From positions 20,617-84,616 of the forward strand of contig JACNGE010000011.1 in NCBI GenBank assembly GCA_014384285.1: a DNA stretch of 64,000 nt, read 5' to 3'. Made by a program: the position numbers and the translations under genes. How positions within the stretch are numbered: position 1 is the first letter of the stretch; the number at the start of each line of letters is the position of its first letter. Positions 1-64,000 of this stretch are shown here, piece after piece. The notes under the pieces were generated by a model that did not search any database, was not told the DNA's origin, and saw only the letters and a program-made list of their open reading frames with translations. This DNA is from Actinomycetota bacterium (GTDB lineage: Bacteria; Actinomycetota; Acidimicrobiia; Actinomarinales; Actinomarinaceae).

Positions 1-3
1 ATC

Positions 4-642
4 ATGACGCCGAGAGTAGATGTATTGTTTTTATCACTACCCGTCAGTCTTGATGATGTAAAAAAAGTTGTAAACGATAAAAGAATTTCCAGAGTTCCTG
101 TTTCGAAAACGGAATCTCTAGATGATACATTTGGTGTTGTTTATGTGAAGGATTTAATAAATCTAAACGATCCAACTGAAAGTGTAGAAATAGAGAGCTT
201 GATTAAAGATGCTATTTATCTTCCAGAGTATACCACTGTCCTTTCGGCCCTAAATATTCTCCGAGAAAATAAATCAAGTTTCGCATGTGTGATTGATGAA
301 AATGGTGGTATCGAAGGTGTTGTTACAATCAAAGATGTTCTTTCGGAGTTTGTAGGTGATTTACCAGACGAACATGATCAAAGATTTTCTGGTATTAGAA
401 GATTAGGCCCTGGTCAGTGGCGAATAGATGGAAAAACTGATATTGATGACTTTGAAGAATTTTTTGGTCTTGAGGAAAGTGGCAAAGATGTTGCTACAGT
501 TGGGGGGCTTTACCTGAGTCATAGTGAACAGCTTCCATCAGAGGGTGAAAAAATAACTATAAACGGCCTAGAAATAACTGTCGTAGAGTTAGACAGTAGA
601 AGAATTGAATCCGTAGTAGTTAAAAAAATAGCTAAGAAATAA
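4..642 (+). CDS. C-terminal part of a CBS-pair plus CorC/HlyC transporter-associated-domain protein (TlyC/CorC/CNNM-like); the 5' end lies outside the window
   Basis: ORF runs from the window edge. Architecture is a CBS pair followed by a CorC_HlyC-like C-terminal region (..GVVTIKDVLSEFVGDL..). Confidence 0.55.
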   Translation: MTPRVDVLFLSLPVSLDDVKKVVNDKRISRVPVSKTESLDDTFGVVYVKDLINLNDPTESVEIESLIKDAIYLPEYTTVLSALNILRENKSSFACVIDENGGIEGVVTIKDVLSEFVGDLPDEHDQRFSGIRRLGPGQWRIDGKTDIDDFEEFFGLEESGKDVATVGGLYLSHSEQLPSEGEKITINGLEITVVELDSRRIESVVVKKIAKK

Positions 643-669
643 TTTATCACAATCCACTAGAGTAAAAGT

Positions 670-951
670 ATGCAAGTTTTATATGCCTTAATTCCACTCT
701 TAGGAGGTTGGTTGGTATATGGCCTTATTGCATCTCTATTTCTGAAAAGAGCCAGTAGTAGAGATTATTTGCTACTTATATCCTCTGGGCTTATTGGAGG
801 GCTTATTGGAGGCTCTATAGGTGAAGGCATGGACATACCTGGGAATCTATGGTGGATGAGAGAATTGCTAAAAATTGGAGTCACAATTGTAGCAATGTAT
901 ACGATTCAAATTATCAGACTACAAGTTTACAATTTTAAAAATAAAAACTAG
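670..951 (+). CDS. small Gly-rich membrane protein, GlsB/YeaQ/YmgE-like
   Basis: 93 aa, two hydrophobic helices, GLIGGLIGGSIG motif resembles the transglycosylase-associated family. A good RBS (aggagg) lies upstream. Confidence 0.35.
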   Translation: MQVLYALIPLLGGWLVYGLIASLFLKRASSRDYLLLISSGLIGGLIGGSIGEGMDIPGNLWWMRELLKIGVTIVAMYTIQIIRLQVYNFKNKN

Positions 952-1226
952 TTTTTTGGGACTCTGGCTGCTTTTAATAAACTTGCATTTTCGTCAATCA
1001 AACCGCATCTTTTTGAAAGTAGTTTTGTGTTAAATGCAAATAGGTTTTTTCTCCAAGTAGCTATAAAGCCATACCCACCTGCTTCATCTAGCTTTGCAAA
1101 AGCTGCATCAAGATCTTTTGTAGATTCGGCTATGACAACTGGTAGAGTTTCATAAGTTGCATCATAATCTTCAGAAGGTTCAATTTTAGATGAAAGTAGC
1201 AATGTTTCTAGAAGTGAACTACTCAT
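948..1226 (-). CDS. hypothetical protein (92 aa) downstream of ptsH
   Basis: ORF overlaps the HPr stop by 8 nt on the same strand. No recognisable motif. Confidence 0.3.
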   Translation of the reverse strand: MSSSLLETLLLSSKIEPSEDYDATYETLPVVIAESTKDLDAAFAKLDEAGGYGFIATWRKNLFAFNTKLLSKRCGLIDENASLLKAARVPKN

Positions 1227-1503
1227 TGTCTAGCAACTCCTCAAATTTCGATAAAAAAAGTTCTTCATCTTCTCCATCAAGCACGATCGTGAAGGGCTTG
1301 TCTTTGGCTATGCCAAGACTTAATATACCAATCATACTTTTTCCATCTTTTTCAATGAGTTTTTCTTCACCAGTCTGTGGATTTTTCTTATTAAATTTAA
1401 CTTTTACTGTACCATCAAACTCTTGTGCAATCTTAACGAATAGACTTGCAGGCCTTGCATGTAAACCAACTTCATCTTTAACAACTAATTCTTTTTCTAA
1501 CAT
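1219..1503 (-). CDS. ptsH: phosphocarrier protein HPr
   Basis: 94 aa. Contains the GLHARPA active-site His motif and the KS(M)IGILSLG regulatory Ser region typical of HPr. Confidence 0.85.
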   Translation of the reverse strand: MLEKELVVKDEVGLHARPASLFVKIAQEFDGTVKVKFNKKNPQTGEEKLIEKDGKSMIGILSLGIAKDKPFTIVLDGEDEELFLSKFEELLDNE

Positions 1504-2583
1504 TTACAAACCTAGCCTTTCAATGTAATTATCACTATAGTTTCCAATTTCCCAAAACTCACTATATATATTAGTTTTTCCCTTTTTTAAGACTGTCTTG
1601 TTAAAACTACTGAAACCTTCAACTTGTGGAAAGTCTTCATGGATAATTATGTCCAATACAATTCTGAATGTATTGACATCTTTATTATTGTTTATCAATA
1701 GTCTTAGAGGGTATTCAAACCTTTCATTTTTAGAAAATTTAATTTCAGGATTTCTGGCAATTCTGTCTACCTGATCTTTTATATCTGGAAGCGCAAATCT
1801 ATCAAGAATAGTTCTACCAAAATCATCTAAGTTTTCATCTGTTTTAGAAAATAAATAATATGCTTCAGATAAACTCTTCACAGCTTGTTCTGCAAACTCT
1901 CTTCCTTCTGTACTTGAAATTATCTCATCAATATAAAAATTACCCTTTGAAAGTCCGTAATAAGCAAGTTTTAAATGGAGACCATTTAAAAGCCATAACT
2001 TTTTATAAAATTCATTTTCATAATTTTTATAAGAAACTATTTTTGATGAATCGAGGGGTTGTAATTCAGTTGCATCATCCAAAATAATTGATCCATAAGT
2101 TTCTACAACAACGTCTAAAGACATTAAAGGCTGGGGAGGAACAATTTTGTCTACAACTGCATCAATAATTTTTAAATTAGGGTTGGGAGATTTTATTTTT
2201 GATCCTGTATTGCTCGATGCTCTGTACATGTTTTCAAAAGCTATAAATACTTGTTCTTCTTTGTGGTCAAGCATGGCTACTTTTTCAAAGATTCCCTCTA
2301 CAAACTTTGGTCCAACAGAAGTTGTAACTATGTCAGCACTTAGCAATACTTCATTTAATTTTTGAGTATCTTCTAAATGTACTGCTCTAATATTTTTTAT
2401 TTTCTGCTTGTTAAATCCATTTATATCAAGAGATTTTATTGTATATTGACCTTGTTCGTTTATTTGATTAACTATATCTGTGTTTACATCTACAAATATC
2501 ACTTCACAGTCATTATCTTGAAGTACCGGAGCAATGAACCCTCTTCCTATATTGCCAGCACCAAAATGAACAGCGTGTTTCAT
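1504..2583 (-). CDS. mtlD: mannitol-1-phosphate 5-dehydrogenase
   Basis: N-terminal HFGAGNIGRGFIAPVL Rossmann signature characteristic of MtlD. 359 aa. Stop/start abuts ptsH. Confidence 0.8.
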   Translation of the reverse strand: MKHAVHFGAGNIGRGFIAPVLQDNDCEVIFVDVNTDIVNQINEQGQYTIKSLDINGFNKQKIKNIRAVHLEDTQKLNEVLLSADIVTTSVGPKFVEGIFEKVAMLDHKEEQVFIAFENMYRASSNTGSKIKSPNPNLKIIDAVVDKIVPPQPLMSLDVVVETYGSIILDDATELQPLDSSKIVSYKNYENEFYKKLWLLNGLHLKLAYYGLSKGNFYIDEIISSTEGREFAEQAVKSLSEAYYLFSKTDENLDDFGRTILDRFALPDIKDQVDRIARNPEIKFSKNERFEYPLRLLINNNKDVNTFRIVLDIIIHEDFPQVEGFSSFNKTVLKKGKTNIYSEFWEIGNYSDNYIERLGL

Positions 2584-3023
2584 AGGCTCATAGATAAAAG
2601 ATTAAAAATATTTTCTACAGATGATTCTTTCCAAAGTTTTTTAGCATCTTCCTCTTCTTCTATTGCATCAGCTAAAGCTGATAATACTCCCATGTGATCA
2701 TCGGAATTGGCTGCAATGCCGACAATTACATACGCCATCTCCTCGTTCCAAAAAACTCCATCAGGTACTTGGATTACACTGATTCCAGTGTGTTTAACAT
2801 GTTTAGAACCCTCTGCCATGCCATGAGGTATGGCAACACCATTGCCTATATATGTGGCAAAAGATTGTGTTTCAAGCTTTTCGAGCATTGATTGGATGTA
2901 TTCTTTCTCTACATAGCCATTCTGAAAAAGAATTTCTCCAGCCATAATTGTTGCATCTTCTTTTGAAGTAAATGCTTGGCCTGTAACTATAGATTCTTTG
3001 ACTAATACCTCATTTTGATTCAT
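2580..3023 (-). CDS. mtlF: PTS EIIA, mannitol/fructose type (PTS_EIIA_2)
   Basis: 147 aa with the GVAIPHG phosphorylation-site motif. Overlaps mtlD by 4 nt. Confidence 0.75.
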   Translation of the reverse strand: MNQNEVLVKESIVTGQAFTSKEDATIMAGEILFQNGYVEKEYIQSMLEKLETQSFATYIGNGVAIPHGMAEGSKHVKHTGISVIQVPDGVFWNEEMAYVIVGIAANSDDHMGVLSALADAIEEEEDAKKLWKESSVENIFNLLSMSL

Positions 3024-3388
3024 GAAGAGGTGATTTCATTACCCTCTGATAAATCTGAAATAAGTTTTTTAAGAGATGGGTCATTCATAAACATTGTAAA
3101 TTGAACGATAACTGCATTTTCAGGTGCTGCTGCCTTTGCTGCTCCAGAAAGTCCTGTGTGACAGACAACTATATCGGAGTCTGCAGGAATTTGGGTTGCA
3201 GGTGCATGAACGATTTCTACATCTAATCCAGCTTTTTTTGCTTTTTTAATTAGGCCATTTTTAACCATTAAACTTGATCCGGCACCAGCTTCACACGCTA
3301 GGCAAATCTTTTTGACATCCGCTGCTTGTATTGAACTCATATTTTCCTCCAAAAAAAATTGACTTGAGGATTTTACTCCCCAAGTCAA
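3020..3388 (-). CDS. PTS EIIB, mannitol-type, as a stand-alone gene
   Basis: 122 aa. CLACEAGAGSSLM resembles the MtlA IIB Cys-loop (C.AG.GSS.M). Overlaps the EIIA gene by 4 nt. Confidence 0.65.
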   Translation of the reverse strand: MTWGVKSSSQFFLEENMSSIQAADVKKICLACEAGAGSSLMVKNGLIKKAKKAGLDVEIVHAPATQIPADSDIVVCHTGLSGAAKAAAPENAVIVQFTMFMNDPSLKKLISDLSEGNEITSS

Positions 3389-3408
3389 TTATAACTTAAT
3401 AGTTTATG

Positions 3409-4470
3409 TTAGACAGTAGGTATATTGCTTTCGATAGTAGCTTCTACGCCTGCGTCTGTTTCTTTGATTGGGCGAGCTCTTAGTAAGATAACACCGACTA
3501 CAGCAGATGCTGCTGTTGCGATTGCCACTCCACCGAGAACTGCAAATGCCCCACCTTTTGGAAGCATAGCAATGTATGCAAAAATACTTCCTGGTGATGG
3601 AGGTCCTACAAGACCTGCTCCGGTTGCTACGAACCAAAGGTCAGCTGAAATTCCACCAGCCCACATTGCGATGATCATAATTGGATGACCAAGGACATAT
3701 GGGAAATAGATTTCGTGAATTCCTCCAAAGAAATGGATAATTATTGAGCCAGGTGCGGATTCTTTCCACATGCCTGTACCAGCAAACCAATATGCTAGAA
3801 GTAATCCAAGTCCTGGACCTGGGTTTGTTTCTAGTAAGAAATATATTGATTGACCAGCTTCTGCTGACTCAGCTGCTCCAAGAGGTGTTAACACACCTTG
3901 GTTTACAGCATTGTTCAAGAACAATACTTTTGCAACTTCAATAGGAATGTCAGCTAACGGAACTAGACCACTGTCTACTAACGCTGCTGCACCATTTCCT
4001 AATGCTTCTGTTATTGCATCAAGTATTGGACTGATAATGTTAAAAGCTAGAACAGCAAGACCCCAACCCAAAATACCGAGTGAGAAGTTGTCATATAACA
4101 TCTCAAAACCTTCTGGTATATTGTCTTGTAATCTACTATCCACTTGCTTCAGTACCCAAGCTGCTGCTGGACCAATGGCCATAGCACCTAGGAACTGTGG
4201 TGAAGATGTAGCAACAATAATTGCTGTTGTAACAACTGCACCGATTACACCACCTCTATGACCATGAACCATTTTTCCACCTGTATAACCTAATAGAAGT
4301 GGAAGAAGAGTCAGAATCATAGGACCTACCATTTGGACCAAATCTTCGTTTGGCAACCAACCAGTAGGTATATAAAGTGCTGTAATTAAACCCCAAGCAA
4401 TGAAAGCACCAATATTAGGAATAACCATTCCTGACATAGCACCGCCAACGCGTTGTATGGATTCTTTCAT
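3409..4470 (-). CDS. mtlA: PTS EIIC, mannitol-specific permease
   Basis: 353 aa polytopic membrane protein. N-terminus MKESIQRVGGAMSGMVIPNIGAFIAWG is typical of the MtlA IIC domain. Confidence 0.8.
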   Translation of the reverse strand: MKESIQRVGGAMSGMVIPNIGAFIAWGLITALYIPTGWLPNEDLVQMVGPMILTLLPLLLGYTGGKMVHGHRGGVIGAVVTTAIIVATSSPQFLGAMAIGPAAAWVLKQVDSRLQDNIPEGFEMLYDNFSLGILGWGLAVLAFNIISPILDAITEALGNGAAALVDSGLVPLADIPIEVAKVLFLNNAVNQGVLTPLGAAESAEAGQSIYFLLETNPGPGLGLLLAYWFAGTGMWKESAPGSIIIHFFGGIHEIYFPYVLGHPIMIIAMWAGGISADLWFVATGAGLVGPPSPGSIFAYIAMLPKGGAFAVLGGVAIATAASAVVGVILLRARPIKETDAGVEATIESNIPTV

Positions 4471-4484
4471 ATTACAATCCCCCT

Positions 4485-4514
4485 AACGATCGTTTTTGTT
4501 GAATTTTTCAACAA
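4485..4514. promoter_or_regulatory. two adjacent perfect palindromes upstream of the mtl operon: AACGATCGTT (4485-4494) and TTGTTGAATTTTTCAACAA (4496-4514)
   Basis: Read directly from the sequence, 26-50 nt upstream of the mtlA start codon. Candidate operator for a mannitol or catabolite regulator. Confidence 0.3.
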
Positions 4515-4534
4515 TATCATTATAAAAGTAGGTT

Positions 4535-5044
4535 TTGATGTTTCACTTTGACTTTCGTTCATCTAAAATTAAATATGTAACTAAATTGTTGCTAAAAAGT
4601 CTATTTTTTAGACCAATTCAACAAAAAAGACTTGATTCATTAAAAAAAGGGGTTTTTTTGAAAAATATACTTATTTTTCTTGTTTTAATTGTCTTTTTGG
4701 CGGCAATTTCTATCGGAGCAACAGGATCTTTAGTTTCAGGAACATCAGGTGTATTTAATAAGGTACAAGGTGAGGTTTTTCAGGAAACATCCAGTGAAGT
4801 CATTATTGAAGATGATAAATTATTCATTTCTATAAATAAAAAAGATAAAGAAAATACTGAAAAAAGTGTTATCGATTGCCTTAATTTTTACTCGGATAAG
4901 TACCCTGATCTACTGGTATACACCTGTGAGATAGTTGTTAGAACTAACATAATTATTGATGATAGTTGTAATTACTTAACTGGAGTACTGACAAAGAAGT
5001 ACGCAGAAGAATCTATAACTTTAAACTACAACAGTAGCTGTTAG
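4535..5044 (+). CDS. hypothetical membrane-anchored or secreted protein
   Basis: 169 aa with a hydrophobic segment (LIFLVLIVFLAAISIGA) near the N-terminus. No known motif. True start uncertain. Confidence 0.3.
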   Translation: MMFHFDFRSSKIKYVTKLLLKSLFFRPIQQKRLDSLKKGVFLKNILIFLVLIVFLAAISIGATGSLVSGTSGVFNKVQGEVFQETSSEVIIEDDKLFISINKKDKENTEKSVIDCLNFYSDKYPDLLVYTCEIVVRTNIIIDDSCNYLTGVLTKKYAEESITLNYNSSC

Positions 5045-5319
5045 TCAAATAGAGAGCCGAGTAGACTTTCTCCCTCAACTTCAATTTCTGCAAGAGGCTC
5101 ACCTACATTAACCATCGAACCTTCTTCAGCAATTAGTTTTGTAATTTTTCCATCAAATGGACTATCTAGATCCATATCGACCTTGTCGGTAGCAATCTCA
5201 GCTATCACATCACCTTTTTTTACTTCATCTCCAACATTTACTTTCCAAGTTAACAGTTCTGCTTCTGTCATTTGGTCAGACATCGCAGGAAGAATAATAT
5301 TTTCATTGCTCATTTTCAA
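5041..5319 (-). CDS. stand-alone lipoyl-attachment domain protein; an E2-like lipoyl domain with no catalytic domain
   Basis: 92 aa. IATDKVDMDLDSPFDGKITKL matches the lipoyl-lysine motif (..TDKA/V..). The ORF stops after a single domain. Confidence 0.7.
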   Translation of the reverse strand: MKMSNENIILPAMSDQMTEAELLTWKVNVGDEVKKGDVIAEIATDKVDMDLDSPFDGKITKLIAEEGSMVNVGEPLAEIEVEGESLLGSLFD

Positions 5320-6298
5320 TCATCTCCTTTATTTTTTGTACGATATCCTCTTCTTGAGGTATCACTGTTGTTTCTAAATGTTTTGCAGACGGCATAGGAC
5401 TATGTAGACCAGCTAATAATTCTGGTGATTGATTTAGTGCTTTGAATGCACGAGAAGTAACTACTTCAGATATTAAGGTAGAGCCAACAGAGCTACTCGC
5501 AGGGGCTTCTTGGCAAACTAATAGTCTTTTAGTTTTCTCAACTGAGTTAATTACTGATTCTGAATCCATAGGTGCTAAAGTCAATAAATCAATAATTTCA
5601 ATAGAGTAATCTGTTAGGGAATCTTCTTTTGCAGCACTTATAACACTATTTACCATGTTTGAATATGAGACAACAGTAATATCATTCCCCTCTTGAATAA
5701 CTTTTGATTTACCAAGCTCTGATGAATCACTAGGCATAGGTCCTAAATTTACTTCGGACTTAAGTTTGTAAATTAACTTATGTTCCATAAAAATTACAGG
5801 ATTTGGATCAACGAAGGAAGCTAAAAGTAGATCAAATGCATTTTGAGGATTTGATGGAGTTACAACTTTTAAGCCTGGTACGTGACAAAACCATGACTCT
5901 AACGACTGACTGTGTTGTGCTGCTGCACCTGTACCAGCGCCACTAGCTCCTCTTACAATCATTGGAACATTCACTGCTCCTCCATACATGAAATGTAATT
6001 TCGCAGCCTGATTTACAATTGGATCCATCGCATTTACAATAAAGTCACTAAATTGCATCTCAACAATTGGCTTAGAGCCAGTAATAGCTGCACCGACGGC
6101 TAAACCGGCAATAACATCTTCTGAAATTGGTGTATCTTTAATTCTTTCATGACCATATTTTTCTAACAAACCATCTGTTACGCCAAAAGCCCCACCATAT
6201 ACTCCTATATCTTCACCTGCAATGAATGTTGTATCGTTTGAGTCTAAACAAAGAGATAGTGCTTCTTTGATTGCTTGCCCTGTTGTCATTTCAGGCAT
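5303..6298 (-). CDS. 2-oxoacid/acetoin dehydrogenase E1 component, beta subunit (TPP-dependent)
   Basis: 331 aa. N-terminus is the classic E1-beta pattern (..TTGQAIKEAL..IAGEDIGVYGGAFGVTDGLLEKYG..RIKDTPISE..), with a transketolase-like C-terminal domain. Confidence 0.8.
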   Translation of the reverse strand: MPEMTTGQAIKEALSLCLDSNDTTFIAGEDIGVYGGAFGVTDGLLEKYGHERIKDTPISEDVIAGLAVGAAITGSKPIVEMQFSDFIVNAMDPIVNQAAKLHFMYGGAVNVPMIVRGASGAGTGAAAQHSQSLESWFCHVPGLKVVTPSNPQNAFDLLLASFVDPNPVIFMEHKLIYKLKSEVNLGPMPSDSSELGKSKVIQEGNDITVVSYSNMVNSVISAAKEDSLTDYSIEIIDLLTLAPMDSESVINSVEKTKRLLVCQEAPASSSVGSTLISEVVTSRAFKALNQSPELLAGLHSPMPSAKHLETTVIPQEEDIVQKIKEMIENEQ

Positions 6299-7244
6299 AA
6301 GAATCCTCCTCTAAATTGGTTTTAGGACTTTCAGGTGATTCTAAAGCCTTTTTAACTGATTCTCTGATTAGGTTTTTTACTTCGACTTCAACCTTTTTTA
6401 ATTCGTCAATTTCTACTTTTTCTTCAGTTAATTTACCAATAAATCGTTTCAAAGGATCTTTTTCTTCTTTCCAAAAATTAATTTCATCTGATGTTCTATA
6501 CAAATTACGATCAGATTTTGAATGACCTCTATATCTATAAGTTACAGATTCAATAAACATTGGTTTTCCTGAACTTTTTATTTTTTCTTTACACTTAGAT
6601 ACAGTCTCATAGACCTCTTCAACATCGTTACCATCTATAGAGACACTTTTGATTCCATAAGATTCAGCTCTTTGAGTAATAGAACCTCCTGCAACAGCAT
6701 TTTCTGACGCCATGGACATGCCATATTGATTATTTTCACATACAAATAAGACTGGTAGGTCCCAAAGAGAAGCAAGGTTTAATGCCTCATGAAATGACCC
6801 TTCGTTTACAGCACCATCTCCAAAAAAACAAAGAACAATATTTTCAATTTTTTGCATTTTTAAAGATAGAGCTGCTCCTACTGAAATTGTTAAACTACCT
6901 GCAACAATTCCATTTGCACCTAGGTTCCCATTTGATAAATCGGCAATATGCATAGAGCCACCTCTGCCTCTACAGTATCCATCCTCTCTGCCGAGTAATT
7001 CAGCAAACATTTTGTAAGGGTCTGCACCTTTTGCTAAACAGTGGCCATGGCCTCGATGAGTAGAAGTAATTAAATCTTTTTTTTCTAAAGCTAGGCATGC
7101 ACCAGTAGCGGTAGCCTCTTGCCCAATAGATAAATGCATAGTTCCGTGCAACAACCCCCTTGAAAACATCTCTTCCAAGGCCTCTTCAAATAAACGAATA
7201 AGGAGCATCATTCGATATAGTTCTAATTTATTTTCTTTACTCAC
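6291..7244 (-). CDS. 2-oxoacid/acetoin dehydrogenase E1 component, alpha subunit (TPP-binding)
   Basis: 317 aa. TPP motif FFGDGAVNEGSFHEALNLASLWDLPVLFVCENNQYGMSM and the YRYRGHSKSD phosphorylation-loop region. Confidence 0.8.
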   Translation of the reverse strand: MSKENKLELYRMMLLIRLFEEALEEMFSRGLLHGTMHLSIGQEATATGACLALEKKDLITSTHRGHGHCLAKGADPYKMFAELLGREDGYCRGRGGSMHIADLSNGNLGANGIVAGSLTISVGAALSLKMQKIENIVLCFFGDGAVNEGSFHEALNLASLWDLPVLFVCENNQYGMSMASENAVAGGSITQRAESYGIKSVSIDGNDVEEVYETVSKCKEKIKSSGKPMFIESVTYRYRGHSKSDRNLYRTSDEINFWKEEKDPLKRFIGKLTEEKVEIDELKKVEVEVKNLIRESVKKALESPESPKTNLEEDSYA

Positions 7245-7254
7245 TTTTACCTTT

Positions 7255-8505
7255 TTAATTATTTTGTTTACTGCGTAACTTATTTATTAGGTTGTCAGGC
7301 AGTTCAATAGAGTCTCTAGGAATAGGTTCTCCTTGTTTAACCTCTCCGACAACGGTTGCTCCCTCAATCAGACCTAAGGGGGCTAGCCCCTCTGTTTCTG
7401 AATAGGGGTAAGCAACTCCATAGGAGCAGAAGCCACCAATTCCATCTATTGTGTCTCCGGGTTTCAAATTTTTCTTTGCATGACCAATTACCTCTGAAAT
7501 CCATGTTGTTGGCTGTAGTCCTGGTTCGTTATTAATAATTGCCATTCCAACACTTCTTGGTGCTTCGACAGAAGCTAAATGATAGGGCCTGTAAAGAGTG
7601 TAATAAGGGCCTTCACCCATAGACAGATATGCCATTTCCTCAATAATTGTTGGGTTATCTGTTGTAACAATTGAAAATACTCCTGGCGCTGGTCCAAAAG
7701 CAAAATCTACTCTCCCAGGTTCTTTCAAAACACCTCCATCTGATGTTGGAATTAGAGTCTTGTTTAGCTCTGAAACTTCACTAACAGGCCCATTCATTCC
7801 AACCTTGTCTAAAGGCATGCCTATGCCATTAGACAAAGAGGTCATCTCAATCATTGTTTTACTACCATCTACAAAGCTTGCAAGCATTTTTGGATTCATA
7901 TTTTTTTGTACTGCTCTTTCTTTTAATGAATCAGGTGTAGCAGTTTGATCTAATGGATTGTTTTTTCCTTTTCCAATACAAACTACTTCAAAACCTATAT
8001 CAACTGAGAAGTCATACAATTCCTTGCATGCCACAGGTTCATCCCCATTTGCAACACTATATACTATTCCTTTTTCTTTTGCTTTTTGAGCTAGGTATAG
8101 ACCTATCGTGATATCTGTTTCAACATTAAGCATTAAAATATGTTTACCTGCTTCAATACAACTTGAGGCTACTTCTGCACCAACCCATGGAACCCCTGTA
8201 GCTTCAAATACAATATCTATTGGAAGTTCTGCCAACTGTTTGGCGTCGTTAACTATTCCGCCATGACCGTTTGAGATTGAAGAAATTGCATCTTTGTTAT
8301 GCCCTATACTTTTCATGCCAGCAAGACCTAAGGCGTTTTCTGCTCTTTTATTGTCAATGTCAGCACAAGCTACTAATTCCATGCCAGGAATACGACTAAT
8401 TTGAGCTGCTAAGCCAGAACCCATTTGCCCAGCACCAGCAAGGCCAATACGTACTGGCCTTCCCAAATCTTTCTCTCTTTTAATAAGTTCTTGTGTGAAG
8501 TTCAT
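7255..8505 (-). CDS. NAD(P)-dependent oxidoreductase with homoserine-dehydrogenase-like Rossmann domain and C-terminal SAF domain
   Basis: 416 aa. N-terminal GLAGAGQMGSG dinucleotide-binding motif. C-terminal Gly-rich beta-rich region (LKPGDTIDGIGGF..) looks like a SAF domain. Confidence 0.5.
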   Translation of the reverse strand: MNFTQELIKREKDLGRPVRIGLAGAGQMGSGLAAQISRIPGMELVACADIDNKRAENALGLAGMKSIGHNKDAISSISNGHGGIVNDAKQLAELPIDIVFEATGVPWVGAEVASSCIEAGKHILMLNVETDITIGLYLAQKAKEKGIVYSVANGDEPVACKELYDFSVDIGFEVVCIGKGKNNPLDQTATPDSLKERAVQKNMNPKMLASFVDGSKTMIEMTSLSNGIGMPLDKVGMNGPVSEVSELNKTLIPTSDGGVLKEPGRVDFAFGPAPGVFSIVTTDNPTIIEEMAYLSMGEGPYYTLYRPYHLASVEAPRSVGMAIINNEPGLQPTTWISEVIGHAKKNLKPGDTIDGIGGFCSYGVAYPYSETEGLAPLGLIEGATVVGEVKQGEPIPRDSIELPDNLINKLRSKQNN

Positions 8506-8862
8506 TTAATTAATCTCTATCGTGTCGTCTACTTTTACTTCTGGCTTATTGGAAAAACTACAATTAACATCTCCAGGTAATGCTGCTTCTGTTGATGAAT
8601 CAAGTTTTAGAACTAGGTGACCTAAGTTAACAAAATTTTCATTTGCTACGGGGCCAACTGCTGTAACCGTGAGCTCTTCGTTAGATAAATTTATTGTTGT
8701 TCCAACTACAATTTCTCCAGTAACTTCTTTTAACTCATGGACAACGGCTACATCTTGTAGTTCTTCTGGAGCATTGTCTCCAAAAAATACAACTATTCCC
8801 TCTTCTAAAAATAAGTGGGCTTGTTCCCCAATTTTTACTATTTTAGAAGAGTAGACCCCCAC
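8506..8862 (-). CDS. srlB: PTS EIIA, glucitol/sorbitol family
   Basis: 118 aa. Pattern ..TAVGPVANENF.NLGHLVLKLD....LPGDV.. is collinear with E. coli SrlB (TAVGSVAEDNLRELGHVTLRFD...FPGTV). Confidence 0.7.
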   Translation of the reverse strand: MGVYSSKIVKIGEQAHLFLEEGIVVFFGDNAPEELQDVAVVHELKEVTGEIVVGTTINLSNEELTVTAVGPVANENFVNLGHLVLKLDSSTEAALPGDVNCSFSNKPEVKVDDTIEIN

Positions 8863-9239
8863 TATATTTCAGTAATCTGATCTTCGCCTACGCCTGAAAC
8901 AAAGTTTTCTTCTCTAATGAACTGGGCCAACGGACCTGCTGGAGAAGTGTCATGTATGTCAATGGTTGGAACACCCTTCATTGGATAAACTCCTATTCTT
9001 GCAGTTCCACCGCAGTCAATTACCGCACAGGCCATAGCTTTAAAACCACCCTCTGGAGATGATTTAAAACCGTCAAATGGCTCTGCACCAGTCATATCTG
9101 CAATTTTTTGTGCTACTGGATGAATACCTCCACCGGTAATACAAACAACATATTTTTTTTCATCTGTAGGCTTTACTTCTAATGGGCCTCCCCATCCTCC
9201 AGGTCCTCTTTCGATTTTTACCTTTTTGTATTCTGCCAT
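8862..9239 (-). CDS. srlE: glucitol/sorbitol PTS EIIB domain; matches the N-terminal half of SrlE, encoded as a separate ORF
   Basis: 125 aa. KIERGPGGWGGPLEVKP...VIDCGGTARIGVYPMKGVPTIDIH...GPLAQFI is collinear with E. coli SrlE residues ~1-120. Confidence 0.75.
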   Translation of the reverse strand: MAEYKKVKIERGPGGWGGPLEVKPTDEKKYVVCITGGGIHPVAQKIADMTGAEPFDGFKSSPEGGFKAMACAVIDCGGTARIGVYPMKGVPTIDIHDTSPAGPLAQFIREENFVSGVGEDQITEI

Positions 9240-9258
9240 TTTTGCTCCTTAAATTATC

Positions 9259-9290
9259 TGTGACGCTCTAATTTTACTCAGAGCGCCACA
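9259..9290 (-). other. strong RNA hairpin in the spacer between the two srlE halves (11-bp stem including one G-U pair, 10-nt loop)
   Basis: tgtgacgctct-aattttactc-agagcgccaca. On the minus-strand transcript the arms pair perfectly except for one G-U. Not followed by a U-run. The RBS aaggag for the downstream ORF follows. Confidence 0.35.
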
Positions 9291-9316
9291 AAAAATGAAA
9301 TTGTTGTCTTTGAAGT

Positions 9317-9841
9317 TTACAAACCTAGTGCAAACAACCAACCAACAACAACTGAGATAGGTCCAGTTATCATTCTACTTGTTAGAACGGCTGGAACACC
9401 AATCTCTACTGTTTCCGGTTCTGCCTCACCTAATGCGAGACCTACTGGAACGAAATCACAACCAACTTGTGGGTTGATTGCAAATAATGCCGGCAGTGCC
9501 ATAGAAACATCTACGTTTCCACGTCCAATCTCTGTTCCAACTAGAACACCAACGATTTGAGCTATTACAGCTCCAGGTCCTAGCAATGGTGACAAGAATG
9601 GAATTGAACAAACGATACAGACAAGCATCAAACCAACAAGGTTATTTGCAAATCCTTTAATTCCTTCAGCTATAACATCTCCAACTCCTGTTGAAAGGAT
9701 TAATCCGATAACACCAGCAACGAATGCCATGAATGGAATAATTGTTTGAATACATAGCTGTATAGCATCTCGACCTGCTTGAAATAGTTTTCCAACTACT
9801 CCACCAACAGATCTACCTATTTTTTCAATCATACTTTGCAT
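9317..9841 (-). CDS. srlE: glucitol/sorbitol PTS membrane domain; matches the C-terminal half of SrlE, encoded upstream of the IIB half
   Basis: 174 aa. ..LFQAGRDAIQLCIQTIIPFMAFVAGVIGLI...SIPFLSPLLGPGAVIAQIVGVLVG...LPALFAINPQVGCDFVPVGL.. is collinear with E. coli SrlE residues ~150-319. Confidence 0.75.
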   Translation of the reverse strand: MQSMIEKIGRSVGGVVGKLFQAGRDAIQLCIQTIIPFMAFVAGVIGLILSTGVGDVIAEGIKGFANNLVGLMLVCIVCSIPFLSPLLGPGAVIAQIVGVLVGTEIGRGNVDVSMALPALFAINPQVGCDFVPVGLALGEAEPETVEIGVPAVLTSRMITGPISVVVGWLFALGL

Positions 9842-10383
9842 TATTCAGCACCGACCTTTCTTGAAGACATTATTGAATAAATGATGTCAGTTGTGACACC
9901 TCTAATCAAAATAACGACAAGCCCAGCAAGTAAATATCTTACTGCTAAAGGCGTTACTAATTCTGGAGCCGCAATCTCAACTCCAGCAGCAATTCCTAAC
10001 CATACGAATAACTCTCCACCATTTGCATGTGGAAATATTCCCGTAATTGGATGAACAAAACTAACTGCAGCATCATAGAATGCTGGTTTGTTTTTTTCTG
10101 GTAAAAAAGTACCGAATGTATAGCAAACTGGGTTTGTCAGCATAAACACAGCTACAAAAGGTAGCAATGTATATCGAACTGGAACATACATCCAGCCCTC
10201 CTGAGCAGCCCACTTGGCAAAGTTTTCAACCTTATCTTCACCAATGAATTTGACCAATGCATTTACTGCGGTCAAAAACACCACTATCAACGGGATAATA
10301 CCAGTAGTCAAGCTGACAAATACATCTGCTGATGTTCTAAAAACACCAATAAACGCATCGGCCATACTAACTAATGTGTCCAT
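9841..10383 (-). CDS. srlA: glucitol/sorbitol PTS EIIC component
   Basis: 180 aa. ..GIIPLIVVFLTAVNALVKFIGEDKVENFAKWAA...FLPEKNKPAFYDAA..PHANGGELFVWLGIAAG.. is collinear with E. coli SrlA. Confidence 0.8.
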   Translation of the reverse strand: MDTLVSMADAFIGVFRTSADVFVSLTTGIIPLIVVFLTAVNALVKFIGEDKVENFAKWAAQEGWMYVPVRYTLLPFVAVFMLTNPVCYTFGTFLPEKNKPAFYDAAVSFVHPITGIFPHANGGELFVWLGIAAGVEIAAPELVTPLAVRYLLAGLVVILIRGVTTDIIYSIMSSRKVGAE

Positions 10384-10404
10384 TTTTCCCCCTTCTTTAT
10401 ATTT

Positions 10405-10782
10405 CTAATTAGAAACACTCTCTGAATCCTCATTAATTTTTTTAATTAATGTATTTGCAGCCATGGCCGCAGCATCATTAAGTGGATCTTTTCCGCCAGA
10501 GTCCGAAAACTCTGACAAACTTTTGTTAATCATCTCTGTAACTTGTTGTCCTTTTGCAAAAACTGTTGTTCCTTTGAGTGTTATAGCGTCGACTATAATT
10601 TTTTGAGGATTGGCAGACATGGCTAGATAAACTCTTTTTCTTCCCCATTTGGGCTGATTGGTACCTATAGCAACAGTTAAATTTTCACCGTGTAGTTCTT
10701 TTACAACATTCATAAAACTTACTGCTTGTTTTTTTGCAAGCTGCATTTGTAGAACCCACATACCAGCAAGTCCTAAAAACAA
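10405..10782 (-). CDS. gutM: glucitol operon activator GutM-like small protein
   Basis: 125 aa with an N-terminal TM helix. Central ..IVDAITLKGTTVFAKGQQV.. resembles GutM (..IVDTLFMKGLTVFARPQKI..). First gene of the srl-like operon. Confidence 0.5.
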   Translation of the reverse strand: MFLGLAGMWVLQMQLAKKQAVSFMNVVKELHGENLTVAIGTNQPKWGRKRVYLAMSANPQKIIVDAITLKGTTVFAKGQQVTEMINKSLSEFSDSGGKDPLNDAAAMAANTLIKKINEDSESVSN

Positions 10783-10867
10783 AGCTCCTAATGCAATAGG
10801 TGATTCTAAAATAATTAATTTCCCTTACTACTTAATTACATTCTATATTCAAAGAGTTTTGGTTTGC

Positions 10868-10887
10868 AATTTTTACAAGTAAAAATT
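10868..10887. promoter_or_regulatory. 20-bp AT-rich perfect palindrome AATTTTTAC-AA-GTAAAAATT between ispD-like and gutM
   Basis: Read from the sequence, ~85 nt upstream of the gutM start. Candidate operator, or a weak terminator for the upstream gene. Confidence 0.25.
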
Positions 10888-10935
10888 TAATTTTAGATAT
10901 AACGGCTTAGAAGAATGGTGCTAAGTAGATGTGTC

Positions 10936-11628
10936 CTATTCTTGAGTAATTATTTTTTCTAATTCAAATATATCCTCAATAAAAGTTACTTTCATATTTT
11001 TTGGGTCTCCAGGGACAATCACTGCCTCACGACCTACATATTTGGAGACGCACTCTGTAGTATCGACGGCCTGCCAGTTATCTAATTTTGCTAATTCATA
11101 AGATTTCCACAATTCATCTGCTGGGAATATTTGAGGAGTTTGTATTTCAACAATGGTTTCATCTTCAGAATGATCTGAATTGGAACCTTTTTTTAAAGAA
11201 ATATTTTTTGAGTTAAAACCGGGTGCTGAAGCTCCGTTTTTTCTAGCGACATCGATTAATTCATCTAGTAAATAAGAAGGTAATAAAGGTCTGGCTCCAT
11301 CATGGATTAAAATTAAATCATCTTCTGATACGTTTCCAGAATTTTTAAGGTACATAAGACCCTCATACTCACTGTCATGCCTAGTTTTTCCCCCTACTGT
11401 TACACCCACTAATTTTTCAGTGTCGACAAGCTCAATAACCCTATTTGTTTTTTCCCAATCTTCTTCACGAATTACAAGAAGTATTGAATCTACATCTTCA
11501 GATTTCTCTAGAGTTTCAAGAGGCCAACAGAGTGCAGGTTTTCTTCCAATTGGAAAATACACTTTGTTTTCTTCATCAGTAAATCTATGACTTGAGCCGC
11601 CAGCTAATAATATTGCATGAGTTTTCAT
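10936..11628 (-). CDS. IspD/TarI-family sugar-phosphate cytidylyltransferase (MobA-like nucleotidyltransferase fold)
   Basis: 230 aa. N-terminal MKTHAILLAGGSSHRF.. glycine-rich NTP-transferase loop. Overlaps ptsI by 4 nt. Confidence 0.55.
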   Translation of the reverse strand: MKTHAILLAGGSSHRFTDEENKVYFPIGRKPALCWPLETLEKSEDVDSILLVIREEDWEKTNRVIELVDTEKLVGVTVGGKTRHDSEYEGLMYLKNSGNVSEDDLILIHDGARPLLPSYLLDELIDVARKNGASAPGFNSKNISLKKGSNSDHSEDETIVEIQTPQIFPADELWKSYELAKLDNWQAVDTTECVSKYVGREAVIVPGDPKNMKVTFIEDIFELEKIITQE

Positions 11629-13256
11629 ATATTTAAGTCGCTTAATAATTCTCTAACTTCTTTGCTATTTTTTGATTTAAGAATTTTAAGCTTTAGTTCA
11701 TTTGTATCAAAAGAATTTAGATTAATCAATTTATCATAAACAAATGGTGCTGCCGACGGTGACATACTGAATTTGCGCAACCCTAAAATATACAAAACCA
11801 CAGCTGCATCTGGATCAGAGGCCATCTCTCCACATACAGAAACTTCTTTATTGGTTGATTCTCCAACTTTGAAAACATTTTCTAGAACCCTAAGAATTGC
11901 GGGATGTAGTGGGTCTTGGTATTCAAATAGACTGGGGTTGCCTCTATCAGCTGCCATTATGTATTGAGTTAAGTCATTGGTGCCAATTGAGAAGAAGTCT
12001 ACATACTCAGAAAAATCTTCTACGAGTATTGTTGACGATGGGGTTTCTATCATTATTCCAACTTCCGGAACTTTTTTATTTAAATTTTTAGCGATCTCTA
12101 AAATTATATTTTTACTTTTTATAAAATCTTCGATAGTTGAAATCATAGGGAACATTATTTTTACACGATCTGCATCTTTAGAAGTAAGGATTGACTCGAT
12201 TTGTGTTCTAAATAGTTCTTCAATTTGAAGCGAAAGACGTATTCCCCTAACTCCTAAAAAAGGGTTTTCTTCAACCGGTAAGCTTAAATAAGCTACTTGT
12301 TTATCTCCACCTATGTCAAGTGTCCTATAAGTTATTGTTCCAGTAAACTTTTGTTGTATTTTTTCTAGTATCTCTTTTTGTTCATCAACCGTAGGAATTG
12401 ATGACCTGTCTAAATAAATAAACTCAGACCGGAACAATCCTATAGAATTTAAAAAATCGTGATTGAAAGACTCAATCTCTTCATTAGAGCCTACATTGAT
12501 TAAAAACTCAAAATCTTGTTCTTTGTATGAAGATTCCGTAAAGTTAGTTCTTATCTCTTCTTCGCGTTTTTTATTTTTGTTCATCGTCTCTATAACTTTT
12601 TTATCTGGATTTATAATCAACTCTCCACTTGATCCATCTAATGCAATTAGGTCTTCGTTCATTATTTCTTCAATACCTTTTCCAACACCAATAACACACG
12701 GTATACCCAAATTTTTTGCTACGATCACGGCATGAGAAGTTGGGCCACCATCTTTTAGAATAATTCCTACTACATTTCCCAGATTCATAGAAGAGGTGTC
12801 TGCGGGAGTTAAATCATCTGCAACAAGTATTGAATTTTCACTTAGATTAACTTTTATCTCTTTTTCCTGCATTGTGTTTATTAGATGTTTGCCAACTGAG
12901 AGAATGTCTTCTGCTCTCTGTTTAAAATATTCATCTTCCATACTTGCCAATATCTTGGCACTCGAATCAAATATACTGTATACCTCTTTAACAGATGCTT
13001 GATTGTCAGCTGTCACTTGTCCTGTGATTTCAGGATCTTGAAGTATTAATGTATAAGCATCTAAGACATCTGCTTCTTCTATTCTGTCATTATCTTTGAA
13101 GGTTTTAATTTGTGATTCGAATTTAGAAATAAGTTTTGTAACAGCCTCTTGAAATATTATCTTTCCGTTGGTGTCTAGGTCAACATTATTTATATACACA
13201 TAAGCTTTACCAATTGAACTTCCAATTGAGACACCATTTCCATTAACACTTTTCAT
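11625..13256 (-). CDS. ptsI: phosphoenolpyruvate-protein phosphotransferase (PTS enzyme I)
   Basis: 543 aa. Contains GGPTSHAVIVAKNLGIPCVIGVG (phospho-His region) and ..EVGIMIETPS.. / GTNDLTQY motifs of the PEP-utilising domain. Confidence 0.85.
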   Translation of the reverse strand: MKSVNGNGVSIGSSIGKAYVYINNVDLDTNGKIIFQEAVTKLISKFESQIKTFKDNDRIEEADVLDAYTLILQDPEITGQVTADNQASVKEVYSIFDSSAKILASMEDEYFKQRAEDILSVGKHLINTMQEKEIKVNLSENSILVADDLTPADTSSMNLGNVVGIILKDGGPTSHAVIVAKNLGIPCVIGVGKGIEEIMNEDLIALDGSSGELIINPDKKVIETMNKNKKREEEIRTNFTESSYKEQDFEFLINVGSNEEIESFNHDFLNSIGLFRSEFIYLDRSSIPTVDEQKEILEKIQQKFTGTITYRTLDIGGDKQVAYLSLPVEENPFLGVRGIRLSLQIEELFRTQIESILTSKDADRVKIMFPMISTIEDFIKSKNIILEIAKNLNKKVPEVGIMIETPSSTILVEDFSEYVDFFSIGTNDLTQYIMAADRGNPSLFEYQDPLHPAILRVLENVFKVGESTNKEVSVCGEMASDPDAAVVLYILGLRKFSMSPSAAPFVYDKLINLNSFDTNELKLKILKSKNSKEVRELLSDLNI

Positions 13257-13288
13257 TATTTCATCAAGTTACACGGAAAAAAAGCTTT

Positions 13289-13795
13289 TTGCAATGTTGG
13301 ATTACTTCAAAACAACATTATTTTTATTGTATGAAATATTTACTTCTTAATTTTAAAGAAACCCCTACATATGGTTGGGTTGAATACTCAAAAGACAAAG
13401 GATTAATTAAATCTGAGGAGAAGGATTTTACAAATTTAAATGAAATTATGAATCTTATGAATCATGAAACTTGTGTAATTATTGATGAACTTGCGACAGA
13501 TGAACCGACACTTTCAATTTCTCTTGAAAATATACTTAAGTCAGACTATTCAATAACAACTCAGAAAGTTACTAATGCAATCAAAAGAATAAACTCTTCA
13601 GGAAAAGTAATAAAACACTTAGATCGAGATAACTATCAAAGATTATCAACTCCAATTAAAGCTAACAGAGAATCAATAAAAAAATATTTTGAAGAGTATT
13701 CTGATTGGGATTTTGAAAAATACTTAAAATTAAACAACCACTCTTATAAAGATTATCAAACCTTTGAAGCTGGTTTAATCCTAGAATCAAAATAA
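13289..13795 (+). CDS. hypothetical protein
   Basis: 168 aa, no recognisable motif. Likely start at an internal Met near 13331. 3' end overlaps the convergent EamA gene. Confidence 0.3.
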   Translation: MQCWITSKQHYFYCMKYLLLNFKETPTYGWVEYSKDKGLIKSEEKDFTNLNEIMNLMNHETCVIIDELATDEPTLSISLENILKSDYSITTQKVTNAIKRINSSGKVIKHLDRDNYQRLSTPIKANRESIKKYFEEYSDWDFEKYLKLNNHSYKDYQTFEAGLILESK

Positions 13796-14607
13796 ATCTG
13801 ACCAATACCTACAAAAACAACCAAAATAAATCCTACTGATTGCCTTAGAGTGAGTGTCTCGCTTAGTAAAATAGCTCCTAATACAACTCCTGTTACAGGT
13901 TCTAAATAGGAGATTGTACTCACTGCTATAGGTTTAATTATTTTCACAACATACCAATAAGTCATGAGTCCCACGCCAGTCAAAAAGAATCCAAGAAACA
14001 TACTTACCTCAATATTTTTAACTAACCAATCTTTAGATTCATAAGTAAAGTTAATAAGAATTAAGGCAGCAACTAAAAGTTGTGCAAATGCAACCTTAAG
14101 ACCTCCAAGCTTAGAGCTATACGATTCTCCAATAGTAATTATTAAAGACAAGCTTATTGCACTTACTAATCCATAAATAACTCCTTCGAGAGACTTTATG
14201 TTTGAAATATCTAAAAGATTATATAGACCAAAAAAGCCTCCACATATTAAAGCTACTTGATATACCTTTGGTTTATTTCCTCGTAAAAATTCAATTAAAA
14301 GTACGAAAAGGGGATATGAAAAGACAAGTCCAATTCCAACTGCAATTGAATTCAACTCTATAGATTCAAACATTGTTACCCAGTGAATAGCTAAGAGGGG
14401 TCCTAGAATCAATCCTGGTTTAAGCAATTCTTTTAGATTAAAGTCTTTTCTGATTACTAAAGTGGACAAAAATAGTGTTCCTAAAAAAGTCCTAATCCCA
14501 ACCAGTCCGATGGAAGAAATATCAGAGGTTCTTATTATTAATGGAATCGTTCCCCAAGAAATAGCCAATAGTACTATTCCTGAATAGGCTTTGATTGTTG
14601 GGTTCAT
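13756..14607 (-). CDS. DMT superfamily (EamA-like) transporter
   Basis: 283 aa with ~10 predicted TM helices and a duplicated EamA-like arrangement. Abuts dnaB. Confidence 0.5.
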   Translation of the reverse strand: MNPTIKAYSGIVLLAISWGTIPLIIRTSDISSIGLVGIRTFLGTLFLSTLVIRKDFNLKELLKPGLILGPLLAIHWVTMFESIELNSIAVGIGLVFSYPLFVLLIEFLRGNKPKVYQVALICGGFFGLYNLLDISNIKSLEGVIYGLVSAISLSLIITIGESYSSKLGGLKVAFAQLLVAALILINFTYESKDWLVKNIEVSMFLGFFLTGVGLMTYWYVVKIIKPIAVSTISYLEPVTGVVLGAILLSETLTLRQSVGFILVVFVGIGQIYFDSRIKPASKV

Positions 14608-15963
14608 TTACTCAGATTGTTTTGAGTAATTTGAAAAAGTAGTATATTCCTTGCTGAAATAAAGATCTACCTTCCCTGTAGAGCCTGATCTGTTTTTAAC
14701 AATATTGATTTCTGCAACACCTGGTTTTTCAGTCGCGGGATTGTAATAGTCGTCTCTATAAATCATCATGACAATATCAGCATCTTGTTCGATTGCTCCA
14801 GACTCTCTTAAGTCTCCAAGTCTTGGTCTTTTATCTTCCCTTTGCTCTGCAGCTCTGTTTAATTGTGATAGCGCAATAATCGGTACTTTTAACTCTCTAG
14901 CTAGATTCTTTAGGTTTCTGCTGATTTCAGCAATTTCTTGTTGTCTGTTGTCTCCAGAGTTACCTTGCATAAGCTGAATATAGTCAACAACTATCAAGTC
15001 TAAACTTTTAGAAGCTTTTAACCTTCTAGATTTTGCTCTAATGTCAGTAACAGTAATTACTGATGCATCATCAAAATAAAGGGGCATAGAGTTAACTTTT
15101 GAAGCAGCCTCAACTACTCTTGACCATTTTTCAGGACCAAGTTGTCCTTTTCTTGCATCACCAGATGCAACTTTGGCCTCGGAAAACAATACTCTTTGAA
15201 CTAGCTCTTCTTTAGTCATCTCAAGCGAGAAAATTGCCACTGTCTTTTTTTCCTTTGCAGCATTTGTTGCAATATTAAGTGCTAAAGATGATTTACCCAT
15301 GCTTGGTCGAGCAGCAATAATAACCAAATTACCATCTTGTAAACCGGCTAAAGTATTATCCAAATCAACAAAATGTGTTGGAAGACCAGAAAGTCCCGTT
15401 CCTTGATTTTCTATTTCTTCAATCTGTTCGATTGCTTCATTTAAAAAATCAGATACCCCAATTAAGCCATCTCCGATTGCGTCGTCTGAAGCGTTAAATA
15501 TTGACTGTTCTGCTTCATCCATGACAGAGGATATTTCTTTGTCCAGAGCATATGCCAGAAGCTCAATTCTTCCACTTGCTTTCAAAAGCTTTCTTCTGTT
15601 GGAGTGTTCTAATACAATTTCTATATATCTTTCGAAGTTGGCTGAACTAGGTACATTCTCAACTAACCTTGCTATATATGAAGCGTTTAAACTTGTTGTA
15701 TTTTTGCTCTTAAATACAATTTCAGAAACCGTAACGCTGTCTATGGGTTTTCCAGAGTCAAACAACTCTTTCATAGCCTCAAATATTTTTTCGTTATTTG
15801 GACTATAAAAATCACCTGGTTTTACTGCCTCCATTAATCTGTTTGAGGCATCTCTTGATAAAAGTGCGCTGCCTAAAAGAGCTTCTTCAGCTTCAATACT
15901 ATTTGGAGGGGCTTTTTGTACTCCTAGTGAATCTCTGGATGAAACTGCTTCTGGTCCAGCCAT
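14608..15963 (-). CDS. dnaB: replicative DNA helicase DnaB
   Basis: 451 aa. Walker A ARPSMGKSSLALN, ..QLMQGNSGDNRQQEIAEISRNLK.. and C-terminal RecA-like motifs typical of DnaB. Confidence 0.9.
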   Translation of the reverse strand: MAGPEAVSSRDSLGVQKAPPNSIEAEEALLGSALLSRDASNRLMEAVKPGDFYSPNNEKIFEAMKELFDSGKPIDSVTVSEIVFKSKNTTSLNASYIARLVENVPSSANFERYIEIVLEHSNRRKLLKASGRIELLAYALDKEISSVMDEAEQSIFNASDDAIGDGLIGVSDFLNEAIEQIEEIENQGTGLSGLPTHFVDLDNTLAGLQDGNLVIIAARPSMGKSSLALNIATNAAKEKKTVAIFSLEMTKEELVQRVLFSEAKVASGDARKGQLGPEKWSRVVEAASKVNSMPLYFDDASVITVTDIRAKSRRLKASKSLDLIVVDYIQLMQGNSGDNRQQEIAEISRNLKNLARELKVPIIALSQLNRAAEQREDKRPRLGDLRESGAIEQDADIVMMIYRDDYYNPATEKPGVAEINIVKNRSGSTGKVDLYFSKEYTTFSNYSKQSE

Positions 15964-16415
15964 TATTTTGTTTCAGGAACTATTTCTAAAGTCACGTCAA
16001 AACTAACGTCGGCACTTAATCTGATGTTTACTGTGTGTAAACCAATTTCTTTAACCTGGTTTTCTAAAATAACCTGGTTTTCTTCTAATTTAAAAGTTGA
16101 AAACTTTTCAATTGATTCAATTATCTGTGCATTTGTTACAGCTGCATACAGAGTTCCTTCATCTGTTGAATTTTGAGCTATAACTAAGTGTGCATCAGCC
16201 AAAGCTTGTTGAATAGAGTCTGCAAGTTCACTGCTCTCTTCAAGCACTGAATGTCTCTTTTCTTGCATTCTTTCAGCAACCGTTACATTTTTTGCAGTAG
16301 CTACCATTGCCAGATTTTTTGGTATTAAATAATTACGTGCATAACCTTTTGCAACGTCAACGATATCTCCTTTTCGGCCCAGTTTTGATATATCTTCGTT
16401 GAGTATTAACTTCAT
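15963..16415 (-). CDS. rplI: 50S ribosomal protein L9
   Basis: 150 aa. MKLIL..D...LG..GDIV.VA.GYARNYLIP N-terminus characteristic of L9. Confidence 0.85.
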   Translation of the reverse strand: MKLILNEDISKLGRKGDIVDVAKGYARNYLIPKNLAMVATAKNVTVAERMQEKRHSVLEESSELADSIQQALADAHLVIAQNSTDEGTLYAAVTNAQIIESIEKFSTFKLEENQVILENQVKEIGLHTVNIRLSADVSFDVTLEIVPETK

Positions 16416-16702
16416 CGTCGGTTATAGGATTGTTTGTAAGTACTTGTTGTGACATAAGGAAGAAGAGCAAGCTCTCTGGCAACCTTTACAAGTCGTGCTA
16501 CTTTTGCCTGTTCTTGTTTTGTAATCCCAGTGATTAAGCTTGAACGAATTTTTCCTCTATCTGATATAAATTTTTCTAGAAGCTTCACATCTTTATACGT
16601 TGCTCTTGAAATTTGTTCTTTAGTTACTCTCCTTTGTTTAGGTGCTTCATATTTTGAAGCCTTAAACTTTGGAGCTCTTTTTTGACCTTGTGCTTGTCCC
16701 AT
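16412..16702 (-). CDS. rpsR: 30S ribosomal protein S18
   Basis: 96 aa. ..YKDVKLLEKFISDRGKI..R..TG......Q..LA.AVK.AR..ALLPY is an S18 signature. Confidence 0.85.
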   Translation of the reverse strand: MGQAQGQKRAPKFKASKYEAPKQRRVTKEQISRATYKDVKLLEKFISDRGKIRSSLITGITKQEQAKVARLVKVARELALLPYVTTSTYKQSYNRR

Positions 16703-16713
16703 TTACATACCTC

Positions 16714-17139
16714 CTAAAATGGTGCTTCGTTTTCTTCGAAATTATCTCTTGCTTTAGGCATATCTGAAGATCCTGAAGAACTTGAATCCACACTTGCTGT
16801 TGCCCACTTTAGAGCTGGTCCGATTTCATCAATCACAATGGAGACTTTTGATCGATTTCCACCTTGCTGGTCTTCCCAAGTTGAGTAATTAAGTTTTCCA
16901 ACAATTATTACTCTCATACCTTTTGTTAAAGATGAACTTACATTTTCAGCTTGTTGTCCAAAAACTACACCGCTGAAGTATTGTGGGTCATCATCAACAT
17001 TTACCCATTCACCATCCGTAAATCTTCGTTTTTTAGGTCCTGCAAAGTTGATATCAAGGACTGACATTCCCGAATTTGTTGTTCTTAGTTCAGGATCCAT
17101 TGTTATGGTTCCAACTATTGTTACTGTATTATCTACCAT
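16714..17139 (-). CDS. ssb: single-stranded DNA-binding protein
   Basis: 141 aa. OB-fold N-terminus TVTIVGTITMDPELRTTNSG is actinobacterial-type. Acidic C-terminal tail ..EENEAPF. Confidence 0.85.
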   Translation of the reverse strand: MVDNTVTIVGTITMDPELRTTNSGMSVLDINFAGPKKRRFTDGEWVNVDDDPQYFSGVVFGQQAENVSSSLTKGMRVIIVGKLNYSTWEDQQGGNRSKVSIVIDEIGPALKWATASVDSSSSGSSDMPKARDNFEENEAPF

Positions 17140-17149
17140 GTTTATACCT

Positions 17150-17455
17150 CTAGCTTTCCATCTTTAAGACTTTGTGTCTAATCACATCATCAGATATTTT
17201 TAGCACTCTATCAAGTTCACTTGGCACTGTTGGAGGTGCTTCAAAGGTTGTTATAGAATAGATACCTTCATTAAAAGTTTCTATTTGATAGGCTAGTTTT
17301 CTCTTTTGCCATACAGCTTGCTCTGAAATTGAACCACCATTAGTAGTAATAATTTCAGTTATACTTTTGTGGATTTCTTCAACAAGACTGTCGTCTGCTG
17401 TTGGTCTAACAATTGAGACCAAGTCATATTTAGTCATTTTTTCTCCTATGGACAC
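17150..17455 (-). CDS. rpsF: 30S ribosomal protein S6
   Basis: 101 aa. MTKYDLVSIVRP....VEE........I...GG.I......G.R.LAY.I is the S6 pattern. Position upstream of ssb-rpsR-rplI. Confidence 0.8.
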   Translation of the reverse strand: MSIGEKMTKYDLVSIVRPTADDSLVEEIHKSITEIITTNGGSISEQAVWQKRKLAYQIETFNEGIYSITTFEAPPTVPSELDRVLKISDDVIRHKVLKMES

Positions 17456-17508
17456 TTGTACGTGGCTTCTTTTGAAGCAGGTACTTACAATGTAATACTA
17501 GAAATGGC

Positions 17509-18372
17509 TTATGACAGAATTTTTTTAATTTCTTTTTTCCATTCTTCAAGGGATTCTTGCAAATCTGCCCCCATGGCATAAGAATGATTTTCTGTTGGAA
17601 ATTTTTTATTTTGTACTTCTGACTTATAACTCTTGAGTGCTTCTACGGTATCCTCATATTGTTTGGAGTACCTTTTCACAAATTTAGCATCTACATATTC
17701 CTTTGATTTCATTCCTAATATGTCATGTAAGACAAGTACTTGTCCATCTGTTGATTTTCCAGCACCAATTCCTATTGTTGGTATTTCAAGTGCTTCAGAT
17801 ATAGATTCAGCAACTATAGATGGAACACCTTCAAGGACCATTGAAAAACAGCCTAGTTCTTGTATGAGAAGTGCATCTTCAAACAATTTCTTTGCTAGCT
17901 CGAGAGTTTTACCTTGTACTTTGTAGCCTCCCATCATATTTTTAGACTGGGGAGTTAGTCCTAAGTGACCCATCACTGGTATTTCTGCATTTACCAAAGC
18001 TTGAATAGTCTCTCTTCTCTTTGATCCGCCTTCAACTTTAACGGCATCAGCTTTTCCTATTTGAATAAACTTAGCTGCATTTCTCAATGTGTCCGCTAAA
18101 TCTACGTGATAGGACATATATGGCATATCTGCAACTACGAGGGGCTTAGGTTTTGCATTAGTTACAGCTTTTACATGATGCAACATTTCTTCAACCGTGA
18201 CAGAAAGAGTATCTTCATGACCTAAGACAACTTGAGCAAGTGAGTCTCCAACTAAAATGATATCAATATCTGCTTCTGAGGCTGCTTTTGCTGAGGGATA
18301 ATCATATGCAGTAACCATAGAGATGATTTCTTTATTTTTTAAATTTACAATATAAGGTACTGTTTTTTTCAC
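17509..18372 (-). CDS. panB: 3-methyl-2-oxobutanoate hydroxymethyltransferase
   Basis: 287 aa. ..ISMVTAYDYPSAK...DIILVGDSLAQVVLGHEDTL..VKVEGG.. are canonical PanB motifs. Confidence 0.85.
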   Translation of the reverse strand: MKKTVPYIVNLKNKEIISMVTAYDYPSAKAASEADIDIILVGDSLAQVVLGHEDTLSVTVEEMLHHVKAVTNAKPKPLVVADMPYMSYHVDLADTLRNAAKFIQIGKADAVKVEGGSKRRETIQALVNAEIPVMGHLGLTPQSKNMMGGYKVQGKTLELAKKLFEDALLIQELGCFSMVLEGVPSIVAESISEALEIPTIGIGAGKSTDGQVLVLHDILGMKSKEYVDAKFVKRYSKQYEDTVEALKSYKSEVQNKKFPTENHSYAMGADLQESLEEWKKEIKKILS

Positions 18373-18517
18373 TTTTTCCTCTCTCCGCTTTAAAAGTCGA
18401 AGGATTATTCTAATTTTATTATTTTTGTCTAATTAAGCAACTCTTTATTTACAAACTAAAGCAATTATTATTTTTTGTAGTTTACGATACGAATTATTAT
18501 CCAATAACATTCTTTAT

Positions 18518-19156
18518 ATGAAGTTTTTAAAAATCACACTCTTATTAATATTGATATCATGCACAGCAACAGCAGAAACTGCTGAGGAAGAGATAACTAT
18601 GAAAACCCAAAATGATGAATTGAATAATACTGAAAACCAAAAAGCATATTTTGCTGGTGGGTGTTTTTGGTGTATGGAGCCACCATTCGAAGCATTGGAA
18701 GGTGTTCTTGGTGCAACTTCTGGGTACATGGGTGGAACAATGGATAATCCGACTTATGAAGATGTTGTAACTGGCGAAACAGGACATGCTGAGGTTGTCG
18801 AAATATTGTATGATCCAAACGTTGTGTCTTATGAAGAATTACTTGAAGTGTTTTGGAGAAACATTGATCCAACTGCTTTAAATTATCAGTTTGCAGATGT
18901 AGGTTCTCAATATAGAACTGAAATTTTCACTGTAGGAGAAAATCAAATGCAGTTGGCAGAAACATCAAAGAAAGAATTGGGAGATTCAGGAAAGTTTGAC
19001 AAACCAATTGTTACTGCAATCTCAGCTGCCCCGATGTTTTATATTGCTGAAGAATATCATCAAGATTTCTATAAAAAGCAGGCTATGCGTTATGAGATGT
19101 ACGCAAAGGCAAGTGGACGAAAAGGGTATATTGAGGAAACTTGGGGTAATGACTAG
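18518..19156 (+). CDS. msrA: peptide methionine sulfoxide reductase MsrA, with an N-terminal signal peptide
   Basis: 212 aa. Signal-like MKFLKITLLLILISCTATA, then AYFAGGCFWCMEP (GCFWC active site) and ..EYHQDFY.. Confidence 0.85.
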   Translation: MKFLKITLLLILISCTATAETAEEEITMKTQNDELNNTENQKAYFAGGCFWCMEPPFEALEGVLGATSGYMGGTMDNPTYEDVVTGETGHAEVVEILYDPNVVSYEELLEVFWRNIDPTALNYQFADVGSQYRTEIFTVGENQMQLAETSKKELGDSGKFDKPIVTAISAAPMFYIAEEYHQDFYKKQAMRYEMYAKASGRKGYIEETWGND

Positions 19157-20118
19157 TTACGAATAGTTTTATATAGCGTTTCTTTCCACTCACTACTATT
19201 AATCTCCCAAATAACATTTATATTTCTTTTTGTATGGCTCCAATGCTCGTCAATATGGGGATCGCTCTCACCAACATGTAGTTGATCAACGATTGTCATC
19301 CCTCTAGCTGGACCATCAATTACAACTTGTACATTGTGTCTTGAAGCTTTTGTAGTTACCTCTGGGTTTAGAGCTACTGCCATGGCTACTGGATCTGGTA
19401 ATCCAAGACCAGGATCACCTAACCAATTTTGACTTGAATCAAGAGCATGTTTGTTACAATCAATAGTGAAGTCTGCTTTTTCTGTCTTAAAACTATACGC
19501 TAAATCCATTTCCTCTTCTGTTAAATTTGCTTCGCCCCTACAAAGTTCCCAACCAACCATTGTTATGTCATGATGATTAGACTTAAAAACAGTGTCTGCT
19601 GCTTCAGGGTCACACCATATGTTGTACTCTGCTGCTGGGGTTACATTCCCAACTGTATTAGAAGCACCTCCCATAATGACAATGTTTTTTAACTTTAAAA
19701 AAGACTCTGGATACTTTTTTATAAAATTTGATATGTTTGTTAGTGGCCCAAGCGTAACTAGTGTTATCTCATCAGGATTTTCAATAATGTGATTATTTAA
19801 AACCTCTATAAAGTCCTTGTCTGTTTCTTTAAGTTTTGGTGCAGGATAATTCATGTTGCCCATTCCGTCAGGTCCATGGAACCAATCGGCATGCTCTCTT
19901 TTTTTTACTAGAGGCGCGTCTGCCCCAACGTAAACAGGAACATCTTTCTTGCAAAGCTCAACGGTATACCTTGCATTAATACTTCCCTGCTCGACTGACA
20001 TATTTCCTGAAACAATGCTAATTCCCAAAACTTCAACATCATCCCATTCAAGAGCCATTAATAATGCAACCGCATCATCGGATGCAGTATCTGTATCGAT
20101 AAAATATTTATTTTTCAT
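19153..20118 (-). CDS. inosine-uridine preferring nucleoside hydrolase family protein (IU-NH)
   Basis: 321 aa. N-terminal DTDTASDDAVAL (the DXDXXXDD Ca2+/ribose site) and overall IU-NH collinearity. Confidence 0.8.
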   Translation of the reverse strand: MKNKYFIDTDTASDDAVALLMALEWDDVEVLGISIVSGNMSVEQGSINARYTVELCKKDVPVYVGADAPLVKKREHADWFHGPDGMGNMNYPAPKLKETDKDFIEVLNNHIIENPDEITLVTLGPLTNISNFIKKYPESFLKLKNIVIMGGASNTVGNVTPAAEYNIWCDPEAADTVFKSNHHDITMVGWELCRGEANLTEEEMDLAYSFKTEKADFTIDCNKHALDSSQNWLGDPGLGLPDPVAMAVALNPEVTTKASRHNVQVVIDGPARGMTIVDQLHVGESDPHIDEHWSHTKRNINVIWEINSSEWKETLYKTIRN

Positions 20119-20186
20119 ATGCTATAAAGGATATCAAAAGTAACTAAAAGATTCTTTTAAATTAATAACTAGTTTTAGAGTCTAGA

Positions 20187-21044
20187 TTATCGACTATTTG
20201 CTTTTTTTAAATTTATAAAATTTGCAAAAATGATTAAGGCTGCACCAAAGTAAATAAAAATATCACCCTGTTCTGAATAAAATAGTACCCCTATTGAGAC
20301 AACAATCGGTAACCTTAATAAGTCGATTGGGGCAACTACTGTTGGGGGTGCAAGTGATAAAGCTGTTGTTATACAATAGTGGGCACCTAAACCAGCAAAT
20401 CCAATTACTACAATCCATGCTATATTTTCGTTCGTTGGTATATCTAACTTTCCATCTAGAAGAGATGTGATTAAACCAAATATTAACTGGATCGTGGTTA
20501 AGAAGAATAGAATAGTTAGAGTTGACTCAGTTCTTGTGAGTCTTCTTGTGTAAATATTCGTTAGTGCAAAGACAATTGCAGAGATTGCTGCAGCAACTAA
20601 TCCTAGATTAATCCTTTCAATATCTGGTCTTACCGTAATTAATACACCAATAAACCCAATAAACACAGACAATATTTTATATTTATCCAGTTGCTCATTA
20701 AGCATTAAGTATGAAAACAAAACTATCCAAATAGGCATTGTAAATTCTAGTGAAGTTACTTCAGCAAGAGTGATTGATGCCAATGCATAGAGCCAAAGAT
20801 TCTGACCAGTAAAATGAAAAATATTCCTTTTAAGGTGTGTTCTTATCTCTTTTAAGTTAACTTCGTGGAGTAAGTCCTTCTTTATTAGAAAAAATAAAAT
20901 AATAGATACACCTATTACACTTCTATAAAATAAAATTTCAAAAGTATCTATTTGGAGTGAAATCTCTTTTCCAGCAACTGCCATCGAGGTGAGAAAAAAA
21001 ACTCCACCAACCATCCATAAAGAGCCCTTTATTGTATCAGTCAT
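20187..21044 (-). CDS. DMT superfamily (EamA-like) transporter
   Basis: 285 aa, ~10 TM helices, duplicated 5-TM halves. Confidence 0.5.
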   Translation of the reverse strand: MTDTIKGSLWMVGGVFFLTSMAVAGKEISLQIDTFEILFYRSVIGVSIILFFLIKKDLLHEVNLKEIRTHLKRNIFHFTGQNLWLYALASITLAEVTSLEFTMPIWIVLFSYLMLNEQLDKYKILSVFIGFIGVLITVRPDIERINLGLVAAAISAIVFALTNIYTRRLTRTESTLTILFFLTTIQLIFGLITSLLDGKLDIPTNENIAWIVVIGFAGLGAHYCITTALSLAPPTVVAPIDLLRLPIVVSIGVLFYSEQGDIFIYFGAALIIFANFINLKKANSR

Positions 21045-21156
21045 TGGCTACAGATTTGCATCAGTTTATCAAAACTACATAAGTTGCTCTTAGTTCGAAT
21101 TCTACGGACCATTACACACACCATAATCGTATACAAACTCTTAAGTGAATGATCAC

Positions 21157-21744
21157 CTATAAACTTCCACAATATTTTCTTAAAACGCCTGTGGGATAAC
21201 TGTCGCTGACAACAAAATCGGGATCTGGTGTTAGGGTGTTCTGAGATTTTGAAGATAAAAGGTCTCTGTATTCATCAGAAGTTCTCCAGAATTTAATACT
21301 GTACTCTTGATTTTCATCCCACCATTGAACTTCATCTTGAATGGTCCAGTTATTTCCGATTGAAACTAAGTGTTTTTCAAGAGCTGTATTAGCATTTTTC
21401 GAATCTTCGAAATTTCCATAAAAGCCATTGATTAGACTTTGTAAATCTAAATTATTAATTTCATAGTTGGTAAGAATACTATCTAGGCCATTAAGTCCTA
21501 TTTTGTTAATTCTTAAAGCTTCATACACATAATCTAGTTTTGTAGCGTCGACGTAAGAGTATGTTTTATATATTTCACTTTCGTATGCTTCAATCTGAAT
21601 TACATCAAATATTTTTTCAATCTCATCAGCTAGCTCAATACAGTTATTTATTTTATTATCACTATCTGAAATTGTGTTTGTTGTACAGAAACTAAAAAAA
21701 ATTGAAAGTATTAATACTTTATGAATCAATTTTTTCTTTAACAT
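21157..21744 (-). CDS. hypothetical lipoprotein
   Basis: 195 aa. Signal peptide with lipobox-like ..FFSFC. No known domain. Confidence 0.35.
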   Translation of the reverse strand: MLKKKLIHKVLILSIFFSFCTTNTISDSDNKINNCIELADEIEKIFDVIQIEAYESEIYKTYSYVDATKLDYVYEALRINKIGLNGLDSILTNYEINNLDLQSLINGFYGNFEDSKNANTALEKHLVSIGNNWTIQDEVQWWDENQEYSIKFWRTSDEYRDLLSSKSQNTLTPDPDFVVSDSYPTGVLRKYCGSL

Positions 21745-22909
21745 GCCATCCTTTATTGAATGGTATTAGAAAAAGAGGGATAATCGTAAATATTAAGAAA
21801 AGATTTTTTGCGTTATCCAACGAATAATACTCAATCATATATCCAAAAAGACTTGATCCTAAAGCGATTCCAAATCCTACAGAACTAGCCAACCACGAAT
21901 ATGCTTCAGTCAAAACACTACTTTTTGTTACGTTTGATACATAACTGTTTGCAAGTAAAAATATCGGACCTATACCTAGACCGCAAAGAAAGCCTGAGGC
22001 TAAAAATAAATTTTTTGTGTCAAAAAAGAAAAATGTTGATACTGATAAAGCTAGATATATAAAAACAATATTGTAATTTTTTAAATTTTTAGTATTACTG
22101 AAATAATATCCGTAAAATAACGCGCTAAAAAGTGCTGTTGATCCATTAACTAGATAATAAAATGCGGTTAAATTTTTAATACTCTCTATATCTTCCTTCG
22201 CGACAACGTAAATAGAGATAGAACTCAATGATGCACCTACAAATATTAATGTTGTCAGTAGTGGTAGTTTATTTTTAGAGATCCATATAGATGTTTTTTC
22301 ATTTATTGAACTTGGTATATTGGCAATTTCGATTGACCTAGAAAACACAACTCCTATAGTCCCTATTACCGAGCTTACGATTGCTATGTAGAGAGCAATT
22401 ATGGGATTTAAATAATTTGATACTGTTGCAAAAACAGATGGACCTACTAAGAAGTTGAGTTCATCAATTGAAGACTCTATAGCTTGAACTTTTTGATTAT
22501 CTGTTTCTTCAGTGATTGCTTTCCAATTTCTTCTTGTATACGCACCAACGGCTGGAACCGTAATCCCAAGAAATACAGATAAAAAAATGTATACTATGTC
22601 TTTATCAAATTCTCCAATAGTTATTAAAAATGAACTAAAAACAAATCCAGTAAGTAAAAAACTTACAACCTTTCTTTGGCCAATTTTGTCTACAAGCCTT
22701 CCATTCAGAGGTTGGATTAATGCATTAGAGATACTGAAGCCAGCTGCCATAGCTCCACCAACTGCATAAGAACCCGTCTTATAATTTCCAAATATGACCA
22801 TACCTACCTGAAGCATTGAATAAGGTGCCCTCCCAAGGTATCCAAAAAATATTAGATTTTTTGCACCTTTAAGATTTATAAGAGTTTTATAAGTAGATTC
22901 TTTGAACAC
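21719..22909 (-). CDS. MFS-type transporter
   Basis: 396 aa, ~12 TM helices, MFS-like topology. Overlaps the lipoprotein gene by 26 nt on the same strand. Confidence 0.55.
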   Translation of the reverse strand: MFKESTYKTLINLKGAKNLIFFGYLGRAPYSMLQVGMVIFGNYKTGSYAVGGAMAAGFSISNALIQPLNGRLVDKIGQRKVVSFLLTGFVFSSFLITIGEFDKDIVYIFLSVFLGITVPAVGAYTRRNWKAITEETDNQKVQAIESSIDELNFLVGPSVFATVSNYLNPIIALYIAIVSSVIGTIGVVFSRSIEIANIPSSINEKTSIWISKNKLPLLTTLIFVGASLSSISIYVVAKEDIESIKNLTAFYYLVNGSTALFSALFYGYYFSNTKNLKNYNIVFIYLALSVSTFFFFDTKNLFLASGFLCGLGIGPIFLLANSYVSNVTKSSVLTEAYSWLASSVGFGIALGSSLFGYMIEYYSLDNAKNLFLIFTIIPLFLIPFNKGWHVKEKIDS

Positions 22910-22954
22910 TTATACATTGTTGTACGCTTTTCGATTTAGATGTGATTTAAAATA

Positions 22955-23941
22955 TCACCTTAAAGATTTTCTTAATAAATTCATAAATTTATCTTTATCT
23001 GACTTTGTTACAACTCTTATATTCTGATTTTTTTCTTCTACATTGAAATAATCGACTATTGTTTGTCCTCTAGTAATCCCATCTCTGGTGTCAACTATTA
23101 CATGTAGCTGCTCAGAATCTTCAATAATTGAATTATCTAAAGCAATAGCCATAGTGATGGGATCTGGTAAATCAAATCCATGAAAACCATATGTTGTAAA
23201 AGTTAGATCAATAAGTGTTTTTTGAATATCAACTGAAAAATCAGCTAACTTACTTTTTAGAGATCTTAAATCTTCAATCTCATCTTCTTTAAGCATCGCA
23301 TATTTATAGGAATTGTCCCAACCAACCATTGTTATATTCATACCTGAGTCAAAACATATTTTTGCAGCTTCTGGATCCACCCAGATGTTATATTCAGCTG
23401 CAGCTGATACATTACCTGTCCCATCAGAAGTTCCGCCCATTACATAACAATGTTTTATTTTTTTTGATATTGATGAATCTTTCTGAATAGCTAGAGCAAT
23501 ATTTGTGAGTGGTCCGAGAGTTACAAGAGTTATATCATTAAGATTTTCGTTAATTGTATCTATTATAAAATCTATTGCATTTTTTTCTTCATACTCTTCC
23601 GTTGAAGACTTTATACCTATATCACCCATTCCATCTATACCATGAACACACTGACCGCTTGCAGAGCTAGATTTTAATGATTTTACATGCTCCATAAATT
23701 TCTCTAATACATATACCTCCTCGTAATCTCTTGTTAAAGGTTTGTCTGCGCCGGCAAATACTTTTACTTTTTTTTCAGTCATATCGATGGTTGAAATAGT
23801 ATTTTTAATTCCCTGTTGTAACGGAACATTTCCTGATACAACTGATATTCCTAAGATTTCAATTGAAGGATCTTGGAGTGCTAACAATATAGCTACAGCA
23901 TCATCTGATCCCGTATCTGCATCTATTATAAACTTTTTCAA
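22955..23941 (-). CDS. nucleoside hydrolase family protein, second copy (IU-NH)
   Basis: 328 aa. N-terminal IDADTGSDDAVAILLAL (DXDXXXDD) and ..VTLGPLTNIALA.. / ..MVGWDN.. core motifs. Confidence 0.8.
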   Translation of the reverse strand: MKKFIIDADTGSDDAVAILLALQDPSIEILGISVVSGNVPLQQGIKNTISTIDMTEKKVKVFAGADKPLTRDYEEVYVLEKFMEHVKSLKSSSASGQCVHGIDGMGDIGIKSSTEEYEEKNAIDFIIDTINENLNDITLVTLGPLTNIALAIQKDSSISKKIKHCYVMGGTSDGTGNVSAAAEYNIWVDPEAAKICFDSGMNITMVGWDNSYKYAMLKEDEIEDLRSLKSKLADFSVDIQKTLIDLTFTTYGFHGFDLPDPITMAIALDNSIIEDSEQLHVIVDTRDGITRGQTIVDYFNVEEKNQNIRVVTKSDKDKFMNLLRKSLR

Positions 23942-23942
23942 A

Positions 23943-25013
23943 TTAGTACATCGTTGTAACAGTTAGGTGATGAGGTCTGTGGGTAGCATGATATTGTTTC
24001 CATAATCTGTAATCAAGTTGGGGGATTATTATTTGTTTATCTAACGGTCTTCTTTTATTAACCTCTTCAGTAAGTTTTGCTGTTGTGTATAAACTTACAG
24101 CTCTAATTTCGACCTCTTCTCGGGAATCCCTCTCTATTAGCTCACCATTCATAATTTTATTATTTAATGTTTCTGAATATGTAATAATTTTCATTACTTC
24201 TAGCGCAACAGGTACAATGTAATCTGCAAATGCGCTCATTTTATGCATATCTTCAACCACAAAATGGCCCGCTCCAGAGAGTTCTCCATGAATTCCCCAA
24301 AAGGCCAACTGAGCTAACTTATAAAAATGGACTTCATGTCCATCTTCAAGAATTGTTTTATCATCAAATCTTGGGAATTCAGTAATTAATCTTTCAATTA
24401 AACCCTCGCCATTACTGTACAATTTCTTGGGGCCTTGATTTATAAAGTTAATCCAATCACCTTTATATTCAGAGGATAACTTTTCTCCGACCTCATTTAA
24501 TATTTCTAACCTTTCACTCATCATTGGCATTTCAATATTTCCAGAAAATATTTTATTCAATTCGTCCATGTCTAAAGATGAAAGTACCCCGCCATCATAA
24601 AGCTTTATACCAGATGCAAGAGCCTCATTTATCTGCGTAAACATAGCCTCACTATCTGAAAAAATATATCCATCCCGTTCAATTTCATATTTAATACTCT
24701 TTTCAAAGTCTGTAAAAGCAAAATTAAGAATATTTATAAGAAGTGTTGTTCTAATTACTTCCTCAGGATTTTTTTTTGTTTTATTATTTTGAGGAGATGG
24801 AAATTCTTCATATGCAAGCCAATCGGCAACATTTTCAATTTCTTGATTGTTTATTTGAATTTCTCTAAGATTGTTGATAACAGGATTAAGAGAACTTAAT
24901 ACTTTTGCATCCCAATCAATATCCATATTTAAAATCATACTAGAAATGATTCTCAGATGGGGATATAATCTAATGATGAATCCTAAAATATGTGTGGTTG
25001 GAAGCTCCAACAT
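23943..25013 (-). CDS. hypothetical protein; possibly a DUF2419/Qng1-like queuosine-salvage hydrolase (speculative)
   Basis: ~330-356 aa. Start is ambiguous: the internal Mets near 24938/24926 are more likely, because the long ORF overlaps the divergent ribokinase start. No motif I can verify. Context is nucleoside hydrolases plus ribokinase. Confidence 0.4.
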   Translation of the reverse strand: MLELPTTHILGFIIRLYPHLRIISSMILNMDIDWDAKVLSSLNPVINNLREIQINNQEIENVADWLAYEEFPSPQNNKTKKNPEEVIRTTLLINILNFAFTDFEKSIKYEIERDGYIFSDSEAMFTQINEALASGIKLYDGGVLSSLDMDELNKIFSGNIEMPMMSERLEILNEVGEKLSSEYKGDWINFINQGPKKLYSNGEGLIERLITEFPRFDDKTILEDGHEVHFYKLAQLAFWGIHGELSGAGHFVVEDMHKMSAFADYIVPVALEVMKIITYSETLNNKIMNGELIERDSREEVEIRAVSLYTTAKLTEEVNKRRPLDKQIIIPQLDYRLWKQYHATHRPHHLTVTTMY

Positions 25014-25848
25014 TGACCAAATTTCCTATGTAGAAACGATACCCTCAGACGGAGAAACTGTTTTTGGTAATTCTTATCAGATGGGTTTTGGCGGCAAGGG
25101 TGCTAATCAGGCAGTGATGGCTGGACTGTTAGGTGCCGAGACTTTCATGATTACCTGCCTTGGTGATGATATTTATGCAGATATGACAATTGACAATTAC
25201 ATCAAATGTGGTGTGAATGTGGAGCATGTTCAAAGGGTAGATGGTTCAAGTGGCGTTGCGCCAATTTGGGTCGACAAATCTGGACAAAATAGAATAATTG
25301 TAGTTTCTGGAGCAAATGAGAAAATTGATGCGAAAAAAGCTGCTTCCTCATTACTGGAAATAGAAGATTTAAATGTATTAATAGGCCAATTTGAAATACC
25401 TATGAGTGTTACACAGGAGGTATTTTCAGTTGCAAAGAATAATGGTATTAAAACAATACTTAATCCAGCACCCGCAAAAATTCCCTCAGATGAATTAATG
25501 CAACTAACCGATTGGTTTGTCCCAAATGAAGTAGAGTTCTCAACAATTACGGGAACAGATGCTTATAACGATGACAACTTAATCTCATATGCAAATACAA
25601 TTTCATCTAATCTAATTGTTACCCTTGGGGGAAATGGAGCAGCACTTGTTTCAGAAAATTCAGTAGTAAAAATATCAGCTCCAAATGTTTCTGCTGTTGA
25701 CACGACTGGTGCGGGTGATGCATTTGTTGGTGCCTTTGCTTTTGGGTTAGCATCAGGAGAGTCTCCAGAAGAATCAATATCTCTAGGTGTTAAAAAAGCA
25801 AGTGACTCCGTTACAAGAGCTGGGACACAATCTTCATACAAGGCTTAA
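24973..25848 (+). CDS. rbsK: ribokinase (PfkB family)
   Basis: MMNPKICVVGSSNIDQ N-terminus, GFGGKGANQAVMA (ribokinase GG/anion-hole motif), and C-terminal DTTGAGDAFVGAF. The ORF as listed starts earlier, at 24871. Confidence 0.8.
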   Translation: MMNPKICVVGSSNIDQISYVETIPSDGETVFGNSYQMGFGGKGANQAVMAGLLGAETFMITCLGDDIYADMTIDNYIKCGVNVEHVQRVDGSSGVAPIWVDKSGQNRIIVVSGANEKIDAKKAASSLLEIEDLNVLIGQFEIPMSVTQEVFSVAKNNGIKTILNPAPAKIPSDELMQLTDWFVPNEVEFSTITGTDAYNDDNLISYANTISSNLIVTLGGNGAALVSENSVVKISAPNVSAVDTTGAGDAFVGAFAFGLASGESPEESISLGVKKASDSVTRAGTQSSYKA

Positions 25849-25854
25849 ATTAAG

Positions 25855-26127
25855 ATGGTAGTAGTTCCTCTAAGTCAGCAGTACATCATACTTTTAGCAC
25901 TTGTAGGTATCTTTATTGTGTTTTTGATAGAAGATAGAAGATTAAAAAATAAAAATCACATATTAAATAAAATTTTTCACTATTTTCCTAATTACAATAG
26001 TGATTTACGTGTTGGATTTTCTCTTATAACAATTTCTGCAATTTGTGCTATTTTCGGGGTTTATCTATACACTTCATTAGTAGTTTTAGCTGGAGGGCTC
26101 ATTTTCCTTTACAAGGGAAGAAATTAA
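25855..26127 (+). CDS. small membrane protein (hypothetical)
   Basis: 90 aa, three hydrophobic segments. Confidence 0.3.
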   Translation: MVVVPLSQQYIILLALVGIFIVFLIEDRRLKNKNHILNKIFHYFPNYNSDLRVGFSLITISAICAIFGVYLYTSLVVLAGGLIFLYKGRN

Positions 26128-27398
26128 GAATCTTTAAGCCAGAATCTAACTTTTGGTAATACGGGGTCTATTAATTTAAAAATAACTATTCCAACCCCTA
26201 TAGTTGCTGAACTCATGGAAAGTATCAAGATTAATGAGACAACACTGTATGAGTTAAAAAAACCTACTAATAGTGGGACAATAATGAATATGGGTACTCT
26301 GAAAGCAGTGAGCATTGCGTTAGTATTTCCAGCATCACCAACATCTCCGAGCTCTACTGCTAAGTTACTCTGTGATGTATTAAAGATGCCGAGACCTAGG
26401 CCCGCAAATATAAATATAAGATTCTGAAAGTTTGAGCCGCCATAAATAAAGATTGCGCTTGCTGCAAAATGCATACTAAGTCCAAGTATGTATGTGTACT
26501 TAAACCCAATTCTGATTCCTATAATTGGAACAAAAAAACTTCCTATGCTTTGACTTAATAATAAAAGTGTCACCCACATACCTAATCTATTTGTTGGTAT
26601 GTCGTAAAAGCTAATTAACCAAATACTAAAAAATGGAGTGATTGCCTCAGGTATAGCACTAAAAAAATTTGATAAAGATACTGCCTTAAGACCTGTATTA
26701 TTTTTATATATATGTTTCCACATATTCAATTGGTCTCTTAAAGCTACAATTGAAATTTTTGTACTTGACTTAGAACCCGTTTGAGGTTCTCGTATTAATA
26801 AAAGGGGAATCATTGAAATACTCGTGATCCCTATCACCAACATTAATCCAGATAGATAGCCCTCTATTAAGCCACTTTCAGCAATCCTTAAATCAACATA
26901 TCTTGAAACTAAATATCCTGCAGCAGAACCAAAAGTTAGATTTAGTGCAAAAAATACTGATCTAAATTTATAAAGTACTCGAGATACAAGATCAAAATAT
27001 GAGGGAAGGATGGCTCCAGCGCTAAATACAAAAATTATATAAGCTATCACAAAAAAAATAAATCCCATTTTATATGTTGAGTAATTGCTCAAGGTTAAAG
27101 CTAGAAGTATTATTCCAAATCTCTCACAAATACCCCAAAAAATAACTCCTCTCTTTGAGTCTTGTTCAATATTTCTTCTTGCAGATGTTAAAAATTGTGA
27201 AAAAATTCCTACAGCATAAAAAATAATTACAATCAAAGATGGAGTGTACCACTTATCGGAAATGGTCAACGCAACATCTGGTAGGTAGCTACCTGGAATT
27301 AAGAGTGCAAATGCTGATCCGAAACCAATCGCATCAAAGATAAACATGCAATAATTAAATACATAATTTTTTTTTATAAAATCTTGAGTATTAGCCAA
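26124..27398 (-). CDS. polytopic membrane transporter, MFS-like
   Basis: 424 aa, ~12 TM helices. Last gene of the minus-strand operon with the ECF T and PNP genes. Confidence 0.45.
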   Translation of the reverse strand: MANTQDFIKKNYVFNYCMFIFDAIGFGSAFALLIPGSYLPDVALTISDKWYTPSLIVIIFYAVGIFSQFLTSARRNIEQDSKRGVIFWGICERFGIILLALTLSNYSTYKMGFIFFVIAYIIFVFSAGAILPSYFDLVSRVLYKFRSVFFALNLTFGSAAGYLVSRYVDLRIAESGLIEGYLSGLMLVIGITSISMIPLLLIREPQTGSKSSTKISIVALRDQLNMWKHIYKNNTGLKAVSLSNFFSAIPEAITPFFSIWLISFYDIPTNRLGMWVTLLLLSQSIGSFFVPIIGIRIGFKYTYILGLSMHFAASAIFIYGGSNFQNLIFIFAGLGLGIFNTSQSNLAVELGDVGDAGNTNAMLTAFRVPIFIIVPLLVGFFNSYSVVSLILILSMSSATIGVGIVIFKLIDPVLPKVRFWLKDS

Positions 27399-27407
27399 TT
27401 GGTTTTA

Positions 27408-28322
27408 TTACTTTTTGCCAAAAAGTCTTATAGCAAATCCTGCTCCAAAAATTATTGTTAAAAAAGCAATTCCACAAAAGGCTACAATAAAAACTCCTAC
27501 GTTTGGACTAAGAGAAAATCCAGTACTTGGTATAAATGAATTTAAATTAAATTTTGCATACATGCTTAATATAATTGGCGTCAATGCGGAAATTGATAAA
27601 AAAGTATCTCTTTTTGAAAATTCTTTATACCTCATAAGAGTTCTCTCGTTTTTTGAACCGAATGCTCTTGTTTCCAAGCTCATTGATAATTGCTGAACTC
27701 TATCGATAGCTCCAGCAAACACTGGAATTATACTCGGCAAAAGAGCTTTGAAACCTTTAGCTTCCATAGCTCTTGATTTCTGTGCAGATAAAATAATAGA
27801 AAACTCTCTCTGCATTATTGGAATTAATTGCAGAGTTGTTGTAATCATAAAATTTACTGTATAGGGGACTTTAGCTCTTTGTAACGATGCTGATAATTCA
27901 CCTGGGTGGAGAGTCATCAGCATCAAAATTGACCAAGTAACAATGCACAAAATTCTACTACTGAATAACATTCCATAAATTATTGAGTCCGTATAAAGAG
28001 AAAATGGTCCCAATTCAGCTAAATATTGAGGGTTGTCAAAAACTGCAGGTGGAACTATAGACTGCAAAAAAATCATAGCAAAAGTTGCAGGTCCAAAGAC
28101 TACCATTGTTCTTAAGTAGCTAGGAAAAGTTTTTGCAAGGACTACCATAGCTATACCTATGAGAGCAACTCCATAATTTATATATGGATTTTTATTAAAA
28201 AAGCAAAAAAAGACAAAAGACAAAACCCAATAAAATTTAACAAAGGGATGGATTTTGTGAAAAAAAGAATCTCCGGGTACGTAAGCCCCAATTGGTACAC
28301 TAGGCATTGTCTTCCTCCTCAA
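27408..28322 (-). CDS. ecfT: ECF transporter transmembrane (T) component, CbiQ/EcfT family
   Basis: 304 aa membrane protein. C-terminal ..LSMSLETRAFGSKNERT.. matches the conserved EcfT Ala-Arg-Gly/Phe coupling-helix region. Confidence 0.6.
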   Translation of the reverse strand: MRRKTMPSVPIGAYVPGDSFFHKIHPFVKFYWVLSFVFFCFFNKNPYINYGVALIGIAMVVLAKTFPSYLRTMVVFGPATFAMIFLQSIVPPAVFDNPQYLAELGPFSLYTDSIIYGMLFSSRILCIVTWSILMLMTLHPGELSASLQRAKVPYTVNFMITTTLQLIPIMQREFSIILSAQKSRAMEAKGFKALLPSIIPVFAGAIDRVQQLSMSLETRAFGSKNERTLMRYKEFSKRDTFLSISALTPIILSMYAKFNLNSFIPSTGFSLSPNVGVFIVAFCGIAFLTIIFGAGFAIRLFGKK

Positions 28323-29088
28323 TTTTTAAACTAGCTTCAAGAATCATTTTTACGGACTCTGACATATTTTTTTGGTATTCATCTTTGGTTAACGATTCTC
28401 CTGTAGCTTGATCGCCCGCAACTAAAAGGACTGCACCTGTACGAAGTCTTCTATATGAACCAACAACGAATAATGTGGCAGCTTCCATTTCTGAACATAA
28501 AACACCGCCTTTAACCCATGCATCCCATTTTTGTAATAATTCTGCAGCTATGGGCATGTCTTCAGGACTATGTTGTCCATAAAAAGAATCCTTCGATTGA
28601 ACAATTCCAACATGATGTGCTAGTTGAGCTTTCAGTGCTGCCTCTTTAAGGGCCATTACCATGTCATGAGAAGCCACTGCAGGAAATTCTATAGGCATAT
28701 ATTGGACTGAAGTACCTTCGAATCTAACTGCGCCTGTGGCTATTACCTTATCTCCGGCTTTTGTATATTCCTGCATTGCACCAGACGTACCCATTCTCAC
28801 TAATGTCTTAGCTCCTATATTTGCAAGTTCTTCAACAGCTATTGCTGTGGAAGGGCAACCTATACCTGTTGAAGTCACTGAAACAGATCTTCCTTTATAT
28901 TTTCCAGTCATTGTTTTATATTCTCTATTGTCAGCTACTAATTCTGCTGTATCAAAGTGATCAGCAATAAATTCTACTCTTCCTGGATCTCCTGGTAAGA
29001 TAACAAAATCTGCAACGTCACCTTTTTTCATCTGAATATGATATTGAATTTCACCTTTTAGGAGCCCACCTTTTTCTTTATTACTCAT
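28300..29088 (-). CDS. purine/uridine nucleoside phosphorylase, PNP/UDP family 1
   Basis: 262 aa. ..GDPGRVEFIA.. and ..VSVTSTGIGCPSTAIAVEEL..VRMGTSGA.. / ..SEMEAATLF.. are hallmarks of DeoD/Udp-type phosphorylases. Confidence 0.75.
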   Translation of the reverse strand: MSNKEKGGLLKGEIQYHIQMKKGDVADFVILPGDPGRVEFIADHFDTAELVADNREYKTMTGKYKGRSVSVTSTGIGCPSTAIAVEELANIGAKTLVRMGTSGAMQEYTKAGDKVIATGAVRFEGTSVQYMPIEFPAVASHDMVMALKEAALKAQLAHHVGIVQSKDSFYGQHSPEDMPIAAELLQKWDAWVKGGVLCSEMEAATLFVVGSYRRLRTGAVLLVAGDQATGESLTKDEYQKNMSESVKMILEASLKIEEEDNA

Positions 29089-29821
29089 TTTTTCTATCCT
29101 TTTCCATACTATTTATACCTTCTAGAACCATTTTTGTCATTTTTTTTACAGTTTCTTCATCTGAAACCTCTACAGCTAAAACAGCACTAGCTTTTAATTT
29201 TTTTATTTGAGCTAACGTAAATAAAGTAGCTGCCTCCATTTCAGATGCTCCTACTCCTCCTTTTTGCCAAGCTGTCCATTTGTTGTTGAGATAAGGTGCA
29301 ACTGGCATCCTTTCTGGCTCAACTTCTCCAAAAAATGAATCTTTTGACTGACAAGTCCCGACTTTTGTTTCAATACCTAAATCTTTCGATGCTTTTATTA
29401 GATTTGCAACTAATTCATAATCAGCAACTGCTGGGTATTCAATTGGTATGTACTGTTTTGAAGTTCCATCATCTCTTACTGCACCCGTCGCAATAAAGAT
29501 ATCTCCTTTTTTTACTGTTTTTTCTACTGCTCCTGAGGTACCAATTCTAATAAAAACTTCAGCACCTATATAAGCTAGCTCTTCGACTGCAATCGCTGTT
29601 GAAGGACATCCTATTCCTGTTGAAACTACAGATACATCTGTACCTTTATAGGTTCCTCTTGCAGCATTAAACTCTCTATTACTTCCTTGCATTTCATAAT
29701 CGTCAAATACTGAAGCAATTATTTCTACCCTGTTTGGATCGCCCGGTACTATTACATACCGGGCAACCTCGTCGATCGTTAAGGGTAAGTGTTTAACCTG
29801 CTCAACTTTGTTATTGAACAT
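29081..29821 (-). CDS. second PNP/UDP family 1 nucleoside phosphorylase
   Basis: 246 aa. ..VIVPGDPNRVEIIA..VSVVSTGIGCPSTAIAVEEL..IRIGTSGA..SEMEAATLF.. Paralogous to the preceding gene. Confidence 0.75.
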   Translation of the reverse strand: MFNNKVEQVKHLPLTIDEVARYVIVPGDPNRVEIIASVFDDYEMQGSNREFNAARGTYKGTDVSVVSTGIGCPSTAIAVEELAYIGAEVFIRIGTSGAVEKTVKKGDIFIATGAVRDDGTSKQYIPIEYPAVADYELVANLIKASKDLGIETKVGTCQSKDSFFGEVEPERMPVAPYLNNKWTAWQKGGVGASEMEAATLFTLAQIKKLKASAVLAVEVSDEETVKKMTKMVLEGINSMEKDRKNE

Positions 29822-29852
29822 AATTAAATACCTTCGTTTATTCTTTTAGTTT

Positions 29853-30044
29853 TTAACTTTTTAATCTAATAACAGCTATTCCACACAATATTGTAAGGAA
29901 ACCAGCTAAAAGACATAGCCCTGCAAGCATTCCGAATGCTGCATCACCTTGTATCTCTGATGCTGCGTATGGATACACCATATACATCACTCCGAGACCA
30001 GCAATACCAGCACCAAGACCATCTTTAGATGTTACTTCTTTCAT
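29853..30044 (-). CDS. small membrane protein (hypothetical, 63 aa)
   Basis: Two hydrophobic segments. Lies between the ECF S gene and the PNP genes. Confidence 0.3.
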   Translation of the reverse strand: MKEVTSKDGLGAGIAGLGVMYMVYPYAASEIQGDAAFGMLAGLCLLAGFLTILCGIAVIRLKS

Positions 30045-30055
30045 ATTATCTACTC

Positions 30056-30745
30056 CTATAGGTTCATAGATACGACTGTAAGAATAACTCCTACAACTGT
30101 ACCTGCTGTAATTAAGACAACTTTACCCATGCTTTCAGCTTTCATTATTGGTCCAGTTACCTGCAAATTAGTAGGTAGTGCTCCAATTATTGCTAACGCC
30201 AAGAATGACGAAAGAATTTTATCAGCTGAAGAAACAATTATGTTACTTGAAAATACTGAAGTCCACATATCTCCTCCTGCTGCAAGTAAACCTGCAGTAA
30301 GAACATCTGATGCGTGACCTGTTGCTCCTCCGAACACAAATATAACTATTGGTGCAGCCATTAACGAAACGCCTACGCCTGAAGCTATAGACAATCCAAA
30401 GAATTTGAGCTTGTCGTTTGCCCAACCCCATTTAGTTCCATATCCCCAAATCAATGCACCGACAACGTTACACGCTGCAAATGGTATTGATGTTGGACCT
30501 GTGATGAAGCCAGCTGTAACGTTGGTAATAACGCCAACAAGTGCTCCCCACCAAGGACCGATTGTCATAGCAACAACTGCTGTTCCAATCATATCTAGGA
30601 ATATAGGTAATTTTAGCGCACTGGCTACTGTTCCTCCAATTACGTTCATAACGGAAGCAACTGGTACTAACGCAATAACATAAGTTAAAGGTATACCACC
30701 GCCTGTCGCACTACTTAGTTGTTGTGAAGTATCTTGATCTTTCAC
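30056..30745 (-). CDS. putative ECF transporter substrate-specific (S) component
   Basis: 229 aa, ~6 TM helices, Gly-rich. ..LPIFLDMIGTAVV.. resembles S-component core helices. Position between the ecfA genes and ecfT. Confidence 0.45.
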   Translation of the reverse strand: MKDQDTSQQLSSATGGGIPLTYVIALVPVASVMNVIGGTVASALKLPIFLDMIGTAVVAMTIGPWWGALVGVITNVTAGFITGPTSIPFAACNVVGALIWGYGTKWGWANDKLKFFGLSIASGVGVSLMAAPIVIFVFGGATGHASDVLTAGLLAAGGDMWTSVFSSNIIVSSADKILSSFLALAIIGALPTNLQVTGPIMKAESMGKVVLITAGTVVGVILTVVSMNL

Positions 30746-30790
30746 AAATAACCCCCTTCTATATTTATATTTTTTTAATATAAATTAGTT

Positions 30791-30900
30791 TTTTTTACGG
30801 TGGACCTTTCAAAACACCGTCAGATTTTTTTACGGTGGGCCATGAAACACCGTCAGATTTTTTTACGGTGGGCCATGAAACACCGTCAGGTTTTTTTACG
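30791..30900. repeat. three tandem ~34-bp repeats, each a 6-bp-stem hairpin (ACGGTG-N10-12-CACCGT) flanked by T/A runs
   Basis: Seen directly: tacgg recurs at 30796, 30831, 30865 and 30898. Units: ttttttACGGTGgacctttcaaaaCACCGTcagat / tttttttACGGTGggccatgaaaCACCGTcagat / ttttttACGGTGggccatgaaaCACCGTcagg. Lies in the leader of the ECF S gene. Confidence 0.7.
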
Positions 30901-30936
30901 GTGGTTTACCTAATAAACATCGCTATATAATTTAAT
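30888..30936. promoter_or_regulatory. copy 1 of a ~48-bp conserved element (aggtttttttacggtggtttacctaataaacatcgctatataattta); includes a -10-like TATAAT when read on the + strand
   Basis: ~85% identical to 32731-32778, the second copy upstream of ecfA1 and the P450 gene. Read from the sequence. Confidence 0.35.
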
Positions 30937-31064
30937 TTATTACGAACTCGAAGGAGAAAGTTTAAACTAATTCACATATAACTTGATTTTATAAAATTAA
31001 AAGTAACTTTGCTAATTCTTACATAATTTTTTTTAATTTAATTTGCTTTTTCTAGATATTTTTT

Positions 31065-31874
31065 TTATGTGTATTTAAGAGCATCTTCAACAGAAAGTAT
31101 TGCCTTTTTATTATTTCCAAAATTTTTCGCCTCTGCAAAAGCGGTTATCTGTGGAGGTTTTAAATTGGTTTTTTCTAATATAGGTTTATTAATGAATAGA
31201 TCAGTTGGTGGTCCGTCAAATATTAATTCAGTATTACACATTACAAGAACTCTGTCTGTCTCTTCAACCACTAATGGCATGTCATGGGATACAACAATTA
31301 CTGTTTTTCCTTGACTTTTTAGCTTTTCCATGGAGTCTTTAATAGTTTTAACTCCTGAATAATCTTGACCTGTAGTAGGTTCATCAAGAACTACTACATT
31401 AGGTTCCATTGCAATTATTGAGGCCATCGCTACTGTTTTTCTTAAAGAAAAACCGAGACGATAGGGATTTAGTTCCAAATACTCTGTAAGTAAAAATTCT
31501 TCTGCTATTTCTATAACTTTTGTTTCTACTTCAGACTCATTTAACCCGATATTTTTCAACCCAAAAGAAAGCTCTTCATGAACTGAAGCTGCAAATATCT
31601 GGTGATTAGGATTCTGAAATACATAGCCCACCTGCCTAGCAAGTTTGCCTACTGGGTTTTCTCTTGTATTGAGATCTCCTATCATGATGTCTCCATCTGT
31701 TGGCTTAAGCAAACCATTGAAATGTTTTACAAGTGTTGTTTTACCTGATCCATTTTGACCAACTACTGAAACTATCTCTCCTTGCTCAATAGTTACATCA
31801 ACATCTTTAATCGCTTGAACCCCATTTGGATAGGTGTGTGCTACTTTCGTACAATTTATATTTGTTTCACTCAT
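31065..31874 (-). CDS. ecfA: ECF transporter ATP-binding protein (EcfA2-like ABC ATPase)
   Basis: 269 aa. Walker A GQNGSGKTT, signature ..LSGGQ.. region, Walker B ..VVLDEPTTGQD.. Confidence 0.8.
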   Translation of the reverse strand: MSETNINCTKVAHTYPNGVQAIKDVDVTIEQGEIVSVVGQNGSGKTTLVKHFNGLLKPTDGDIMIGDLNTRENPVGKLARQVGYVFQNPNHQIFAASVHEELSFGLKNIGLNESEVETKVIEIAEEFLLTEYLELNPYRLGFSLRKTVAMASIIAMEPNVVVLDEPTTGQDYSGVKTIKDSMEKLKSQGKTVIVVSHDMPLVVEETDRVLVMCNTELIFDGPPTDLFINKPILEKTNLKPPQITAFAEAKNFGNNKKAILSVEDALKYT

Positions 31875-32704
31875 TATTTATATCCTTTCACTGCTTGGTC
31901 CACTGTAACTGGGATTCCTTCTTTAAATTTATCAGGAACTCTTGAAGCAAAATCTGTAATTTGAGGTATTCTCACTCCCACTTCACTTTGAATATTAACA
32001 ATATTTGGGAAAATCTCTTCAGGGCTTCCAACTTGAGTAATTTTACCTTCTTCTAATAGAATGACTTTATCGGCATACTCAGCTATTACTTCGACTTCAT
32101 GTTCTGCAATTATGACTGTCAACCCTTCCTCCTGATTGATTCGTCTAGTGACTGTAAAAACTTCTTCTTTGCCTATGGGATCAAGGTTAGAAGTTGGCTC
32201 ATCAAGAACTAAAATCTGAGGCTTCATTGAAAGAGCGGAGGCCATGGCAAGCCTCTGTTGTTGGCCCCCAGAAATTTCAAATGGTGACCTTTCTTCAAAT
32301 CCTGCGAGTCCTACTAGTTCCAATGATGTAGTTATATTTTTAATTATTGTTTCTTTATCGACACCTAAATTCTGTAGTCCTAAAGCGACTTCTTCAAAAA
32401 CAGTTAGCTGACTCATTTGAAATTCTGGATTATCAAAAACACTTCCAACTTTACTCGCAAGCTCTCTTACTGGAATTTTAGGAGGTACTTCACCTGCCAC
32501 TTCAATTTTTCCAAACATATCAGCCTGGATCATATTTGGGACTATCCCGTTTATTGACAAGCAGAGAGTAGTTTTTCCGGCTCCGTGAGCTCCCAAAATG
32601 GCTATAAACTCTCCTTCTTCAACTTCAAGAGAGATTTTATCTAAAGCTTTTTCTTCTTGTTCTAAATATTGAACTGAAAGGTTTTCAATTTTAATAATGG
32701 ACAT
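31874..32704 (-). CDS. ecfA: ECF transporter ATP-binding protein (EcfA1-like ABC ATPase)
   Basis: 276 aa. Walker A GAHGAGKTT, ..ISGGQQQRLAMASAL.., Walker B ..LVLDEPTSNLD.. Overlaps the next ATPase gene by 1 nt. Confidence 0.8.
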   Translation of the reverse strand: MSIIKIENLSVQYLEQEEKALDKISLEVEEGEFIAILGAHGAGKTTLCLSINGIVPNMIQADMFGKIEVAGEVPPKIPVRELASKVGSVFDNPEFQMSQLTVFEEVALGLQNLGVDKETIIKNITTSLELVGLAGFEERSPFEISGGQQQRLAMASALSMKPQILVLDEPTSNLDPIGKEEVFTVTRRINQEEGLTVIIAEHEVEVIAEYADKVILLEEGKITQVGSPEEIFPNIVNIQSEVGVRIPQITDFASRVPDKFKEGIPVTVDQAVKGYK

Positions 32705-32730
32705 TAATACCCCTTTTTTTTGTAAAATTC

Positions 32731-32778
32731 AGGTTTTTTTACGAAGGTTATCCTATTAAACATCGATTATATAACTTA
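32731..32778. promoter_or_regulatory. copy 2 of the ~48-bp conserved element, in the divergent ecfA1 / P450 intergenic region
   Basis: aggtttttttacgaaggttatcctattaaacatcgattatataactta. On the + strand it has a TTATCC-N16-TATAAC promoter-like arrangement pointing at the P450 gene. Confidence 0.35.
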
Positions 32779-32898
32779 AATAGTTGTAAGTTTTTATATT
32801 TTTTTATAATATCATCTTGTTAGATTTCTTGCTTTTGTTTTAGATAATTTTTTAATTTTTTTTTGACAGACTCATTTTTAGCTACTTAAAATTGAAAC

Positions 32899-34143
32899 AT
32901 GAATATTCCAGAACTACATTTACCGACTTTAGATCAAGATTTTATCAAAGATCCTTATTCCACCTTTGAAGAATATAGAAGTAAAACTCCAATTTTTTGG
33001 GATGAAATTAATAATCTCTTGTTTGTAACGCGTCATAAAGATGTTAGAAATATACAAACAAGTAAGATGTTTGGAACAACACATAGTCATATAGAAAATT
33101 TTGAAGGTGATGTAGAATCCTCAAATGTTCCCCTGACTTATGTAGGTTATAAAAGATCAGAAAAATATGAATCTTACGATTACTTCTGGAAATCAGAGCA
33201 ATTTTCACTTTTAAACCTTGAAGGAACTATGCATAAAGAGTTACGAGGATTAGTTGCTAAAGCTTTTTTACCAAGATCTGTTCAAAAACTTGTTCCATTT
33301 ATGGAAAAGAAATCTAAAGAATTATTAAGTAATACGAACGGCTCGAACTTTGATTTGCTTAAAGATTATGCCCAACCTTATTCAATTAGCATTATTGGAG
33401 AACTTCTAGGAGTTCCTGCATCAGACCATGCAAAGTTTTTAGACTGGTCTCATAAAATAGTAAAAATGTACGATTTTAAAGTTGATGATGTTGATGCTAT
33501 GAATGCCGAGAATGCTGCCAAAGACTTTTTTGATTACGCTCAAGATTTACTCAACAGAAGAAGGATTGACCCCCAAGATGATATGATTACTCGACTATCT
33601 CAAGTAAGCGAGAATGATGTTCGATTAACTGACCATCAAATTATTTGTACAATAATACTTCTATTAAATGCAGGTCACGAGGCTACAGTAAATACTCTCG
33701 GAAATGGATTTTATGGATTACTCTCCAATGAAAAAACTTATGAAGAAGTATCAGAAGAATCATCAACTATGACGGATGTTGTTGAGGAACTTATTAGGTG
33801 GGATAGTCCTCTACAGTTTTTTCAAAGATATGTTCTTGAAGATACTGAAATTGAAAACTTTAAGATTCCAAAAGGCTCTAAGGTTGCAATTTTACTGGGT
33901 TCAGCCAATAGGGACCCTGCGGTCTTTGAAAATCCTTCAGAGTTAAATTTTAATAGGGAAAATAAAGACCATAGCAGCTGGGGTGGTGGTATCCATTTCT
34001 GTATTGGAGCTCATCTGGCAAGGTTAGAGTTAGAGGTCTCTTTTGAGCATCTTCTTAAAAAGAATCTACTATTAAAAACTGAGCCTGAAAGAACTGGAGC
34101 TTTTGGTATTAGAGGTTACGAGAACCTCTTAGTAACAACTTAA
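32899..34143 (+). CDS. cytochrome P450
   Basis: 414 aa. Heme-thiolate loop WGGGIHFCIGAHLARLE (FxxGxxxCxG), ExxR EELIRWDSP, and I-helix-like ..LLLNAGHEAT.. Confidence 0.85.
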   Translation: MNIPELHLPTLDQDFIKDPYSTFEEYRSKTPIFWDEINNLLFVTRHKDVRNIQTSKMFGTTHSHIENFEGDVESSNVPLTYVGYKRSEKYESYDYFWKSEQFSLLNLEGTMHKELRGLVAKAFLPRSVQKLVPFMEKKSKELLSNTNGSNFDLLKDYAQPYSISIIGELLGVPASDHAKFLDWSHKIVKMYDFKVDDVDAMNAENAAKDFFDYAQDLLNRRRIDPQDDMITRLSQVSENDVRLTDHQIICTIILLLNAGHEATVNTLGNGFYGLLSNEKTYEEVSEESSTMTDVVEELIRWDSPLQFFQRYVLEDTEIENFKIPKGSKVAILLGSANRDPAVFENPSELNFNRENKDHSSWGGGIHFCIGAHLARLELEVSFEHLLKKNLLLKTEPERTGAFGIRGYENLLVTT

Positions 34144-34154
34144 ATAATTTTAAT

Positions 34155-34658
34155 TTAAGAACTAAATTCTTTTATTGCAGATAAAAGTTCATCTATATTG
34201 AGTACTTTTGTAGAAATCATTCCTTCAGTAAAGAGATTTCTATATCTTCTTTCTTCAGCTGTAATCGCTATTACTGGTTTCTCATTAGCATATGTGAACC
34301 CAATTTCAGAGGCTGTACCTGAGTCAATATCCTGTCCAGTTATTAGTGCAACAGTTGCATCTGACCAGTTAAGTGCATCTAAATCTGCCTTAAATATGGC
34401 ATCCTTTGTTGATTGAGTCATATTGTTATCTTTAAATTCTTCAGGATCAATTACAAGTCCGGAAACTTTTGTTTTATCCCTATGTGGCACGAAACACTCA
34501 TATCCCGCTTCTTCTAAAACTGCTGCTATGTCTTCAAGATATTTTTTTTCATGTACGTTAAATAGTGGTCCTGCGATGTATATTTTCTTAATCATATTAT
34601 TTAAACTAAAAGCTTTTCGCTGAATCAACAAGTTAAAAAAGTAGTATTTTTCTACCAA
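34155..34658 (-). CDS. nucleoside 2-deoxyribosyltransferase family protein (possible nucleoside/nucleotide N-glycosidase)
   Basis: 167 aa. ..IYIAGPLFN.. N-terminal motif and ..DSGTASEIGFTYA.. near the C-terminus match the NDT/DNPH1/MilB-type signature, including the catalytic Glu. Confidence 0.65.
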   Translation of the reverse strand: MVEKYYFFNLLIQRKAFSLNNMIKKIYIAGPLFNVHEKKYLEDIAAVLEEAGYECFVPHRDKTKVSGLVIDPEEFKDNNMTQSTKDAIFKADLDALNWSDATVALITGQDIDSGTASEIGFTYANEKPVIAITAEERRYRNLFTEGMISTKVLNIDELLSAIKEFSS

Positions 34659-34686
34659 TTATCTCAATAAGTCTTAAACTCTTTTT

Positions 34687-35853
34687 ATGGGTAATTCTAA
34701 AAAATATGGTATGAATACCAAAGCTATTCATACCAAAAAAAGAGTTGAGCTTCCAACAGGTGACGTGATGCCTCCAATACATTTATCTACAACCTTTGAA
34801 AACTCTCAACCTGGTGAATACGAATACTTCTATGGAAGGAGTGGTAACCCAACTAGAGAACTATTTGAAAGAACAATGGCATCTCTCGAAGGGGTAGAAG
34901 ATTTTGAATCTATGCACTCATTTGGAATGGCCTCTGGAATGGCTGCTGTAACACTAATTGGTGAGTTGGTCGAACCTGGTGAAAATGTTGTGATTACTAG
35001 AGATGTATACGGAGGTACTACTAGGTTTTTTTCACAGGTAATGAAAAAAAGGGGTATTGAAGTAAACTTTTGCGATCTTTATGATGAAGAAAAACTAACC
35101 TCTTTAATCAATGAGAAGACAAAGTTGGTATGGTTTGAATCCCCTTCTAATCCAAGAATAAATATTTTTGATATTGCCAAATATGCAGACATAGTGCACA
35201 AAAGTAATGCCTATTTAGTTGCTGATGGTACATTTACCTCACCATTTATAACAAGACACCTTGAACATGGTGTAGATATTGTGTTTCATTCGACAACAAA
35301 ATATATAGGTGGGCATAGTGACACTCTGGGTGGTGTTGTAACAACAAATAATGAAAAAGTCTGGGAAGTCTTGTTTGAATACCAAAAAACAAGCGGTGCA
35401 ATTATGTCACCATTCGATGCTTATCTCTGCCAAAGAGGTTTATATACGTTAGGACCTAGACTTGCCATGCACTCTGCAAATGCCCATAAGTTGGCTGAAT
35501 ACCTAGAAAACTCTGAACATATTAAGGAAGTATTTTATCCAGGGCTACAAAGTAATCCTCATTACTTAATAGCTGAAAAACAAATGGACATGTTTGGTGG
35601 AATGCTAAGTTTCAATGTTGAAGACCATATAAATCTCAAATTATTTTGGGAGAATTTAGAACTTTTTAAATTAGCAGTAAGTTTAGGTGGCGTTGAATCA
35701 TTAATCGAATTGCCTAGGCTAATGACTCATGATTCTGCTGAAGGGACTGAGGCATCAATTGATGATGATCTTGTACGAATCTCTGTGGGATTAGAAAATA
35801 CAGAAGACCTTATAAGTGATTTAGAGTCCGCATTAAATGCTGCAAAGAAATAA
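34687..35853 (+). CDS. PLP-dependent Cys/Met-metabolism enzyme (cystathionine gamma-synthase/beta-lyase/methionine gamma-lyase family)
   Basis: 388 aa. ..DIVFHSTTKYIGGHSD.. (PLP-lysine motif S/TTKY..GH) and overall family collinearity. Confidence 0.8.
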   Translation: MGNSKKYGMNTKAIHTKKRVELPTGDVMPPIHLSTTFENSQPGEYEYFYGRSGNPTRELFERTMASLEGVEDFESMHSFGMASGMAAVTLIGELVEPGENVVITRDVYGGTTRFFSQVMKKRGIEVNFCDLYDEEKLTSLINEKTKLVWFESPSNPRINIFDIAKYADIVHKSNAYLVADGTFTSPFITRHLEHGVDIVFHSTTKYIGGHSDTLGGVVTTNNEKVWEVLFEYQKTSGAIMSPFDAYLCQRGLYTLGPRLAMHSANAHKLAEYLENSEHIKEVFYPGLQSNPHYLIAEKQMDMFGGMLSFNVEDHINLKLFWENLELFKLAVSLGGVESLIELPRLMTHDSAEGTEASIDDDLVRISVGLENTEDLISDLESALNAAKK

Positions 35854-36796
35854 ACTTAATCCTTTCTCACTTGCTTTAATAAGTATTTTCACTACATTTT
35901 TACTATTTGCATTCTTTGGGTACAACGGCTGGGGGCCAGCAGCAGAAAATGAACAAGCTATTGGTGAGATTTCTAGATGGTGTGAACGTGTAAGTAGTGG
36001 ATTCTTTAGAGAACCAGCAAATACTTTAGGAAACTTAGGATTTGTAGTTGTCGGTTTGTATATGTTTTTTAGACTTTCAAAAGATGCCACACAGGGAAAT
36101 ACTCCTCTATTTGGATCATTCAAGATTGCTCTTCTTTACGCCTCAGCATCTACCTTTTTAGGACCAGCTTCAATGGCTATGCATGGAACTCATACTAGAT
36201 TTGGAGCGTGGTTAGACAATGTGTCAATGATTTCTTACATTCTTATTTTATGGATTTACAACTTAAAGAAACTCACAAAATTCTCTTCACGGACATTCTT
36301 CATAATATATTCAACACTTTTAGCATATTACGCCTATAGCTATTGGTATCTTGATAGCGGATTGGGGATTGGTGTTGACTTATTTGAACTTAGTATTGGT
36401 TTGTGGATTGCTACTGAAGTACTAGTAAAGATGCCGAATATTTATGGGAGACTACTTTCTGGTTTAACCGTCTTGTTAACTCAACAGCTTTTTGGTAGTT
36501 CTGTTATTGATTCTCTACAGAACCTACAAGAAAACTGGGAGATGCTTTTATATTTTATTCCAGCTTTAATTCCTAATTTAGAGGGGGGTACTATTAGAAA
36601 GTACACTCCATGGTTCTTTATTGGTGTTGCTTCATTCTTTGGTGCACTTATTATCTGGGAAACTGGTGTCCCTGACCATCCATGGTGTGAGCCAGATTCA
36701 TGGCTACAGGCGCACATGGTTTGGCATTTACTTTGTGCAGCAGCAACTTTAAGTTTCTTTAATTTTTTTAGAACTGAAAGAACAATTACGGTCTGA
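35837..36796 (+). CDS. integral membrane protein (hypothetical; ceramidase-like hydrolase is a weak possibility)
   Basis: 319 aa, ~7 TM helices, conserved His residues (..MHGTHTRF.., ..WHLLCAAA..). Overlaps the upstream PLP-enzyme gene by 17 nt. Confidence 0.35.
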   Translation: MLQRNKLNPFSLALISIFTTFLLFAFFGYNGWGPAAENEQAIGEISRWCERVSSGFFREPANTLGNLGFVVVGLYMFFRLSKDATQGNTPLFGSFKIALLYASASTFLGPASMAMHGTHTRFGAWLDNVSMISYILILWIYNLKKLTKFSSRTFFIIYSTLLAYYAYSYWYLDSGLGIGVDLFELSIGLWIATEVLVKMPNIYGRLLSGLTVLLTQQLFGSSVIDSLQNLQENWEMLLYFIPALIPNLEGGTIRKYTPWFFIGVASFFGALIIWETGVPDHPWCEPDSWLQAHMVWHLLCAAATLSFFNFFRTERTITV

Positions 36797-39311
36797 GGTA
36801 CATTAAGTCTTTTTGGTTTAGCTCAACTATTTCTCGAGAAAAGTAATTTGTGTACATATCATTCGATATCCAGTTATCAACCTGATCATCGTAGTATTTA
36901 GACATCACATGACCAGATTGACCTGATGGAATTACCGTTCGCGAATTATCTAAATCACTCAGATCAACAACCATTCTCATAGAAGGGTAGCTTCCAATTG
37001 TAAAATCTTCACCAAAACCCCAGTCTGTAGAGTTAATAGCAAAGTTTGACCCACTTGATGCAACAGGGCCAATATTTACAAGATTTGTGAGAATTGGAAT
37101 GCCGGCTTCCCCAAGTAAATTTGTAGGATAAGTAATAGTATGTATTTCTCCCCATTCCCAATCATCACTATCTGTAGAATCGAAAATTTCAATAATTGAT
37201 TTATCAGAAAGAGCTAAAGTTCTCTCTAAAATATCAGTCAAGTTTTCTTTTTCAGGTGTATTAATATCGTCCCAAATAATGTGATTTGGATCTTTTAATA
37301 ATGTCCTAAATATTTCTGAAGTAGAATCAGAATTACCTGGTTGTAAAGATATTTCATTCCCTGCATTATCAAAAACAACTAATTCTTCAAAAGTTTGCCC
37401 AACAAGAGATTTATAGAATACCGCCCAAGCAGATGCTCCTGTTGAATCAATATTCATTTCAAACTTCTCATCACTAATTGCCCATTCTTTTAGTTCTGTC
37501 AATACTTGCGAATCAATATACACATTATTGAAAACATAAGGTAAAACATACGCAGCTGAGTAATCAAAGTTATCGATTTGCATTGCCTGCATATCATCTA
37601 CAGAAATTTTATTTATCATATATTGGTTTATTACTCGCTCAATAGCTTTGGCCCTATAGCCCCTAGCGTAATAATTTGGCCATGGCTGATCTGGATGAAC
37701 AGATTGATTGGCAGTAATGATATAACCTGAAGAAGGATTCAAAGAATATGGAAGGTCTTCAAATGCTACAAACCCCTGCCAATCATTTTCACTAAACCAA
37801 CCTTCAATTGGCAAGTCTCCATAAAGTCCTTCTTTTCTAATTGGTAATTTTCCAGGTGACTGATATGCTATATTTCCATCTCTGTCGGCATACAACAGAT
37901 TCTGAGCAGGAACGTGAAACTTTCTAGTAGCTTCTCTAAATTCTTCCCAGTTAGATGCATAGTTAAATTCTCTAATTCCTACAAAGGTTTTCCCAGGCAC
38001 TAGTGCTGACCAAGAAAGAGAAACTGCAAAATCATTAGGTAAATTGATGCGTGCCTCTTCTCTGAAAGTACTTTCTCCCTCTTCTGATATTAGGTTTATA
38101 GGGAAGCTTCTATCTGAAACTACTGGTCCGTGGTGTGTTTCTCTAACTTCAATAACTATTGGTTCTGAGCCTGCAACATCAATTATCTCAGTTGTTCTCT
38201 CCATATCTATCCAAACGTCATCAACTTGATACTGGTTTTCGTTGTTTGGATTAATTTTTTCAATAAATAAGTCTTGTACATCTGGACCCATATTTGTGAA
38301 ACCCCAAGCAATATCACTGTTGTAGCCAATTATTACATACGGGGAACCAGCAAATGAAAATCCTGCTGAATCTAGTTCACATTCTCTATTTTTGGGAAAG
38401 CAATGTAATCCATTTTCATACCATATGGCAGGCAATTGCACCGATAGGTGTGGGTCATTAGCTAATAATGGTAATCCTGTATCTGTGAGAGTACCGTCAA
38501 CTACCCAGGAATTTGAGCCTAGTGATTGATTAGTTTGCATGTCTTTTGTTACATATTTAATAAAAAATGATTGTGTCATTTGCTGAAAACTATTTGCTTT
38601 TCTACTGGAAGCAAATGAGCCTTTTCCTTCCCATTCTTCAACAATGTAAGGATGGCTTTCTGGATATGGTGGAGTTAATAAATTATAAATTTCGGGTGTC
38701 AAAGTGTTATATGTTTTTGAATTTGCTATTTCAGAAGTAAAATTGCCATTTAAATCATACGCCATCATCTTTGCCCAAGCTAGTGGATAGTAGGGTTCAT
38801 ATGTGTCAACAACATAGTCAGGGTTTATAAACTGTAAGACAAAATGTTCAAGACTCAATCTATTTTGCGGACGTGATTCAATATACGCATTAACTCCATT
38901 TGTATAGTTAATTAAATCTTGTTTAAATTCTGGTTCTAAGTTTTCGTATTCTTCGAGTGCGATTTTATGAAAACCAAAAGTCCTAAAAAGTAAGTCAGCT
39001 CCGACACCCGGTTCTCCAATTAGAGATGCTAGTCGACCAGTACTTAGGTGACTCCAGAATTCAAGTTGCCAAAATCTATCCTGTGCGTGCACATACCCTT
39101 GAGCAAAAAGAATATCATCTACATTTGTTCCATATATATGAGGTATACCCCTTTCATCTCTTATGATTTCAACAAAGTCAGTTAAGGGAAGTCCAGTAAC
39201 ATCAATTTCATGATCTGGAAGAGGCATTCTAAAAATTACTATTCCTACAATTATGACTAGTGCCTGTATGCCAATAAGTGTGACTACTAGCCACTTAAAG
39301 AATTTTCTCAA
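36786..39311 (-). CDS. penicillin acylase family protein (peptidase S45; penicillin amidase / AHL-acylase-like Ntn hydrolase)
   Basis: 841 aa. N-terminal signal-anchor. Internal ..TNQSLGSNSWVVDG.. carries the beta-subunit N-terminal nucleophile Ser (SN.W) typical of PGA/PvdQ-type enzymes. Confidence 0.8.
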   Translation of the reverse strand: MRKFFKWLVVTLIGIQALVIIVGIVIFRMPLPDHEIDVTGLPLTDFVEIIRDERGIPHIYGTNVDDILFAQGYVHAQDRFWQLEFWSHLSTGRLASLIGEPGVGADLLFRTFGFHKIALEEYENLEPEFKQDLINYTNGVNAYIESRPQNRLSLEHFVLQFINPDYVVDTYEPYYPLAWAKMMAYDLNGNFTSEIANSKTYNTLTPEIYNLLTPPYPESHPYIVEEWEGKGSFASSRKANSFQQMTQSFFIKYVTKDMQTNQSLGSNSWVVDGTLTDTGLPLLANDPHLSVQLPAIWYENGLHCFPKNRECELDSAGFSFAGSPYVIIGYNSDIAWGFTNMGPDVQDLFIEKINPNNENQYQVDDVWIDMERTTEIIDVAGSEPIVIEVRETHHGPVVSDRSFPINLISEEGESTFREEARINLPNDFAVSLSWSALVPGKTFVGIREFNYASNWEEFREATRKFHVPAQNLLYADRDGNIAYQSPGKLPIRKEGLYGDLPIEGWFSENDWQGFVAFEDLPYSLNPSSGYIITANQSVHPDQPWPNYYARGYRAKAIERVINQYMINKISVDDMQAMQIDNFDYSAAYVLPYVFNNVYIDSQVLTELKEWAISDEKFEMNIDSTGASAWAVFYKSLVGQTFEELVVFDNAGNEISLQPGNSDSTSEIFRTLLKDPNHIIWDDINTPEKENLTDILERTLALSDKSIIEIFDSTDSDDWEWGEIHTITYPTNLLGEAGIPILTNLVNIGPVASSGSNFAINSTDWGFGEDFTIGSYPSMRMVVDLSDLDNSRTVIPSGQSGHVMSKYYDDQVDNWISNDMYTNYFSREIVELNQKDLMYLRP

Positions 39312-39343
39312 AAATCTCCCCCTTCTTCTAATTAGATTAGATG

Positions 39344-39748
39344 TTATAAGTTAAGGTTGTCTATCCAGTTTGATATTTCTTTTACAGTATTTATATAAAC
39401 ATCCAGTGCATGTTCATCAGAATCATAAGAAGACCTACTAGGATCAATAAAAGAATTGTGAAGTCTATTTTTTGCGTTCGGAAAAACTGGACAAGTTTCT
39501 TCTGCAGAGTCACAGACTGTGAGCACATGGTCAAATTCCTGATTAATAAAATCATTAACTAATTTAGGATACTGGTGACTAATATCATGGCCAATCTCTG
39601 CCATAGCTTTTACAGCATATGGATTTACTTGAGTTTCAGGATGGGTTCCTGCTGAGTAAATTTCGGCATCTGGATATTTATTTTTTAGTAAACCCTCTGC
39701 AATTTGAGATCTACAAGTGTTTCCTGTACAAATAACAATGATTTTCAT
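39344..39748 (-). CDS. arsC: arsenate reductase / low-molecular-weight phosphotyrosine phosphatase family (thioredoxin-coupled ArsC type)
   Basis: 134 aa. ..IVICTGNTCRSQIAEGL.. (CX5R P-loop) plus downstream Cys residues. Confidence 0.7.
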   Translation of the reverse strand: MKIIVICTGNTCRSQIAEGLLKNKYPDAEIYSAGTHPETQVNPYAVKAMAEIGHDISHQYPKLVNDFINQEFDHVLTVCDSAEETCPVFPNAKNRLHNSFIDPSRSSYDSDEHALDVYINTVKEISNWIDNLNL

Positions 39749-39782
39749 AGATTTATTCTATTCGCTTTATTACTCTAAATTT

Positions 39783-40079
39783 ATGAATTCAGAAGCAAGT
39801 AAAGAAAAAAAATTTACTGAGCAGATTGAAAAGTGGATCATGTACTTTTTATATCTATTATTTGGTGGTTTGTTTTTCTTAATTTCTCTTCAGGGGTCTT
39901 GGAGTGAAGCGATAATTTTACTACCTGTTGCAGCTTTCACAATACCTCTAACAAAATGGGGAATGCGCTGGCAAAATGAGAGGTATATTAGAAGTGCACA
40001 AAATCAGGACGAGTTAAAAATAGTAAGTGCAAAATTAGAAGAACTTGAAGTAAGAATTTCAAAATTGGAGGAAAAATGA
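39783..40079 (+). CDS. small membrane protein with C-terminal coiled-coil (hypothetical)
   Basis: The ORF as listed begins at 39717 and overlaps arsC. The internal Met at 39783 is the more likely start. Two TM helices. Confidence 0.3.
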   Translation: MNSEASKEKKFTEQIEKWIMYFLYLLFGGLFFLISLQGSWSEAIILLPVAAFTIPLTKWGMRWQNERYIRSAQNQDELKIVSAKLEELEVRISKLEEK

Positions 40080-40561
40080 TATCACTAGAGTTAATGGCTA
40101 AGCATATGGCATGGGCTAACCAAGAAATTTACAAAGAAGTACAAAAGTTAGATGATACAGTTCTGGATTATTATGTTGTCGACCCTGAGTGGACTGTTAA
40201 AACAATCATGATTCACATCGCAGGAGCTGCACATTTATATGGGCAGAGATTAAATGGTGAGCCTTTTACCCGTTTTGAATTAAAAAACACTGAAGGTTCA
40301 GAAATGATAGATGAGCTTCTTACAGAACTTAACAGAATCGATAAAAGCTTAATAGAAAATGTTGATAGGGAAGATCGGGAGTTTACCTACACAACTTCAA
40401 AAGGTGAACAAACTGCAAAAGTCTCCGAGATTCTCTCTCAGATGATTTTTCACGCAGGCGAGCACCGAGCACAGATTGTTGCTGCATTAGATAAACATAA
40501 TGAAAGATCAATTAATTTAGATAACTATTCAGTTTGGGGTTATACCAAAAGTTTGAGTTAA
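40076..40561 (+). CDS. DinB/YfiT-like (DinB_2) four-helix-bundle protein
   Basis: 161 aa. ..MAKHMAWANQEIY.., ..IHIAGAAHLY.. and ..FHAGEHRAQI.. conserved-His helices typical of the DinB superfamily. Confidence 0.45.
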   Translation: MISLELMAKHMAWANQEIYKEVQKLDDTVLDYYVVDPEWTVKTIMIHIAGAAHLYGQRLNGEPFTRFELKNTEGSEMIDELLTELNRIDKSLIENVDREDREFTYTTSKGEQTAKVSEILSQMIFHAGEHRAQIVAALDKHNERSINLDNYSVWGYTKSLS

Positions 40562-40582
40562 TGATGAAAAGTTGGTATTGAT

Positions 40583-41419
40583 TTATAAATCTAGGCCTAA
40601 CTCTTCTGCCGTATAACTCCATAATTTTTCCCTCAAGTCATCTTTATAAACAAGTTTGTTGAGTTTTTTTGTTGTGGGCTTTCCGTAAATACCAAAAACA
40701 CTGGGTGCATATGTTTTTTTGGCTGATGTGTGTTTTGAGTTAATTGCTTTGAGAATGGGTTCCGTTCCTGTGTTAATGTTTGTAGATATATATGTGAAGG
40801 CTGATTTCCTTATATTTGTAACTTTATATGGCCTAGACTGTCTTGATTTTGTTACACCTGGATGCGCAATCGCGACAGAAACTTTATTATTAGTTCTTTT
40901 TTCAAGTTCATAGGCAAACATTGACCTGTACAAATTAGTTAAATTGTATCTGGTGCTTGAGGAAAAATTTTCCTCTCTGTGAAGATTTTCTAGTTGTATT
41001 TTTCTTGCGAGGTACATTGAAAGGCTTGAAACCTGTACCATCCTTCCCTTGTTCTCAAGAAGATTATCTAGAAGTTTTAAAGTGAGTCTGTATGTGCCAA
41101 AGTAATTCACTGCAATCATTGACTCAAATCCTTCATCAGTAAGGTTGAAATCTTGATAAATTAATCCCCCATTATTGTATAAAACATCCACTCCGTTATA
41201 AGAATTAGAAATTTCATTGGCAAAATTATTTATGCTTTCAGATTTTGAGAGATCTAACTCAAGGAAGGTTGCATTTTCTCCTAAAAATTCTGCAGCTTGC
41301 TGTCCTTTAGATTTATCTCTACAAGCAAGAATGACTCTGTAGTCATCGTGAACTAGTTGCTTGGCAACTGAGAGCCCTAAACCTTTATTTGCTCCTGTAA
41401 TTATTGCTAATTTTTTCAT
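40583..41419 (-). CDS. short-chain dehydrogenase/reductase (SDR)
   Basis: 278 aa. N-terminal ..LAIITGANKGLGLSVAKQL.. (TGxxxGxG) and ..NNGG.. / ..YxxxK-like region. Confidence 0.8.
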   Translation of the reverse strand: MKKLAIITGANKGLGLSVAKQLVHDDYRVILACRDKSKGQQAAEFLGENATFLELDLSKSESINNFANEISNSYNGVDVLYNNGGLIYQDFNLTDEGFESMIAVNYFGTYRLTLKLLDNLLENKGRMVQVSSLSMYLARKIQLENLHREENFSSSTRYNLTNLYRSMFAYELEKRTNNKVSVAIAHPGVTKSRQSRPYKVTNIRKSAFTYISTNINTGTEPILKAINSKHTSAKKTYAPSVFGIYGKPTTKKLNKLVYKDDLREKLWSYTAEELGLDL

Positions 41420-41455
41420 AATATTTTTACTCCATTCAATTCTATACTTAAAGGA

Positions 41456-41677
41456 ATGTATTATTTATTAGCCTCAGGAATAGTTCTAATTATTTTTAGA
41501 TACTTTAATCTGATCCCAAGTTTGTCGAATAGGTTTTGGAGATATGTTGATTATGTTCTACTAGTTTCCGCTTTTGTAATACTTCTTTCAAGAATTCCAC
41601 CATTTTTTTCTGGGATACTTCTTAGTGGTGTGGTTTTTTTTGCTTGGAGAAAAGGCTGGTTTGACAAACTACGTTAG
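41456..41677 (+). CDS. small hydrophobic ORF (hypothetical, 73 aa)
   Basis: Two TM-like segments. Convergent with the HExxH gene. Weak. Confidence 0.2.
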   Translation: MYYLLASGIVLIIFRYFNLIPSLSNRFWRYVDYVLLVSAFVILLSRIPPFFSGILLSGVVFFAWRKGWFDKLR

Positions 41678-42771
41678 GGAATTATCTCCAATAATACCTC
41701 TATAGGCTGAGTAGCCCACTCGTCGAACTCAGCAATCATCACATCAGCTGATTTGCCAAAATTAGATTTAAAAGCTTCTTCAAAACCTAAGTCTTCAATT
41801 TGGGTCCAAAAGTTAACTCTGAAGATTTCTTCGCTTGTGTTGTGAATCAAGTATGCAACAAACCAAGTTAAAACATCGTAGCTTTGGAATGATTCGTTAT
41901 ACCCTAACTCTCTTAAGCTTCTTCCTTCATTAAGGTATGCATTAATAGTCTGAGCTTTGTACTCCATTTCTTGTTTGAGATATCCTGCGTCGATTCCTGG
42001 TTCTTTTGAATACCAGTATTGTGCCATATATTCTGCTCCGCCCTCCATTAAAAATGGAACCTGTACTTCGTCTCCGTTAAAGTAGATATTGCGATTACTA
42101 GTTCTCCAGTCACCATCTGTATCAGTAGCTGGTACGGATAAATTTGCATGCTGATATACATGGAAATATTCATGAAGAATTACTTTTTTATAATCTTCCT
42201 CTTCAGGACCTGGATATTTAGATGACATGATAAGTGCGTTGAAATAGTATCCAATATAATCTCTGATGTAGGAACTTACTGCAGCTCCTCCCTCGTTAAC
42301 GTATCTATAAAATGGAGACCATCCATCACCACTATCATAAGGATCTCCGTTTGCACAATCCCACTTTTTATTCCATGAAGGATCTTTTTGTGTTCTAACC
42401 TCACACCATTTTTTATCTAGCGCTATAACTTCGTCTTTACCTTCCCCAACAATCCATATTTCGAGAGGTCCGTAGTTGCCCCAAAGTTCAATAGCTTTAT
42501 CAACCCATTCGGCTGTAATTTCAATTGTTTCTTGAGATACATCCGATGCAGCATAGACTTCCGGCTGTGCATCAGTTGCTCCCCAGAAAATTGAATTAAC
42601 TGAATCTTCAGAACTTTCAACTAATTTTGATTCCTCTTCAAGTATCTGCTTTTCGTCATTTTGTAGCTCTTCTTCAACTATTAGTTTTTTCTCCTCAACT
42701 GAAGTAGATAGGGGTTCGGGTGTACCTCCACAAAAAGAAACTAGAAGTAATAAAATTAATGTTTTTTTCAT
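41674..42771 (-). CDS. secreted/lipoprotein putative zinc metallopeptidase (HExxH)
   Basis: 365 aa. Signal peptide with Cys (..LLVSFCGG..). ..VILHEYFHVYQH.. (HExxH), then ..EGGAEYMAQYW.. ~45 aa downstream (a possible third-ligand Glu). Confidence 0.5.
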   Translation of the reverse strand: MKKTLILLLLVSFCGGTPEPLSTSVEEKKLIVEEELQNDEKQILEEESKLVESSEDSVNSIFWGATDAQPEVYAASDVSQETIEITAEWVDKAIELWGNYGPLEIWIVGEGKDEVIALDKKWCEVRTQKDPSWNKKWDCANGDPYDSGDGWSPFYRYVNEGGAAVSSYIRDYIGYYFNALIMSSKYPGPEEEDYKKVILHEYFHVYQHANLSVPATDTDGDWRTSNRNIYFNGDEVQVPFLMEGGAEYMAQYWYSKEPGIDAGYLKQEMEYKAQTINAYLNEGRSLRELGYNESFQSYDVLTWFVAYLIHNTSEEIFRVNFWTQIEDLGFEEAFKSNFGKSADVMIAEFDEWATQPIEVLLEIIP

Positions 42772-42905
42772 TTGTAATACTTATTATTTTTTAACAACCA
42801 ATTGATTCCCAAAAACAATCCAATAATAGCAACCAGTACTGTAAAGTTTGGAAAGTTCCAAAGAAAAATCAGCGAAAATATAATTGTAAGGAAGATTACT
42901 AACAT
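42768..42905 (-). CDS. unlisted 45-aa hydrophobic micro-ORF (MLVIFLTIIFSLIFLWNFPNFTVLVAIIGLFLGINWLLKNNKYYK); its stop overlaps the start of the HExxH gene (ATGA)
   Basis: Translated by hand from the minus strand. TGA stop at 42768-42770 overlaps the ATG at 42769-42771 of the downstream gene. No clear Shine-Dalgarno sequence. Confidence 0.2.
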   Translation of the reverse strand: MLVIFLTIIFSLIFLWNFPNFTVLVAIIGLFLGINWLLKNNKYYK

Positions 42906-43050
42906 TTTTTATTAATCAGCCAATACAATTTTTAGGAGTTAAATAATAAAGTTGTTAACTGCCAGATGATAATGAAGACAAAAACCGCAGTTTTTTTTGA
43001 AACTTTTTTATTATTAACCCAATCCATAATATTTTTAAAATTCATATAAT

Positions 43051-43650
43051 TTAATCATTTCTCGTGGGGACAAGTATCGTCACAAAATGTGAGTACGAGC
43101 CAATTTCACACTTAACACTTTTCATATTGTTTAACTTCTTCTGAATGAGTTCTGTAATTTTATATACAAAATAAAAATTTTTTGGCATGATGTCTACCGC
43201 TTGTGCCCGAAAGATTCCAGTGCAGTTTAAAAGAAGTTTTTTACTTTCTTCATCTTCTGTCAGATAAAAATGTAGCTCCCTGCAACACTTTGCTTCATCA
43301 GTGTCTTGATGTTTCCACCATGAATTATTCATCATAATGACAGCTCTCTTAGATAGTGGAAAACTATTCAAACAGTCCACTACGTTGGAAACCTTTGATC
43401 CCATTTCAGATGAATAATCTCCTTGGAGTCCTCCTCTATATTCGGTTTCATATTTTACTTTTTCTTCTTGGGAAATAGGTAGTTCACAATTTTTTCTTGC
43501 ATAGTAATCCAAGGTTTCAAAGTCGAATAAATCAGTAATTATGGTTGCATTTTCTTCATTAAAGTTATTAATATTTCCATGAAAATTATTTATAGGGGCT
43601 ATTTTTGTTGCAGCTGCTTGCATTTCTTCAGCGCTGTCATAATTATTCAT
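43051..43650 (-). CDS. short thymidylate-synthase-fold protein (ThyA / dNMP-hydroxymethylase superfamily), N-terminally divergent
   Basis: ~200 aa from the Met at 43650. ..[57 protein letters not shown] is collinear with ThyA ..[53 protein letters not shown]. The catalytic Cys, and the Arg/Asp/Asn that contact substrate, are retained. Confidence 0.6.
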   Translation of the reverse strand: [199 protein letters not shown]

Positions 43651-43660
43651 ACACTTTATT

Positions 43661-44944
43661 TTAATCAGTAACGATCTCTTTAACTTGAATCGAAAGCTTT
43701 TTAAGATTTTTATTATTGTAATTGAATATCCACAGAAGTACATATAAAACTCCTACTATAAAAAATAATAAAGCATAACCTCTTCCAGGTCCGGTTCCTA
43801 CCAGGGGAGACAAGATATCTGCATTTTCTGGATAAAAAGTGAATTCTAAGTAGTCTCCTAATGGCCCAGCAATAATAACCCCTAGAGGACGTAACATTTG
43901 AGCAATCGTACCTCTGAGTGCCAAAGCTCTACCTCTAATATCTTCAGTTGTAATGGATAGCCATGCTCCAGAAGATACAGTTTGTTGGACTGTTCCACTC
44001 ACTCCATTGATTATACCGTGAATGCATAAGAGAAATATACTTGGCCTTATTGACCCTAAAATTAAACTTAATCCACTTAACAGTCCCATATATATAGCAA
44101 CCTTTAAATTTCCCTGAAGTTTATCAGCCAATCGTAAAGAAATAATTGAACCAAGTAGAAAAGCCAAACCAATACTCGACTCAACAATACCAAGCCCTCT
44201 TGCATCAGTAAAGCTCAGAATCATTGGGGGTAGCAGTACTGAAGTAAAACCCCACAAAAAGTTAGCTATCGAGAGGATGGAGACTAAAGCGAGTAAGCCT
44301 TTTTGTTTTTTTAGCCAGCTATAAGCTTGAACTAAGTCAAAATAAACATTTCTAAAACTTAATTTATCCTTAACTTCCACTTTCTTACTTTTGAAGAAAG
44401 TTATAGTTGCTATCCCAAAGATACACGTAATAATGTCAACAAGTATTACTCCTGGTAAACCAAAGAATGCGTAAATAAAAGCTCCTCCTATTGGCGCAAT
44501 TAGAACAGAAATTGCTTCTGCGCTTTCAAATAAAGCTGATACTTTTGTTACTTCATTCTTTTTAACAACATCCCCCAAGAATGCACTCCAAGTTGTCCAG
44601 TGAGCTATTTCAAAAATTCCAAAAGCAAGTGCAAATGGTATCAAAAGAGTTAGTGTCAAAATATTATTCAATGCAAGATATCCAACAATGCACATCAATA
44701 CTGCAATTGTTAAATCGTAAATAATAATTAATCTTTTTCTGGGAAACCTATCTGCGAGCACTCCTCCAAAGGGTCCAGTAACAACACCAACTATTGCAAC
44801 AGTGAACAAAATCGTAGAAAGGGCACTAGCTCTTCCTGTCGTTTCATATACCCAAACTCCAATAGCAAAAAAAGACATACCTGAACCTGTCCAAGATATT
44901 GTTTGTCCAAACCAAAGTAAATATATTTTTTTATCCATAGCCAA
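43661..44944 (-). CDS. MFS transporter
   Basis: 427 aa, 12 TM helices. ..GVLADRFPRKRL.. is the MFS loop 2-3 motif (G-x-L-x-D-R-x-G-R-K/R). Confidence 0.6.
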   Translation of the reverse strand: MAMDKKIYLLWFGQTISWTGSGMSFFAIGVWVYETTGRASALSTILFTVAIVGVVTGPFGGVLADRFPRKRLIIIYDLTIAVLMCIVGYLALNNILTLTLLIPFALAFGIFEIAHWTTWSAFLGDVVKKNEVTKVSALFESAEAISVLIAPIGGAFIYAFFGLPGVILVDIITCIFGIATITFFKSKKVEVKDKLSFRNVYFDLVQAYSWLKKQKGLLALVSILSIANFLWGFTSVLLPPMILSFTDARGLGIVESSIGLAFLLGSIISLRLADKLQGNLKVAIYMGLLSGLSLILGSIRPSIFLLCIHGIINGVSGTVQQTVSSGAWLSITTEDIRGRALALRGTIAQMLRPLGVIIAGPLGDYLEFTFYPENADILSPLVGTGPGRGYALLFFIVGVLYVLLWIFNYNNKNLKKLSIQVKEIVTD

Positions 44945-44993
44945 TCAATTTTAACTGAATCTAAAATAAGAGAAGTTATAAAAAAGGAATGAA

Positions 44994-45983
44994 ATGAGCA
45001 TTGCTCTTATTACGGGTGGATCAGGGCACGTTGGAGCTAACTTAGTAAGAGAACTAACCGCACAAGATTATAAGGTACGGTGCATAGATTTTGATGGAGA
45101 TCATCGAGCCTTTGAAGGGTATGATGTTGAGCTTATTACAGGCAGTGTCACCGATATTGACACTTTAGATAAAGCATTTGAGGGAGTCGATGTAGTTTTT
45201 CATACTGCAGCAATTATAAGTTTGGAGAGAAAAAATAAAAGTCTTATTCGCTCTGTGAATGTTGAGGGAACAAAGAATGTGTGTAAAATGTCACTCAAGC
45301 ACAGTATCAGAAAGTTAATTCATTTTTCTTCTGTTGATGCGTTTATACGTGAACCATTAGAGGACCCTCTGTTGGAAGACAGATCACTTGTTGTGGACCA
45401 AAATGCTGTTCCTTATGATTTATCAAAAGCAGATGCACAGAGAATTGTTTTAGAGTATTGCAATAAGGGTCTTGATGCATCCATAATCCACCCTTCAGGA
45501 ATTTTTGGTCCCAACGACTTTAAGCCAAGTTTGTTTGGGCAGGAATTTATAAAAATTGCTAATAGCAAAAGACCTTTCAGTATCAATGTTGGATATGACT
45601 ATGTTGATGTTCGTGATTTGAGTAAAACAGCAGTGAACTGTATTTCGAAGGGAGTCTCTGGTCAAAATTATATTGTTGGAGGTAACTATATGGATTTTGT
45701 CTACATGGCCGATGTTATGTCTCAAGAATTGGGAAGAAAACTTATAAGAGGAACTCTTCCATTTGCAAGCATCTATCTTTCTCTTCCAATGTATTATTTA
45801 CTTTCACTTATTACAAATACACCTAGAGCTATAACTCTTGATTCAATTCATACGATAAAAGTACAAAATAAAAATATTCCAAGCCAACTATCTAAAGATC
45901 AACTTGGCCACAGTCCACGCTCTATTGAGGAAACGATTACGGATACTCTTAAGTTTTTCAACGATGTTGGGGCCATAGCGTAA
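44994..45983 (+). CDS. NAD-dependent epimerase/dehydratase family protein (3-beta-HSD-like)
   Basis: 329 aa. N-terminal ..ALITGGSGHVGANLVRELT.. Rossmann motif. ..YDLSKADAQRIV.. looks like a YxxxK catalytic motif. Confidence 0.75.
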   Translation: MSIALITGGSGHVGANLVRELTAQDYKVRCIDFDGDHRAFEGYDVELITGSVTDIDTLDKAFEGVDVVFHTAAIISLERKNKSLIRSVNVEGTKNVCKMSLKHSIRKLIHFSSVDAFIREPLEDPLLEDRSLVVDQNAVPYDLSKADAQRIVLEYCNKGLDASIIHPSGIFGPNDFKPSLFGQEFIKIANSKRPFSINVGYDYVDVRDLSKTAVNCISKGVSGQNYIVGGNYMDFVYMADVMSQELGRKLIRGTLPFASIYLSLPMYYLLSLITNTPRAITLDSIHTIKVQNKNIPSQLSKDQLGHSPRSIEETITDTLKFFNDVGAIA

Positions 45984-46120
45984 ATTTAGTCTAAGAGTGA
46001 TTGATATCCTAGCTATTAAAAGATAAGGAATCAAAAAAAAACTATTTTTTCATGCTTTCAGTTTGAAATTTGTTGCATTTCTCCATAGGTTGAAGATAAG
46101 AACAACTAAGGGGGAATCTT

Positions 46121-47086
46121 GTGTTGAGTAAGGAAGCTGTAAAAGCAAAAAAGAAATATTCAAAGCTAGGAACGGTTATTAAGTTGCTAGTAGTTGATCC
46201 TAAAAAAATAAAAATGTGGAAAGTTAAATTACAGAGGTTGAATTTTAATCTCATAGGAAAAATCAATCCAAAGTCGGATGGCGCTCACAAGGAAGAACTC
46301 ACTCTTGGTGGTATTAGAACATGGAAAATAACTACTCCTAATTCAGATCCTGAAAAAATATTACTTTATTATCACGGAGGTGCCTATCAAGTAGGCAGTC
46401 CAGAGGGTTACTACCCTATGTTGACTCATTTAGCCAGAGAAACGGGTTTTACAATCTATATACCAGATTACAGACTCGCTCCAGAACATTACTATCCTGC
46501 TCAAGTTGAAGATGGGGTTAAAACATTTGAAGCATTAATCAATGACTTAGGATACTCTCCGGGGCAAATAGCTTTTGGAGGAGATTCTGCAGGTGGCAAC
46601 ATGTCCCTTGTTACACTTTTAAAGCTAAAAAGCGAAGGAAAGAGTCTGCCAAGTGCAGTCTTTTGCATATCGCCTTGGGCTGATCCAGCTGCTACTGGAG
46701 ATTCTTACAATGACGAGATGTGTTCCAAAGACTTATTGCTGGGTCCTATTTTTACAAAGATGTGGAGTGATTTTAACCTTGATGGCTTTGCGGGATATTT
46801 TGTTCGAGATGAAGACTTAGATTCTGAAAATCCTTATATATGTCCGATAAAGGGTGACTACACAAACTCTCCTCCCATTATGGTACAGGTTGGTGCTCAT
46901 GAATTACTGCTCTCAGATTCTCGAACCTTAAAAAATGTCTTTGAAAGAGATGGTGTAACTTACGAGTACAAAGAATGGGATGAATTGTGGCATGTATTTC
47001 AACTTGAAGCGGAAATGCCTGAAACTATAGAATCATTTAAAATGTTTGGAAGTTTTTTAAATAAATATATTGGGGTTCCTGTTTAA
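46121..47086 (+). CDS. alpha/beta-hydrolase fold-3 esterase/lipase (HSL family)
   Basis: 321 aa. ..LYYHGGAYQVGS.. (HGG oxyanion motif), ..FGGDSAGGNMSL.. (GDSAG nucleophile elbow), C-terminal His region. Confidence 0.75.
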   Translation: MLSKEAVKAKKKYSKLGTVIKLLVVDPKKIKMWKVKLQRLNFNLIGKINPKSDGAHKEELTLGGIRTWKITTPNSDPEKILLYYHGGAYQVGSPEGYYPMLTHLARETGFTIYIPDYRLAPEHYYPAQVEDGVKTFEALINDLGYSPGQIAFGGDSAGGNMSLVTLLKLKSEGKSLPSAVFCISPWADPAATGDSYNDEMCSKDLLLGPIFTKMWSDFNLDGFAGYFVRDEDLDSENPYICPIKGDYTNSPPIMVQVGAHELLLSDSRTLKNVFERDGVTYEYKEWDELWHVFQLEAEMPETIESFKMFGSFLNKYIGVPV

Positions 47087-47102
47087 GACTAGTTACAGCT
47101 AG

Positions 47103-47372
47103 TTAGTCAATCTCATTAACTGAGAGGAAAGAGTTTCCTATCATTATTGAGTCTTCTCCGAGTTGTTTAGCTTTTTGTGCAATAATTCTTACAATATCTT
47201 TAGATTTATCAACATCACAGATAATCGAGAGTTCGACTGATTCCTCGGCCTTGCCTTTCCACATTCCCTCAAGTTTTAGTATTGACCAACTGTCAACAAC
47301 TTTAAGGAGTTGTGGTTTAGACTGTTCAACAACTTCTGGGACTGTTCTTATCTTAAGCTCTACATCAAACAT
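47103..47372 (-). CDS. hypothetical small protein (89 aa) downstream of the CDF-like gene
   Basis: No recognisable motif. Same strand as the CDF TMD gene and 82 nt from it. Confidence 0.3.
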   Translation of the reverse strand: MFDVELKIRTVPEVVEQSKPQLLKVVDSWSILKLEGMWKGKAEESVELSIICDVDKSKDIVRIIAQKAKQLGEDSIMIGNSFLSVNEID

Positions 47373-47454
47373 TTTGTTAAGTATGACATTAATTTTGTAC
47401 TAACGAGTTTATTTTATTATTTTCTTCAAAAGAATTCGACTTCAAACAAAAAGA

Positions 47455-48021
47455 TTAACTTCTGTGCTCTCTAAATTCTTTAAATAACCATGGAATCATA
47501 AATAACGCAGCAACTGGATCAAAGTACCAGAGACCAAAGAAGTAATTAACGCCGACACCAACTAAGACCAATACTGAAAGATTTAAGCAAAATAATGTCT
47601 CCTTTGCCTCAGCAATAATGACTTTATTATTTAATTCTTTACCAAGTTTTAATTTTCGATAACCCAATGGTCCTTCAACAAGAATGGATACACAGGCGAT
47701 GATTATTCCATAAATAGAAACTTCAGGTTTATTTGTATTTAGAAAATCCAATGCTGACTTTGCAAGGATAAATACAATCAATACTAAAAAAGAATAGGCA
47801 ATTAACTTTTCTGCACGATCATGAACTTTTTTATTGGTTGAAGAAATTCCCCAGATAGCAATTATGGATGCAAAGATTTCAATAAAACTATCTAAACCAA
47901 AACTAAGTAGTGTCGTAGAGTTGCTCTCAACGCCAAAATATAATGCAAATACTCCTTCTAATAAGTTGTAACAAATAGTAAATACTATGAGTTTTTTAGA
48001 TAAAATTATTGATTCTGTCAC
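47455..48021 (-). CDS. cation diffusion facilitator (CDF)-like transmembrane domain protein lacking the cytoplasmic C-terminal domain
   Basis: 188 aa, 5-6 TM helices. ..SFGLDSFIEIFASIIA.. and ..WYFDPVAALFMIPW.. resemble CDF TM2 and TM5 metal-site helices (..DP.A..). Confidence 0.45.
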   Translation of the reverse strand: MTESIILSKKLIVFTICYNLLEGVFALYFGVESNSTTLLSFGLDSFIEIFASIIAIWGISSTNKKVHDRAEKLIAYSFLVLIVFILAKSALDFLNTNKPEVSIYGIIIACVSILVEGPLGYRKLKLGKELNNKVIIAEAKETLFCLNLSVLVLVGVGVNYFFGLWYFDPVAALFMIPWLFKEFREHRS

Positions 48022-48076
48022 AAGAATTAGTATAAATGCAGTAGTTAACTAAGAATATTTCAATTAGTAAGGTTAA

Positions 48077-48334
48077 TTATCGACGTTCAAGGTAAACAAT
48101 GATTGCAGATGCAGAACTAATCTGAATTAATGTGGAAAACAGGTTTTCCACTCCAAGAATACTAGCAATTATTCCTCCCAAAAAAGAACCTGTAATACCT
48201 ATTACTGCAGTCCTTCCCCACGTCATCGGATTTGGACCAGGAATAAGGATTCTTGCCAATGCACCAATAATAAGTCCTACTACTGCGAACTGAAATATAA
48301 CTATAAATGTAAGTCCAAGAAAAAATGTTCCCAT
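48077..48334 (-). CDS. GlsB/YeaQ/YmgE family small membrane protein
   Basis: 85 aa. ..VVGLIIGALARILIPGPNPMTWGRTAVIGITGSFLGGIIASILG.. closely parallels the family consensus (..GLIAGILAKWIMPG....ILLGIVGAVVGGWI..). Confidence 0.6.
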   Translation of the reverse strand: MGTFFLGLTFIVIFQFAVVGLIIGALARILIPGPNPMTWGRTAVIGITGSFLGGIIASILGVENLFSTLIQISSASAIIVYLERR

Positions 48335-48367
48335 ATTTTAAATTGTAAATTACTCAGGTTTATATTT

Positions 48368-49021
48368 TTATTTTGGGTTTTTTGAAAATTTGATTGTAAA
48401 TAGTTTTGATGAAATTAAGCTTCCTATAACTGGTGCCAAGACATAAAAGTAAATCTCCCTTGTATTGCCACTTACTAAAGCAGGTCCAATACTTCTCGCA
48501 GGATTTAGTGAACCTCCAGTGTATTCTCCAATTAATAGTGCGGAGATACATACTGTTCCTCCAATAGCAATTCCATAAATATTATTTTCTTTTCGTGTTA
48601 CTTGTAAGATTACAAACATCAAAAGACCGGTACAAAAAGCCTCCAGAAAAAAGCCTTGGCTGGCATCAACCGAAAGAGTCGTTACGCCAAAGCTATGCAT
48701 TCTTCCAAATAGTGCTACATGCGTCTGGGATGCAAGCATTCCACCTAAGATTTGTATTCCAATATAAAAAACTGAATCTTTAATTGATATTTCTTTATTC
48801 AATAAAAATCCAATTGTTACAGCGGGATTAAAGTGTGCACCAGAGAATCTACCCAACAAGTAAACAAAAATTGTTATGGTTAGTCCAAAAATTATAGGTA
48901 TCACAGCTGAAGATAGGTTTTCTAAATCTGAAAGTATAATGGCGCCACATCCAAAAAAAACTAAGGCATAAGTTCCTGTGAATTCAGCTAGGAGTGCAGG
49001 AACAGTTGTTTTAAATCTCAT
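48368..49021 (-). CDS. aquaporin / MIP-family channel
   Basis: 217 aa. Two NPA boxes (..GAHFNPAVT.. and ..GGSLNPARS..) and six TM helices. Confidence 0.85.
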   Translation of the reverse strand: MRFKTTVPALLAEFTGTYALVFFGCGAIILSDLENLSSAVIPIIFGLTITIFVYLLGRFSGAHFNPAVTIGFLLNKEISIKDSVFYIGIQILGGMLASQTHVALFGRMHSFGVTTLSVDASQGFFLEAFCTGLLMFVILQVTRKENNIYGIAIGGTVCISALLIGEYTGGSLNPARSIGPALVSGNTREIYFYVLAPVIGSLISSKLFTIKFSKNPK

Positions 49022-49169
49022 AAGAACACAATAATTGAGTTATGATTTTGGTATGTTAAACGGAAAGCCTTTCAAAGAAACAGTGATTGACTTAGCAAGA
49101 GTCATAGTATTTATTGTTCTTGTATATTATTTAGTAGATATTGTCAGTAGGGTGTAAAGCTTGATTCTT

Positions 49170-49841
49170 CTATTTTAAAGAATCTTTTTTTGTACGTTCA
49201 TCTAATCTTTTTTTAACTTCTCGTTCAATTGTTAACTCAGTATCGCTGTATTGGATATTTACTTCTGTTGGCCCTTGTTGAGCTTCTCTTAATTCCTGTA
49301 AAGTTTTTTTTGCTTCATCAATATGTATATTTTGAAATGCCTGCTTTACATGATTTAAGTAATAAATCACTTGCTGAATGGGCATAGTCTCTATTTCTCT
49401 ATCAATTCTGTCGAGACCTTTTTCGTATGTACTTAGATTTTTTTGAACAAGACTAGAAAGTATGCCTTGTGTTGCTTGGTTCAAAATAGCTACAACAGGT
49501 TCTCTCCTAAGAGCTCTGTAGATTGTACTCGGTGAAATATTATTTTTTGCAAAATCTAAACGCCATCTTGAGGAATTCGATTTGTCATATGGTTCCTCTT
49601 TAAAAATTCCAGATTCTGAATTCCAGCCGAGTTTTACTAATCTATCTTTTATCGTAAAGTTAATAGGTTCAGATAAGCTTTTAATAGAAGCTCTCTCTTT
49701 TTTTCTTGCCAGAAATCCCTCTACTAAGTCCATATCGGAAATAGATTCAAGACTATTTATTAATTCTTGATAATCTTCACTAAACCCCTCTTCAGAGGAG
49801 ACTAGGTTTGAATACCTGTGGTAGTGATAAGTAAGTTTCAT
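49170..49841 (-). CDS. hypothetical protein with C-terminal charged/coiled-coil region
   Basis: The ORF as listed extends to 49946 and overlaps the lysA-like gene. The Met at 49841 (MKLTYHYHRY..) is the more likely start. No known domain. Confidence 0.3.
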   Translation of the reverse strand: MKLTYHYHRYSNLVSSEEGFSEDYQELINSLESISDMDLVEGFLARKKERASIKSLSEPINFTIKDRLVKLGWNSESGIFKEEPYDKSNSSRWRLDFAKNNISPSTIYRALRREPVVAILNQATQGILSSLVQKNLSTYEKGLDRIDREIETMPIQQVIYYLNHVKQAFQNIHIDEAKKTLQELREAQQGPTEVNIQYSDTELTIEREVKKRLDERTKKDSLK

Positions 49842-49893
49842 ATTGCAATTATTGCTTAGGTTTAACTGATTGTAAAAAATTAATTTAAAAAGT

Positions 49894-51162
49894 TTAGATA
49901 TCGTTAATGAATGTATCTTGAAAACTCTGTCTATTAACCAACTCAACTACACTAGATTCAGTTACTGCAACCACACCTGACTTTGGTACTCTATTGTAAT
50001 TACTAGCCATAGCAAAAGTATACGCACCAGTTGATGTTGACATTAATATATCACCGGACTCCGTATCACTTGGCAACATTGCCTCTTTTACCAATAAGTC
50101 GCCACTTTCACAGTGTCTTCCAGAAACAGCATACACCGTATCTTCTCCATTTTTTCCACTAGAGATATTAAAGAGTTTGTGTTCGCTGCCATACAATGCT
50201 GGCCTTGGATTATCAGACATCCCACCATCAACAAGAATGTAGGGTTTCTCTCCACGATCATCTTTAAGCGCACCAGCAGTGTACAGTATCACGCCAGGAT
50301 TATTGACTAATGCTCTTCCAGGTTCAATCATGACCCTGTAGTCATCCTGCCAATGTTCTTGAATTCCAGCATGAATAGCATCAGCATAGACTTTTAATTC
50401 ATGGTCTACTTCATCACCTGCATAGGGTGAAAAGAACCCACCTCCAGCATCAAAGACGACTTCGGCTTGAATGGCTGCACGATGCTTATAGAGAAACTCT
50501 GCACACTCACTCATTGCTTTTTGATAACGTTCAGGATCTTTTATCTGACTACCAATATGGACATGAATGCCTGAAAACAACAAGGACGGTGCATCATAAA
50601 TCTGTTTCAAAGCCTCTTCTGCAAAACCTATTGAGATACCAAATTGCTGGTCATATCCTGTAGTCAGCACCATTGGATGTGTCTCTGCTCCCACATCTAA
50701 ATTGATACGCATAATAACTGGTTGTTGTCTGCCTAATTTAGAGGCGGCAGCTTCCAACATAGGAATCTCATAGCGATTATCAATAGAGATATGTCCACCC
50801 TCGTTTTTCATGAAAAACTCAATTTCTTCAATACTTTTATAAGTACCGTTAAATAATGTATTTTCTAAGCTTCCCGTGACTGCTTGTACAGTTGCCATCT
50901 CTCCACCTGAGACAACATCTACTCCCCAACCTTTTTCATGTAATTCTTTTACCAGAGCCTTACAGATAAATGCTTTTGCAGCGTATCGAAAAAGAGTCTC
51001 TGAACCAAAAGCATTTGAGAAGTGATCAATATTATCTTTGAGGTGCTCCCAGTCGTACACATACAATGGTGTTCCGTATTCTTTACCAACATCAAGCAAT
51101 GAAGTATCTCCTATGTGAGCGACTCCATCTTTAAATGAAAGATTAGAGGGTAAGTAATTCAT
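49894..51162 (-). CDS. PLP-dependent decarboxylase, fold-type III (diaminopimelate decarboxylase-like)
   Basis: 422 aa. ..YGTPLYVYD.., ..VFDAGGGFF.. and ..GRHCESGDLL.. are hallmark motifs of the LysA/Orn-decarboxylase TIM-barrel family. Confidence 0.75.
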   Translation of the reverse strand: MNYLPSNLSFKDGVAHIGDTSLLDVGKEYGTPLYVYDWEHLKDNIDHFSNAFGSETLFRYAAKAFICKALVKELHEKGWGVDVVSGGEMATVQAVTGSLENTLFNGTYKSIEEIEFFMKNEGGHISIDNRYEIPMLEAAASKLGRQQPVIMRINLDVGAETHPMVLTTGYDQQFGISIGFAEEALKQIYDAPSLLFSGIHVHIGSQIKDPERYQKAMSECAEFLYKHRAAIQAEVVFDAGGGFFSPYAGDEVDHELKVYADAIHAGIQEHWQDDYRVMIEPGRALVNNPGVILYTAGALKDDRGEKPYILVDGGMSDNPRPALYGSEHKLFNISSGKNGEDTVYAVSGRHCESGDLLVKEAMLPSDTESGDILMSTSTGAYTFAMASNYNRVPKSGVVAVTESSVVELVNRQSFQDTFINDI

Positions 51163-51944
51163 TTTTTAAGACGACGCTTTATCCATGCAATATCTTTTTT
51201 CTGTGCCTCAACGCCACCTGGAGTTTCAACAATAATGTCTGATTTACAGTTCTTAATAACGTACTCAAGCTCTGCTTTTGGAATATTACCTTTACCTAAA
51301 TTCTCATGTCGATCTCTGCTGCTTTCAAATCCATCTTTAGAGTCATTGAAGTGAACCAGGTCTATCTGTTTAGTGAGTTTTTTAAATCCTTTTACTGCTT
51401 TCTCTGTGGGGATACCTCCAGCCCATGTGTGGCAAGTATCTAAACAAAGTCCAACATTCAAGTCACCAATCACTTCCCAGAGTCGTTCAATAGAGTCCAT
51501 ATAACGAGCAACAGAGTTTTTTCCTCCAGCAGTATTTTCTACCAATACTCGCATACCTGTGTCTTCCACAAATTCAATGGCTTTTCTCCAGTTATCGTAT
51601 CCCTCTGCAATGTCTCCACCTTCACCAACAGAACCTCCGTGAACGATAACCGCTTTAGCTCCAAATGAAGCTGCTACTTTACATGTGTCTTTAAGTAATT
51701 TTCTACTGGGATGTCTTACTTTATTGTTAGGTGTTGCCACGTTAATTAAGTAGGGTGCATGTACATATATAGGGCCTTTGTAGCCTTGCAATGCATCAAT
51801 ATCTTCACGGGGTTTAGGGCTCTTCCACATTTGAGGGCTAGAAACAAATATTTGGAATGTATCACCTTTGCGGAGTTTAATCTCCTCAATTGCATTTTTT
51901 GAAGGTATATGTGAACCAATATTCATGGGTATATTATAAAGCAA
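51159..51944 (-). CDS. nfo: endonuclease IV (AP endonuclease family 2)
   Basis: 261 aa. ..IYVHAPYLINVA.., ..VIVHGGS.. and ..LCLDTCHTWAGG.. correspond to the three Zn-site signature blocks of Nfo. Confidence 0.75.
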   Translation of the reverse strand: MLYNIPMNIGSHIPSKNAIEEIKLRKGDTFQIFVSSPQMWKSPKPREDIDALQGYKGPIYVHAPYLINVATPNNKVRHPSRKLLKDTCKVAASFGAKAVIVHGGSVGEGGDIAEGYDNWRKAIEFVEDTGMRVLVENTAGGKNSVARYMDSIERLWEVIGDLNVGLCLDTCHTWAGGIPTEKAVKGFKKLTKQIDLVHFNDSKDGFESSRDRHENLGKGNIPKAELEYVIKNCKSDIIVETPGGVEAQKKDIAWIKRRLKK

Positions 51945-51966
51945 TTATAAGTTGTAAAGAAAGAAA

Positions 51967-53556
51967 TTATCCCATTACCTGTTCTGAACCAACCAGGATA
52001 TACACACACTGTGGATTGGCAAACTGTTCATTATTATCTACAACAGTAATTTCCAGTGCATTATTTACATTTTTAATTTCTACACTTGCACCCTGAGCTG
52101 TGCTTAAATCAAGATCAAGGCAGATATTCACTACTTTAATATCTGCAGCGGTAGCACCTTCAACTAACCATTTCTTTGTTGGAGCTTGTGTTGGTCCAGT
52201 ATTTAGTGAGGTTATTGTGTAATTCGTCGTTACACGTTCTGTGAAAATAAGGACTCCACCTTTTCGACTACTAAAATTACCAAATGCCAACAATTGTCGA
52301 CCATTAGATAAATCAAGAAAATCAGGGTCACCTCCTGGTGGAAGGTACTCTACTTGAGACCAAGTAACTCCATCAGGTCCTTTTCTATACTCCATGTAAT
52401 CATATGTAGGCCAGATCCACTCTACAACTCCTGTTGCATTGAGCTTAATTGCTGGGTTTGTAGTAACGTCTGTATCTCCACCATAAGAACGATCTACCTG
52501 GACACCCCAAGTAAGACCATCACTTGAAGTTGCTACACATGCTCTTCTGTTGAAGGAACCTGAAGGACTCACTAACTCTTGAACATGAAAAATCCAAGAA
52601 CCATCATTGAGTTGCGTAATTGTAGGATCTCCTAACGGTCCAAAAGAGTTTCCATCACTATCCTTACAGTCTGCTTGTAAAAACCTTGGAATATCCACTT
52701 TTTGAAAATTTACTCCATCTGAGGATTCATACTTAACTAAAGAGTCTCCTGTTGATGAAAGCTCCCAACCCCATGCAGATACTTTTCCATCAAATACTAA
52801 GGCTTCAATAGGAGACCGAACTGGAACTCGAACACCAGACTCTACAACCCATGTTCTCCCACCGTCACTAGACACCGCAGAGTGAATTAGGTTATCGTAC
52901 CCACTTATACCTGCTTGCGGTTCATTACCATTCTTAAAATATACCCTGAGTATCCCTTCACTAGTTTCTACTATTGATGGATCGGCAATGTTTCCTAGAC
53001 TATTTTCTAAACTTCTTATCGAACCTAGGTAAGAAAGGTGCATTGAGCTTAAGGTAGTTTCTTGAATTATTGGACTTCCTTGACCGGGTTGGTTGCTTTC
53101 TCCTAAAGGAGGTTTACTGCCTGCACTTCCCGGCTGACCTCCTGGCATACCAGGGTCTGGCGGAGGCGGTATATTGCATCCTTTAAAGGATTCTTTGTAT
53201 TGCTCCTGAATTGACCCTCCTGAAAGAAAATCTTTCTCCATCTGTCTAATAACATCAGCTCCTGCTTTATCTACTAAACAAATTTGTTCTCTTGCAAGTA
53301 AATTAAAAAAGATGCCTTGGGGGAACTCATTTAATAATTCTTTAACGATGTCTTCAATTGACACTGTATCTGAGGAAGTTTTTTTAATGTCTGTGTTTTC
53401 AGACTCCACACTACCTTGTGTTTCTTTTTGGGTGGTTGCTTTATCATTTTCAGTACTTTGATCTGACACAGGTTGTGAACTGTCACCTCCACCAGCACAG
53501 GCAACAACTATAAGAAAACTTACTACTGCGGTTACTGATCTGGTATTTTTTTTCAC
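51967..53556 (-). CDS. large lipoprotein with Pro/Gly-rich linker and BNR/Asp-box repeats (sialidase-like beta-propeller)
   Basis: 529 aa. Lipobox ..LIVVACAGG... Low-complexity PPPDPGMPGGQPGSAGSKPP. Asp-boxes SSDGGRTW and SSDGLTW. Confidence 0.5.
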   Translation of the reverse strand: MKKNTRSVTAVVSFLIVVACAGGGDSSQPVSDQSTENDKATTQKETQGSVESENTDIKKTSSDTVSIEDIVKELLNEFPQGIFFNLLAREQICLVDKAGADVIRQMEKDFLSGGSIQEQYKESFKGCNIPPPPDPGMPGGQPGSAGSKPPLGESNQPGQGSPIIQETTLSSMHLSYLGSIRSLENSLGNIADPSIVETSEGILRVYFKNGNEPQAGISGYDNLIHSAVSSDGGRTWVVESGVRVPVRSPIEALVFDGKVSAWGWELSSTGDSLVKYESSDGVNFQKVDIPRFLQADCKDSDGNSFGPLGDPTITQLNDGSWIFHVQELVSPSGSFNRRACVATSSDGLTWGVQVDRSYGGDTDVTTNPAIKLNATGVVEWIWPTYDYMEYRKGPDGVTWSQVEYLPPGGDPDFLDLSNGRQLLAFGNFSSRKGGVLIFTERVTTNYTITSLNTGPTQAPTKKWLVEGATAADIKVVNICLDLDLSTAQGASVEIKNVNNALEITVVDNNEQFANPQCVYILVGSEQVMG

Positions 53557-53613
53557 CTAGTTTGATTATATACAATTCTTTTTTCAGAAAAAATTACGAT
53601 TTCAGTAATTTGA

Positions 53614-55998
53614 TTATTTTGAAGGGAGAAAGCCTAGAAGCCTATTAGAAAACTTATACTCGCCAACCCAGAAATGATATCCGTCCCAACTAATTCCTGA
53701 TGCCATCTTTGTACCCATATTTGTTTTATCAGTTCTTCCTCCAAAGCTCATCGTTGGGGAGCTACCAGCTAAAGCATCTGAAATTGAGTTCCAACCAATA
53801 ATCTTGTCATCGCTTGGAATAAATAATCCTTTTTCATTAAAGCTCACTTCTGATGGGCAGTCCTGACCTGGTACAGTTTGATATGAAGGTGCACTTAGAG
53901 AAGAAAGTTCTAACACTTTGAAACTTGATCCACCTGGATAACAACCAATTGCTAAATGTGTATCATTCATGTCTATTCTTCCTAAGTTTGAAAGATTTGG
54001 AAGTGAATATGTAGGGTTGTCAGATTTTCCAGGAACACCCTCCCAAATATAAATTGTATCCGAGCCTGAATCTGCAACTGCAAAATAACTGCCGTTATAA
54101 GCTATTCCTCTAACACCTTGAAATGTGATATTACCAATAGACTTTTCATTTAAATCAAAACTGTAGTTACCTGTATTTATTGTATTTTCAATATCGCTCC
54201 ATCCAAATACACTGTTACCGCCTGCTAAATAAATCTCTTTACCGTGAACAACTAAGTCCCAAGGTGGTTGATCGAACCTTCTCATGACTATATCTGGTGT
54301 AGCACCAGAACTTCCAGGAAGCTGTTTCCAAATTGAAAGCGATCTATCGAAATCAGATGAGACAAAAAGCATTGAACCATTAGAGTCAATTATTGGATTT
54401 TGAATAATAAATTCGTCTATCAAAGGGTAGTCTGTCGGTTCGTTAGCAAGTAGTGCCCAGTCTGGTTTCTCTGTTGGAGAAGTAGGAATTGTATCAAAAA
54501 CAGATATTCGGTTTCCATTATATTCAGCAACAAATAATTTACCATCTACAACTGTTGCTCCTCCATCATCTCCGCCAGCCCATCTATGGCCTTCTCCTGG
54601 ATTAGCTATTTTTACATTTATCTGTAATTCTTGCGTACTGGTATAAAGTTCATCATAAAAATACATGGTCTCTCCACCTGCAGCAATACCATAAATTTTT
54701 GAATCATGAATAGTACCTGCGAGCCAGTTGTCTATACAGGCGTCTGGATCTCTTGAAGATGTTGGCCATGAAGTCCATACATGGGTTGAGCGAGTCCCGT
54801 TTAACCCTATACATGGACCATTTGCATTTTCATCACCAAGCATTACATAGTTACCATCTGAAAGAATAGACCTAGGAGTACCAACTTGACTCGATGTTAA
54901 AACAACATCTGGCGATATGGATGGACCTGGAAAAGAGTTCCAAAATAAAACTGCTTTTGCGACAGTTGCTGTAACAACAACTTTCGTGCCATCTGACCAA
55001 ACACCCCAAGGCCACGAGTCACCAAAATTTACATAGTTAGTAATTGGGAGTGCATAATCAGCAGTCTGGCCAGAAGATGATGGAAAGGATGTCCAAACAA
55101 GGACTCTATTATTATCTGAATCCGCTACTAGTACTTTTCCATCGGGAGTAATAATTACTTGACCTGGAAAATCCATATTGTTTAAACCAGTTCCAGAATT
55201 ATGTGTTGTAAAATTTGCTTGTCCTAAAACTAAATCTGGTGGTGTGTTTGATGAGGGAATAGTGTTCCAGATTAATACTCTATTGTTGAATCTGTCAGTA
55301 ACGGCTAGCTTTCCATAATTTGCTGAAATTGAGACAGGGTGATTTAACTTGTTAGCACCTCCTGTATTATTGAACCCATAGCCGGAAAGTAGAATGTCTC
55401 CTGTTTCATTTAACCCATACCCAGTTTTTCCATTTGAGGTCGCAACAGAGTAATTTGGGGAGTATTCATAAACACTCAAGTCATACCATGAACCCATGTT
55501 TTTTTCATCATCACGATCTGGATTAGAGTTCCCTGAGGGAGGTGTTGCGCTATCACCATTATTATCGCTTCCTCCTGCGGGTGGTTGAGCTACATTGTTT
55601 GAACTACTTGGATCTTCGAAGCATGCAATCACAATTCCTGACTCAAAGCTATCTGGGTTTAAATCAGTGACTATATTTTGATAAATCTCAGTTGGCAATG
55701 ACTTAGAGATGCACTCTAAAACCTCGTCTTCTGCTTCTTTTAAGATTTCTACAGCTTTTTCTATATCACCACCACTATTTTGAGGTGGTGGCGGATTGTC
55801 TCCTCCTTGAGGTGGTGGCGGATTTTCTTGTTTTTTATCATTCTCTGGCAAATTTTCCTCTCCAGGAGGAGGCATATTTTCCAAACCTGGAGGGTCTGTG
55901 GGAGGCGGATTTTCTTTAATTTCTGAAGTATTTTCTGGACTAGAACAGGCTTGAAAGAGTAGAAAGAGTATTAACCCTATATTTATTGACTTTTTCAT
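53614..55998 (-). CDS. large lipoprotein with Pro-rich linker and NHL/beta-propeller-like repeats
   Basis: 794 aa. Lipobox ..LLFQACSS... PPP-rich segment. Recurring ..NNRVLIW.., ..NNRVLVW.., ..GNRISVF.. repeat cores. Confidence 0.5.
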   Translation of the reverse strand: MKKSINIGLILFLLFQACSSPENTSEIKENPPPTDPPGLENMPPPGEENLPENDKKQENPPPPQGGDNPPPPQNSGGDIEKAVEILKEAEDEVLECISKSLPTEIYQNIVTDLNPDSFESGIVIACFEDPSSSNNVAQPPAGGSDNNGDSATPPSGNSNPDRDDEKNMGSWYDLSVYEYSPNYSVATSNGKTGYGLNETGDILLSGYGFNNTGGANKLNHPVSISANYGKLAVTDRFNNRVLIWNTIPSSNTPPDLVLGQANFTTHNSGTGLNNMDFPGQVIITPDGKVLVADSDNNRVLVWTSFPSSSGQTADYALPITNYVNFGDSWPWGVWSDGTKVVVTATVAKAVLFWNSFPGPSISPDVVLTSSQVGTPRSILSDGNYVMLGDENANGPCIGLNGTRSTHVWTSWPTSSRDPDACIDNWLAGTIHDSKIYGIAAGGETMYFYDELYTSTQELQINVKIANPGEGHRWAGGDDGGATVVDGKLFVAEYNGNRISVFDTIPTSPTEKPDWALLANEPTDYPLIDEFIIQNPIIDSNGSMLFVSSDFDRSLSIWKQLPGSSGATPDIVMRRFDQPPWDLVVHGKEIYLAGGNSVFGWSDIENTINTGNYSFDLNEKSIGNITFQGVRGIAYNGSYFAVADSGSDTIYIWEGVPGKSDNPTYSLPNLSNLGRIDMNDTHLAIGCYPGGSSFKVLELSSLSAPSYQTVPGQDCPSEVSFNEKGLFIPSDDKIIGWNSISDALAGSSPTMSFGGRTDKTNMGTKMASGISWDGYHFWVGEYKFSNRLLGFLPSK

Positions 55999-56159
55999 AT
56001 ATATTCTATTATACGAAAATTTAATGAAATATAAATATTTAATAAATAATCAGTAGACTTATTACTAAGACTTCCTTTTGTGCCTTGAACCACTTTAACA
56101 GGGCATGATAAAGCAAAAATTACAGCCACGAGGGAGTCTTTTGCATTTTTTCTTGGAAT

Positions 56160-57437
56160 TTAATTTTTTATATGTATTTTTAAGTCTTTTCTTGGAAAAG
56201 GAATAGGTGCAGGATTAACTATAAGTGGTTCTGTTGATGAAATCTCCTCGATGTTTGAAACTAATTTATAAATGACATTTTTAAACAAATAACTAGCAAA
56301 GAACTTCCCAAGGCAGGTGTGTGCTCCCCCAGAAAATGGGTAATAAGCTTCATTTGGTTCTTCTGTGTTTAAAAATCGCCTTGGATTGTATTTCTCAGGT
56401 TCCTGCCAGTAACGATTATCATTATGTAAAACAAGGGGACCAATAGCAACATAAGTTCCTGCCTCTAATTTATAATTATCAACAACTGTATCCCTCATAA
56501 CATATCTTACTGAGAAAGGGACAGGTGGGTACATTCTCATAGCTTCAGAAAATAAAGACTCCCCTTTAATACCATTTTTTAAGTCTGTGGTATCTGTATA
56601 AGACATCTCACTACATTCCTCTCTCAATTCTTGATAAAAAGTCTGGTCTATAGAGAGATGGTGAATAGCAGAAGTTAATGTACTTGTAGTTGTGTCATGA
56701 GCAGCGAGTAGTAAAAAAATCATGTGCTCAGCAATTTCATAATTGCTTAATCCACCTTCATGTTTATTTGTTTTAACTAATTCTGCAAACAAAGTATTTG
56801 ATTCTGTATTTACATTTTCTGCTTTATTTTCAAAATATTCAAGTAGGGACTTTCTAGCTTTAAGGCCTTTTCTTAACTTGGTAAAAGGTAATGGGATTCT
56901 TACCACAGAGGTTGCAGATTTGATTGCATCGGTAAACAACTTTTCTAGTTCCTTTTGTCTAGAGCTGTCAATTTCATCAAAGAAAAGTTCAAGGGAGATT
57001 TTAAACATTAACTCTTTTATGGTCGCATACAAGTTAAATGATTTGCTATTTTGTAGATCGTCAATCCAAGAGTCAAGCAAGGGTTGTACTATCTGTAAAT
57101 AGTTAGCTAAAGCATCTCGTCTAAAAGAGTCTTGTAGTAAACCTCTATGAAATCTATGATCATCAAAATCTCTTAACATCAAACCATTTTCAAAGGTCTT
57201 TCCTAGAGAAAATTCCCATCCATGCTTGGATGAAAAATTATCTTCTGTGTCAAGATAAATGTGTTTTGTTGCACTAGGGGTCATAAACAATGTCACTCTT
57301 TTGTGCAGAATGGAGATTTCGAAGATATCACCGTGCTTTTGTTGTAAGTTTTTAACTAATGATAAAGCATCATTATTAAATTTTATTGAGTGACCAAAAA
57401 GGAAGTTTCCTTTATCTAGTGGTGGCTTAGTCATCAT
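56160..57437 (-). CDS. cytochrome P450 (second copy, different family)
   Basis: 425 aa. Heme loop FSGGAHTCLGKFFA (FxxGxxxCxG), ExxR ..SEAMRMYPPVP.., I-helix ..LLAAHDTTTS.. Confidence 0.8.
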   Translation of the reverse strand: MMTKPPLDKGNFLFGHSIKFNNDALSLVKNLQQKHGDIFEISILHKRVTLFMTPSATKHIYLDTEDNFSSKHGWEFSLGKTFENGLMLRDFDDHRFHRGLLQDSFRRDALANYLQIVQPLLDSWIDDLQNSKSFNLYATIKELMFKISLELFFDEIDSSRQKELEKLFTDAIKSATSVVRIPLPFTKLRKGLKARKSLLEYFENKAENVNTESNTLFAELVKTNKHEGGLSNYEIAEHMIFLLLAAHDTTTSTLTSAIHHLSIDQTFYQELREECSEMSYTDTTDLKNGIKGESLFSEAMRMYPPVPFSVRYVMRDTVVDNYKLEAGTYVAIGPLVLHNDNRYWQEPEKYNPRRFLNTEEPNEAYYPFSGGAHTCLGKFFASYLFKNVIYKLVSNIEEISSTEPLIVNPAPIPFPRKDLKIHIKN

Positions 57438-57467
57438 ATATAGATAACTGTAAATAAAAATATTTTA

Positions 57468-57622
57468 AAAAGCAAAAATCCCAGTTGATCTTGCGACCCT
57501 CCGGGATTTTCTATTCTATTTCATTTTCGGTCTTGCGACTTCTTTTTCTATAGTGTGTAATAAATGTACCTAACTATCGGCATTTTGGCAAAATTTTTTA
57601 AGGTGTTTTTTTCGCGAACTTT
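57468..57622. repeat. copy 1 of a ~150-bp direct repeat (core aaagcaaaaatcccagttgatcttgcgaccctccgggattttcta...cggtcttgcgacttctttttct.tagtgt)
   Basis: ~90% identical to 58185-58337 over the first ~105 bp, then conserved islands (tttttcgcgaa). Contains an AAAATCCCaG/CcGGGATTTT hairpin plus a T-rich tail, and an internal direct duplication tcttgcgac. Confidence 0.7.
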
Positions 57623-57645
57623 TATGCATATTATTTATATTTTTA

Positions 57646-58146
57646 TTGAATTTTGAATATTATCTACTTATGAACATAAGGTTGTTTAAAAAAAGTGATT
57701 GGAATCAGGTTAAGACAATCTACCAATTAGGAATAGATACAGGTGTAGCAACTTTTGAGACTACTCCTCCAGCAAATGTCTCACTCTGGTTAGCAAAAAT
57801 AAATCCTAAATTGACTTTTGTTTTAGGGGAGGGAGATGAACTACATGGATGGATAACATTAAGTAAAATATCTTCGCGGTGTGTCTACGAAGGGGTAGGG
57901 GAAATCTCAATTTATGTTCACCCACATTACCAAAAAAGGCATGTAGGCAAACTGCTTTATCGACATCTAGAAACAGAGGCTAAAAACTGTGGGTACTGGA
58001 CCTTACAAGCACAACTCTTTACAGAGAATCTTGCCTCGAAAGAATTTTTTGAAAAACAGGGTTTTAGACAAGTTGGAACAAGAAAGCGAATAGGGCAGTT
58101 GGAAAATCGTTGGATTGATAATTACCTCTATGAAAAAAGTTTATAA
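57646..58146 (+). CDS. GNAT family N-acetyltransferase
   Basis: 166 aa. ..EISIYVHPHYQKRHVGKLLYRHLE.. (motif A Q/RxxGxG/A-like acetyl-CoA loop) and overall GNAT size and topology. Confidence 0.7.
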   Translation: MNFEYYLLMNIRLFKKSDWNQVKTIYQLGIDTGVATFETTPPANVSLWLAKINPKLTFVLGEGDELHGWITLSKISSRCVYEGVGEISIYVHPHYQKRHVGKLLYRHLETEAKNCGYWTLQAQLFTENLASKEFFEKQGFRQVGTRKRIGQLENRWIDNYLYEKSL

Positions 58147-58184
58147 ATTAGAAATAAATTCTTTTAAGTTGTAATTAACATTAC

Positions 58185-58337
58185 AAAGCAAAAATCCCAG
58201 TTGATCTTGCGACCCTCCGGGATTTTCTACACTATTTCTTTTTCGGTCTTGCGACTTCTTTTTCTTTAGTGTCTTATAAATATACGTTAGTTTTTACTCT
58301 TACGCAAGATATTTACTAATCTATTTTTCGCGAAGTT
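58185..58337. repeat. copy 2 of the ~150-bp direct repeat, located between the convergent GNAT gene and the 58423-58908 gene
   Basis: See copy 1. In this position the hairpin plus T-run could serve as the GNAT terminator on the + strand. Confidence 0.7.
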
Positions 58338-58422
58338 TGAGAGCTTTTTGCAGCTTGGATAACTGCGCATTTAACAACAACAAAGATGGATTAAACATGG
58401 TGAGAAAATCTTTTATCTATTT

Positions 58423-58908
58423 TTAAGTTACATTTCCAGAATTTAGGTCATCAATAAAGCTCTGCAACTCATCGGTGTCCGTATTTTCTATCAAGACAGA
58501 GTAGGTCTCTTTATCAAAGATAAGCTTTAGATATTCCTCCTCTAAAATGACTTTTCGTAAATCTTGAATATCTTCGACAACAGTTAATAACTTTTCTGAT
58601 GTTCTCATTGCTATTTTGTATTCTGAGACTTCAAGTATTGGTTGAAACATGCTTTGTACAGCAGTAAATAATTGGAAGCCACCAACAATTAGAATGAGGT
58701 AGTATAAAACCTCCTCTCTGGGGTTAGAGCCAAACTCATTTAAGGTAATGTAGTTTTTTAAAAACTCTCTAAACGGCCCATTAAAAATGTTATCAATAGA
58801 AACATAGGAGAGGAAAAAACCTGTAAGAAGGATTGGGGTCATTTTTTGTTGTGTTCTATAAAGTGTTCTTTGCATAATTTTATTTCTTTTCTTATCAGAA
58901 TAACTCAA
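58423..58908 (-). CDS. hypothetical membrane protein
   Basis: 161 aa, two or three TM helices. No motif recognised. Confidence 0.35.
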   Translation of the reverse strand: MSYSDKKRNKIMQRTLYRTQQKMTPILLTGFFLSYVSIDNIFNGPFREFLKNYITLNEFGSNPREEVLYYLILIVGGFQLFTAVQSMFQPILEVSEYKIAMRTSEKLLTVVEDIQDLRKVILEEEYLKLIFDKETYSVLIENTDTDELQSFIDDLNSGNVT

Positions 58909-58909
58909 T

Positions 58910-59623
58910 TTGGCTATTGTTTTTGTAATGGAAATTGTACTTATTAGACATGCACAACCTCAATGGTTAGAAAATGATAAATATGTTCTCAATCCGGGCC
59001 TTACCCCAAAAGGAATTGAGCAAGCTCTGCTTTCATCAACTGTGTTTCAAAAAGAGAGTATGGATGAAATTTGGGTATCTCCTTTGAATAGAACTCAACA
59101 AACTTTAGAACCCTTTAAAGAAAGGGGTGTATCGTCAAACATACATACTTATGACTGGCTTCAGGAAATGATGGATGATGAAGAGAAAGATTTGATGAGT
59201 AAATCAGATAGCGATATTCAAGAATTTTTCTTAAAGAGGAATACAAAATCATTTGAAGAGTGGTTGGAAAGTTATCACGGAGAGTACATGAAAGCCTTTA
59301 GTGATAATATTTTTTCCAATCTTGATGAAAATTTAAAGCAGCGTGGAATTGTCAGTATTGATGAAAAATATGATCGTCTTTTCGACTTAGAAAAAAACAC
59401 ATCTGAAAAATTGATGATTATCTCCCATGCTGGGACTATGTCTGTACTAATGTCTTATTTTCTAAATATGCCTTTGTATCCCTGGACGTGGAGAAAATTT
59501 CTTCCAAGACACGCTGGACATACCATTTTAAAATCTACTCAGATTTCATCAGGTCATTTTTTCCGATTAAAAGAATTTAACAATGTTTCGTTCATGGATA
59601 GTGACGAACTTAAAACGTATTAA
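58910..59623 (+). CDS. histidine phosphatase family protein (phosphoglycerate-mutase-like)
   Basis: 237 aa. N-terminal ..IVLIRHAQPQW.. (RHG/RHA catalytic His motif) and ..MIISHAGTM.. (second conserved His). Confidence 0.65.
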   Translation: MAIVFVMEIVLIRHAQPQWLENDKYVLNPGLTPKGIEQALLSSTVFQKESMDEIWVSPLNRTQQTLEPFKERGVSSNIHTYDWLQEMMDDEEKDLMSKSDSDIQEFFLKRNTKSFEEWLESYHGEYMKAFSDNIFSNLDENLKQRGIVSIDEKYDRLFDLEKNTSEKLMIISHAGTMSVLMSYFLNMPLYPWTWRKFLPRHAGHTILKSTQISSGHFFRLKEFNNVSFMDSDELKTY

Positions 59624-59624
59624 T

Positions 59625-60608
59625 TTAGTTATTAATAATTTCCCTGGTAACAGGGCTTACTCCTAATCCACCAATCATATACCCAAAAAGCAACGGTATG
59701 GTTACCAGTCCACCAAGACCATAAAACCTCCAAACCATTTCTTGTTCAAAGTAAAAGCTGGCTGTGAACAAATAGAAAACAAAGAGTAGACCATATGAGC
59801 CTGCTATCAGAGATGTACCAATCTGCATTTTCTGTTTACTTTCTGTGATGTAGTACCAGTTGGTTATTTGCGATGCTAAATAACCAAAAACAATCCCCCA
59901 CAAAATTTTTGCTGCCATGAGTTTTAGGTCTCCAAGAACAGAGTGGAAAGAGAGATACACAAAAGATATGGTGTACATGATAAATATTTGATTTTTTGTT
60001 GGTTGAAATCTTATGATGAAAACAAAAAATATACCAGCTAACAGGGCCTGAAAAAATAATGAGCCTGCTGCAAGTTCCTCTATGCCGTACCAGAAGAATT
60101 CTCCGACATTCAAATAAGGATGTAAAAACTGTGTAATAAATGTAATTAAACTTAATGAAGCCCCAACAGTTATTACTGCAGGAGTATCTAAACTTTCTAT
60201 CTTTGGTCGTGAAGCAAATACATAGGCCAACATTAGAAATGCACCAAGAAATAACATTAAGTGTGAAGGAGACACAAGTGGCTCAACTCCCTGTTCTATA
60301 CCTAAAAAAGTATGCCAAAGTACATCTAATCCCCCACCAATTCCAAAAATAACTGCACCTAAGATTCCTACATCCACTCGGTAATCTTTTATGGAATTTT
60401 TAACATACGCTGCGGAGACTACTGAAAACGCATAACCCGAATACAAAACTGCATGCCACGGGGTAAAGAAAGACTCTATCTCTTGACTTAAATAGATGTG
60501 AGCACTGGAATCAATCCATGTACCAATAAGAAACCATGTCATTGAAAAAATTAATAGACTTCTATGGGCGGGGTTGGTTATTGGTACTGGAGCAAATTTA
60601 TCAAACAT
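59625..60608 (-). CDS. hypothetical polytopic membrane protein
   Basis: 327 aa, ~9 TM helices. No recognised family. Confidence 0.35.
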   Translation of the reverse strand: MFDKFAPVPITNPAHRSLLIFSMTWFLIGTWIDSSAHIYLSQEIESFFTPWHAVLYSGYAFSVVSAAYVKNSIKDYRVDVGILGAVIFGIGGGLDVLWHTFLGIEQGVEPLVSPSHLMLFLGAFLMLAYVFASRPKIESLDTPAVITVGASLSLITFITQFLHPYLNVGEFFWYGIEELAAGSLFFQALLAGIFFVFIIRFQPTKNQIFIMYTISFVYLSFHSVLGDLKLMAAKILWGIVFGYLASQITNWYYITESKQKMQIGTSLIAGSYGLLFVFYLFTASFYFEQEMVWRFYGLGGLVTIPLLFGYMIGGLGVSPVTREIINN

Positions 60609-60652
60609 ATATTTATTTTCTATATTATTAGATAGTAGTAGGAATACTTAAC

Positions 60653-61822
60653 ATGAAACATTTTAAAAGAACATTAACTTTACAGAACTCAATATTTCTT
60701 GGCCTAAGCTCAATGATTGGAGCAGGTTTATTTGTAAACATTGCCCCAGCAGCTGTAGTTTCCTCTTATTCATTAATATTTGGACTCTTGGTTGCCTCTG
60801 TTTTAGCATTCTCCAATGCAAGTTCATCTGCACAGCTAGCAAGGCTGTACCCTGAAACGGGTGGTACTTATTTATATGCAAGAAAGGTACTCGGAAATAA
60901 GGCCTCATTTTTAGCCGGTGCAGCATTTATCATTGGAAAAATAATAAGCTCAATCGCTATTGCTTTAACTTTTGGAAACTATTTACTTCCCTCATCACCT
61001 AGAGTCGCTGGCATAGTTGTAATTCTGATAGTCGGAATAGTAAGTTATTTTGGTGCTACTAAAACTGCATCTGTTGCAAAATGGTTTGTTTACTCTGTGT
61101 CAGGAATTCTTATATTTTATATCATCTCTCTCATCTCTACAGAAAGTTTTAACTTCACTATCCCAGTCTCAGATGGATTGTCTTTTGAGTCCTTGCTATT
61201 AAGTAGCAGTATTTGGTTTTTTGCTTTTACTGGCTACTCGCGTTTAGCTACATTTGGAGAAGAAGTTAAAAACCCAGAAACTATAATTCCAAAAGCAATT
61301 ATGACAGGTCTTGGAATCACTGTAACGTTATATCTCTTAACTACATATGCGACCTTAGGTATAGTTGATCCGTCAATAATCCAGAACTCTTTAACTCCAC
61401 TCAAGGTTGCATTTGATGTGTCGAGGTTCTCAAGTTTCTCATTCTTGATCTCTATTGCTTCAACTATTGCAACAGCATCTGTACTGCTAGCTCTTATTCC
61501 TGGAATAAGCAGAATCGTTGTTGCTATGTCTAGAGATAACTACCTACCAACCATTCTGGCTAGTATCCACAAGAAATACAATTCGGCCTATTTCGCGGAT
61601 ATATTTATTTCTTCCGTAGTTGTAATTGGCATATTGTTATTTGATGTTGTAGAGGCAATTAAGCTAAGTTCTTTCTTTATTCTCCTGTATTACTCTTTAA
61701 CCAACTATTCAGTTATAAAGCTTGAAAAGTCTAAGAGACTTTATAGTGTTTTGATAGCCTATTTTGGTCTTTTAGGTTGTATTTTGCTAGCTTTGGTGCT
61801 TCTTCTAGATTTCTTAAAATAA
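60653..61822 (+). CDS. amino acid permease (APC superfamily)
   Basis: 389 aa, 11-12 TM helices. N-terminal ..LGLSSMIGAGLFV.. is a typical APC TM1 G-rich motif. Confidence 0.7.
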   Translation: MKHFKRTLTLQNSIFLGLSSMIGAGLFVNIAPAAVVSSYSLIFGLLVASVLAFSNASSSAQLARLYPETGGTYLYARKVLGNKASFLAGAAFIIGKIISSIAIALTFGNYLLPSSPRVAGIVVILIVGIVSYFGATKTASVAKWFVYSVSGILIFYIISLISTESFNFTIPVSDGLSFESLLLSSSIWFFAFTGYSRLATFGEEVKNPETIIPKAIMTGLGITVTLYLLTTYATLGIVDPSIIQNSLTPLKVAFDVSRFSSFSFLISIASTIATASVLLALIPGISRIVVAMSRDNYLPTILASIHKKYNSAYFADIFISSVVVIGILLFDVVEAIKLSSFFILLYYSLTNYSVIKLEKSKRLYSVLIAYFGLLGCILLALVLLLDFLK

Positions 61823-61889
61823 GTTCACAATAAATAACGTTTGTGATTTAATTTTCACATAAAAACAACTCTTGTGAAAAGTTAATGTG

Positions 61890-62252
61890 TTATGCAATCA
61901 ACTTTATTATGGCTCTATTTTCGTCTGGCCCCCTCATCATCATTTTTGCCATTAATCCATATTTTTTCTTAATCGCTTCGATGCCATCCTGCTTTTCTAC
62001 TGGATCTTCAATAATTGATGCCTGTAGGTTTAAGTCCTCCGAAAGTTTTTCAGATCCAGACTGGTTTGTTTCATGAATCGTTACGTTTCCATTATTTCTT
62101 ATTCTTTTAACTTTTCCAGAAACCTTACCTGTTGTTACATACAACGCATTCCCTATCCCAACGACCCAGACAGCAGTTGATACTGGGGTGTTATCACGCC
62201 TATAGGTAATTAAGTTAATGTATTGTACGGATGAAAAATCATTTAAGGTCAT
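61890..62252 (-). CDS. pyridoxamine 5'-phosphate oxidase-like FMN/F420-binding split-barrel protein
   Basis: 120 aa. ..INLITYRRDNTPVSTAVW.. and ..GKVKRIRNNGNVTI.. match the PPOX-class/F420-dependent family pattern. Confidence 0.5.
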   Translation of the reverse strand: MTLNDFSSVQYINLITYRRDNTPVSTAVWVVGIGNALYVTTGKVSGKVKRIRNNGNVTIHETNQSGSEKLSEDLNLQASIIEDPVEKQDGIEAIKKKYGLMAKMMMRGPDENRAIIKLIA

Positions 62253-62402
62253 AAAACAACCTTAGGTTAAAAATTATTTAATAGAAGCTCTGGGAGCTGA
62301 ACCAGTCTTCTTGCCAGATAACTATCTGATAAAAGTAGGTAAAAGAGAAGGGCTCCGATAATGACTACTCTTATTAATATTCTGCTGTTCATTAATAGCT
62401 CT

Positions 62403-63476
62403 CTATTTATTTCTAAGTCCAAAAAGAGGTCTTAAAAATTTTATATTTTTTACTGCATGATAAATTGTCAGGCTTACAAAAACTATCAAGAATAAAATGA
62501 GTGGAAACTTGATAACTGGATGCAAATTCACATCAGCAAAATAGCTCATTAGTGCCATCTGAACTGGTAGGTGAACTATATAAACTGGATAAACGGTTGT
62601 TTTATAATAAGTTAATTGGGGTGAGTCTTTATTTAGATAAGTTGCTCCTAATCCAAGCATTAAAAATATAAAATTAAATGACTCAAATGCAATCAGTCGA
62701 TTATCAAGCGCACTTCCTCCTTCGAATTCATTTATAAATCTGTAAAAATAAAGGCTAAGCCCTAAAAGTAAATGCACTTTCCAATTCCTCTTGTTAGAGT
62801 CCCAGAAGGTATCTCCCTGTGAAACAAGGATGATCCCTAGAAAAAACCATATGAATCCTAAATAGAATCCGTGAGTAGTGTTGGCGTAGGATGCATAATC
62901 TGTGTTATTGAAGATATATCCTTCTAAAATTACGGGAATAGAAAAAACAAAAATACCGCCCGGTTTATTCAAGAGTTTTGAAATTATATTTTGTTTTGAA
63001 TCGTTATAAGAAATAAGATTTAATAATGGAACTAATATTAAACAGTACATCAAGATATTTTTTAGAAACCATAAGTGCGCACCATCAAAAAAGGTAATAA
63101 AGCCAAACCATAGGTATTCATTCGACCAACCTTCGTAGTAGGTAGCTGTTATTGCGAGGGAAGCTGATCCAAAAGTAAGTGCTCCGAAAACGTAAGGCAG
63201 TCCTAAGATTTTAAATCTTTCCTTCAAAATTTGAGATCTAGTTCTTTTTTGGAAAGAAAGTCTTAGTGCAATTCCAGCTATCAGGAAAACAAGGGGGATT
63301 CTCCAAGTGTTCAGTAAGCTGAGGAGAATCCATAAACTATCTGTGACTCGTTTGTTTTGAACAAATGCGATATATGGAGCAATAGAAGTAAAAGAAATTC
63401 CAAGGTGATAAAAAATAAGTAAGAACATTGCAATAGATCTCAATGCATCAATATCATATCTTCTTTGGCTAGGCAT
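62403..63476 (-). CDS. acyltransferase family 3 membrane protein (OatA/OpgC-like)
   Basis: 357 aa, ~10 TM helices. N-terminal ..RRYDIDALRSIAMFLLIFYHLGI.. is the acyltransferase_3 signature (R..D.LR..A...V...H). Confidence 0.7.
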   Translation of the reverse strand: MPSQRRYDIDALRSIAMFLLIFYHLGISFTSIAPYIAFVQNKRVTDSLWILLSLLNTWRIPLVFLIAGIALRLSFQKRTRSQILKERFKILGLPYVFGALTFGSASLAITATYYEGWSNEYLWFGFITFFDGAHLWFLKNILMYCLILVPLLNLISYNDSKQNIISKLLNKPGGIFVFSIPVILEGYIFNNTDYASYANTTHGFYLGFIWFFLGIILVSQGDTFWDSNKRNWKVHLLLGLSLYFYRFINEFEGGSALDNRLIAFESFNFIFLMLGLGATYLNKDSPQLTYYKTTVYPVYIVHLPVQMALMSYFADVNLHPVIKFPLILFLIVFVSLTIYHAVKNIKFLRPLFGLRNK

Positions 63477-63507
63477 ATAAGCGTATTCTATTGAGTTTTA
63501 TATTTTA

Positions 63508-63864
63508 CTAATCGGCATACTTTTCGGCACCGGCAAAATGGATTGATACATAATCTTCATCTCCAACAACCCAACTATCATGTGGTTTTTGTGAAACATA
63601 AAAAAGATCTCCTGCTGTAATTTCCCTCACGGGTTCACCTTCAATTGCAACTGTTGCAGTGCCTGAAATAACCATTCCTAAATGTTCCGTCTCACAAAAT
63701 TCTGTGCCTGAGAGTGGAGAGACGTCCACAGACCATTTCCACCCTTTGTAATAAGTAGCTTTACCTATCGTCATGCCGGGTAAGTTAATGACTTCGTATT
63801 TTCCTTTATCGAATTCTCTGACTTCATCAGGGTTGTCAAACCTTTTTATTATGTAATCATCCAT
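63508..63864 (-). CDS. cupin domain protein
   Basis: 118 aa. Conserved Gly/His/Glu beta-barrel motifs (..GMVISGTATVAIEGEPV..AGDLFYV..). Confidence 0.55.
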   Translation of the reverse strand: MDDYIIKRFDNPDEVREFDKGKYEVINLPGMTIGKATYYKGWKWSVDVSPLSGTEFCETEHLGMVISGTATVAIEGEPVREITAGDLFYVSQKPHDSWVVGDEDYVSIHFAGAEKYAD

Positions 63865-64000
63865 TTCTATAGTGGGGAGTCTCCTTCGTTAAAATCTCTA
63901 AATAGACTAGCTGCAAACACGGGTCCCATATATGCTAACGTCTCACCATCAAATAAATCAGATTCTGCTTCACTATCTAGTGCTGCTTGTAGTTTCTCTA

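Follow-up and report, generated by a model that had tools for sequence, protein, structure and literature searches.

Introduction

The enterobacterial and Firmicute glucitol (srl/gut) operon, comprising gutM, srlA, srlE, srlB and srlD/gutF, encodes a PTS driven by EI and HPr, together with an SDR-type sorbitol-6-P dehydrogenase. Acetoin dehydrogenase (AcoA/AcoB E1, AcoC E2, AcoL E3) has a heterotetramer-type, TPP-dependent E1 alpha/beta that is followed by a partner bearing the lipoyl group; it cleaves an alpha-hydroxy methyl ketone to give an aldehyde and acetyl-lipoyl. The alpha-proteobacterial/mitochondrial PDH complex is composed of PdhA, PdhB, E2 and Lpd. A histidine in a loop of E1 alpha (GHS motif) is used in reductive acylation.

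The DXR-II (DRL) family includes members for which conversion of DXP to MEP has been shown, with the Dxr reaction being given as reversible (PMC13001223). In these enzymes, K191, K193 and T229 serve as fosmidomycin/substrate anchors, while G121 and R320 are DXR-II-specific (PMC3847144). DXR-II is found alongside DXR-I, in Chloroflexus, which relies on the MVA pathway only, and in Finegoldia and Anaerococcus, both of which lack the MEP and MVA pathways (PMC3847144), a distribution that would be explained were the role of the enzyme non-biosynthetic. The same source names NGR234 as containing a family member, and no Actinobacteria appear among the DXR-II members of a survey of the family (Carretero-Paulet et al., 2013). 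Methylerythritol (ME), like glucitol, enters Salmonella via the sorbitol PTS, and dxr mutants survive on supplied ME (Testa 2004, as cited in PMC3994034). Microbes and plastids export MEcDP, and plants build up both ME and its glucosides (PMC11192765).

Results

Organization of the locus

The stretch of DNA considered here (the window; 64 kb, from a very small marine actinobacterium) contains an operon running on the minus strand from position 10782 to 5041 (Table 1), exactly where a preliminary description, made from the sequence alone, had placed one. Neighboring ORFs, from gutM to the lipoyl protein gene, are separated by +21, -1, +77, -1, 0, +10, -8 and -17 nt, in keeping with the tight coupling earlier described; from srlB onward, that is, across the DXR-II, E1 alpha, E1 beta and lipoyl protein genes, adjoining stops and starts overlap or abut. 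Because four independent marine metagenome contigs, encoding proteins 53-87% identical to those of the window, show an identical gene order down to a lipoyl-only gene of 90 aa, the arrangement is no assembly accident.

Table 1. Features of the PTS/DXR-II/E1 locus and its surroundings in the window
Feature	Position	Strand	Profile matches and remarks
ptsH (HPr, general PTS carrier)	1219..1503	-	PF00381 73 bits
Free-standing lipoyl-domain protein, 92 aa, ATDKV lipoyl-lysine motif	5041..5319	-	PF00364 75 bits
E1 beta	5303..6298	-	PF02779, PF02780; NF006667 326 bits, cut-off 321
TPP-dependent E1 alpha, YRYRGHSKSD loop	6291..7244	-	PF00676 271 bits; TIGR03182 356 bits, below cut-off 393.85
DXR-II/DRL-family reductoisomerase, 416 aa, C-terminal SAF domain	7255..8505	-	PF21135 DRL_cat 202 bits; SAF 23 bits; Rossmann GAGQMG
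srlB, EIIA(Gut)	8506..8862	-	PF03829 110 bits
srlE EIIB half, separate ORF, IDCGGT motif	8862..9239	-	PF03612 175 bits; NF049924 positions 1-118
srlE membrane (EIIC2) half, separate ORF	9317..9841	-	PF07663 153 bits; NF049924 positions 157-329
srlA, EIIC1 of Gut-family PTS	9841..10383	-	PF03608 221 bits; NF049923 205 bits, cut-off 150
gutM-type activator	10405..10782	-	PF06923 54 bits
ispD-gutM spacer, 153 nt	10783..10935	-	sole sizeable gap upstream of operon
ispD-like MEP cytidylyltransferase, translationally coupled to ptsI	10936..11628	-	PF01128 118 bits; TIGR00453 142 bits, below cut-off 181
ptsI (PTS enzyme I, general component)	11625..13256	-	PF02896, PF00391, PF05524

The gutM-srlA-srlE-srlB set recognized previously was recovered in full by profile matches, and the order of GutM, EIIC1, EIIBC and EIIA is that of the glucitol operon; srlE, however, is not one gene but two ORFs in permuted order, with the membrane half preceding the EIIB half. 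Unlike the glucitol operon, the locus contains DXR-II and E1/lipoyl genes downstream and no SDR-type srlD, with the sole adh_short gene of the window lying some 30 kb away, as the absence of srlD noted earlier would have it. No DeoR/GutR repressor was detected in the window, a SorC-type regulator being present in other lineages, nor was AcoR/sigma-54 regulation seen for the operon.

Directly upstream of the operon lie ptsI and ispD, a pair that the preliminary description did not mention, with the stop of the former and the start of the latter overlapping by 4 nt; ispD is part of the conserved neighborhood (15/35 loci; see below). The spacer between ispD and gutM contains a weak sigma-70-like sequence (TTGCAA-18-TAGAAT at 10869-10840), considered no more than a candidate promoter since the scan as a whole gave fewer sites than did shuffled sequence. 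The same PTS island continues past a mannitol PTS and mtlD (1504-4470) and ends with ptsH, the gene for HPr.

The 416-aa oxidoreductase belongs to the DXR-II family

The oxidoreductase had been described as an NAD-binding protein with a C-terminal SAF domain. While its size, Rossmann motif and SAF domain are as stated, profile and structural matches assign the protein to the DXR-II (DRL) family and not to a generic class of SAF proteins. It matches the structure of Brucella DRL (PDB 3UPY/3UPL; E 3.5e-94). It shares the three-domain architecture of the Brucella abortus enzyme and about 40-43% full-length identity, and the two fall into one clade of a neighbor-joining tree. The signature residues G121, K191, K193, T229, R320 and Y322 are all present, whereas DLO1- or DLO2-like sequences differ in having N191 with L/M229, or T193 with S/A229. 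H250 is replaced by Asn, a position not kept across the actinobacterial clade. A further difference from the Brucella enzyme is that the gene considered here lies in a transporter/E1 operon.

The E1 proteins and the lipoyl carrier

The E1 alpha and E1 beta proteins are very PDH-like. Their best profile matches are to models of the alpha-proteobacterial/mitochondrial PDH complex, both catalytic-His motifs are present and E1 beta passes a PDH subfamily model, such that pyruvate is a possible substrate judging by sequence. In contrast to PDH, E1 alpha scores below the equivalog cut-off, the genes lie within a PTS/DXR-II operon with no E2 core encoded in the window, and the E1 proteins of such clusters form a cross-phylum group of their own: E1 alphas from the clusters match one another at 320-427 bits across phyla, as compared with 274 bits to a second E1 set at the same locus. 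The window E1 alpha is 53-54% identical to those of the rhizobial DRL operons and scores 196 bits against human PDH E1 alpha.

The lipoyl protein contains neither an E3-binding nor an acyltransferase domain. A search of every frame of the 64-kb window gave no E2 catalytic domain, and neither the called genes of the identical contig spanning 11.7-64 kb nor those in 1-5 kb include a Pyr_redox/E3 or 2-oxoacid_dh family member, bearing out the earlier statement that neither E2 nor E3 is encoded nearby. The lipoyl protein is 71% identical to a 90-aa homologue at another locus (L001), and its top NCBIfam match is to the N-terminus of AcoC (NF011457). An AcoC-type protein occupies the E2 slot of the Aminobacter and Terrarubrum clusters (NF011457, 405 and 378 bits; cut-off 307), meaning that the partner in two clusters orthologous to that of the window passes the AcoC equivalog. 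Together, these AcoC-type E2s and the AcoC-like lipoyl protein point to an acyloin-cleaving complex. In the acI lineage, the E2 lacks the histidine of the DHRxxDG motif. The E1 partners can thus be arranged in a series going from full E2 to AcoC-type E2, to E2 without the catalytic His and finally to a lipoyl domain alone, the lipoyl domain being the sole constant part downstream of E1 beta. As such, the 'orphan' protein, correctly described as only a lipoyl domain, is by this comparison the reduced end of an E2 series rather than a primary design.

Distribution of the gene cluster

To place the locus in context, 80 DXR-II loci from GTDB species genomes were considered, 35 of which offered full flanks of at least 5 kb on either side. 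Across all 80, a Gut PTS was found at 47, E1 alpha/beta at 39, both at 36 and IspD at 33. The corresponding values for the full-flank loci were 23, 23, 22 and 15, with the combination of PTS and E1 with DRL spanning at least six phyla. Co-conservation of the module is thus strong. The taxa surveyed included Streptomyces, Amycolatopsis, Microbacteriaceae, Nitriliruptorales, the freshwater acI lineage (Planktophila), Rubrobacter, Chloroflexota, Spirochaetes, Tepidanaerobacteraceae, Chelatococcus and Dormiibacterota. PtsI adjoins the cluster in many loci, IspD is frequent, IspF is also present at some full-flank loci, and in acI and Microbacteriaceae, IspF or IspDF adjoins the cluster. A DXS-sized gene was not seen in any surveyed locus flank.

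The uptake system is exchanged between lineages, while DRL and E1/E2 remain. On rhizobial plasmids, an ABC transporter and a sugar kinase replace the PTS in operons of the form DRL-E1a-E1b-E2-LpdA(-LipA). The order on Agrobacterium pAt (SBP, two permeases, ATPase, PfkB kinase, DRL, E1a, E1b, E2, LpdA and LipA) is also that of Sinorhizobium americanum, S. meliloti Rm41 and S. fredii NGR234, and the DRLs of the rhizobial operons share 71-73% identity with Brucella DXR-II, an enzyme characterized in both its biochemistry and its structure. Priestia combines DRL and E1/E2/E3 with an MFS transporter and an FGGY kinase, and Terrarubrum combines DRL, E1a, E1b and E2 with a Gut PTS and PtsP. In Listeria and L. 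salivarius, PTS and DRL are found without E1/E2, and E1/E2 is likewise missing from a second common setting, in which DRL is accompanied by an FGGY kinase, a Zn-ADH, a FucI-like isomerase and SIS, indicating that DRL does not always feed an E1. The DRL-linked Gut PTS of L. salivarius is separate from its sorbitol operon, which is of the canonical, gutF (SDR) type (PMC4165912). Other Actinomarina genomes retain only ptsI-ispD-DRL at the equivalent locus, where DRL would fit the role of a housekeeping DXR, and some acI loci contain just IspF, DRL and IspD. No description of the gene cluster was found in the accessible literature.

Discussion

The PTS, oxidoreductase and E1/lipoyl genes were earlier read as one unit handling an imported, phosphorylated substrate by a route other than that of textbook glucitol utilization. 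Sequence comparison upholds a single functional unit of this kind. The oxidoreductase is, however, a DXR-II and not an ordinary polyol-phosphate dehydrogenase, and the E1 genes are co-conserved across phyla and do not represent a separate acetoin operon. Enzymes of this family interconvert DXP and MEP, which leads to the prediction that a branched C5 polyol phosphate is both oxidized and rearranged in its carbon skeleton, rather than a hexitol phosphate being simply oxidized.

With a probability of about 0.5, the locus would be a module for ME uptake, salvage and catabolism centered on MEP and DXP. EI and HPr would power the Gut-family EII (SrlA, split SrlE and SrlB), which would take in 2-C-methyl-D-erythritol (or else a closely similar C5 polyol, branched or deoxy) and release MEP inside the cell. 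MEP could then be directed to isoprenoid synthesis by IspD, co-transcribed with ptsI, or else be converted to DXP by DXR-II, which would here work at least partly in the catabolic direction and not solely in biosynthesis. DXP, a phosphorylated C5 acyloin, would be cleaved by E1 alpha/beta, much as acetoin is by the E1 of acetoin dehydrogenase, freeing glyceraldehyde-3-phosphate and leaving hydroxyethyl-TPP on E1, from where the 92-aa carrier would receive the C2 unit on its lipoyl-lysine by reductive transfer. The system of the window differs from acetoin dehydrogenase in that the E1 partner consists of nothing but a lipoyl domain and the operon encodes no E3. With the window containing no acyltransferase domain and the acI E2 having lost the DHRxxDG His, formation of acetyl-CoA would need a putative partner acting in trans; an E2 and an E3 whose genes lie in another part of the genome are proposed to pass the acetyl group to CoA and to re-oxidize the lipoyl group. 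Among complete Actinomarina genomes, E3 is found in 83/84 and a divergent E2 in 78/84 (preprint 10.64898/2026.04.03.716425). In sum, C5 polyol, PEP, CoA and 2 NAD(P)+ would yield pyruvate, glyceraldehyde-3-P, acetyl-CoA and 2 NAD(P)H.

The same architecture could conceivably serve another polyol, be it glucitol, a pentitol, a tetritol or a hydroxymethyl-branched (apiitol-like) compound, with DRL acting as a polyol-phosphate dehydrogenase or oxidoisomerase and E1/E2 oxidatively cleaving a ketose phosphate into an acyl-CoA (acetyl- or glycolyl-CoA) and a smaller sugar phosphate. The Gut components indeed pass or approach glucitol equivalogs (205 bits for SrlA, cut-off 150), published Actinomarinales reconstructions name a sorbitol PTS here (PMC7771536), DRL relatives found with FGGY kinase, Zn-ADH, FucI-like isomerase and SIS but without E1/E2 show that the family serves other sugar contexts, and H250 is not kept in the actinobacterial clade. 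Still, this is unlikely, given that neither the anchors of the fosmidomycin/DXP phosphonate or phosphate nor the DXR-II-specific positions have been lost, and that close orthologues of the verified Brucella enzyme reside in the same DRL-E1/E2/E3 operons. Moreover, an ordinary ketose phosphate (F6P, Xu5P) would need no E1/E2/E3 complex, the co-localization of IspD and IspF would be left unexplained and L. salivarius retains a separate SDR-type sorbitol operon.

Rhizobia carry their PDH and MEP genes on the chromosome. That the genes are unrelated neighbors in a streamlined genome, with DRL and IspD belonging to a housekeeping MEP pathway, the PTS serving glucitol and E1/lipoyl being part of a pyruvate or acetoin dehydrogenase, is harder still to reconcile with DRL co-occurring with PTS and E1 at 22 of 35 full-flank loci, with single operons on rhizobial accessory plasmids, with overlapping or abutting stops and starts from srlB through the lipoyl gene or with cluster E1 alphas being closer across phyla than to a second E1 set at the same locus. 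Such a view, rated improbable, draws on the Actinomarina genomes with ptsI-ispD-DRL but no PTS or E1, on the acI loci limited to IspF, DRL and IspD and on the proximity of E1 alpha/beta to PDH models. As complete Actinomarina genomes contain no OGDH E1 (preprint 10.64898/2026.04.03.716425) and few E1s are reported in this group, the window E1 could also be that of PDH.

Least probable is an alternative upper MEP pathway in which E1, as a DXP synthase surrogate, joins pyruvate-derived hydroxyethyl-TPP to glyceraldehyde-3-P to feed DXR-II and IspD where dxs is lacking, with the PTS adding only ME salvage: mutated E1 enzymes can make DXP or deoxyxylulose (PMC3424233), IspD and IspF adjoin the cluster in acI and Actinomarinales, precisely where E2 catalytic function is lost, and locus flanks show no DXS-sized gene, yet even the most reduced genomes keep a conserved lipoyl domain (71% identity) whose lipoyl-lysine motif is intact, most lineages have a full E2 and rhizobia also LpdA and LipA, none of which has a role in carboligation, the GHS-motif histidine of E1 alpha is present and the rhizobial operons are regulated, accessory and catabolic in style, with transporters and kinases.

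Were ME uptake and catabolism indeed the role of this locus, the presence of DXR-II in bacteria that do not need the enzyme for biosynthesis would be explained. The gene set recurs over many bacterial phyla, where it probably serves to import methylerythritol and to recycle or burn it.

Results

Organization of the PTS island and its sorbitol-type components

ORF and profile matches bore out the operon boundaries and domain calls of the preliminary description, and placed the operon in a PTS island that also comprises ptsI, ispD and, beyond a convergent ORF, a mannitol PTS, mtlD and ptsH. Coordinates of these and of the compared features are listed in the table. Within the operon, the successive gene junctions measure +21, -1, +77, -1, 0, +10, -8 and -17 nt. 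When positions 3300-13800 were scanned, 27 promoter-like sites were found, i.e., fewer than the 32.7 seen in shuffled sequences, with the sole candidate reported being a weak one in the ispD-gutM spacer; the same scan revealed no convincing terminator within the operon or just after it. As neither Rfam (gathering thresholds) nor ARAGORN returned a match over the whole window, no riboswitch or leader RNA was detected. The convergent 169-aa ORF matched no Pfam family; in related contigs, a 127-aa unannotated ORF takes its position.

Coordinates of the island in the window and of features in comparison loci (L numbers are handles of comparison loci or contigs)
Feature	Locus	Position	Strand	Remarks
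PTS island	window	13256 to 1219	-	
ptsI	window	11625-13256	-	
ispD	window	10936-11628	-	4-nt overlap with ptsI stop
ispD-gutM spacer	window			153 nt, between ispD and operon start
operon	window	10782 to 5041	-	gutM, srlA, srlE membrane half, srlE EIIB half, srlB, 416-aa oxidoreductase, E1 alpha, E1 beta, 92-aa lipoyl protein
srlE halves	window	8862-9841	-	
416-aa oxidoreductase	window	7255-8505	-	
169-aa ORF	window	4535-5044	+	convergent to operon, 4-nt overlap with lipoyl gene stop
mannitol PTS, mtlD, ptsH	window			downstream of 169-aa ORF
IspF beside cluster	L045 (Planktophila)	916-1392	-	
IspD and IspF in one ORF	L023, L024, L026, L029			
343-aa E2 of acI	L045 (Planktophila)	3739-4770		also L027, L034
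E1 alpha and E1 beta apparently fused	L036 (Chloroflexota)	1-1992	-	
E1 alpha and E1 beta apparently fused	L038 (Chloroflexota)	2007-4088	+	
AcoC-type partner	L093 (Aminobacter)	11332-12708		
AcoC-type partner	L095 (Terrarubrum)	11349-12650		
FGGY kinase/Zn-ADH/SIS context	L040	5660-13041		also L061, L062, L068, L069, L074, L081, L082 and others
ptsI-ispD-DRL context	L058 (Ca. Actinomarina)	7666-13614		also L065, L077
megaplasmid DRL-PTS locus	L090 (Ligilactobacillus salivarius)	8001-15572		

Of the PTS proteins, SrlA (EIIC1) matched PF03608 (221 bits) and passed NF049923 (205 bits; cut-off 150), EIIA(Gut) matched PF03829 (110 bits) and did not reach the NCBIfam equivalog cut-offs, and the GutM activator scored 54 bits in Pfam. 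In the Gut family, SrlE is a single chain in which EIIB is N-terminal and the membrane domain C-terminal; in the window, by contrast, both domains are present (EIIB, 175 bits; membrane, 153 bits) as two ORFs in reversed order, the EIIC2 membrane half preceding the EIIB half across a 77-nt gap. Singly, the halves score 265 and 160 bits on NF049924, each under the cut-off of 400. A split in this order is also seen in loci of acI, Nitriliruptorales, Chloroflexota and Spirochaetes, with single-chain SrlE being found in Streptomyces, Tepidanaerobacteraceae and Listeria.

The reported lack of srlD was likewise borne out. The operon contains no SDR and, indeed, no SDR-type srlD/GutF lies between 5041 and 13256; one must go to ~40.6 kb in the window for the closest adh_short gene. 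In this, the operon differs from the canonical glucitol operon, to which an SDR sorbitol-6-phosphate 2-dehydrogenase is linked. The window IspD matched PF01128 (118 bits) and scored 142 bits on TIGR00453 (cut-off 181), as compared with 85 bits on the TarI model, and hence lies nearer to the IspD than to the TarI model.

The window, with a GC content of about 35%, belongs to a marine actinobacterium of the Candidatus Actinomarinales type, and syntenic contigs, which carry WhiB, were assembled from Tara and further marine data. Elsewhere in the window (~32.9-58 kb), several genes are found that are unexpected in a streamlined genome. Two encode cytochromes P450, and others an 841-aa member of the penicillin-amidase family, a member of the ceramidase family, a protein of 794 aa in which NHL repeats are faint, and a BglII-like endonuclease (weak match).

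Assignment of the SAF-domain protein to the DXR-II family

DXR-II was discovered in 2010 as an unrelated second enzyme for the initial committed reaction of the MEP pathway. Judged by its sequence, the 416-aa protein previously termed a SAF-domain oxidoreductase is a member of this family (DRL). A Rossmann domain, the DRL catalytic domain and a C-terminal SAF-like domain follow one another, with GAGQMG found at residues 24-29, PF21135 (202 bits) at 154-314 and SAF at 343-400, and a full-length alignment was obtained with 3UPY/3UPL, crystal structures of DRL from Brucella abortus (E 3.5e-94).

The superfamily has been split into DXR-II, DLO1 and DLO2 on the basis of discriminating positions (Carretero-Paulet et al., 2013; PMC3847144). 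Eleven DXR-II members are verified MEP producers, with conversion of DXP and NADPH to MEP and complementation of E. coli dxr having been demonstrated for such other members of the family, and DLO1 and DLO2 are uncharacterised (PMC3847144). In Brucella numbering, K191, K193 and T229 anchor fosmidomycin and substrate, and G121, H250, R320 and V351 separate DXR-II from DLO1 and DLO2 (PMC3847144). The window protein retains all three anchors, with the GKGKNNP and DGSKTM motifs conserved, as well as G121, R320 and Y322. Position 351 presents a conservative change from Val to Ile and position 250 a change from His to Asn; four DXR-II proteins lacking H250 are mentioned in the 2013 paper (PMC3847144). 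When 188 relatives were aligned, separate groups were formed by sequences that combine N191 with L/M229 and by those that combine T193 with S/A229, in agreement with the description of DLO1 and DLO2 (PMC3847144). Brucella DRL shares the GGKKT signature with the window protein and with every protein associated with a cluster.

Co-conservation of DXR-II with uptake and E1 genes

One genome per GTDB species was scanned using an alignment of DXR-II relatives as query, and the flanks of the retained loci were searched with the window's own proteins. Among the best 80 of at least 597 confirmed relatives, a sample rather than a census and one from which close Actinomarinales relatives (75-94% identity) are absent, a Gut-type PTS was found in 47 loci, E1 alpha/beta in 39, both in 36 and IspD in 33. 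When only the 35 of these best 80 loci flanked by 5 kb or more on both sides were considered, a PTS was present in 23, E1 in 23 and both in 22, such that the recurrence of a PTS, DRL and E1 module, which the preliminary description had left to a gene-neighborhood comparison, was found. Carriers include Streptomyces, Amycolatopsis, Prauserella, Microbacteriaceae, Nitriliruptorales, the acI lineage of fresh water (Planktophila) and Rubrobacteraceae, as well as Chloroflexota (Ktedonobacterales and others), Spirochaetes, Tepidanaerobacteraceae, Chelatococcus and Dormiibacterota. Locus L067, in which the arrangement is clean, encodes a SorC regulator, GutM, SrlA, SrlE, SrlB, DRL, E1 alpha, E1 beta and a full E2.

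Other lineages present different uptake genes. An operon on Agrobacterium pAtCFBP7129b encodes an SBP, two permeases, an ATPase and a PfkB kinase, followed by DRL, E1 alpha, E1 beta, E2, LpdA and LipA. S. americanum, S. meliloti Rm41 and S. fredii NGR234, the last named among DXR-II family members in the 2013 paper (PMC3847144), share a DRL, E1 alpha, E1 beta, E2 and LpdA operon, beside which lie a SorC regulator and a divergent operon for an ABC transporter plus a kinase; the rhizobial SBP is 519 aa long. Between the rhizobial DRLs and the characterised Brucella enzyme, identity is 71-73%. In Priestia, uptake is represented by an MFS transporter and an FGGY kinase, with LpdA inside the operon as in rhizobia, and in Terrarubrum by a Gut PTS and PtsP. 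In Listeria monocytogenes, the DXR-II gene (lmo0546 position) comes first in the "sorbitol" PTS operon lmo0545-0542; this locus and the DRL locus of L. salivarius are without E1/E2. The mode of uptake and phosphorylation is thus interchangeable, be it a PTS or ABC or MFS transport together with a kinase, and the constant core in most lineages is DXR-II followed by the E1/lipoyl complex. Such an arrangement is the hallmark of a catabolic route whose DXR-II product would serve E1 as substrate.

In acI and Microbacteriaceae, IspF or an apparent IspDF single ORF adjoins the PTS-DRL-E1 cluster; some acI loci comprise IspF, DRL and IspD only. We rejected the idea of a DXS gene next to DRL, as no DXS- or transketolase-sized homologue was found in any locus flank.

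E1 and its lipoyl partner

The E1 pair matched PF00676 (271 bits), PF02779 (126 bits) and PF02780 (86 bits). The window E1 is very PDH-like, with E1 alpha scoring 356 bits on the pyruvate dehydrogenase equivalog TIGR03182, below its cut-off of 393.85 (Agrobacterium orthologue, 383 bits). Since E1 alphas of the clusters score 320-427 bits against that of the window, as compared with 274 bits for the second E1 set in the Tamaricihabitans cluster locus and 196 bits for human PDH E1 alpha, they form one orthologous group; those of the rhizobial DRL operons are 53-54% identical to the window protein. In the window, the YRYRGHSKSD loop of E1 alpha and the AAQHSQ motif of E1 beta, which carry the histidines used in reductive acylation, are intact. 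A single ORF of 664-694 aa apparently combines E1 alpha with E1 beta in each of two loci of Chloroflexota.

In agreement with the preliminary description, neither an E2 catalytic domain nor an E3 dihydrolipoyl dehydrogenase is encoded anywhere in the 64-kb window, where E1 beta is followed by a 92-aa lipoyl domain alone. In 2-oxoacid and acetoin dehydrogenase complexes, by contrast, E2 comprises lipoyl, E3-binding and acyltransferase domains, and orthologous clusters elsewhere encode a full E2. A classical E2 with DHRxxDG is found in L067, in the loci L010 and L022, and in Agrobacterium and Sinorhizobium. In Aminobacter and Terrarubrum, the partner is of the AcoC type (a lipoyl domain plus an alpha/beta-hydrolase) and passes the acetoin-dehydrogenase E2 equivalog NF011457 (405 and 378 bits, respectively; cut-off 307). 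The 343-aa E2 of acI keeps the lipoyl and E3-binding domains, with DFYDG replacing the catalytic DHRxxDG, and looks like an intermediate stage toward the lipoyl-only state of Actinomarinales. The lipoyl domain is thus the only constant part of the partner across clusters; that of the window best matches AcoC.

The window lipoyl protein is 71% identical to its homologue in locus L001, within the 53-87% seen for the other operon proteins, pointing to selection on the gene in this lineage; the idea that it is a decaying remnant was rejected on these same values. The module described as "orphan" does consist of a lipoyl domain only, but is, given its constancy and retention under selection, the minimal form of an ancestral E2. 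Among 84 complete Actinomarina genomes, E3 was found in 83 and a divergent sucB-like E2 in 78, with no OGDH E1 (10.64898/2026.04.03.716425); this E3 and E2 could plausibly serve the lipoyl protein as partners in trans.

Variant DXR-II contexts

At single-cell loci of Ca. Actinomarina (L058, L065 and L077), ptsI, ispD, DRL, UPF0047, AhpC-like and mtlA genes are found in a chromosomal frame shared with the window, with the Gut PTS and the E1/lipoyl genes missing. Identity to the window proteins is 46% for DRL, 37.5% for IspD and 79% for MtlA. Either the presence of the module is polymorphic within the order, or DRL and IspD have been replaced. As only ptsI-ispD-DRL is kept at the locus in other Actinomarina, DXR-II is probably also the housekeeping DXR in Actinomarinales. 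The supplements of an Actinomarinales study (PMC7771536) contain none of the terms K01662, K00099 or dxs/dxr, and the text of the Actinomarina preprint (10.64898/2026.04.03.716425) makes no mention of isoprenoids or PTS.

A second recurrent context comprises a LacI or SorC regulator, a FucI-like isomerase, an FGGY kinase, DRL, a Zn-dependent alcohol dehydrogenase and a SIS protein, without PTS, E1/E2 or IspD. This context, whose substrate may be another branched sugar or polyol, was seen in Clostridia, Anaerolineae, Caldilineae, Spirochaetes and Aerophobetes. In L. salivarius, which belongs to a mevalonate-using group, a megaplasmid locus encodes DRL, EIIA, EIIC, EIIB, GutM and a SorC-like regulator, with a fructose-6-P-aldolase-type gene (Fsa) and transketolase (Tkt) in place of E1/E2, which may represent alternative disposal of the DRL product. 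That this PTS is the sorbitol operon of the species was rejected, since a separate, canonical gutF (SDR) sorbitol operon has been described (PMC4165912). All in all, the window cluster is a new assembly of known families.

Discussion

MEP is the substrate consumed by IspD. According to Testa 2004, as cited in PMC3994034, the enterobacterial sorbitol PTS takes up 2-C-methyl-D-erythritol (ME) and Salmonella dxr mutants survive on supplied ME. DXR-II, in turn, interconverts DXP and MEP in a reversible reaction (PMC3847144, PMC13001223). As such, three modules with a documented link to MEP, namely, the sorbitol PTS, DXR-II and IspD, lead to a reading of the locus in terms of ME and MEP.

In the proposed pathway, ME would be imported, arriving as MEP, which could either pass to IspD (salvage) or be converted to DXP by DXR-II. 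DXP, an alpha-hydroxy methyl ketone, is in effect a phosphorylated, extended acetoin, which an acetoin-dehydrogenase-type E1 would split into glyceraldehyde-3-P and hydroxyethyl-TPP, with the C2 unit departing as acetyl-lipoyl on the lipoyl carrier. The AcoC-type partners and the AcoC match of the window lipoyl protein fit such cleavage. We infer both the substrate and the reaction direction throughout. Plausible natural sources of ME exist, given that MEcDP is exported by microbes and plastids and that ME and ME-glucosides accumulate in plants (PMC11192765). The single coupled, non-textbook pathway envisaged in the preliminary description is thus strongly favored by the comparative evidence, but its center must move to DXR-II, MEP and DXP, with ispD and ptsI added.

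A full-text literature search of incomplete coverage found no description of ME catabolism or of this cluster. At a probability of roughly 0.4, DXR-II natively opens an undescribed pathway of ME catabolism and salvage, in partnership with a new "DXP dehydrogenase complex" of the acetoin dehydrogenase class that converts DXP to glyceraldehyde-3-P and acetyl-CoA. On this tentative reading, Brucella, Bartonella and streamlined Actinobacteria would have co-opted DXR-II secondarily for biosynthesis, and Actinomarinales and acI, which are abundant Actinobacteria of the plankton, would harvest ME released by phototrophs both as carbon source and as ready-made isoprenoid precursor.

The distribution of DXR-II is patchy and often redundant with DXR-I, extending even to bacteria without the MEP pathway (PMC3847144). 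The 2013 survey, of which gene context was not part, reported DXR-II alongside DXR-I, in Chloroflexus, where only the MVA pathway occurs, and in two genera with neither the MEP nor the MVA pathway, Finegoldia and Anaerococcus, with the Finegoldia enzyme being active (PMC3847144). According to a 2026 review, no defining pattern of occurrence has yet emerged (PMC13001223). A catabolic or salvage role would account for each of these cases.

DXR-II together with uptake and phosphorylation functions and a lipoyl-dependent TPP cleavage complex is how ME catabolism via MEP and DXP would be expected to look. With Agrobacterium, Sinorhizobium, Listeria, Streptomyces and Priestia as cluster carriers in culture, this reading is directly testable. 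Among such carriers are A. tumefaciens CFBP7129, S. meliloti Rm41 with plasmid pRM41A, S. fredii NGR234, Priestia aryabhattai XT37, Listeria monocytogenes with lmo0542-0547 and Streptomyces ipomoeae. If true, a carbon-source pathway and a substrate class for E1/E2/E3 complexes, both new, would be added, fosmidomycin-type drug targeting and MEP-flux engineering would be affected, and the "sorbitol PTS" of two among the most abundant aquatic actinobacterial lineages would be re-annotated. Methylerythritol or MEcDP-derived compounds would then be a currency exchanged between phototrophs or plants and heterotrophs.

Follow-up and report, generated by a model that had tools for sequence, protein, structure and literature searches.

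We find that the gene at positions 43051-43650 on the minus strand of the window (the whole 64-kb stretch of DNA analysed here) is, judged by its sequence, a real, small and strongly conserved relative of thymidylate synthase (TS). It belongs to a compact branch (~200 aa), not characterised before, of the TS / dCMP hydroxymethylase superfamily, which we found in marine Actinomarina, in uncultured large phages and in a few protists. Our best overall explanation, offered tentatively, is that the gene encodes an intact, functional compact TS-like enzyme with a rebuilt folate pocket, which would act on C5-oxidised uridylates. The TS superfamily is a long-standing model of enzyme mechanism and a drug target, and most of the pyrimidine hypermodifications known from phages start from it. 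Few streamlined actinobacterial groups are as abundant in the surface ocean as Actinomarina. To our knowledge, all members of the superfamily were thought to use folate until 2025, when flavin-dependent 5hodCMP synthases broke the rule.

The mechanically called open reading frame runs on the minus strand over 43051-43743, with its 3' end at 43051. Since more than 200 homologues, each 199-203 aa long, all begin at an internal Met (MNNY...), the true coding sequence is 43051-43650. No homologue carries the 5' extension, which overlaps the 3' end of an MFS transporter gene in another frame and takes in the 10-nt spacer at 43651-43660, the gap that the earlier note had already given after correcting the start.

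43051..43650, minus strand: compact thymidylate-synthase-like coding sequence, 199 aa, stop codon counted in, set by the start sites of homologues
43651..43743, minus strand: spurious 5' extension of the open reading frame
43661..44944, minus strand: MFS transporter gene (Pfam MFS_1, E 3.2e-28; MFS_3, E 7.6e-12), 10 nt upstream of the TS-like coding sequence

Taken singly, the protein matches nothing in Pfam, NCBIfam or the PDB sequences even at E = 10, as would suit a decayed gene fragment or a functionless chance ORF, an explanation to which we give next to no credence. Against it stand the full-length homologues and a confident fold prediction; furthermore, 58 positions are invariant in an alignment of 27 Actinomarina- and phage-type sequences with identity down to 52%, and the gene is kept in five distinct lineage-specific genomic contexts in Actinomarina-type contigs. 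These conservation data rule out a pseudogene or chance ORF. The same holds for a 5'-truncated thyA, which the earlier note had allowed for: the homologues are full length, and there is no thyA remnant upstream because the upstream sequence is the MFS gene. An Rfam scan of the whole window returned no RNA family.

Structure prediction yields a confident model with the TS alpha/beta fold, in which 175 of the 199 residues superpose on the solved structure of AfhB. The protein, described earlier as 'truncated', is instead compact and not N-terminally truncated; compared with ThyA it lacks chiefly the last ~50 residues at the C-terminus and the contacts to folate. Profile searches place it in the superfamily in one form and not in another. 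The window protein falls short of the Pfam PF00303 gathering score, with no match at E<=10, and a narrow 27-sequence profile found no match in the PDB, while a wide family profile hit AfhB (1.4e-12), MilA (6.7e-11) and ThyA (about 3e-4), and hhalign aligned the family to E. coli ThyA with E 1.2e-6. Distant members match PHROG thymidylate-synthase entries, and two of them, P0140 and P0125, score 19.4 and 16.1 bits on PF00303 (cut-off 24.3). Some family members are labelled thymidylate synthase by JGI.

Within this fold we recovered the ThyA blocks on which the original assignment had been built: SKRAV aligns with SRRII, AKC with APC, R148 with R166, N158 with N177 and THF with THL, and the nucleophilic cysteine is kept as invariant Cys122. 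Of the Arg, Asp and Asn said to bind dUMP, the Arg and the Asn stand and the Asp does not, as Ala151 occupies the Asp169 position and Asp153 varies within the family. The segments concerned are listed below.

43414..43437, minus strand: RGGLQGDY, residues 72-79, a near-invariant, family-specific loop in the ThyA Trp80/Trp83/Tyr94 region
43339..43353, minus strand: SKRAV, residues 100-104; Lys101/Arg102 correspond to ThyA Arg126'/Arg127' and are predicted to bind phosphate in trans across the dimer
43267..43293, minus strand: AKCCRELHF, residues 120-128, with the nucleophile Cys122 (ThyA Cys146)
43174..43212, minus strand: 13-residue segment, residues 147-159, placed by hhalign and HMM alignments to AfhB and MilA
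43081..43101, minus strand: GSYSHFV, residues 184-190, corresponding to ThyA GDTHLY; His188 is His207, and Tyr209 becomes Val190

Cys122 (codon 43285-43287, read from the sequence), Arg148, Lys101 and Arg102 do not vary among 31 diverse members; Lys101 also aligns with MilA Lys133'. Lys121, Arg124 and Glu125 around the nucleophile are family-specific, and Glu119 (43294-43296), just upstream of AKCCRELHF, aligns with ThyA Leu143. In residues 147-159, Arg148 corresponds to ThyA Arg166, Ala149 to Ser167 (MilA Ala176), Gln150 to Cys168, Ala151 to the folate-binding Asp169, Lys157 to Phe176 and Asn158 to Asn177. Arg148, Lys157 and Asn158 are invariant across the family alignment, and the Asp169 position holds Ala in most members and Asn or His in a few. 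The RGGLQGDY loop is of low confidence in the predicted model; judging from the order of secondary-structure elements, its Tyr79 may be the equivalent of ThyA Tyr94. The N-terminal half is unaligned by profile methods, and helix order puts an invariant Tyr50 at the place of ThyA Glu58. The protein stops 11 residues past the His207 equivalent and has no C-terminal lid.

We consider it very likely that the protein forms a TS-type homodimer in which each active site is shared between the two subunits. Cys122 would attack C6 of a pyrimidine 5'-monophosphate, whose phosphate would be held by Arg148 together with Lys101'/Arg102' of the partner subunit, and Asn158 would read a uracil-type base. The tandem protein P0181 supports Lys and Arg acting in trans, since its two domains have lost complementary motifs: domain 1 keeps the Cys, RAQA, PKN and RGGxQGDY without SKR, and domain 2 keeps only SKRA. 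The uracil-type substrate that the earlier note had read from the Asn is in good agreement with published work on MilA (PMC5175136) and the 5hodCMP synthases (PMC13326640), in which Asn versus Asp at the base-reading position separates uracil from cytosine substrates. In MilA, Lys133'/Ala176 confer ribose preference (PMC5175136), and the presence of this pair as Lys101/Ala149 suggests a ribonucleotide (UMP-type) substrate. Note that this ribose signature is taken over from MilA, a cytosine reader.

The folate side of the pocket is a different matter. Since Asp169 is replaced by Ala, Phe176 and Pro145 by Lys and Leu143 by Glu, Gly173 is deleted (hhalign) and the lid is gone, a methyl or hydroxymethyl transfer that depends on methylene-tetrahydrofolate is improbable for this enzyme, and from its residues it would probably carry out a different chemistry on uracil nucleotides. 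Such folate-dependent activity is, on sequence grounds, doubtful. We nevertheless keep as a lesser possibility that the enzyme is a folate-dependent C5 hydroxymethylase or methylase on UMP/dUMP of the MilA/BcmA/dUMP-hydroxymethylase type, making a modified pyrimidine. This would fit the TS fold, the catalytic Cys together with the Arg and the Asn, the MilA-type Lys and Ala, and Glu119, which puts an acidic residue where ThyA has Leu143, as hydroxymethylases do; such a residue correlates with non-methyl products (PMC13326640). T4 dCMP hydroxymethylase (PDB 6a9a) is likewise C-terminally short and still binds THF. However, the pterin-binding Asp (ThyA 169; 'RAND' in MilA) is Ala here, the Phe176 position is an invariant Lys and Gly173 is missing.

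A flavin- and O2-dependent C5 hydroxylase like AfhB and RB69 gp48, but with a uracil nucleotide as substrate and 5-hydroxy-(d)UMP as product, is an unlikely reading. Asp169Asn is diagnostic of the flavin-dependent 5hodCMP synthases (PMC13326640), but this position is Ala151 in the window protein; the base reader is Asn, not Asp, and AfhB has no equivalents of Lys157, Lys121, Arg124 and Glu125. With neither the folate Asp nor the diagnostic Asn, and with invariant Lys, Arg and Glu residues of its own, the family presents a third kind of TS active-site signature.

Relatives outside Actinomarina are linked to oxygenases. At least eight distinct uncultured-phage loci, with GC contents of 33-57%, share the gene order Tmk-like kinase, ~290-aa protein, TS-like protein. 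We call the ~290-aa protein a 2OG oxygenase because of its invariant HxD...H...R motif and weak matches to PhyH, 2OG-FeII_Oxy_3, TauD and WelO5; its profile drew chance-level matches only from the PDB. Among eukaryotes, the TS-like protein P0181 is fused to a DIOX_N/2OG-FeII_Oxy domain, and P0145 and P0143 adjoin 2OG-FeII_Oxy genes, with an aldehyde dehydrogenase gene and that of a sugar-type MFS transporter also next to P0145. The oxygenase association is thus seen in three independent ways: phage triads, the P0181 fusion and the P0145/P0143 neighbours. Thymine dioxygenase T7H is the best solved-structure match of the P0145-adjacent oxygenase (E 8.8e-32) and of the P0181 oxygenase domain (E 1.2e-23), although its lead is marginal for one oxygenase (8.8e-32 vs 1.1e-30). 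Both nucleoside hydrolase and T7H take part in the route by which fungi salvage thymidine, turning thymine into uracil (PMC4787775). Partners that oxidise thymine would be just as expected if the TS-like enzyme made the 5-methyl or 5-hydroxymethyl substrate. Were the enzyme folate-dependent, the phage and protist 2OG oxygenases would oxidise its product, as in the polyoxin C5 series, and the phage kinase neighbour would suit a route to a modified (d)NMP for DNA; but a thymine-hydroxylase-like partner would be partly redundant if the enzyme already makes 5-hydroxymethyl-uridylate, and for a hydroxylase of the AfhB kind it would be needless.

Neither the phage TS-like protein P0119 nor the ~290-aa partner has a match among the cultured phages of INPHARED, and for P0151 the search turned up nothing beyond weak matches to ordinary TS/gp42 genes of phages. 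In a neighbour-joining tree without support values the Actinomarina clade is sister to a phage clade, and the Actinomarina gene appears, from these sequences, to be a single acquisition related to a phage clade. In the literature we searched, no relevant paper ties thymidylate synthase to Actinomarina or, for phages, 2OG oxygenases to TS homologues.

The neighbours of the Actinomarina gene vary by lineage (MFS, NDH-2, alpha/beta hydrolase or nucleoside hydrolase), which makes gene context weak evidence in this streamlined genome. Same-strand adjacency to the MFS gene, pointed out in the earlier note, holds in nine metagenome loci of the window's own lineage (TS-like protein identity 87-99%); it is not a general feature, as no such neighbour was found in 68 other Actinomarina-type contigs or in nine genome loci. 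Co-transcription with the MFS gene is likely in the window's lineage only, and a functional link between transporter and enzyme is uncertain. A promoter and terminator scan around the gene pair stayed at the level of shuffled controls, with no terminator-like site between the two genes. The gene at 34155-34658 is of the NDT family, as had been proposed (Pfam Nuc_deoxyrib_tr, E 2.3e-22), and lies 8.4 kb from the TS-like gene with unrelated genes between. The MilA/MilB-type pathway suggested on this basis did not hold up: no NDT homologue was found within 8-10 kb of the TS-like gene in nine other Actinomarina genome loci, or in the examined parts of 77 Actinomarina-type metagenome contigs, many of them short, which also tells against a folate-dependent enzyme of the MilA type. 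The largest Actinomarina clade has an IU-type ribonucleoside hydrolase gene directly upstream of the TS-like gene, with a gap of 3 nt in the genome loci (4 distinct) and 6-7 nt in the metagenome loci (21), and the locus L057 has two more nucleoside-hydrolase paralogues just downstream. NDH-2 belongs to respiration, and its place beside the gene seems to be synteny and no more; we do not count it in favour of the flavin-dependent reading. We found no oxygenase partner in the window or the nine Actinomarina genome loci searched (L001-L010), and no phage-type partner beside the Actinomarina genes in metagenome contigs.

Finally, the enzyme could be a minimal but true thymidylate synthase, the source of dTMP in Actinomarinales and in the phages, with the phage oxygenase then turning dTMP into 5-hydroxymethyl-dUMP; this we regard as improbable. 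Conservation across the five contexts is as for a housekeeping gene, Asn177-type uracil reading and the catalytic Cys are kept, and the JGI label points the same way. A tblastn search with E. coli ThyA and T. maritima ThyX, which partly answers the earlier call to look for a canonical thyA or thyX, gave nothing significant in the window and loci, but this absence means little because the ~200 kb of Actinomarina DNA covered are only a fraction of the genome. Furthermore, ThyA Asp169, Ser167, His147, Tyr209, Phe176 and the C-terminal lid are all replaced, and PF00303 is unmatched. If Actinomarinales do lack both thyA and thyX, an unrecognised minimal thymidylate synthase would be possible.

For the compact enzyme with a rebuilt folate pocket that we favour, the substrates would, speculatively but in our view most likely, be C5-oxidised thymine-type uridylates: 5-hydroxymethyl-, 5-formyl- or 5-carboxy-(d)UMP. 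Addition of the Cys to C6 would render the C5-carbon bond labile, and the one-carbon group would then be lost (by decarboxylation or retro-hydroxymethylation to UMP/dUMP) or substituted. For phages and protists we envisage that the 2OG/Fe(II) oxygenase partner supplies the oxidised substrate, and for Actinomarina, which scavenges nucleosides, that modified nucleosides taken up by salvage do so. The substrate, the cofactor and the direction in which the reaction runs are all our inference. More tentatively still, we suggest a folate-free TS-fold enzyme that breaks or re-functionalises the C5-carbon bond of thymine nucleotides oxidised by 2OG oxygenases, domesticated by Actinomarina for modified-uridine salvage. 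Pyrimidines would then pass from the thymine to the uracil type at the level of the nucleotide, and the kinase-oxygenase-TS-like triad of the uncultured large phages would be a new way to remove or hypermodify thymine in DNA precursors. The links to 2OG/Fe(II) oxygenases recur, having evolved independently, in uncultured large phages and protists. The reaction could reveal a new phage DNA-precursor modification pathway or a new step by which marine nucleoside scavengers salvage pyrimidines.

Among the nearest known systems, ThyA (EC 2.1.1.45, PF00303) is 65 residues longer than the window protein, which, besides the changes at Asp169, Phe176, Gly173, Tyr209 and the lid, has Ser167 replaced by Ala, Arg126' by Lys and His147 by Cys/Leu. 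The fungal thymidine salvage pathway (nucleoside hydrolase, thymine-7-hydroxylase, iso-orotate decarboxylase) uses the same enzyme types as the family's neighbours, namely T7H-like 2OG oxygenases in eukaryotes and the IU-type ribonucleoside hydrolase in Actinomarina, and fungal IDCase performs the step proposed here, removal of an oxidised C5 carbon. The analogy would be functional only: IDCase is a metal-dependent enzyme of the amidohydrolase fold acting on the free base, whereas the window protein has a TS fold, a catalytic Cys and a nucleotide phosphate site. The CMP 5-hydroxymethylases MilA and BcmA (PDB 5jnh, 5b6d) share with it the Lys at Arg126' and the Ala at Ser167; MilA, however, is about 120 residues longer, reads cytosine (Asp186 against Asn158), keeps the folate Asp where the window protein has Ala151, and works with the N-glycosidase MilB. 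The fourth comparison is with the flavin-dependent AfhB-type 5hodCMP synthases (phage HY126 AfhB, PDB 9iqc/9iqu; RB69 gp48; DLP3 gp80). AfhB reads cytosine with Asp, carries the diagnostic Asn at position 169, and has Arg/Ser where the window protein has the MilA-type Lys/Ala; no arabinosylation gene cluster accompanies the window protein, and the invariant Lys157, Lys121, Arg124 and Glu125 are its family's own.

The minus-strand ORF that the earlier note had placed at 43051-43743 is present in the window. Because all 202 homologues recovered by database search (~199-203 aa each) start at an internal Met (MNNYDSAEE...), we assign the real CDS to 43051-43650, encoding a 199-aa thymidylate-synthase (TS)-like protein; the 93 nt 5' of the corrected start overlap the 3' end of the preceding MFS gene, which, as had been claimed, lies directly upstream, its stop 10 nt ahead of the start codon.

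43661-44944, minus strand: MFS transporter gene (Pfam MFS_1, E 3e-28)
43051-43650, minus strand: TS-like gene
41674-42771, minus strand: 365-aa protein, HEYFH motif, N-terminus resembling a signal peptide

The 365-aa protein gave no match in a Pfam search, and its position downstream of the TS-like gene is conserved within the window's lineage (loci L028, L030-L032, L035 and L036).

Searched singly against Pfam, NCBIfam and PDB sequences, the TS-like protein gave no match even at E = 10, and a profile of 27 close homologues likewise gave none. An AlphaFold2 model built on the 27-homologue alignment was confident (pLDDT 85.5, pTM 0.86), and its structural matches were confined to the TS superfamily: AfhB of phage HY126, a flavin-dependent dCMP hydroxylase (PDB 9iqc; score 17.6), MilA (15.6), ThyA (13.9) and T4 dCMP hydroxymethylase (13.3), against 5.4 for the best unrelated fold. 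Foldseek gave the same superfamily result, and viral TS homologues were recovered as well. A wide profile (A2) of 31 among the most diverse family members matched the solved structures of AfhB (1.4e-12), MilA (6.7e-11) and ThyA (3e-4 to 4e-3), hhalign against E. coli ThyA gave a probability of 90.8% (E 1.2e-6), and distant members showed sub-threshold PF00303 matches together with PHROG thymidylate-synthase matches; these results establish homology to the TS superfamily and bear out the fold read earlier. The supposed N-terminal truncation is instead compactness, with 175 of 199 residues superposing on AfhB. When 1.84 billion cluster representatives were searched exhaustively by profile, only 154 related clusters emerged, with no ordinary ThyA among them. 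The window gene is intact and conserved and encodes a TS-superfamily enzyme from a small branch that lacks annotation, a new variant inside a known superfamily; the gene is no pseudogene, and the chance that it is a non-functional relic is negligible.

Residue equivalences to E. coli ThyA (prime, partner subunit) were drawn from family and profile alignments and hhalign. The invariant Lys101/Arg102, Cys122, Arg148, Lys157 and Asn158 correspond to ThyA Arg126'/Arg127', Cys146, Arg166, Phe176 and Asn177, and Glu119, Lys121, Ala149, Gln150, Ala151, His188 and Val190 to Leu143, Pro145, Ser167, Cys168, Asp169, His207 and Tyr209; Gly173 is deleted. Lys157, Lys121, Arg124 and Glu125 are family-specific invariant charged residues. 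As the chain ends 11 residues past His188, the C-terminal ~50 residues of ThyA are absent. The motif blocks had been matched correctly except for the 'Asp' (Asp169 is matched by Ala, and Asp153 is variable in the family), and the nucleophilic Cys (Cys122) and the uracil-type reading (Asn158) hold. Asp versus Asn at position 177 distinguishes cytosine from uracil substrates, and Lys133'/Ala176 of the CMP 5-hydroxymethylases MilA and BcmA confer a ribonucleotide preference that the A176S/K133R double mutant reverses (PMC5175136); judged by alignment, the signature here is uracil-type, possibly ribo. Cys, Arg/Lys and Asn are retained and the folate contacts replaced, so that the folate dependence supposed earlier probably does not apply. 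Acidic residues at position Leu143, here Glu119, accompany non-methyl products (PMC13326640). A minimal genuine thymidylate synthase would share the retained Cys and Asn, but we regard this reading as very improbable. We consider an AfhB-like flavin hydroxylase acting on uracil nucleotides unlikely: Asp169Asn is diagnostic for flavin-dependent 5hodCMP synthases (PMC13326640), and position 169 holds neither the folate Asp nor the hydroxylase-type Asn.

A TS-type dimer finds support in a naturally occurring fusion. The family member P0181 (744 aa, on a 4.4-kb JGI metagenome contig) carries two TS-like domains fused in tandem: Cys, RAQA, PKN and RGGxQGDY persist in the first domain, which has lost SKR, and SKRA is the only motif left in the second. 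With this complementary loss, P0181 is a single-chain pseudo-dimer.

Among GTDB genomes, the gene occurs in Candidatus Actinomarina and one Actinomycetota MAG; the window (GC 35%) belongs to the same group. A survey of 80 metagenome loci (L028-L107) yielded five recurrent arrangements on Actinomarina-type contigs.

Gene arrangements, with TS-like identity to the window
MFS directly upstream (window's own lineage): 9 loci, 87-99%
NDH-2 divergent upstream: 6 loci, ~70%
Alpha/beta hydrolase directly upstream: 9 loci, 61-64%
IU-type nucleoside hydrolase directly upstream: 21 loci, 57-63%
NDH-2 directly downstream: 10 loci, 59-60%

The arrangements are lineage-specific, and the gene looks to be widely kept in the order while its neighbours shift; the five neighbourhoods may mirror the order's five described genera (PMC7771536). 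In one clade the TS-like gene is associated with a ribonucleoside hydrolase, at a spacing of 3 nt in genome loci (four distinct ones) and 6-7 nt in metagenome loci. Co-transcription with the MFS gene is real but not general: no MFS homologue was found beside the TS-like gene outside the window's lineage in nine genome loci and 77 Actinomarina-type metagenome contigs, many of them short. The NDT-family gene noted earlier is likewise real (Nuc_deoxyrib_tr, E 2.3e-22), but no homologue of it was found near the TS-like gene in the same loci, and the MilA/MilB-NDT pathway is not upheld. It ends a dense nucleoside-salvage cluster (19153-34658), and the window, part of a streamlined genome, also holds two cytochrome P450-like genes.

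19153-20118: IU-type nucleoside hydrolase
22955-23941: IU-type nucleoside hydrolase
24871-25848: PfkB/ribokinase-like kinase
27408-28322: CbiQ-like T component, ECF-type transporter
28300-29088: PNP_UDP_1 phosphorylase
29081-29821: PNP_UDP_1 phosphorylase
31065-32704: two ABC-type ATPase ORFs, ECF-type transporter (by reading only)
32899-34143, plus strand: cytochrome P450-like gene (Pfam, E 5e-31)
34155-34658: NDT-family gene
56160-57437, minus strand: cytochrome P450-like gene (by reading only)

At L057, from another Actinomarina lineage, two further nucleoside-hydrolase paralogues, like those of the window's salvage set, lie just 3' of the TS-like gene.

Outside Actinomarina, the nearest relatives (48-58% identity) and several of the deep branches are encoded on contigs of uncultured viruses, among them IMG/VR UViGs 155-168 kb long; a neighbour-joining tree without support values places a monophyletic Actinomarina clade beside a phage clade. 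On these contigs the TS-like gene invariably follows the genes for a Tmk-like kinase and a ~290-aa protein, in that order; the genes often overlap or abut, and the large uncultured phages that carry them span 33-57% GC.

Phage three-gene modules
L011, 6436-8582
L014, 6253-8746
L019, 4189-6540
L020, 4350-6528
L021, 4148-6369
L022, 1657-4600
L024, 1940-4031
L101 and L105

The ~290-aa protein was assigned to no Pfam family; its invariant HxD...H...R and weak matches to PhyH, 2OG-FeII_Oxy_3, TauD and WelO5 suggest a probable 2OG/Fe(II) oxygenase. Neither it nor its TS-like partner P0119 matched cultured phages (INPHARED), and the module looks like an undescribed nucleotide-modification pathway. 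L014 also carries several GIY-YIG/NUMOD homing-endonuclease genes and a faint Mom-family match (811-2798, 5488-6153, 10471-11994), which fit a phage with modified DNA. Source annotations of P0119, P0108, P0125 and P0151 disagree with one another (some read 'thymidylate synthase', others 'hypothetical protein'), and the database label 'acetolactate synthase small subunit' for P0119 is almost certainly wrong.

Eukaryotic members occur in Mantamonas and Paulinella (EukProt) and on other contigs with V-ATPase or TTI1 genes. P0181 includes a fused DIOX_N/2OG-FeII_Oxy domain, and P0143 and P0145 each adjoin an oxygenase of this type; next to P0145 there are also genes for an aldehyde dehydrogenase and a sugar-type MFS transporter. 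Among solved structures, thymine dioxygenase (thymine-7-hydroxylase, T7H) is the best match, at 8.8e-32 for the P0145-adjacent and 1.2e-23 for the P0181-fused oxygenase.

Eukaryotic clusters with a T7H-like 2OG oxygenase
L025, 3833-8405, and the matching GCA_041445565.1 contig
L026, 612-3051

The branch is recurrently associated with 2OG oxygenases of two unrelated families. A UMP/dUMP hydroxymethylase or methylase that uses folate and hands its product to the oxygenase for oxidation would suit this company; given the replaced folate contacts, we find it doubtful. We infer a uracil-type, possibly ribo, mononucleotide substrate and no CH2-THF dependence, and tentatively favour an enzyme that would add Cys to C6 of 5-hydroxymethyl-, 5-formyl- or 5-carboxy-uridylate and then remove or replace the oxidised C5 carbon. 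Three things make the family of moderate-to-high interest: an unusual active site, ocean abundance, and the phage and protist gene modules that it brings to light, which had not been described before.

DNA C5-methyltransferases share this Cys-C6 chemistry and in vitro can strip the hydroxymethyl group from 5hmC and decarboxylate 5caC. In fungal thymidine salvage, iso-orotate decarboxylase carries out the same step as proposed here, but on the free base, and the other steps of that pathway are carried out by a nucleoside hydrolase and T7H (PMC4787775), exactly the enzyme types that neighbour the TS-like family.

Follow-up and report, generated by a model that had tools for sequence, protein, structure and literature searches.

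The 64-kb window, by which we mean the whole stretch of DNA analysed here, holds a GNAT acetyltransferase gene lying between the two copies of a 158-nt direct repeat, which a repeat search of the window placed at 57465-57622 and 58181-58338 with a spacing of 716 (Table 1). A sequence-only reading had described repeats bracketing this gene and about 90% identical over ~105 bp, and these repeats are real: counted from 57465 the copies agree at 97 of 105 positions (92.4%), and over the full 158 nt at 129 (81.6%), with exact blocks of 45 nt (57469-57513 = 58185-58229) and 25 nt (57525-57549 = 58241-58265), while the 60-nt flanks on either side of the two copies share only 28-33%. The hairpin, T-rich tail and duplicated TCTTGCGAC attributed to each copy are all present. 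Its description as a structured element is likewise upheld against chance, as neither block found a match in any shuffle of the window. Block search and covariance model agree on exactly two copies in the 64 kb, at 106 and 104 bits (103.7 for the copy beside O150), with the next best score in the window at 21 bits.

A further hairpin at 56110-56150 had been offered as partially similar. The hairpin itself exists and sits where a P450 terminator would be expected, but its membership in the repeat family is rejected, at 14.8 bits (E=1) and with no alignment to the element found downstream of P450 in L024, L028 and L030.

For the GNAT gene, a start at ATG 57670 (158 aa) appears more likely than one at TTG 57646, because public assemblies contain the 158-aa product alone; that exact product occurs in 112 blocks of the assembly collection. 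The protein matches Pfam Acetyltransf_1, _4 and _7. Its nearest NCBIfam model is ArsN1a, for arsinothricin/phosphinothricin-type N-acetyltransferases, at 122 bits and thus below the cutoff of 170, and its PDB relatives are phosphinothricin acetyltransferases. The neighbouring O150 has no Pfam or NCBIfam match.

Table 1. Features of the repeat locus and its surroundings (window coordinates; promoters, +1 sites and RNAs are predictions)
Feature	Position	Strand	Basis
E module, P450-side (earlier 'copy 1')	57465..57625	-	direct repeat; covariance match 57560-57467, 106 bits; column-by-column alignment with relatives (alignment A2)
E module directly downstream of O150 (earlier 'copy 2')	58181..58341	-	direct repeat; covariance match 58276-58183, 103.7 bits
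TTCGCGAA palindromic box, P450-side copy (twin 58327-58334)	57611..57618	.	invariant in alignment A2
Predicted promoter, P450-side: -35 TTGCCA 57591-57586, 17-nt spacer, -10 TACATT 57568-57563	57563..57591	-	promoter scan, 9/12 matches
Predicted +1 of P450-side E (A)	57556	-	promoter prediction
Predicted twin promoter: TTGCGT 58307-58302, 17 nt, TATATT 58284-58279, +1 at 58272	58279..58307	-	
Predicted ~90-nt RNA, P450-side: P1, P2, P3/P4 terminator, U tail (twin 58183-58272)	57467..57556	-	
Hairpin P2, GUC-GCAA-GAC, P450-side copy	57539-57530	-	
Terminator hairpin P3/P4, P450-side copy	57510-57475	-	
GNAT acetyltransferase, 158 aa, cargo reversed relative to both E copies	57670..58146	+	Pfam
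Cytochrome P450, 32 nt downstream of P450-side E terminator	56160..57437	-	Pfam p450, 1.3e-54
O150, hypothetical protein, 150 aa, conserved left anchor of variable slot	58423..58875	-	
Hairpin downstream of P450, probably the P450 terminator, not of the E family	56108..56150	-	14.8 bits, E=1
nfo (endonuclease IV), conserved right anchor	51159..51944	-	NCBIfam deoxyribonuclease IV, 321.7 bits vs cutoff 244

Anatomy and fold of the repeated module

Read on the minus strand, each repeat copy is a complete module, here called E, made up of a box, a predicted promoter, a predicted RNA of ~90 nt and a terminator, the promoter, +1 and terminator being predictions from consensus and conservation. Module ends read AAAGTTCGCGAAAAA... 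and ...GGGATTTTTGCTTT. The TTCGCGAA box carries the highest information content within the module, stands at a fixed 19 nt from the -35 in 102 of 120 distinct modules, and occurs three times in the window against 0.25 expected. It is likely to be a regulator-binding or UP-type site, and we know of no LexA or other actinobacterial operator that matches it. Across the 120 distinct modules, conservation covers the -35 and -10 hexamers but not the sequence of the spacer between them, whose length is fixed; information content peaks at TTCGCG, TTGC and TA.ATT, joined by uninformative spacers of fixed length. The promoter would be of sigma-70 type (TTGCxx, 17 nt, TAnATT). Conservation is higher in the RNA part than in the promoter spacer, and the promoter halves of the two window copies have diverged to 60% identity over 57570-57622. 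Each promoter half matches its positional counterpart in other species, that of the O150-side copy resembling the single-position copy that follows O150 in other clades.

The hairpin had been read on the plus strand, a reading ruled out by fold energies and by an invariant G.U pair in P4 that is compatible with the minus strand only: minus-strand folds give z of -3.5 and -4.8 for the two copies, against -0.55 and -2.0 on the plus strand. With the strand so assigned, the position of copy 1, once judged senseless for a terminator, makes sense, since the module's own transcript would end just upstream of P450.

RNAalifold on its own recovers four helices, P1 to P4. P1 is a helix of 4-6 bp enclosing purine-rich internal loops and the GNRA-capped hairpin P2, and the terminator is P3, a hairpin of 11 bp bearing a further GNRA-capped stem (P4) and followed by a U tail. 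As in an intrinsic terminator, the 11-bp stem is GC-cored and runs into UUUUUGCUUU on the minus strand. P2 and the P3/P4 terminator hairpin appear in both the minimum-free-energy (MFE) and the centroid fold. Terminator stem and tail are invariant in 96 distinct sequences, partly owing to the sampling, as genomes were drawn by an exact pattern on P3/P4 that truncates variation in those helices by design.

The conserved secondary structure predicted for E is backed by covariation. Paired cells make up 88.6-88.8% of the alignment, including when the count is repeated on the 96 distinct sequences; sliding the partners lowers this to 26-48%. The covariation score is 0.125 compared with 0.067 in shuffles, none of 500 shuffles reaching it, and 12 pairs have changed on both sides among the 96 distinct sequences. 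One P2 pair is G-C in 43 sequences and A-U in 47, with no mispairs, a split that largely tracks paralogue type and may reflect few independent events. P1 pairs alternate among C-G, U-A and A-U, and the P2 loop, whether GCAA, GAAA or GUAA, is a GNRA tetraloop throughout.

Distribution, variable slot and gene history

A scan of 185,579 species genomes with an exact pattern located E in 75 genome stretches, 74 of them in assemblies labelled Actinomarina, Actinomarinales, OCS155 or a broader actinobacterial rank; the remaining one, labelled Methanosarcinales, is probably mis-binned. The host is Candidatus Actinomarina, and the family is restricted to Candidatus Actinomarina/Actinomarinales. Genomes of ~1.1 Mb carry two or three copies (three on a 1.01-Mb contig and three on a 511-kb contig), and only two chromosomal contexts were seen: two copies lie between O150 and nfo, and in most clades a third lies between methionine genes (metK, metY, metX) and a 5'-3' exonuclease. 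The suggestion of a dispersed element is supported, at low copy number, and the dozens of intergenic sites that would mark a REP-type element are not found. Viral contigs of IMG/VR gave no matches, and a phage or viral origin was rejected on this basis.

The whole window has no Rfam 15 match at gathering thresholds. A permissive Rfam search of 57400-58400 (E up to 10) returned at best E >=3.3, with 10.9-20.4 bits against gathering scores of 47-98, which excludes E as a known RNA family. A full-text literature search for its sequence motifs and for Actinomarina noncoding or small RNAs found no description. On these sequence comparisons, E is a previously undescribed conserved small-RNA-like gene.

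The comparison of related loci that had been proposed finds the site polymorphic. Related Actinomarina genomes keep the same O150...P450/nfo frame without GNAT, with other genes in its place, or with two tandem E copies. In gene-order maps, what lies between consecutive copies is most often nothing (tandem E-E, 44), reversed GNAT (36) or P450 (24), and more rarely tdh-kbl-GNAT (6), NHL (4) or F26 (2); slot contents by lineage include a 176-aa membrane gene and an NHL lipoprotein. Because different lineages hold different content between the copies, the slot is polymorphic, an insertion/deletion hot spot. L067 and L098 have three copies, with every cargo gene bracketed. In the window, reversed GNAT lies between the copies and P450 just outside the second, whereas P450 is itself the cargo in the 24 E-P450-E pairs of other lineages. 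GNAT is reversed relative to E, and the P450, F26 and NHL genes are co-oriented with it. In 90 of the loci examined the first E has O150 on its left. The O150 stop codon is ~80 nt from the TTCGCGAA box in the window and 2-5 nt from it in most relatives; in L028 and L030 the coding sequence upstream contains the box. In most loci nfo closes the region on the right.

The earlier reading had a repeat carried in together with GNAT; a recent arrival of this kind is contradicted by the comparisons. The E-GNAT-E arrangement is identical in 20 of 20 contigs of the window's species and recurs in several other clades, where GNAT protein identity is 58-67%, in step with core-gene divergence. The exception is L050 versus L067, with GNAT at 99% and the core at 81-93%. 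As judged from these identities GNAT is no recent arrival, and recent horizontal transfer is rejected outside that one pair.

A probable sibling small-RNA family around a variable slot

Taking anatomy, conservation, copy number, covariation and cargo polymorphism as observed, we think it reasonably likely that E is a family of sibling small-RNA genes, with predicted transcription, that bounds a variable gene slot and probably recombines around it. Each E would be transcribed from its own promoter, and as to the role of the RNA we favour a sibling sRNA that acts in trans or binds protein, the siblings answering to a common regulator. The interval between the local copies may be a permissive slot because a terminator stands upstream and promoters downstream, so that a gene fits without breaking an operon, and few other places of this kind would exist in a genome whose intergenic spacers measure 2-3 bp. 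The near-invariant E sequences on either side would supply homology for recombination, and permissiveness and homology together would lead to different cargo in different lineages. Two points count against the sRNA reading: to our knowledge Actinobacteria have no Hfq, and the conserved single-stranded segments of E are purine-rich, which is unusual for seed pairing with a ribosome-binding site. Part of the conservation could also reflect a role as terminator or 3' UTR of the upstream gene, because E abuts that gene's stop codon.

Several observations suggest that the copies probably recombine around the slot. Within one genome the copies have the same P3 variant, and the P2 loop variant is common to the first and third; in the window's clade both copies have the G-type P2 with position-specific promoter halves. 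In L107, L119 and L148, metK/metY, the usual left neighbour of the third E, is joined to the slot. The reciprocal junction of an inversion model, O150-E-exonuclease, was not seen with a metagenome pattern that is second-position-specific and would not recover it. We infer cargo shuffling by E-E recombination; for GNAT itself it is undemonstrated, and turnover of cargo is slow, as its divergence tracks the core. More tentatively, and as something we think rather less likely than not, the near-invariant ~100-nt bodies of E may be the homology arms of an integrase-free cassette-exchange slot, with exchange involving the third copy driving chromosomal inversions. If true, a recombination landing pad would be kept in a free-living genome that ranks with the most streamlined and is otherwise almost repeat-free, and concerted evolution of the copies would be its by-product.

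One could instead suppose that E is a cis-acting promoter-plus-leader, attenuator- or riboswitch-like, in which regulated termination at P3/P4 controls the next gene. E is nearly always co-oriented with that gene, its terminator ends 30-38 nt before the ATG of P450 or the exonuclease, and several copies ahead of different operons are typical of leaders. Yet the genes that follow form no consistent class and have no function in common (P450, nfo, NHL lipoproteins, 5'-3' exonuclease, or nothing co-oriented), and no competing, anti-terminator fold was seen in MFE and centroid folding, the upstream RNA being purine-rich. The first E is kept without a co-oriented gene to lead in the 44 tandem E-E and 36 E-GNAT(reversed) pairs. 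Many of the junctions that were read have a TAnnnT hexamer 6-9 nt ahead of the ATG of the following gene, a placement that fits leaderless starts, and these -10-like hexamers of their own weaken a leader function for P450 or the exonuclease. We regard such a leader as unlikely.

We also find it improbable that E is regulatory DNA only, a bidirectional terminator with a promoter/UP region whose RNA has no function and which is duplicated because each gene needs one. GNAT and O150 do converge on copy 2, as would be expected for a bidirectional terminator. P450 appears to have its own promoter (TTGCTT-17 nt-TACAGT) with the -35 within the E tail, the GC in the tail TTTTTGCTTT doubling as a -35-like TTGCTT 17 nt from the TA(A/C)AGT upstream of P450. 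A terminator-promoter, however, needs no P1, P2 or GNRA loops, yet P1 and P2 covary and the GNRA loops are kept, in an RNA part better conserved than the promoter spacer.

That cargo genes are singly bracketed by direct copies, that L067 and L098 have three of them, and that cargo varies by lineage would also suit a cassette recombination site (integron attC-like), a MITE or an attachment-site scar, with GNAT as a mobile cassette. We hold this to be very unlikely. No integrase or transposase is annotated, and no integrase Pfam family occurs, among the genes within 6 kb either side of GNAT and P450 in 20 conspecific loci, and neither was recognised among the gene families checked in genome loci. 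Neither terminal inverted repeats nor target-site duplications are present: an inverted-repeat search found no arm pair at the two ends of any E module, and reading the flanks showed none duplicated. Cargo genes point either way, empty sites hold two full tandem copies rather than one, viral contigs carry none, and the divergence of GNAT looks vertical. The entire 158-nt module is duplicated, promoter included, rather than a mere 3' fragment of the kind left at tRNA-type hot spots; no integrase was found in the 20 conspecific loci, and ARAGORN found no tRNA in the window. Finally, an origin of the two copies by local tandem duplication or insertion, recently and in this strain, which 92% identity over 105 bp and the exact 45- and 25-nt blocks might suggest, is hardly credible given the same two-copy arrangement in all 20 conspecific contigs and in distant clades, and promoter halves that differ (60%) while each matches its positional counterpart elsewhere.

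Few free-living marine bacteria are as small or as abundant as Candidatus Actinomarina, and E, as a lineage-specific candidate regulatory RNA, would be the first to be described in the group and a direct target for marine metatranscriptome mining. Actinomarina genomes are ~97% coding, with intergenic spacers of 2-3 bp in the median and two sigma factors only (PMC7771536). A 160-bp non-coding module in two or three copies across the order is costly and thus presumably important.

E compared with known systems

Several bacteria carry sibling sRNA families with conserved promoters: Qrr1-5 in Vibrio, the CiaR-dependent csRNAs of Streptococcus, LhrC1-5 in Listeria and OmrA/B in enterobacteria. Like these, E would comprise several near-identical genes of ~90 nt per genome, some in tandem, each with its own predicted and conserved promoter and upstream box, an intrinsic terminator and an RNA body more conserved than the spacers. 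Unlike these, its unpaired segments are purine-rich rather than anti-Shine-Dalgarno-like, and its host is an extremely streamlined actinobacterium without Hfq. In the type I 3'-UTR-derived sRNAs with an internal promoter, such as DapZ and MicL, as in E, the module starts at or overlaps the upstream stop codon and shares the upstream gene's terminator; E differs in being one module placed after unrelated genes (O150, metX/metY, P450, reversed GNAT).

With REP/BIME elements and MITEs, E shares the form of an intergenic repeat with a hairpin. Those occur in tens to hundreds of copies as short palindromes or with terminal inverted repeats, whereas E is an asymmetric element of 160 nt in two or three copies, with promoter and covariation signatures. 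As with integron cassettes and attC sites, a repeated hairpin-forming element separates single genes and the content of the array varies. No IntI or attI was found, however, nor promoterless one-way cassettes each with one attC; E has a promoter-like region and a terminator, cargo runs both ways, copies number two or three, and a single copy is also fixed at an unrelated locus.

A parallel in the same organisms is fGI1, one of the tRNA-bounded additive flexible genomic islands of Ca. Actinomarinales (Lopez-Perez et al. 2020, PMC7771536; bioRxiv 10.64898/2026.04.03.716425), papers from which a description of E is absent. Most genomes in the latter work have two internal repeats with a median of 152 bp, and E explains the few ~150-bp internal repeats noted there, uncharacterised, in complete genomes. 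Recombination between internal repeats was judged an unlikely mechanism of rearrangement (bioRxiv 10.64898/2026.04.03.716425); the E repeats fall at a small variable gene slot and also at no fewer than three synteny junctions, a finding that bears directly on that judgement. At the E slot as at fGI1, conserved RNA genes flank cassettes that vary by strain or species, with direct repeats of RNA genes at the edges. The E locus is distinct from the described fGI1 and hypervariable region: its repeat is a whole promoter-to-terminator module where that of fGI1 is a partial tRNA 3' end, and its slot holds 0-4 genes where fGI1 spans 43-79 kb.

A predicted RNA module repeated around the GNAT gene

The acetyltransferase (GNAT) gene of the window lies between the two copies, 716 nt apart, of the one 158-nt direct repeat returned by the repeat search. 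In pairwise comparison the copies are 92.4% identical across the first 105 nt and 81.6% across all 158, and the 60-nt flanks on each side only 28-33%. Blocks of 45 and 25 nt are exact between them; the 64-kb window has exactly two occurrences of each block and shuffles have none. The repeat edges fall at the flanks of the GNAT ORF, bearing out the pairing noted in the sequence-only reading. Covariance-model search of the window found these two copies only (106 and 104 bits); a hairpin downstream of the P450 gene, earlier described as partially similar, did not align with them (14.8 bits, E-value 1).

We interpret the two repeats as siblings of one conserved module, here called E, which is specific to Actinomarinales and has a predicted promoter-to-terminator, sRNA-like organization on the minus strand. 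The hairpin had been taken for a plus-strand terminator misplaced in copy 1, but the minus strand folds better (z-scores -3.5 and -4.8, versus -0.55 and -2.0 on the plus strand), with an 11-bp stem around a GGUC-GCAA-GAUC stem-loop, then UUUUUGCUUU, and a second hairpin, GUC-GCAA-GAC, upstream. The internal duplication of tcttgcgac is real, and since the minus strand is the folding strand it represents two GNRA-capped hairpins seen backwards. In minus-strand order the 150-aa hypothetical gene O150 is followed by copy 2, and copy 1 ends 28-32 nt 5' of the P450 start codon.

Alignment of 120 distinct modules revealed conserved islands with variable spacers between them. The 5'-most is an upstream box, AAAGTTCGCGAAAAA, containing the palindrome TTCGCGAA; a predicted -35, TTGC(C/G)(A/T), lies exactly 19 nt past the box in 102 modules, a predicted -10, TA(A/T/C)ATT, about 17 nt past that hexamer, and the predicted RNA start (ACACUA..., then the RNA body) 6 nt further on. 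Islands at these spacings are the signature expected where a promoter follows an upstream site, and a promoter scan of the window also picked TTGCCA-17-TACATT in copy 1. Four helices are predicted within an RNA body of some 90 nt: P1 (CUAUC/GAUAG with its variants), P2 (R-UC-GNRA-GA-Y), P3 (AAAAUCCCGR/YYGGGAUUUU) and P4 (GGUC-GCAA-GAUC). Unguided RNAalifold gave the same four. In 31 diverse sequences and in a covariance-model alignment of 96 distinct ones, 88.6-88.8% of cells were paired, versus 26-48% with slid partners, and the covariation score exceeded all 500 shuffles. A P2 pair is G-C in 43 sequences and A-U in 47 with no mispairs, P1 pairs alternate among C-G, U-A and A-U, and the P2 loop is GCAA, GAAA or GUAA; P3 and P4 may look over-invariant because the genome sample was drawn by exact pattern on them. 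Rfam held no match at gathering scores or at E-values up to 10. One subtype of second-position E before the endonuclease IV gene nfo (e.g., L032, L053 and L081, loci of related genomes) ends in UUUUCACUUU rather than UUUUUGCUUU. A spacer of about 172 nt then separates it from nfo, and in some cases gene calling places a 70-90-aa ORF (f25/F38) there.

An exact-pattern scan of 185,579 species, one genome each, returned 75 stretches, 74 of them from assemblies labelled Actinomarina, Actinomarinales, OCS155 or a broader actinobacterial rank; the other, labelled Methanosarcinales, is probably mis-binned. Genomes carry two or three copies (three on a 1.01-Mb and three on a 511-kb contig), which argues against a repeat dispersed over dozens of sites, and the viral contigs of IMG/VR held none.

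Feature coordinates (window positions unless a locus is named)
Feature	Position	Strand	Remark
E copy 1	57465-57622	minus	P450 side
E copy 2	58181-58338	minus	O150 side
TTGCTT-17-TA(A/C)AGT site	57437-57478		before P450 start
TATTAT	57658-57663		6 nt before GNAT ATG
GNAT ATG	57670	plus	
GNAT TTG	57646	plus	rejected start
Hairpin downstream of P450	56108-56199		rejected as further E copy
Third TTCGCGAA octamer	36938-36945		within 841-aa ORF, no adjoining E
841-aa ORF	36786-39311	minus	
nfo	51159-51944		
794-aa and 529-aa genes	51967-55998	minus	between P450 and nfo
AlkD-like gene, L028	5129-5839		
Second-position E, L032	4102-4194		subtype ending in UUUUCACUUU
Region with repeated block, L009	157-10583		ERZ10646601 contig_19224

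The variable slot between O150 and nfo

The GNAT product (from the ATG) and the P450 product each occur in more than 100 blocks of a public assembly collection, and P450 homologues point to Candidatus Actinomarina. In each of the 20 fetched contigs of the species both E copies are present and the arrangement runs P450(-), E, GNAT(+), E, O150(-). In relatives' loci at P450 identities of 87%, 80%, 70% and 60%, E always lies between O150 and P450, and many lineages lack GNAT there. One lineage (L021, L023) has instead a lipoprotein-like NHL-family gene with E on each side, and L028 a DNA-alkylation-repair gene, then a single E.

Gene-order maps of 82 genome and 104 metagenome loci gave a conserved frame of amino-acid permease, 327-aa membrane protein, (two acyltransferases), histidine phosphatase, O150, variable region, nfo (NCBIfam 321.7 bits, cutoff 244) and ornithine-type decarboxylase, the variable region having two E copies as a rule. 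Among 123 adjacent E pairs, in counts biased by the search patterns, 44 enclose nothing (tandem copies 183-227 nt apart), 36 a reversed GNAT, 24 P450, six tdh-kbl-GNAT, in some cases plus a 441-aa gene, four an NHL lipoprotein, two a 176-aa membrane protein (F26) and seven assorted singletons. Three-copy loci have every gene bracketed by E, as in L067 (O150 F26 E F26 E GNAT E NHL) and, similarly, L098. In these maps two E copies bound a variable gene slot. The earlier cassette-like proposal holds for the site, where cargo varies between lineages, and fails on strand, recency and mechanism.

A third E occupies a second locus, metK-metY-(metX), E, 5'-3' exonuclease, then tilS. In three metagenome contigs (L107, L119, L148) metK/metY is joined straight to the slot (e.g., metK metY E E nfo), a synteny break falling at E copies, as would be expected of exchange between E copies of the two loci; the sampling covered this one of the two reciprocal junctions. 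Several DNA-repair genes neighbour E, perhaps by coincidence: nfo, the exonuclease and the AlkD-like DNA alkylation repair gene, with an HhH-GPD glycosylase a few genes 5' of the third copy (window, L028, L035, L037).

The GNAT gene has ArsN1a as its best model (122 bits, under the cutoff of 170) and phosphinothricin acetyltransferases as PDB relatives, placing its predicted product in the phosphinothricin/arsinothricin/methionine-sulfoximine N-acetyltransferase neighbourhood. It is plausibly an accessory gene detoxifying antimetabolites.

Two further variations were seen. The lipoprotein-like NHL-repeat protein of 794 aa and the unannotated 529-aa protein (GC 0.39, about 0.34 nearby) vary in presence between strains of the window's species (L001, L011 versus L003, L007, L015), and contigs without the pair have P450 and GNAT proteins identical to those with it. 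In L009, a block of about 6.6 kb (O150-HisPhos-M327-AAperm-F18, from O150 through histidine phosphatase and the 327-aa membrane protein) is present twice, flanking a truncated 108-aa ORF, P450 and GNAT; the repeat is either genuine (a rearrangement or tandem duplication) or an artefact of assembly.

Age of the arrangement and exchange between copies

The window GNAT is 59-66% identical to those of other E-GNAT-E loci. Between clades, GNAT identity (58-67%) resembles that of the neighbouring histidine phosphatase (59-65%), so GNAT is an old slot resident, differentially retained, rather than a recent import; recent insertion also sits poorly with the arrangement shared by 20 of 20 conspecific contigs. 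Two exceptions hint at allele exchange, short of proof: L050 and L067 (GNAT 99%, core genes 81-93%), and the window and its nearest clade (GNAT 61%, core genes 74-76%).

Variants are also shared among E copies. The P3 variant (G/CU or A/UC) tends to be common to all copies of a genome, the P2 loop variant is common to first and third copies, and in the clade to which the window belongs the two local copies have a G-type P2 while their promoter halves keep position-specific sequence. Such concerted variants indicate that E copies do recombine, and gene conversion would be the simplest explanation. At the protein level, nfo of the window shares 84-96% identity with that of other loci (96-98% among three GNAT-bearing loci), far above O150 (37-50% in most clades) and histidine phosphatase (56-67%), and so is unusually conserved or recently homogenised.

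Downstream genes and published repeats

E might alternatively be a leader of the gene directly downstream, and several points stand against this. Those genes have unrelated functions; the first copy precedes another E or an antisense GNAT in 80 of 123 adjacent pairs; and a TAnnnT hexamer, a candidate promoter element of the gene itself, lies 6-9 nt 5' of the P450 or exonuclease ATG in many junctions read. At 6 nt (exonuclease loci, one P450 group) it would mean a leaderless mRNA, a form common in Actinobacteria. TTGCTT within the E tail (TTTTTGCTTT) lies exactly 17 nt 5' of TA(A/C)AGT before the P450 start in the window and in the junctions of L021, L024, L036, L048 and L102; the conserved GC inside the U tail would be accounted for as part of this -35-like hexamer, and the terminator tail of E may also serve the following gene as its -35. 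As judged from consensus, TATTAT before the GNAT ATG points to a GNAT mRNA that lacks a leader and speaks against a start at the upstream TTG.

Full-text literature searches with E motifs gave no match. Lopez-Perez et al. 2020 (PMC7771536) describe one order-wide flexible island in which tRNAs serve as hot spots; they report nothing resembling E. 'Actinomarina, resolved' (bioRxiv 10.64898/2026.04.03.716425) reports most genomes with only two internal repeats, of median 152 bp, leaves them uncharacterised and deems rearrangement through them unlikely; in size and number these repeats fit E.
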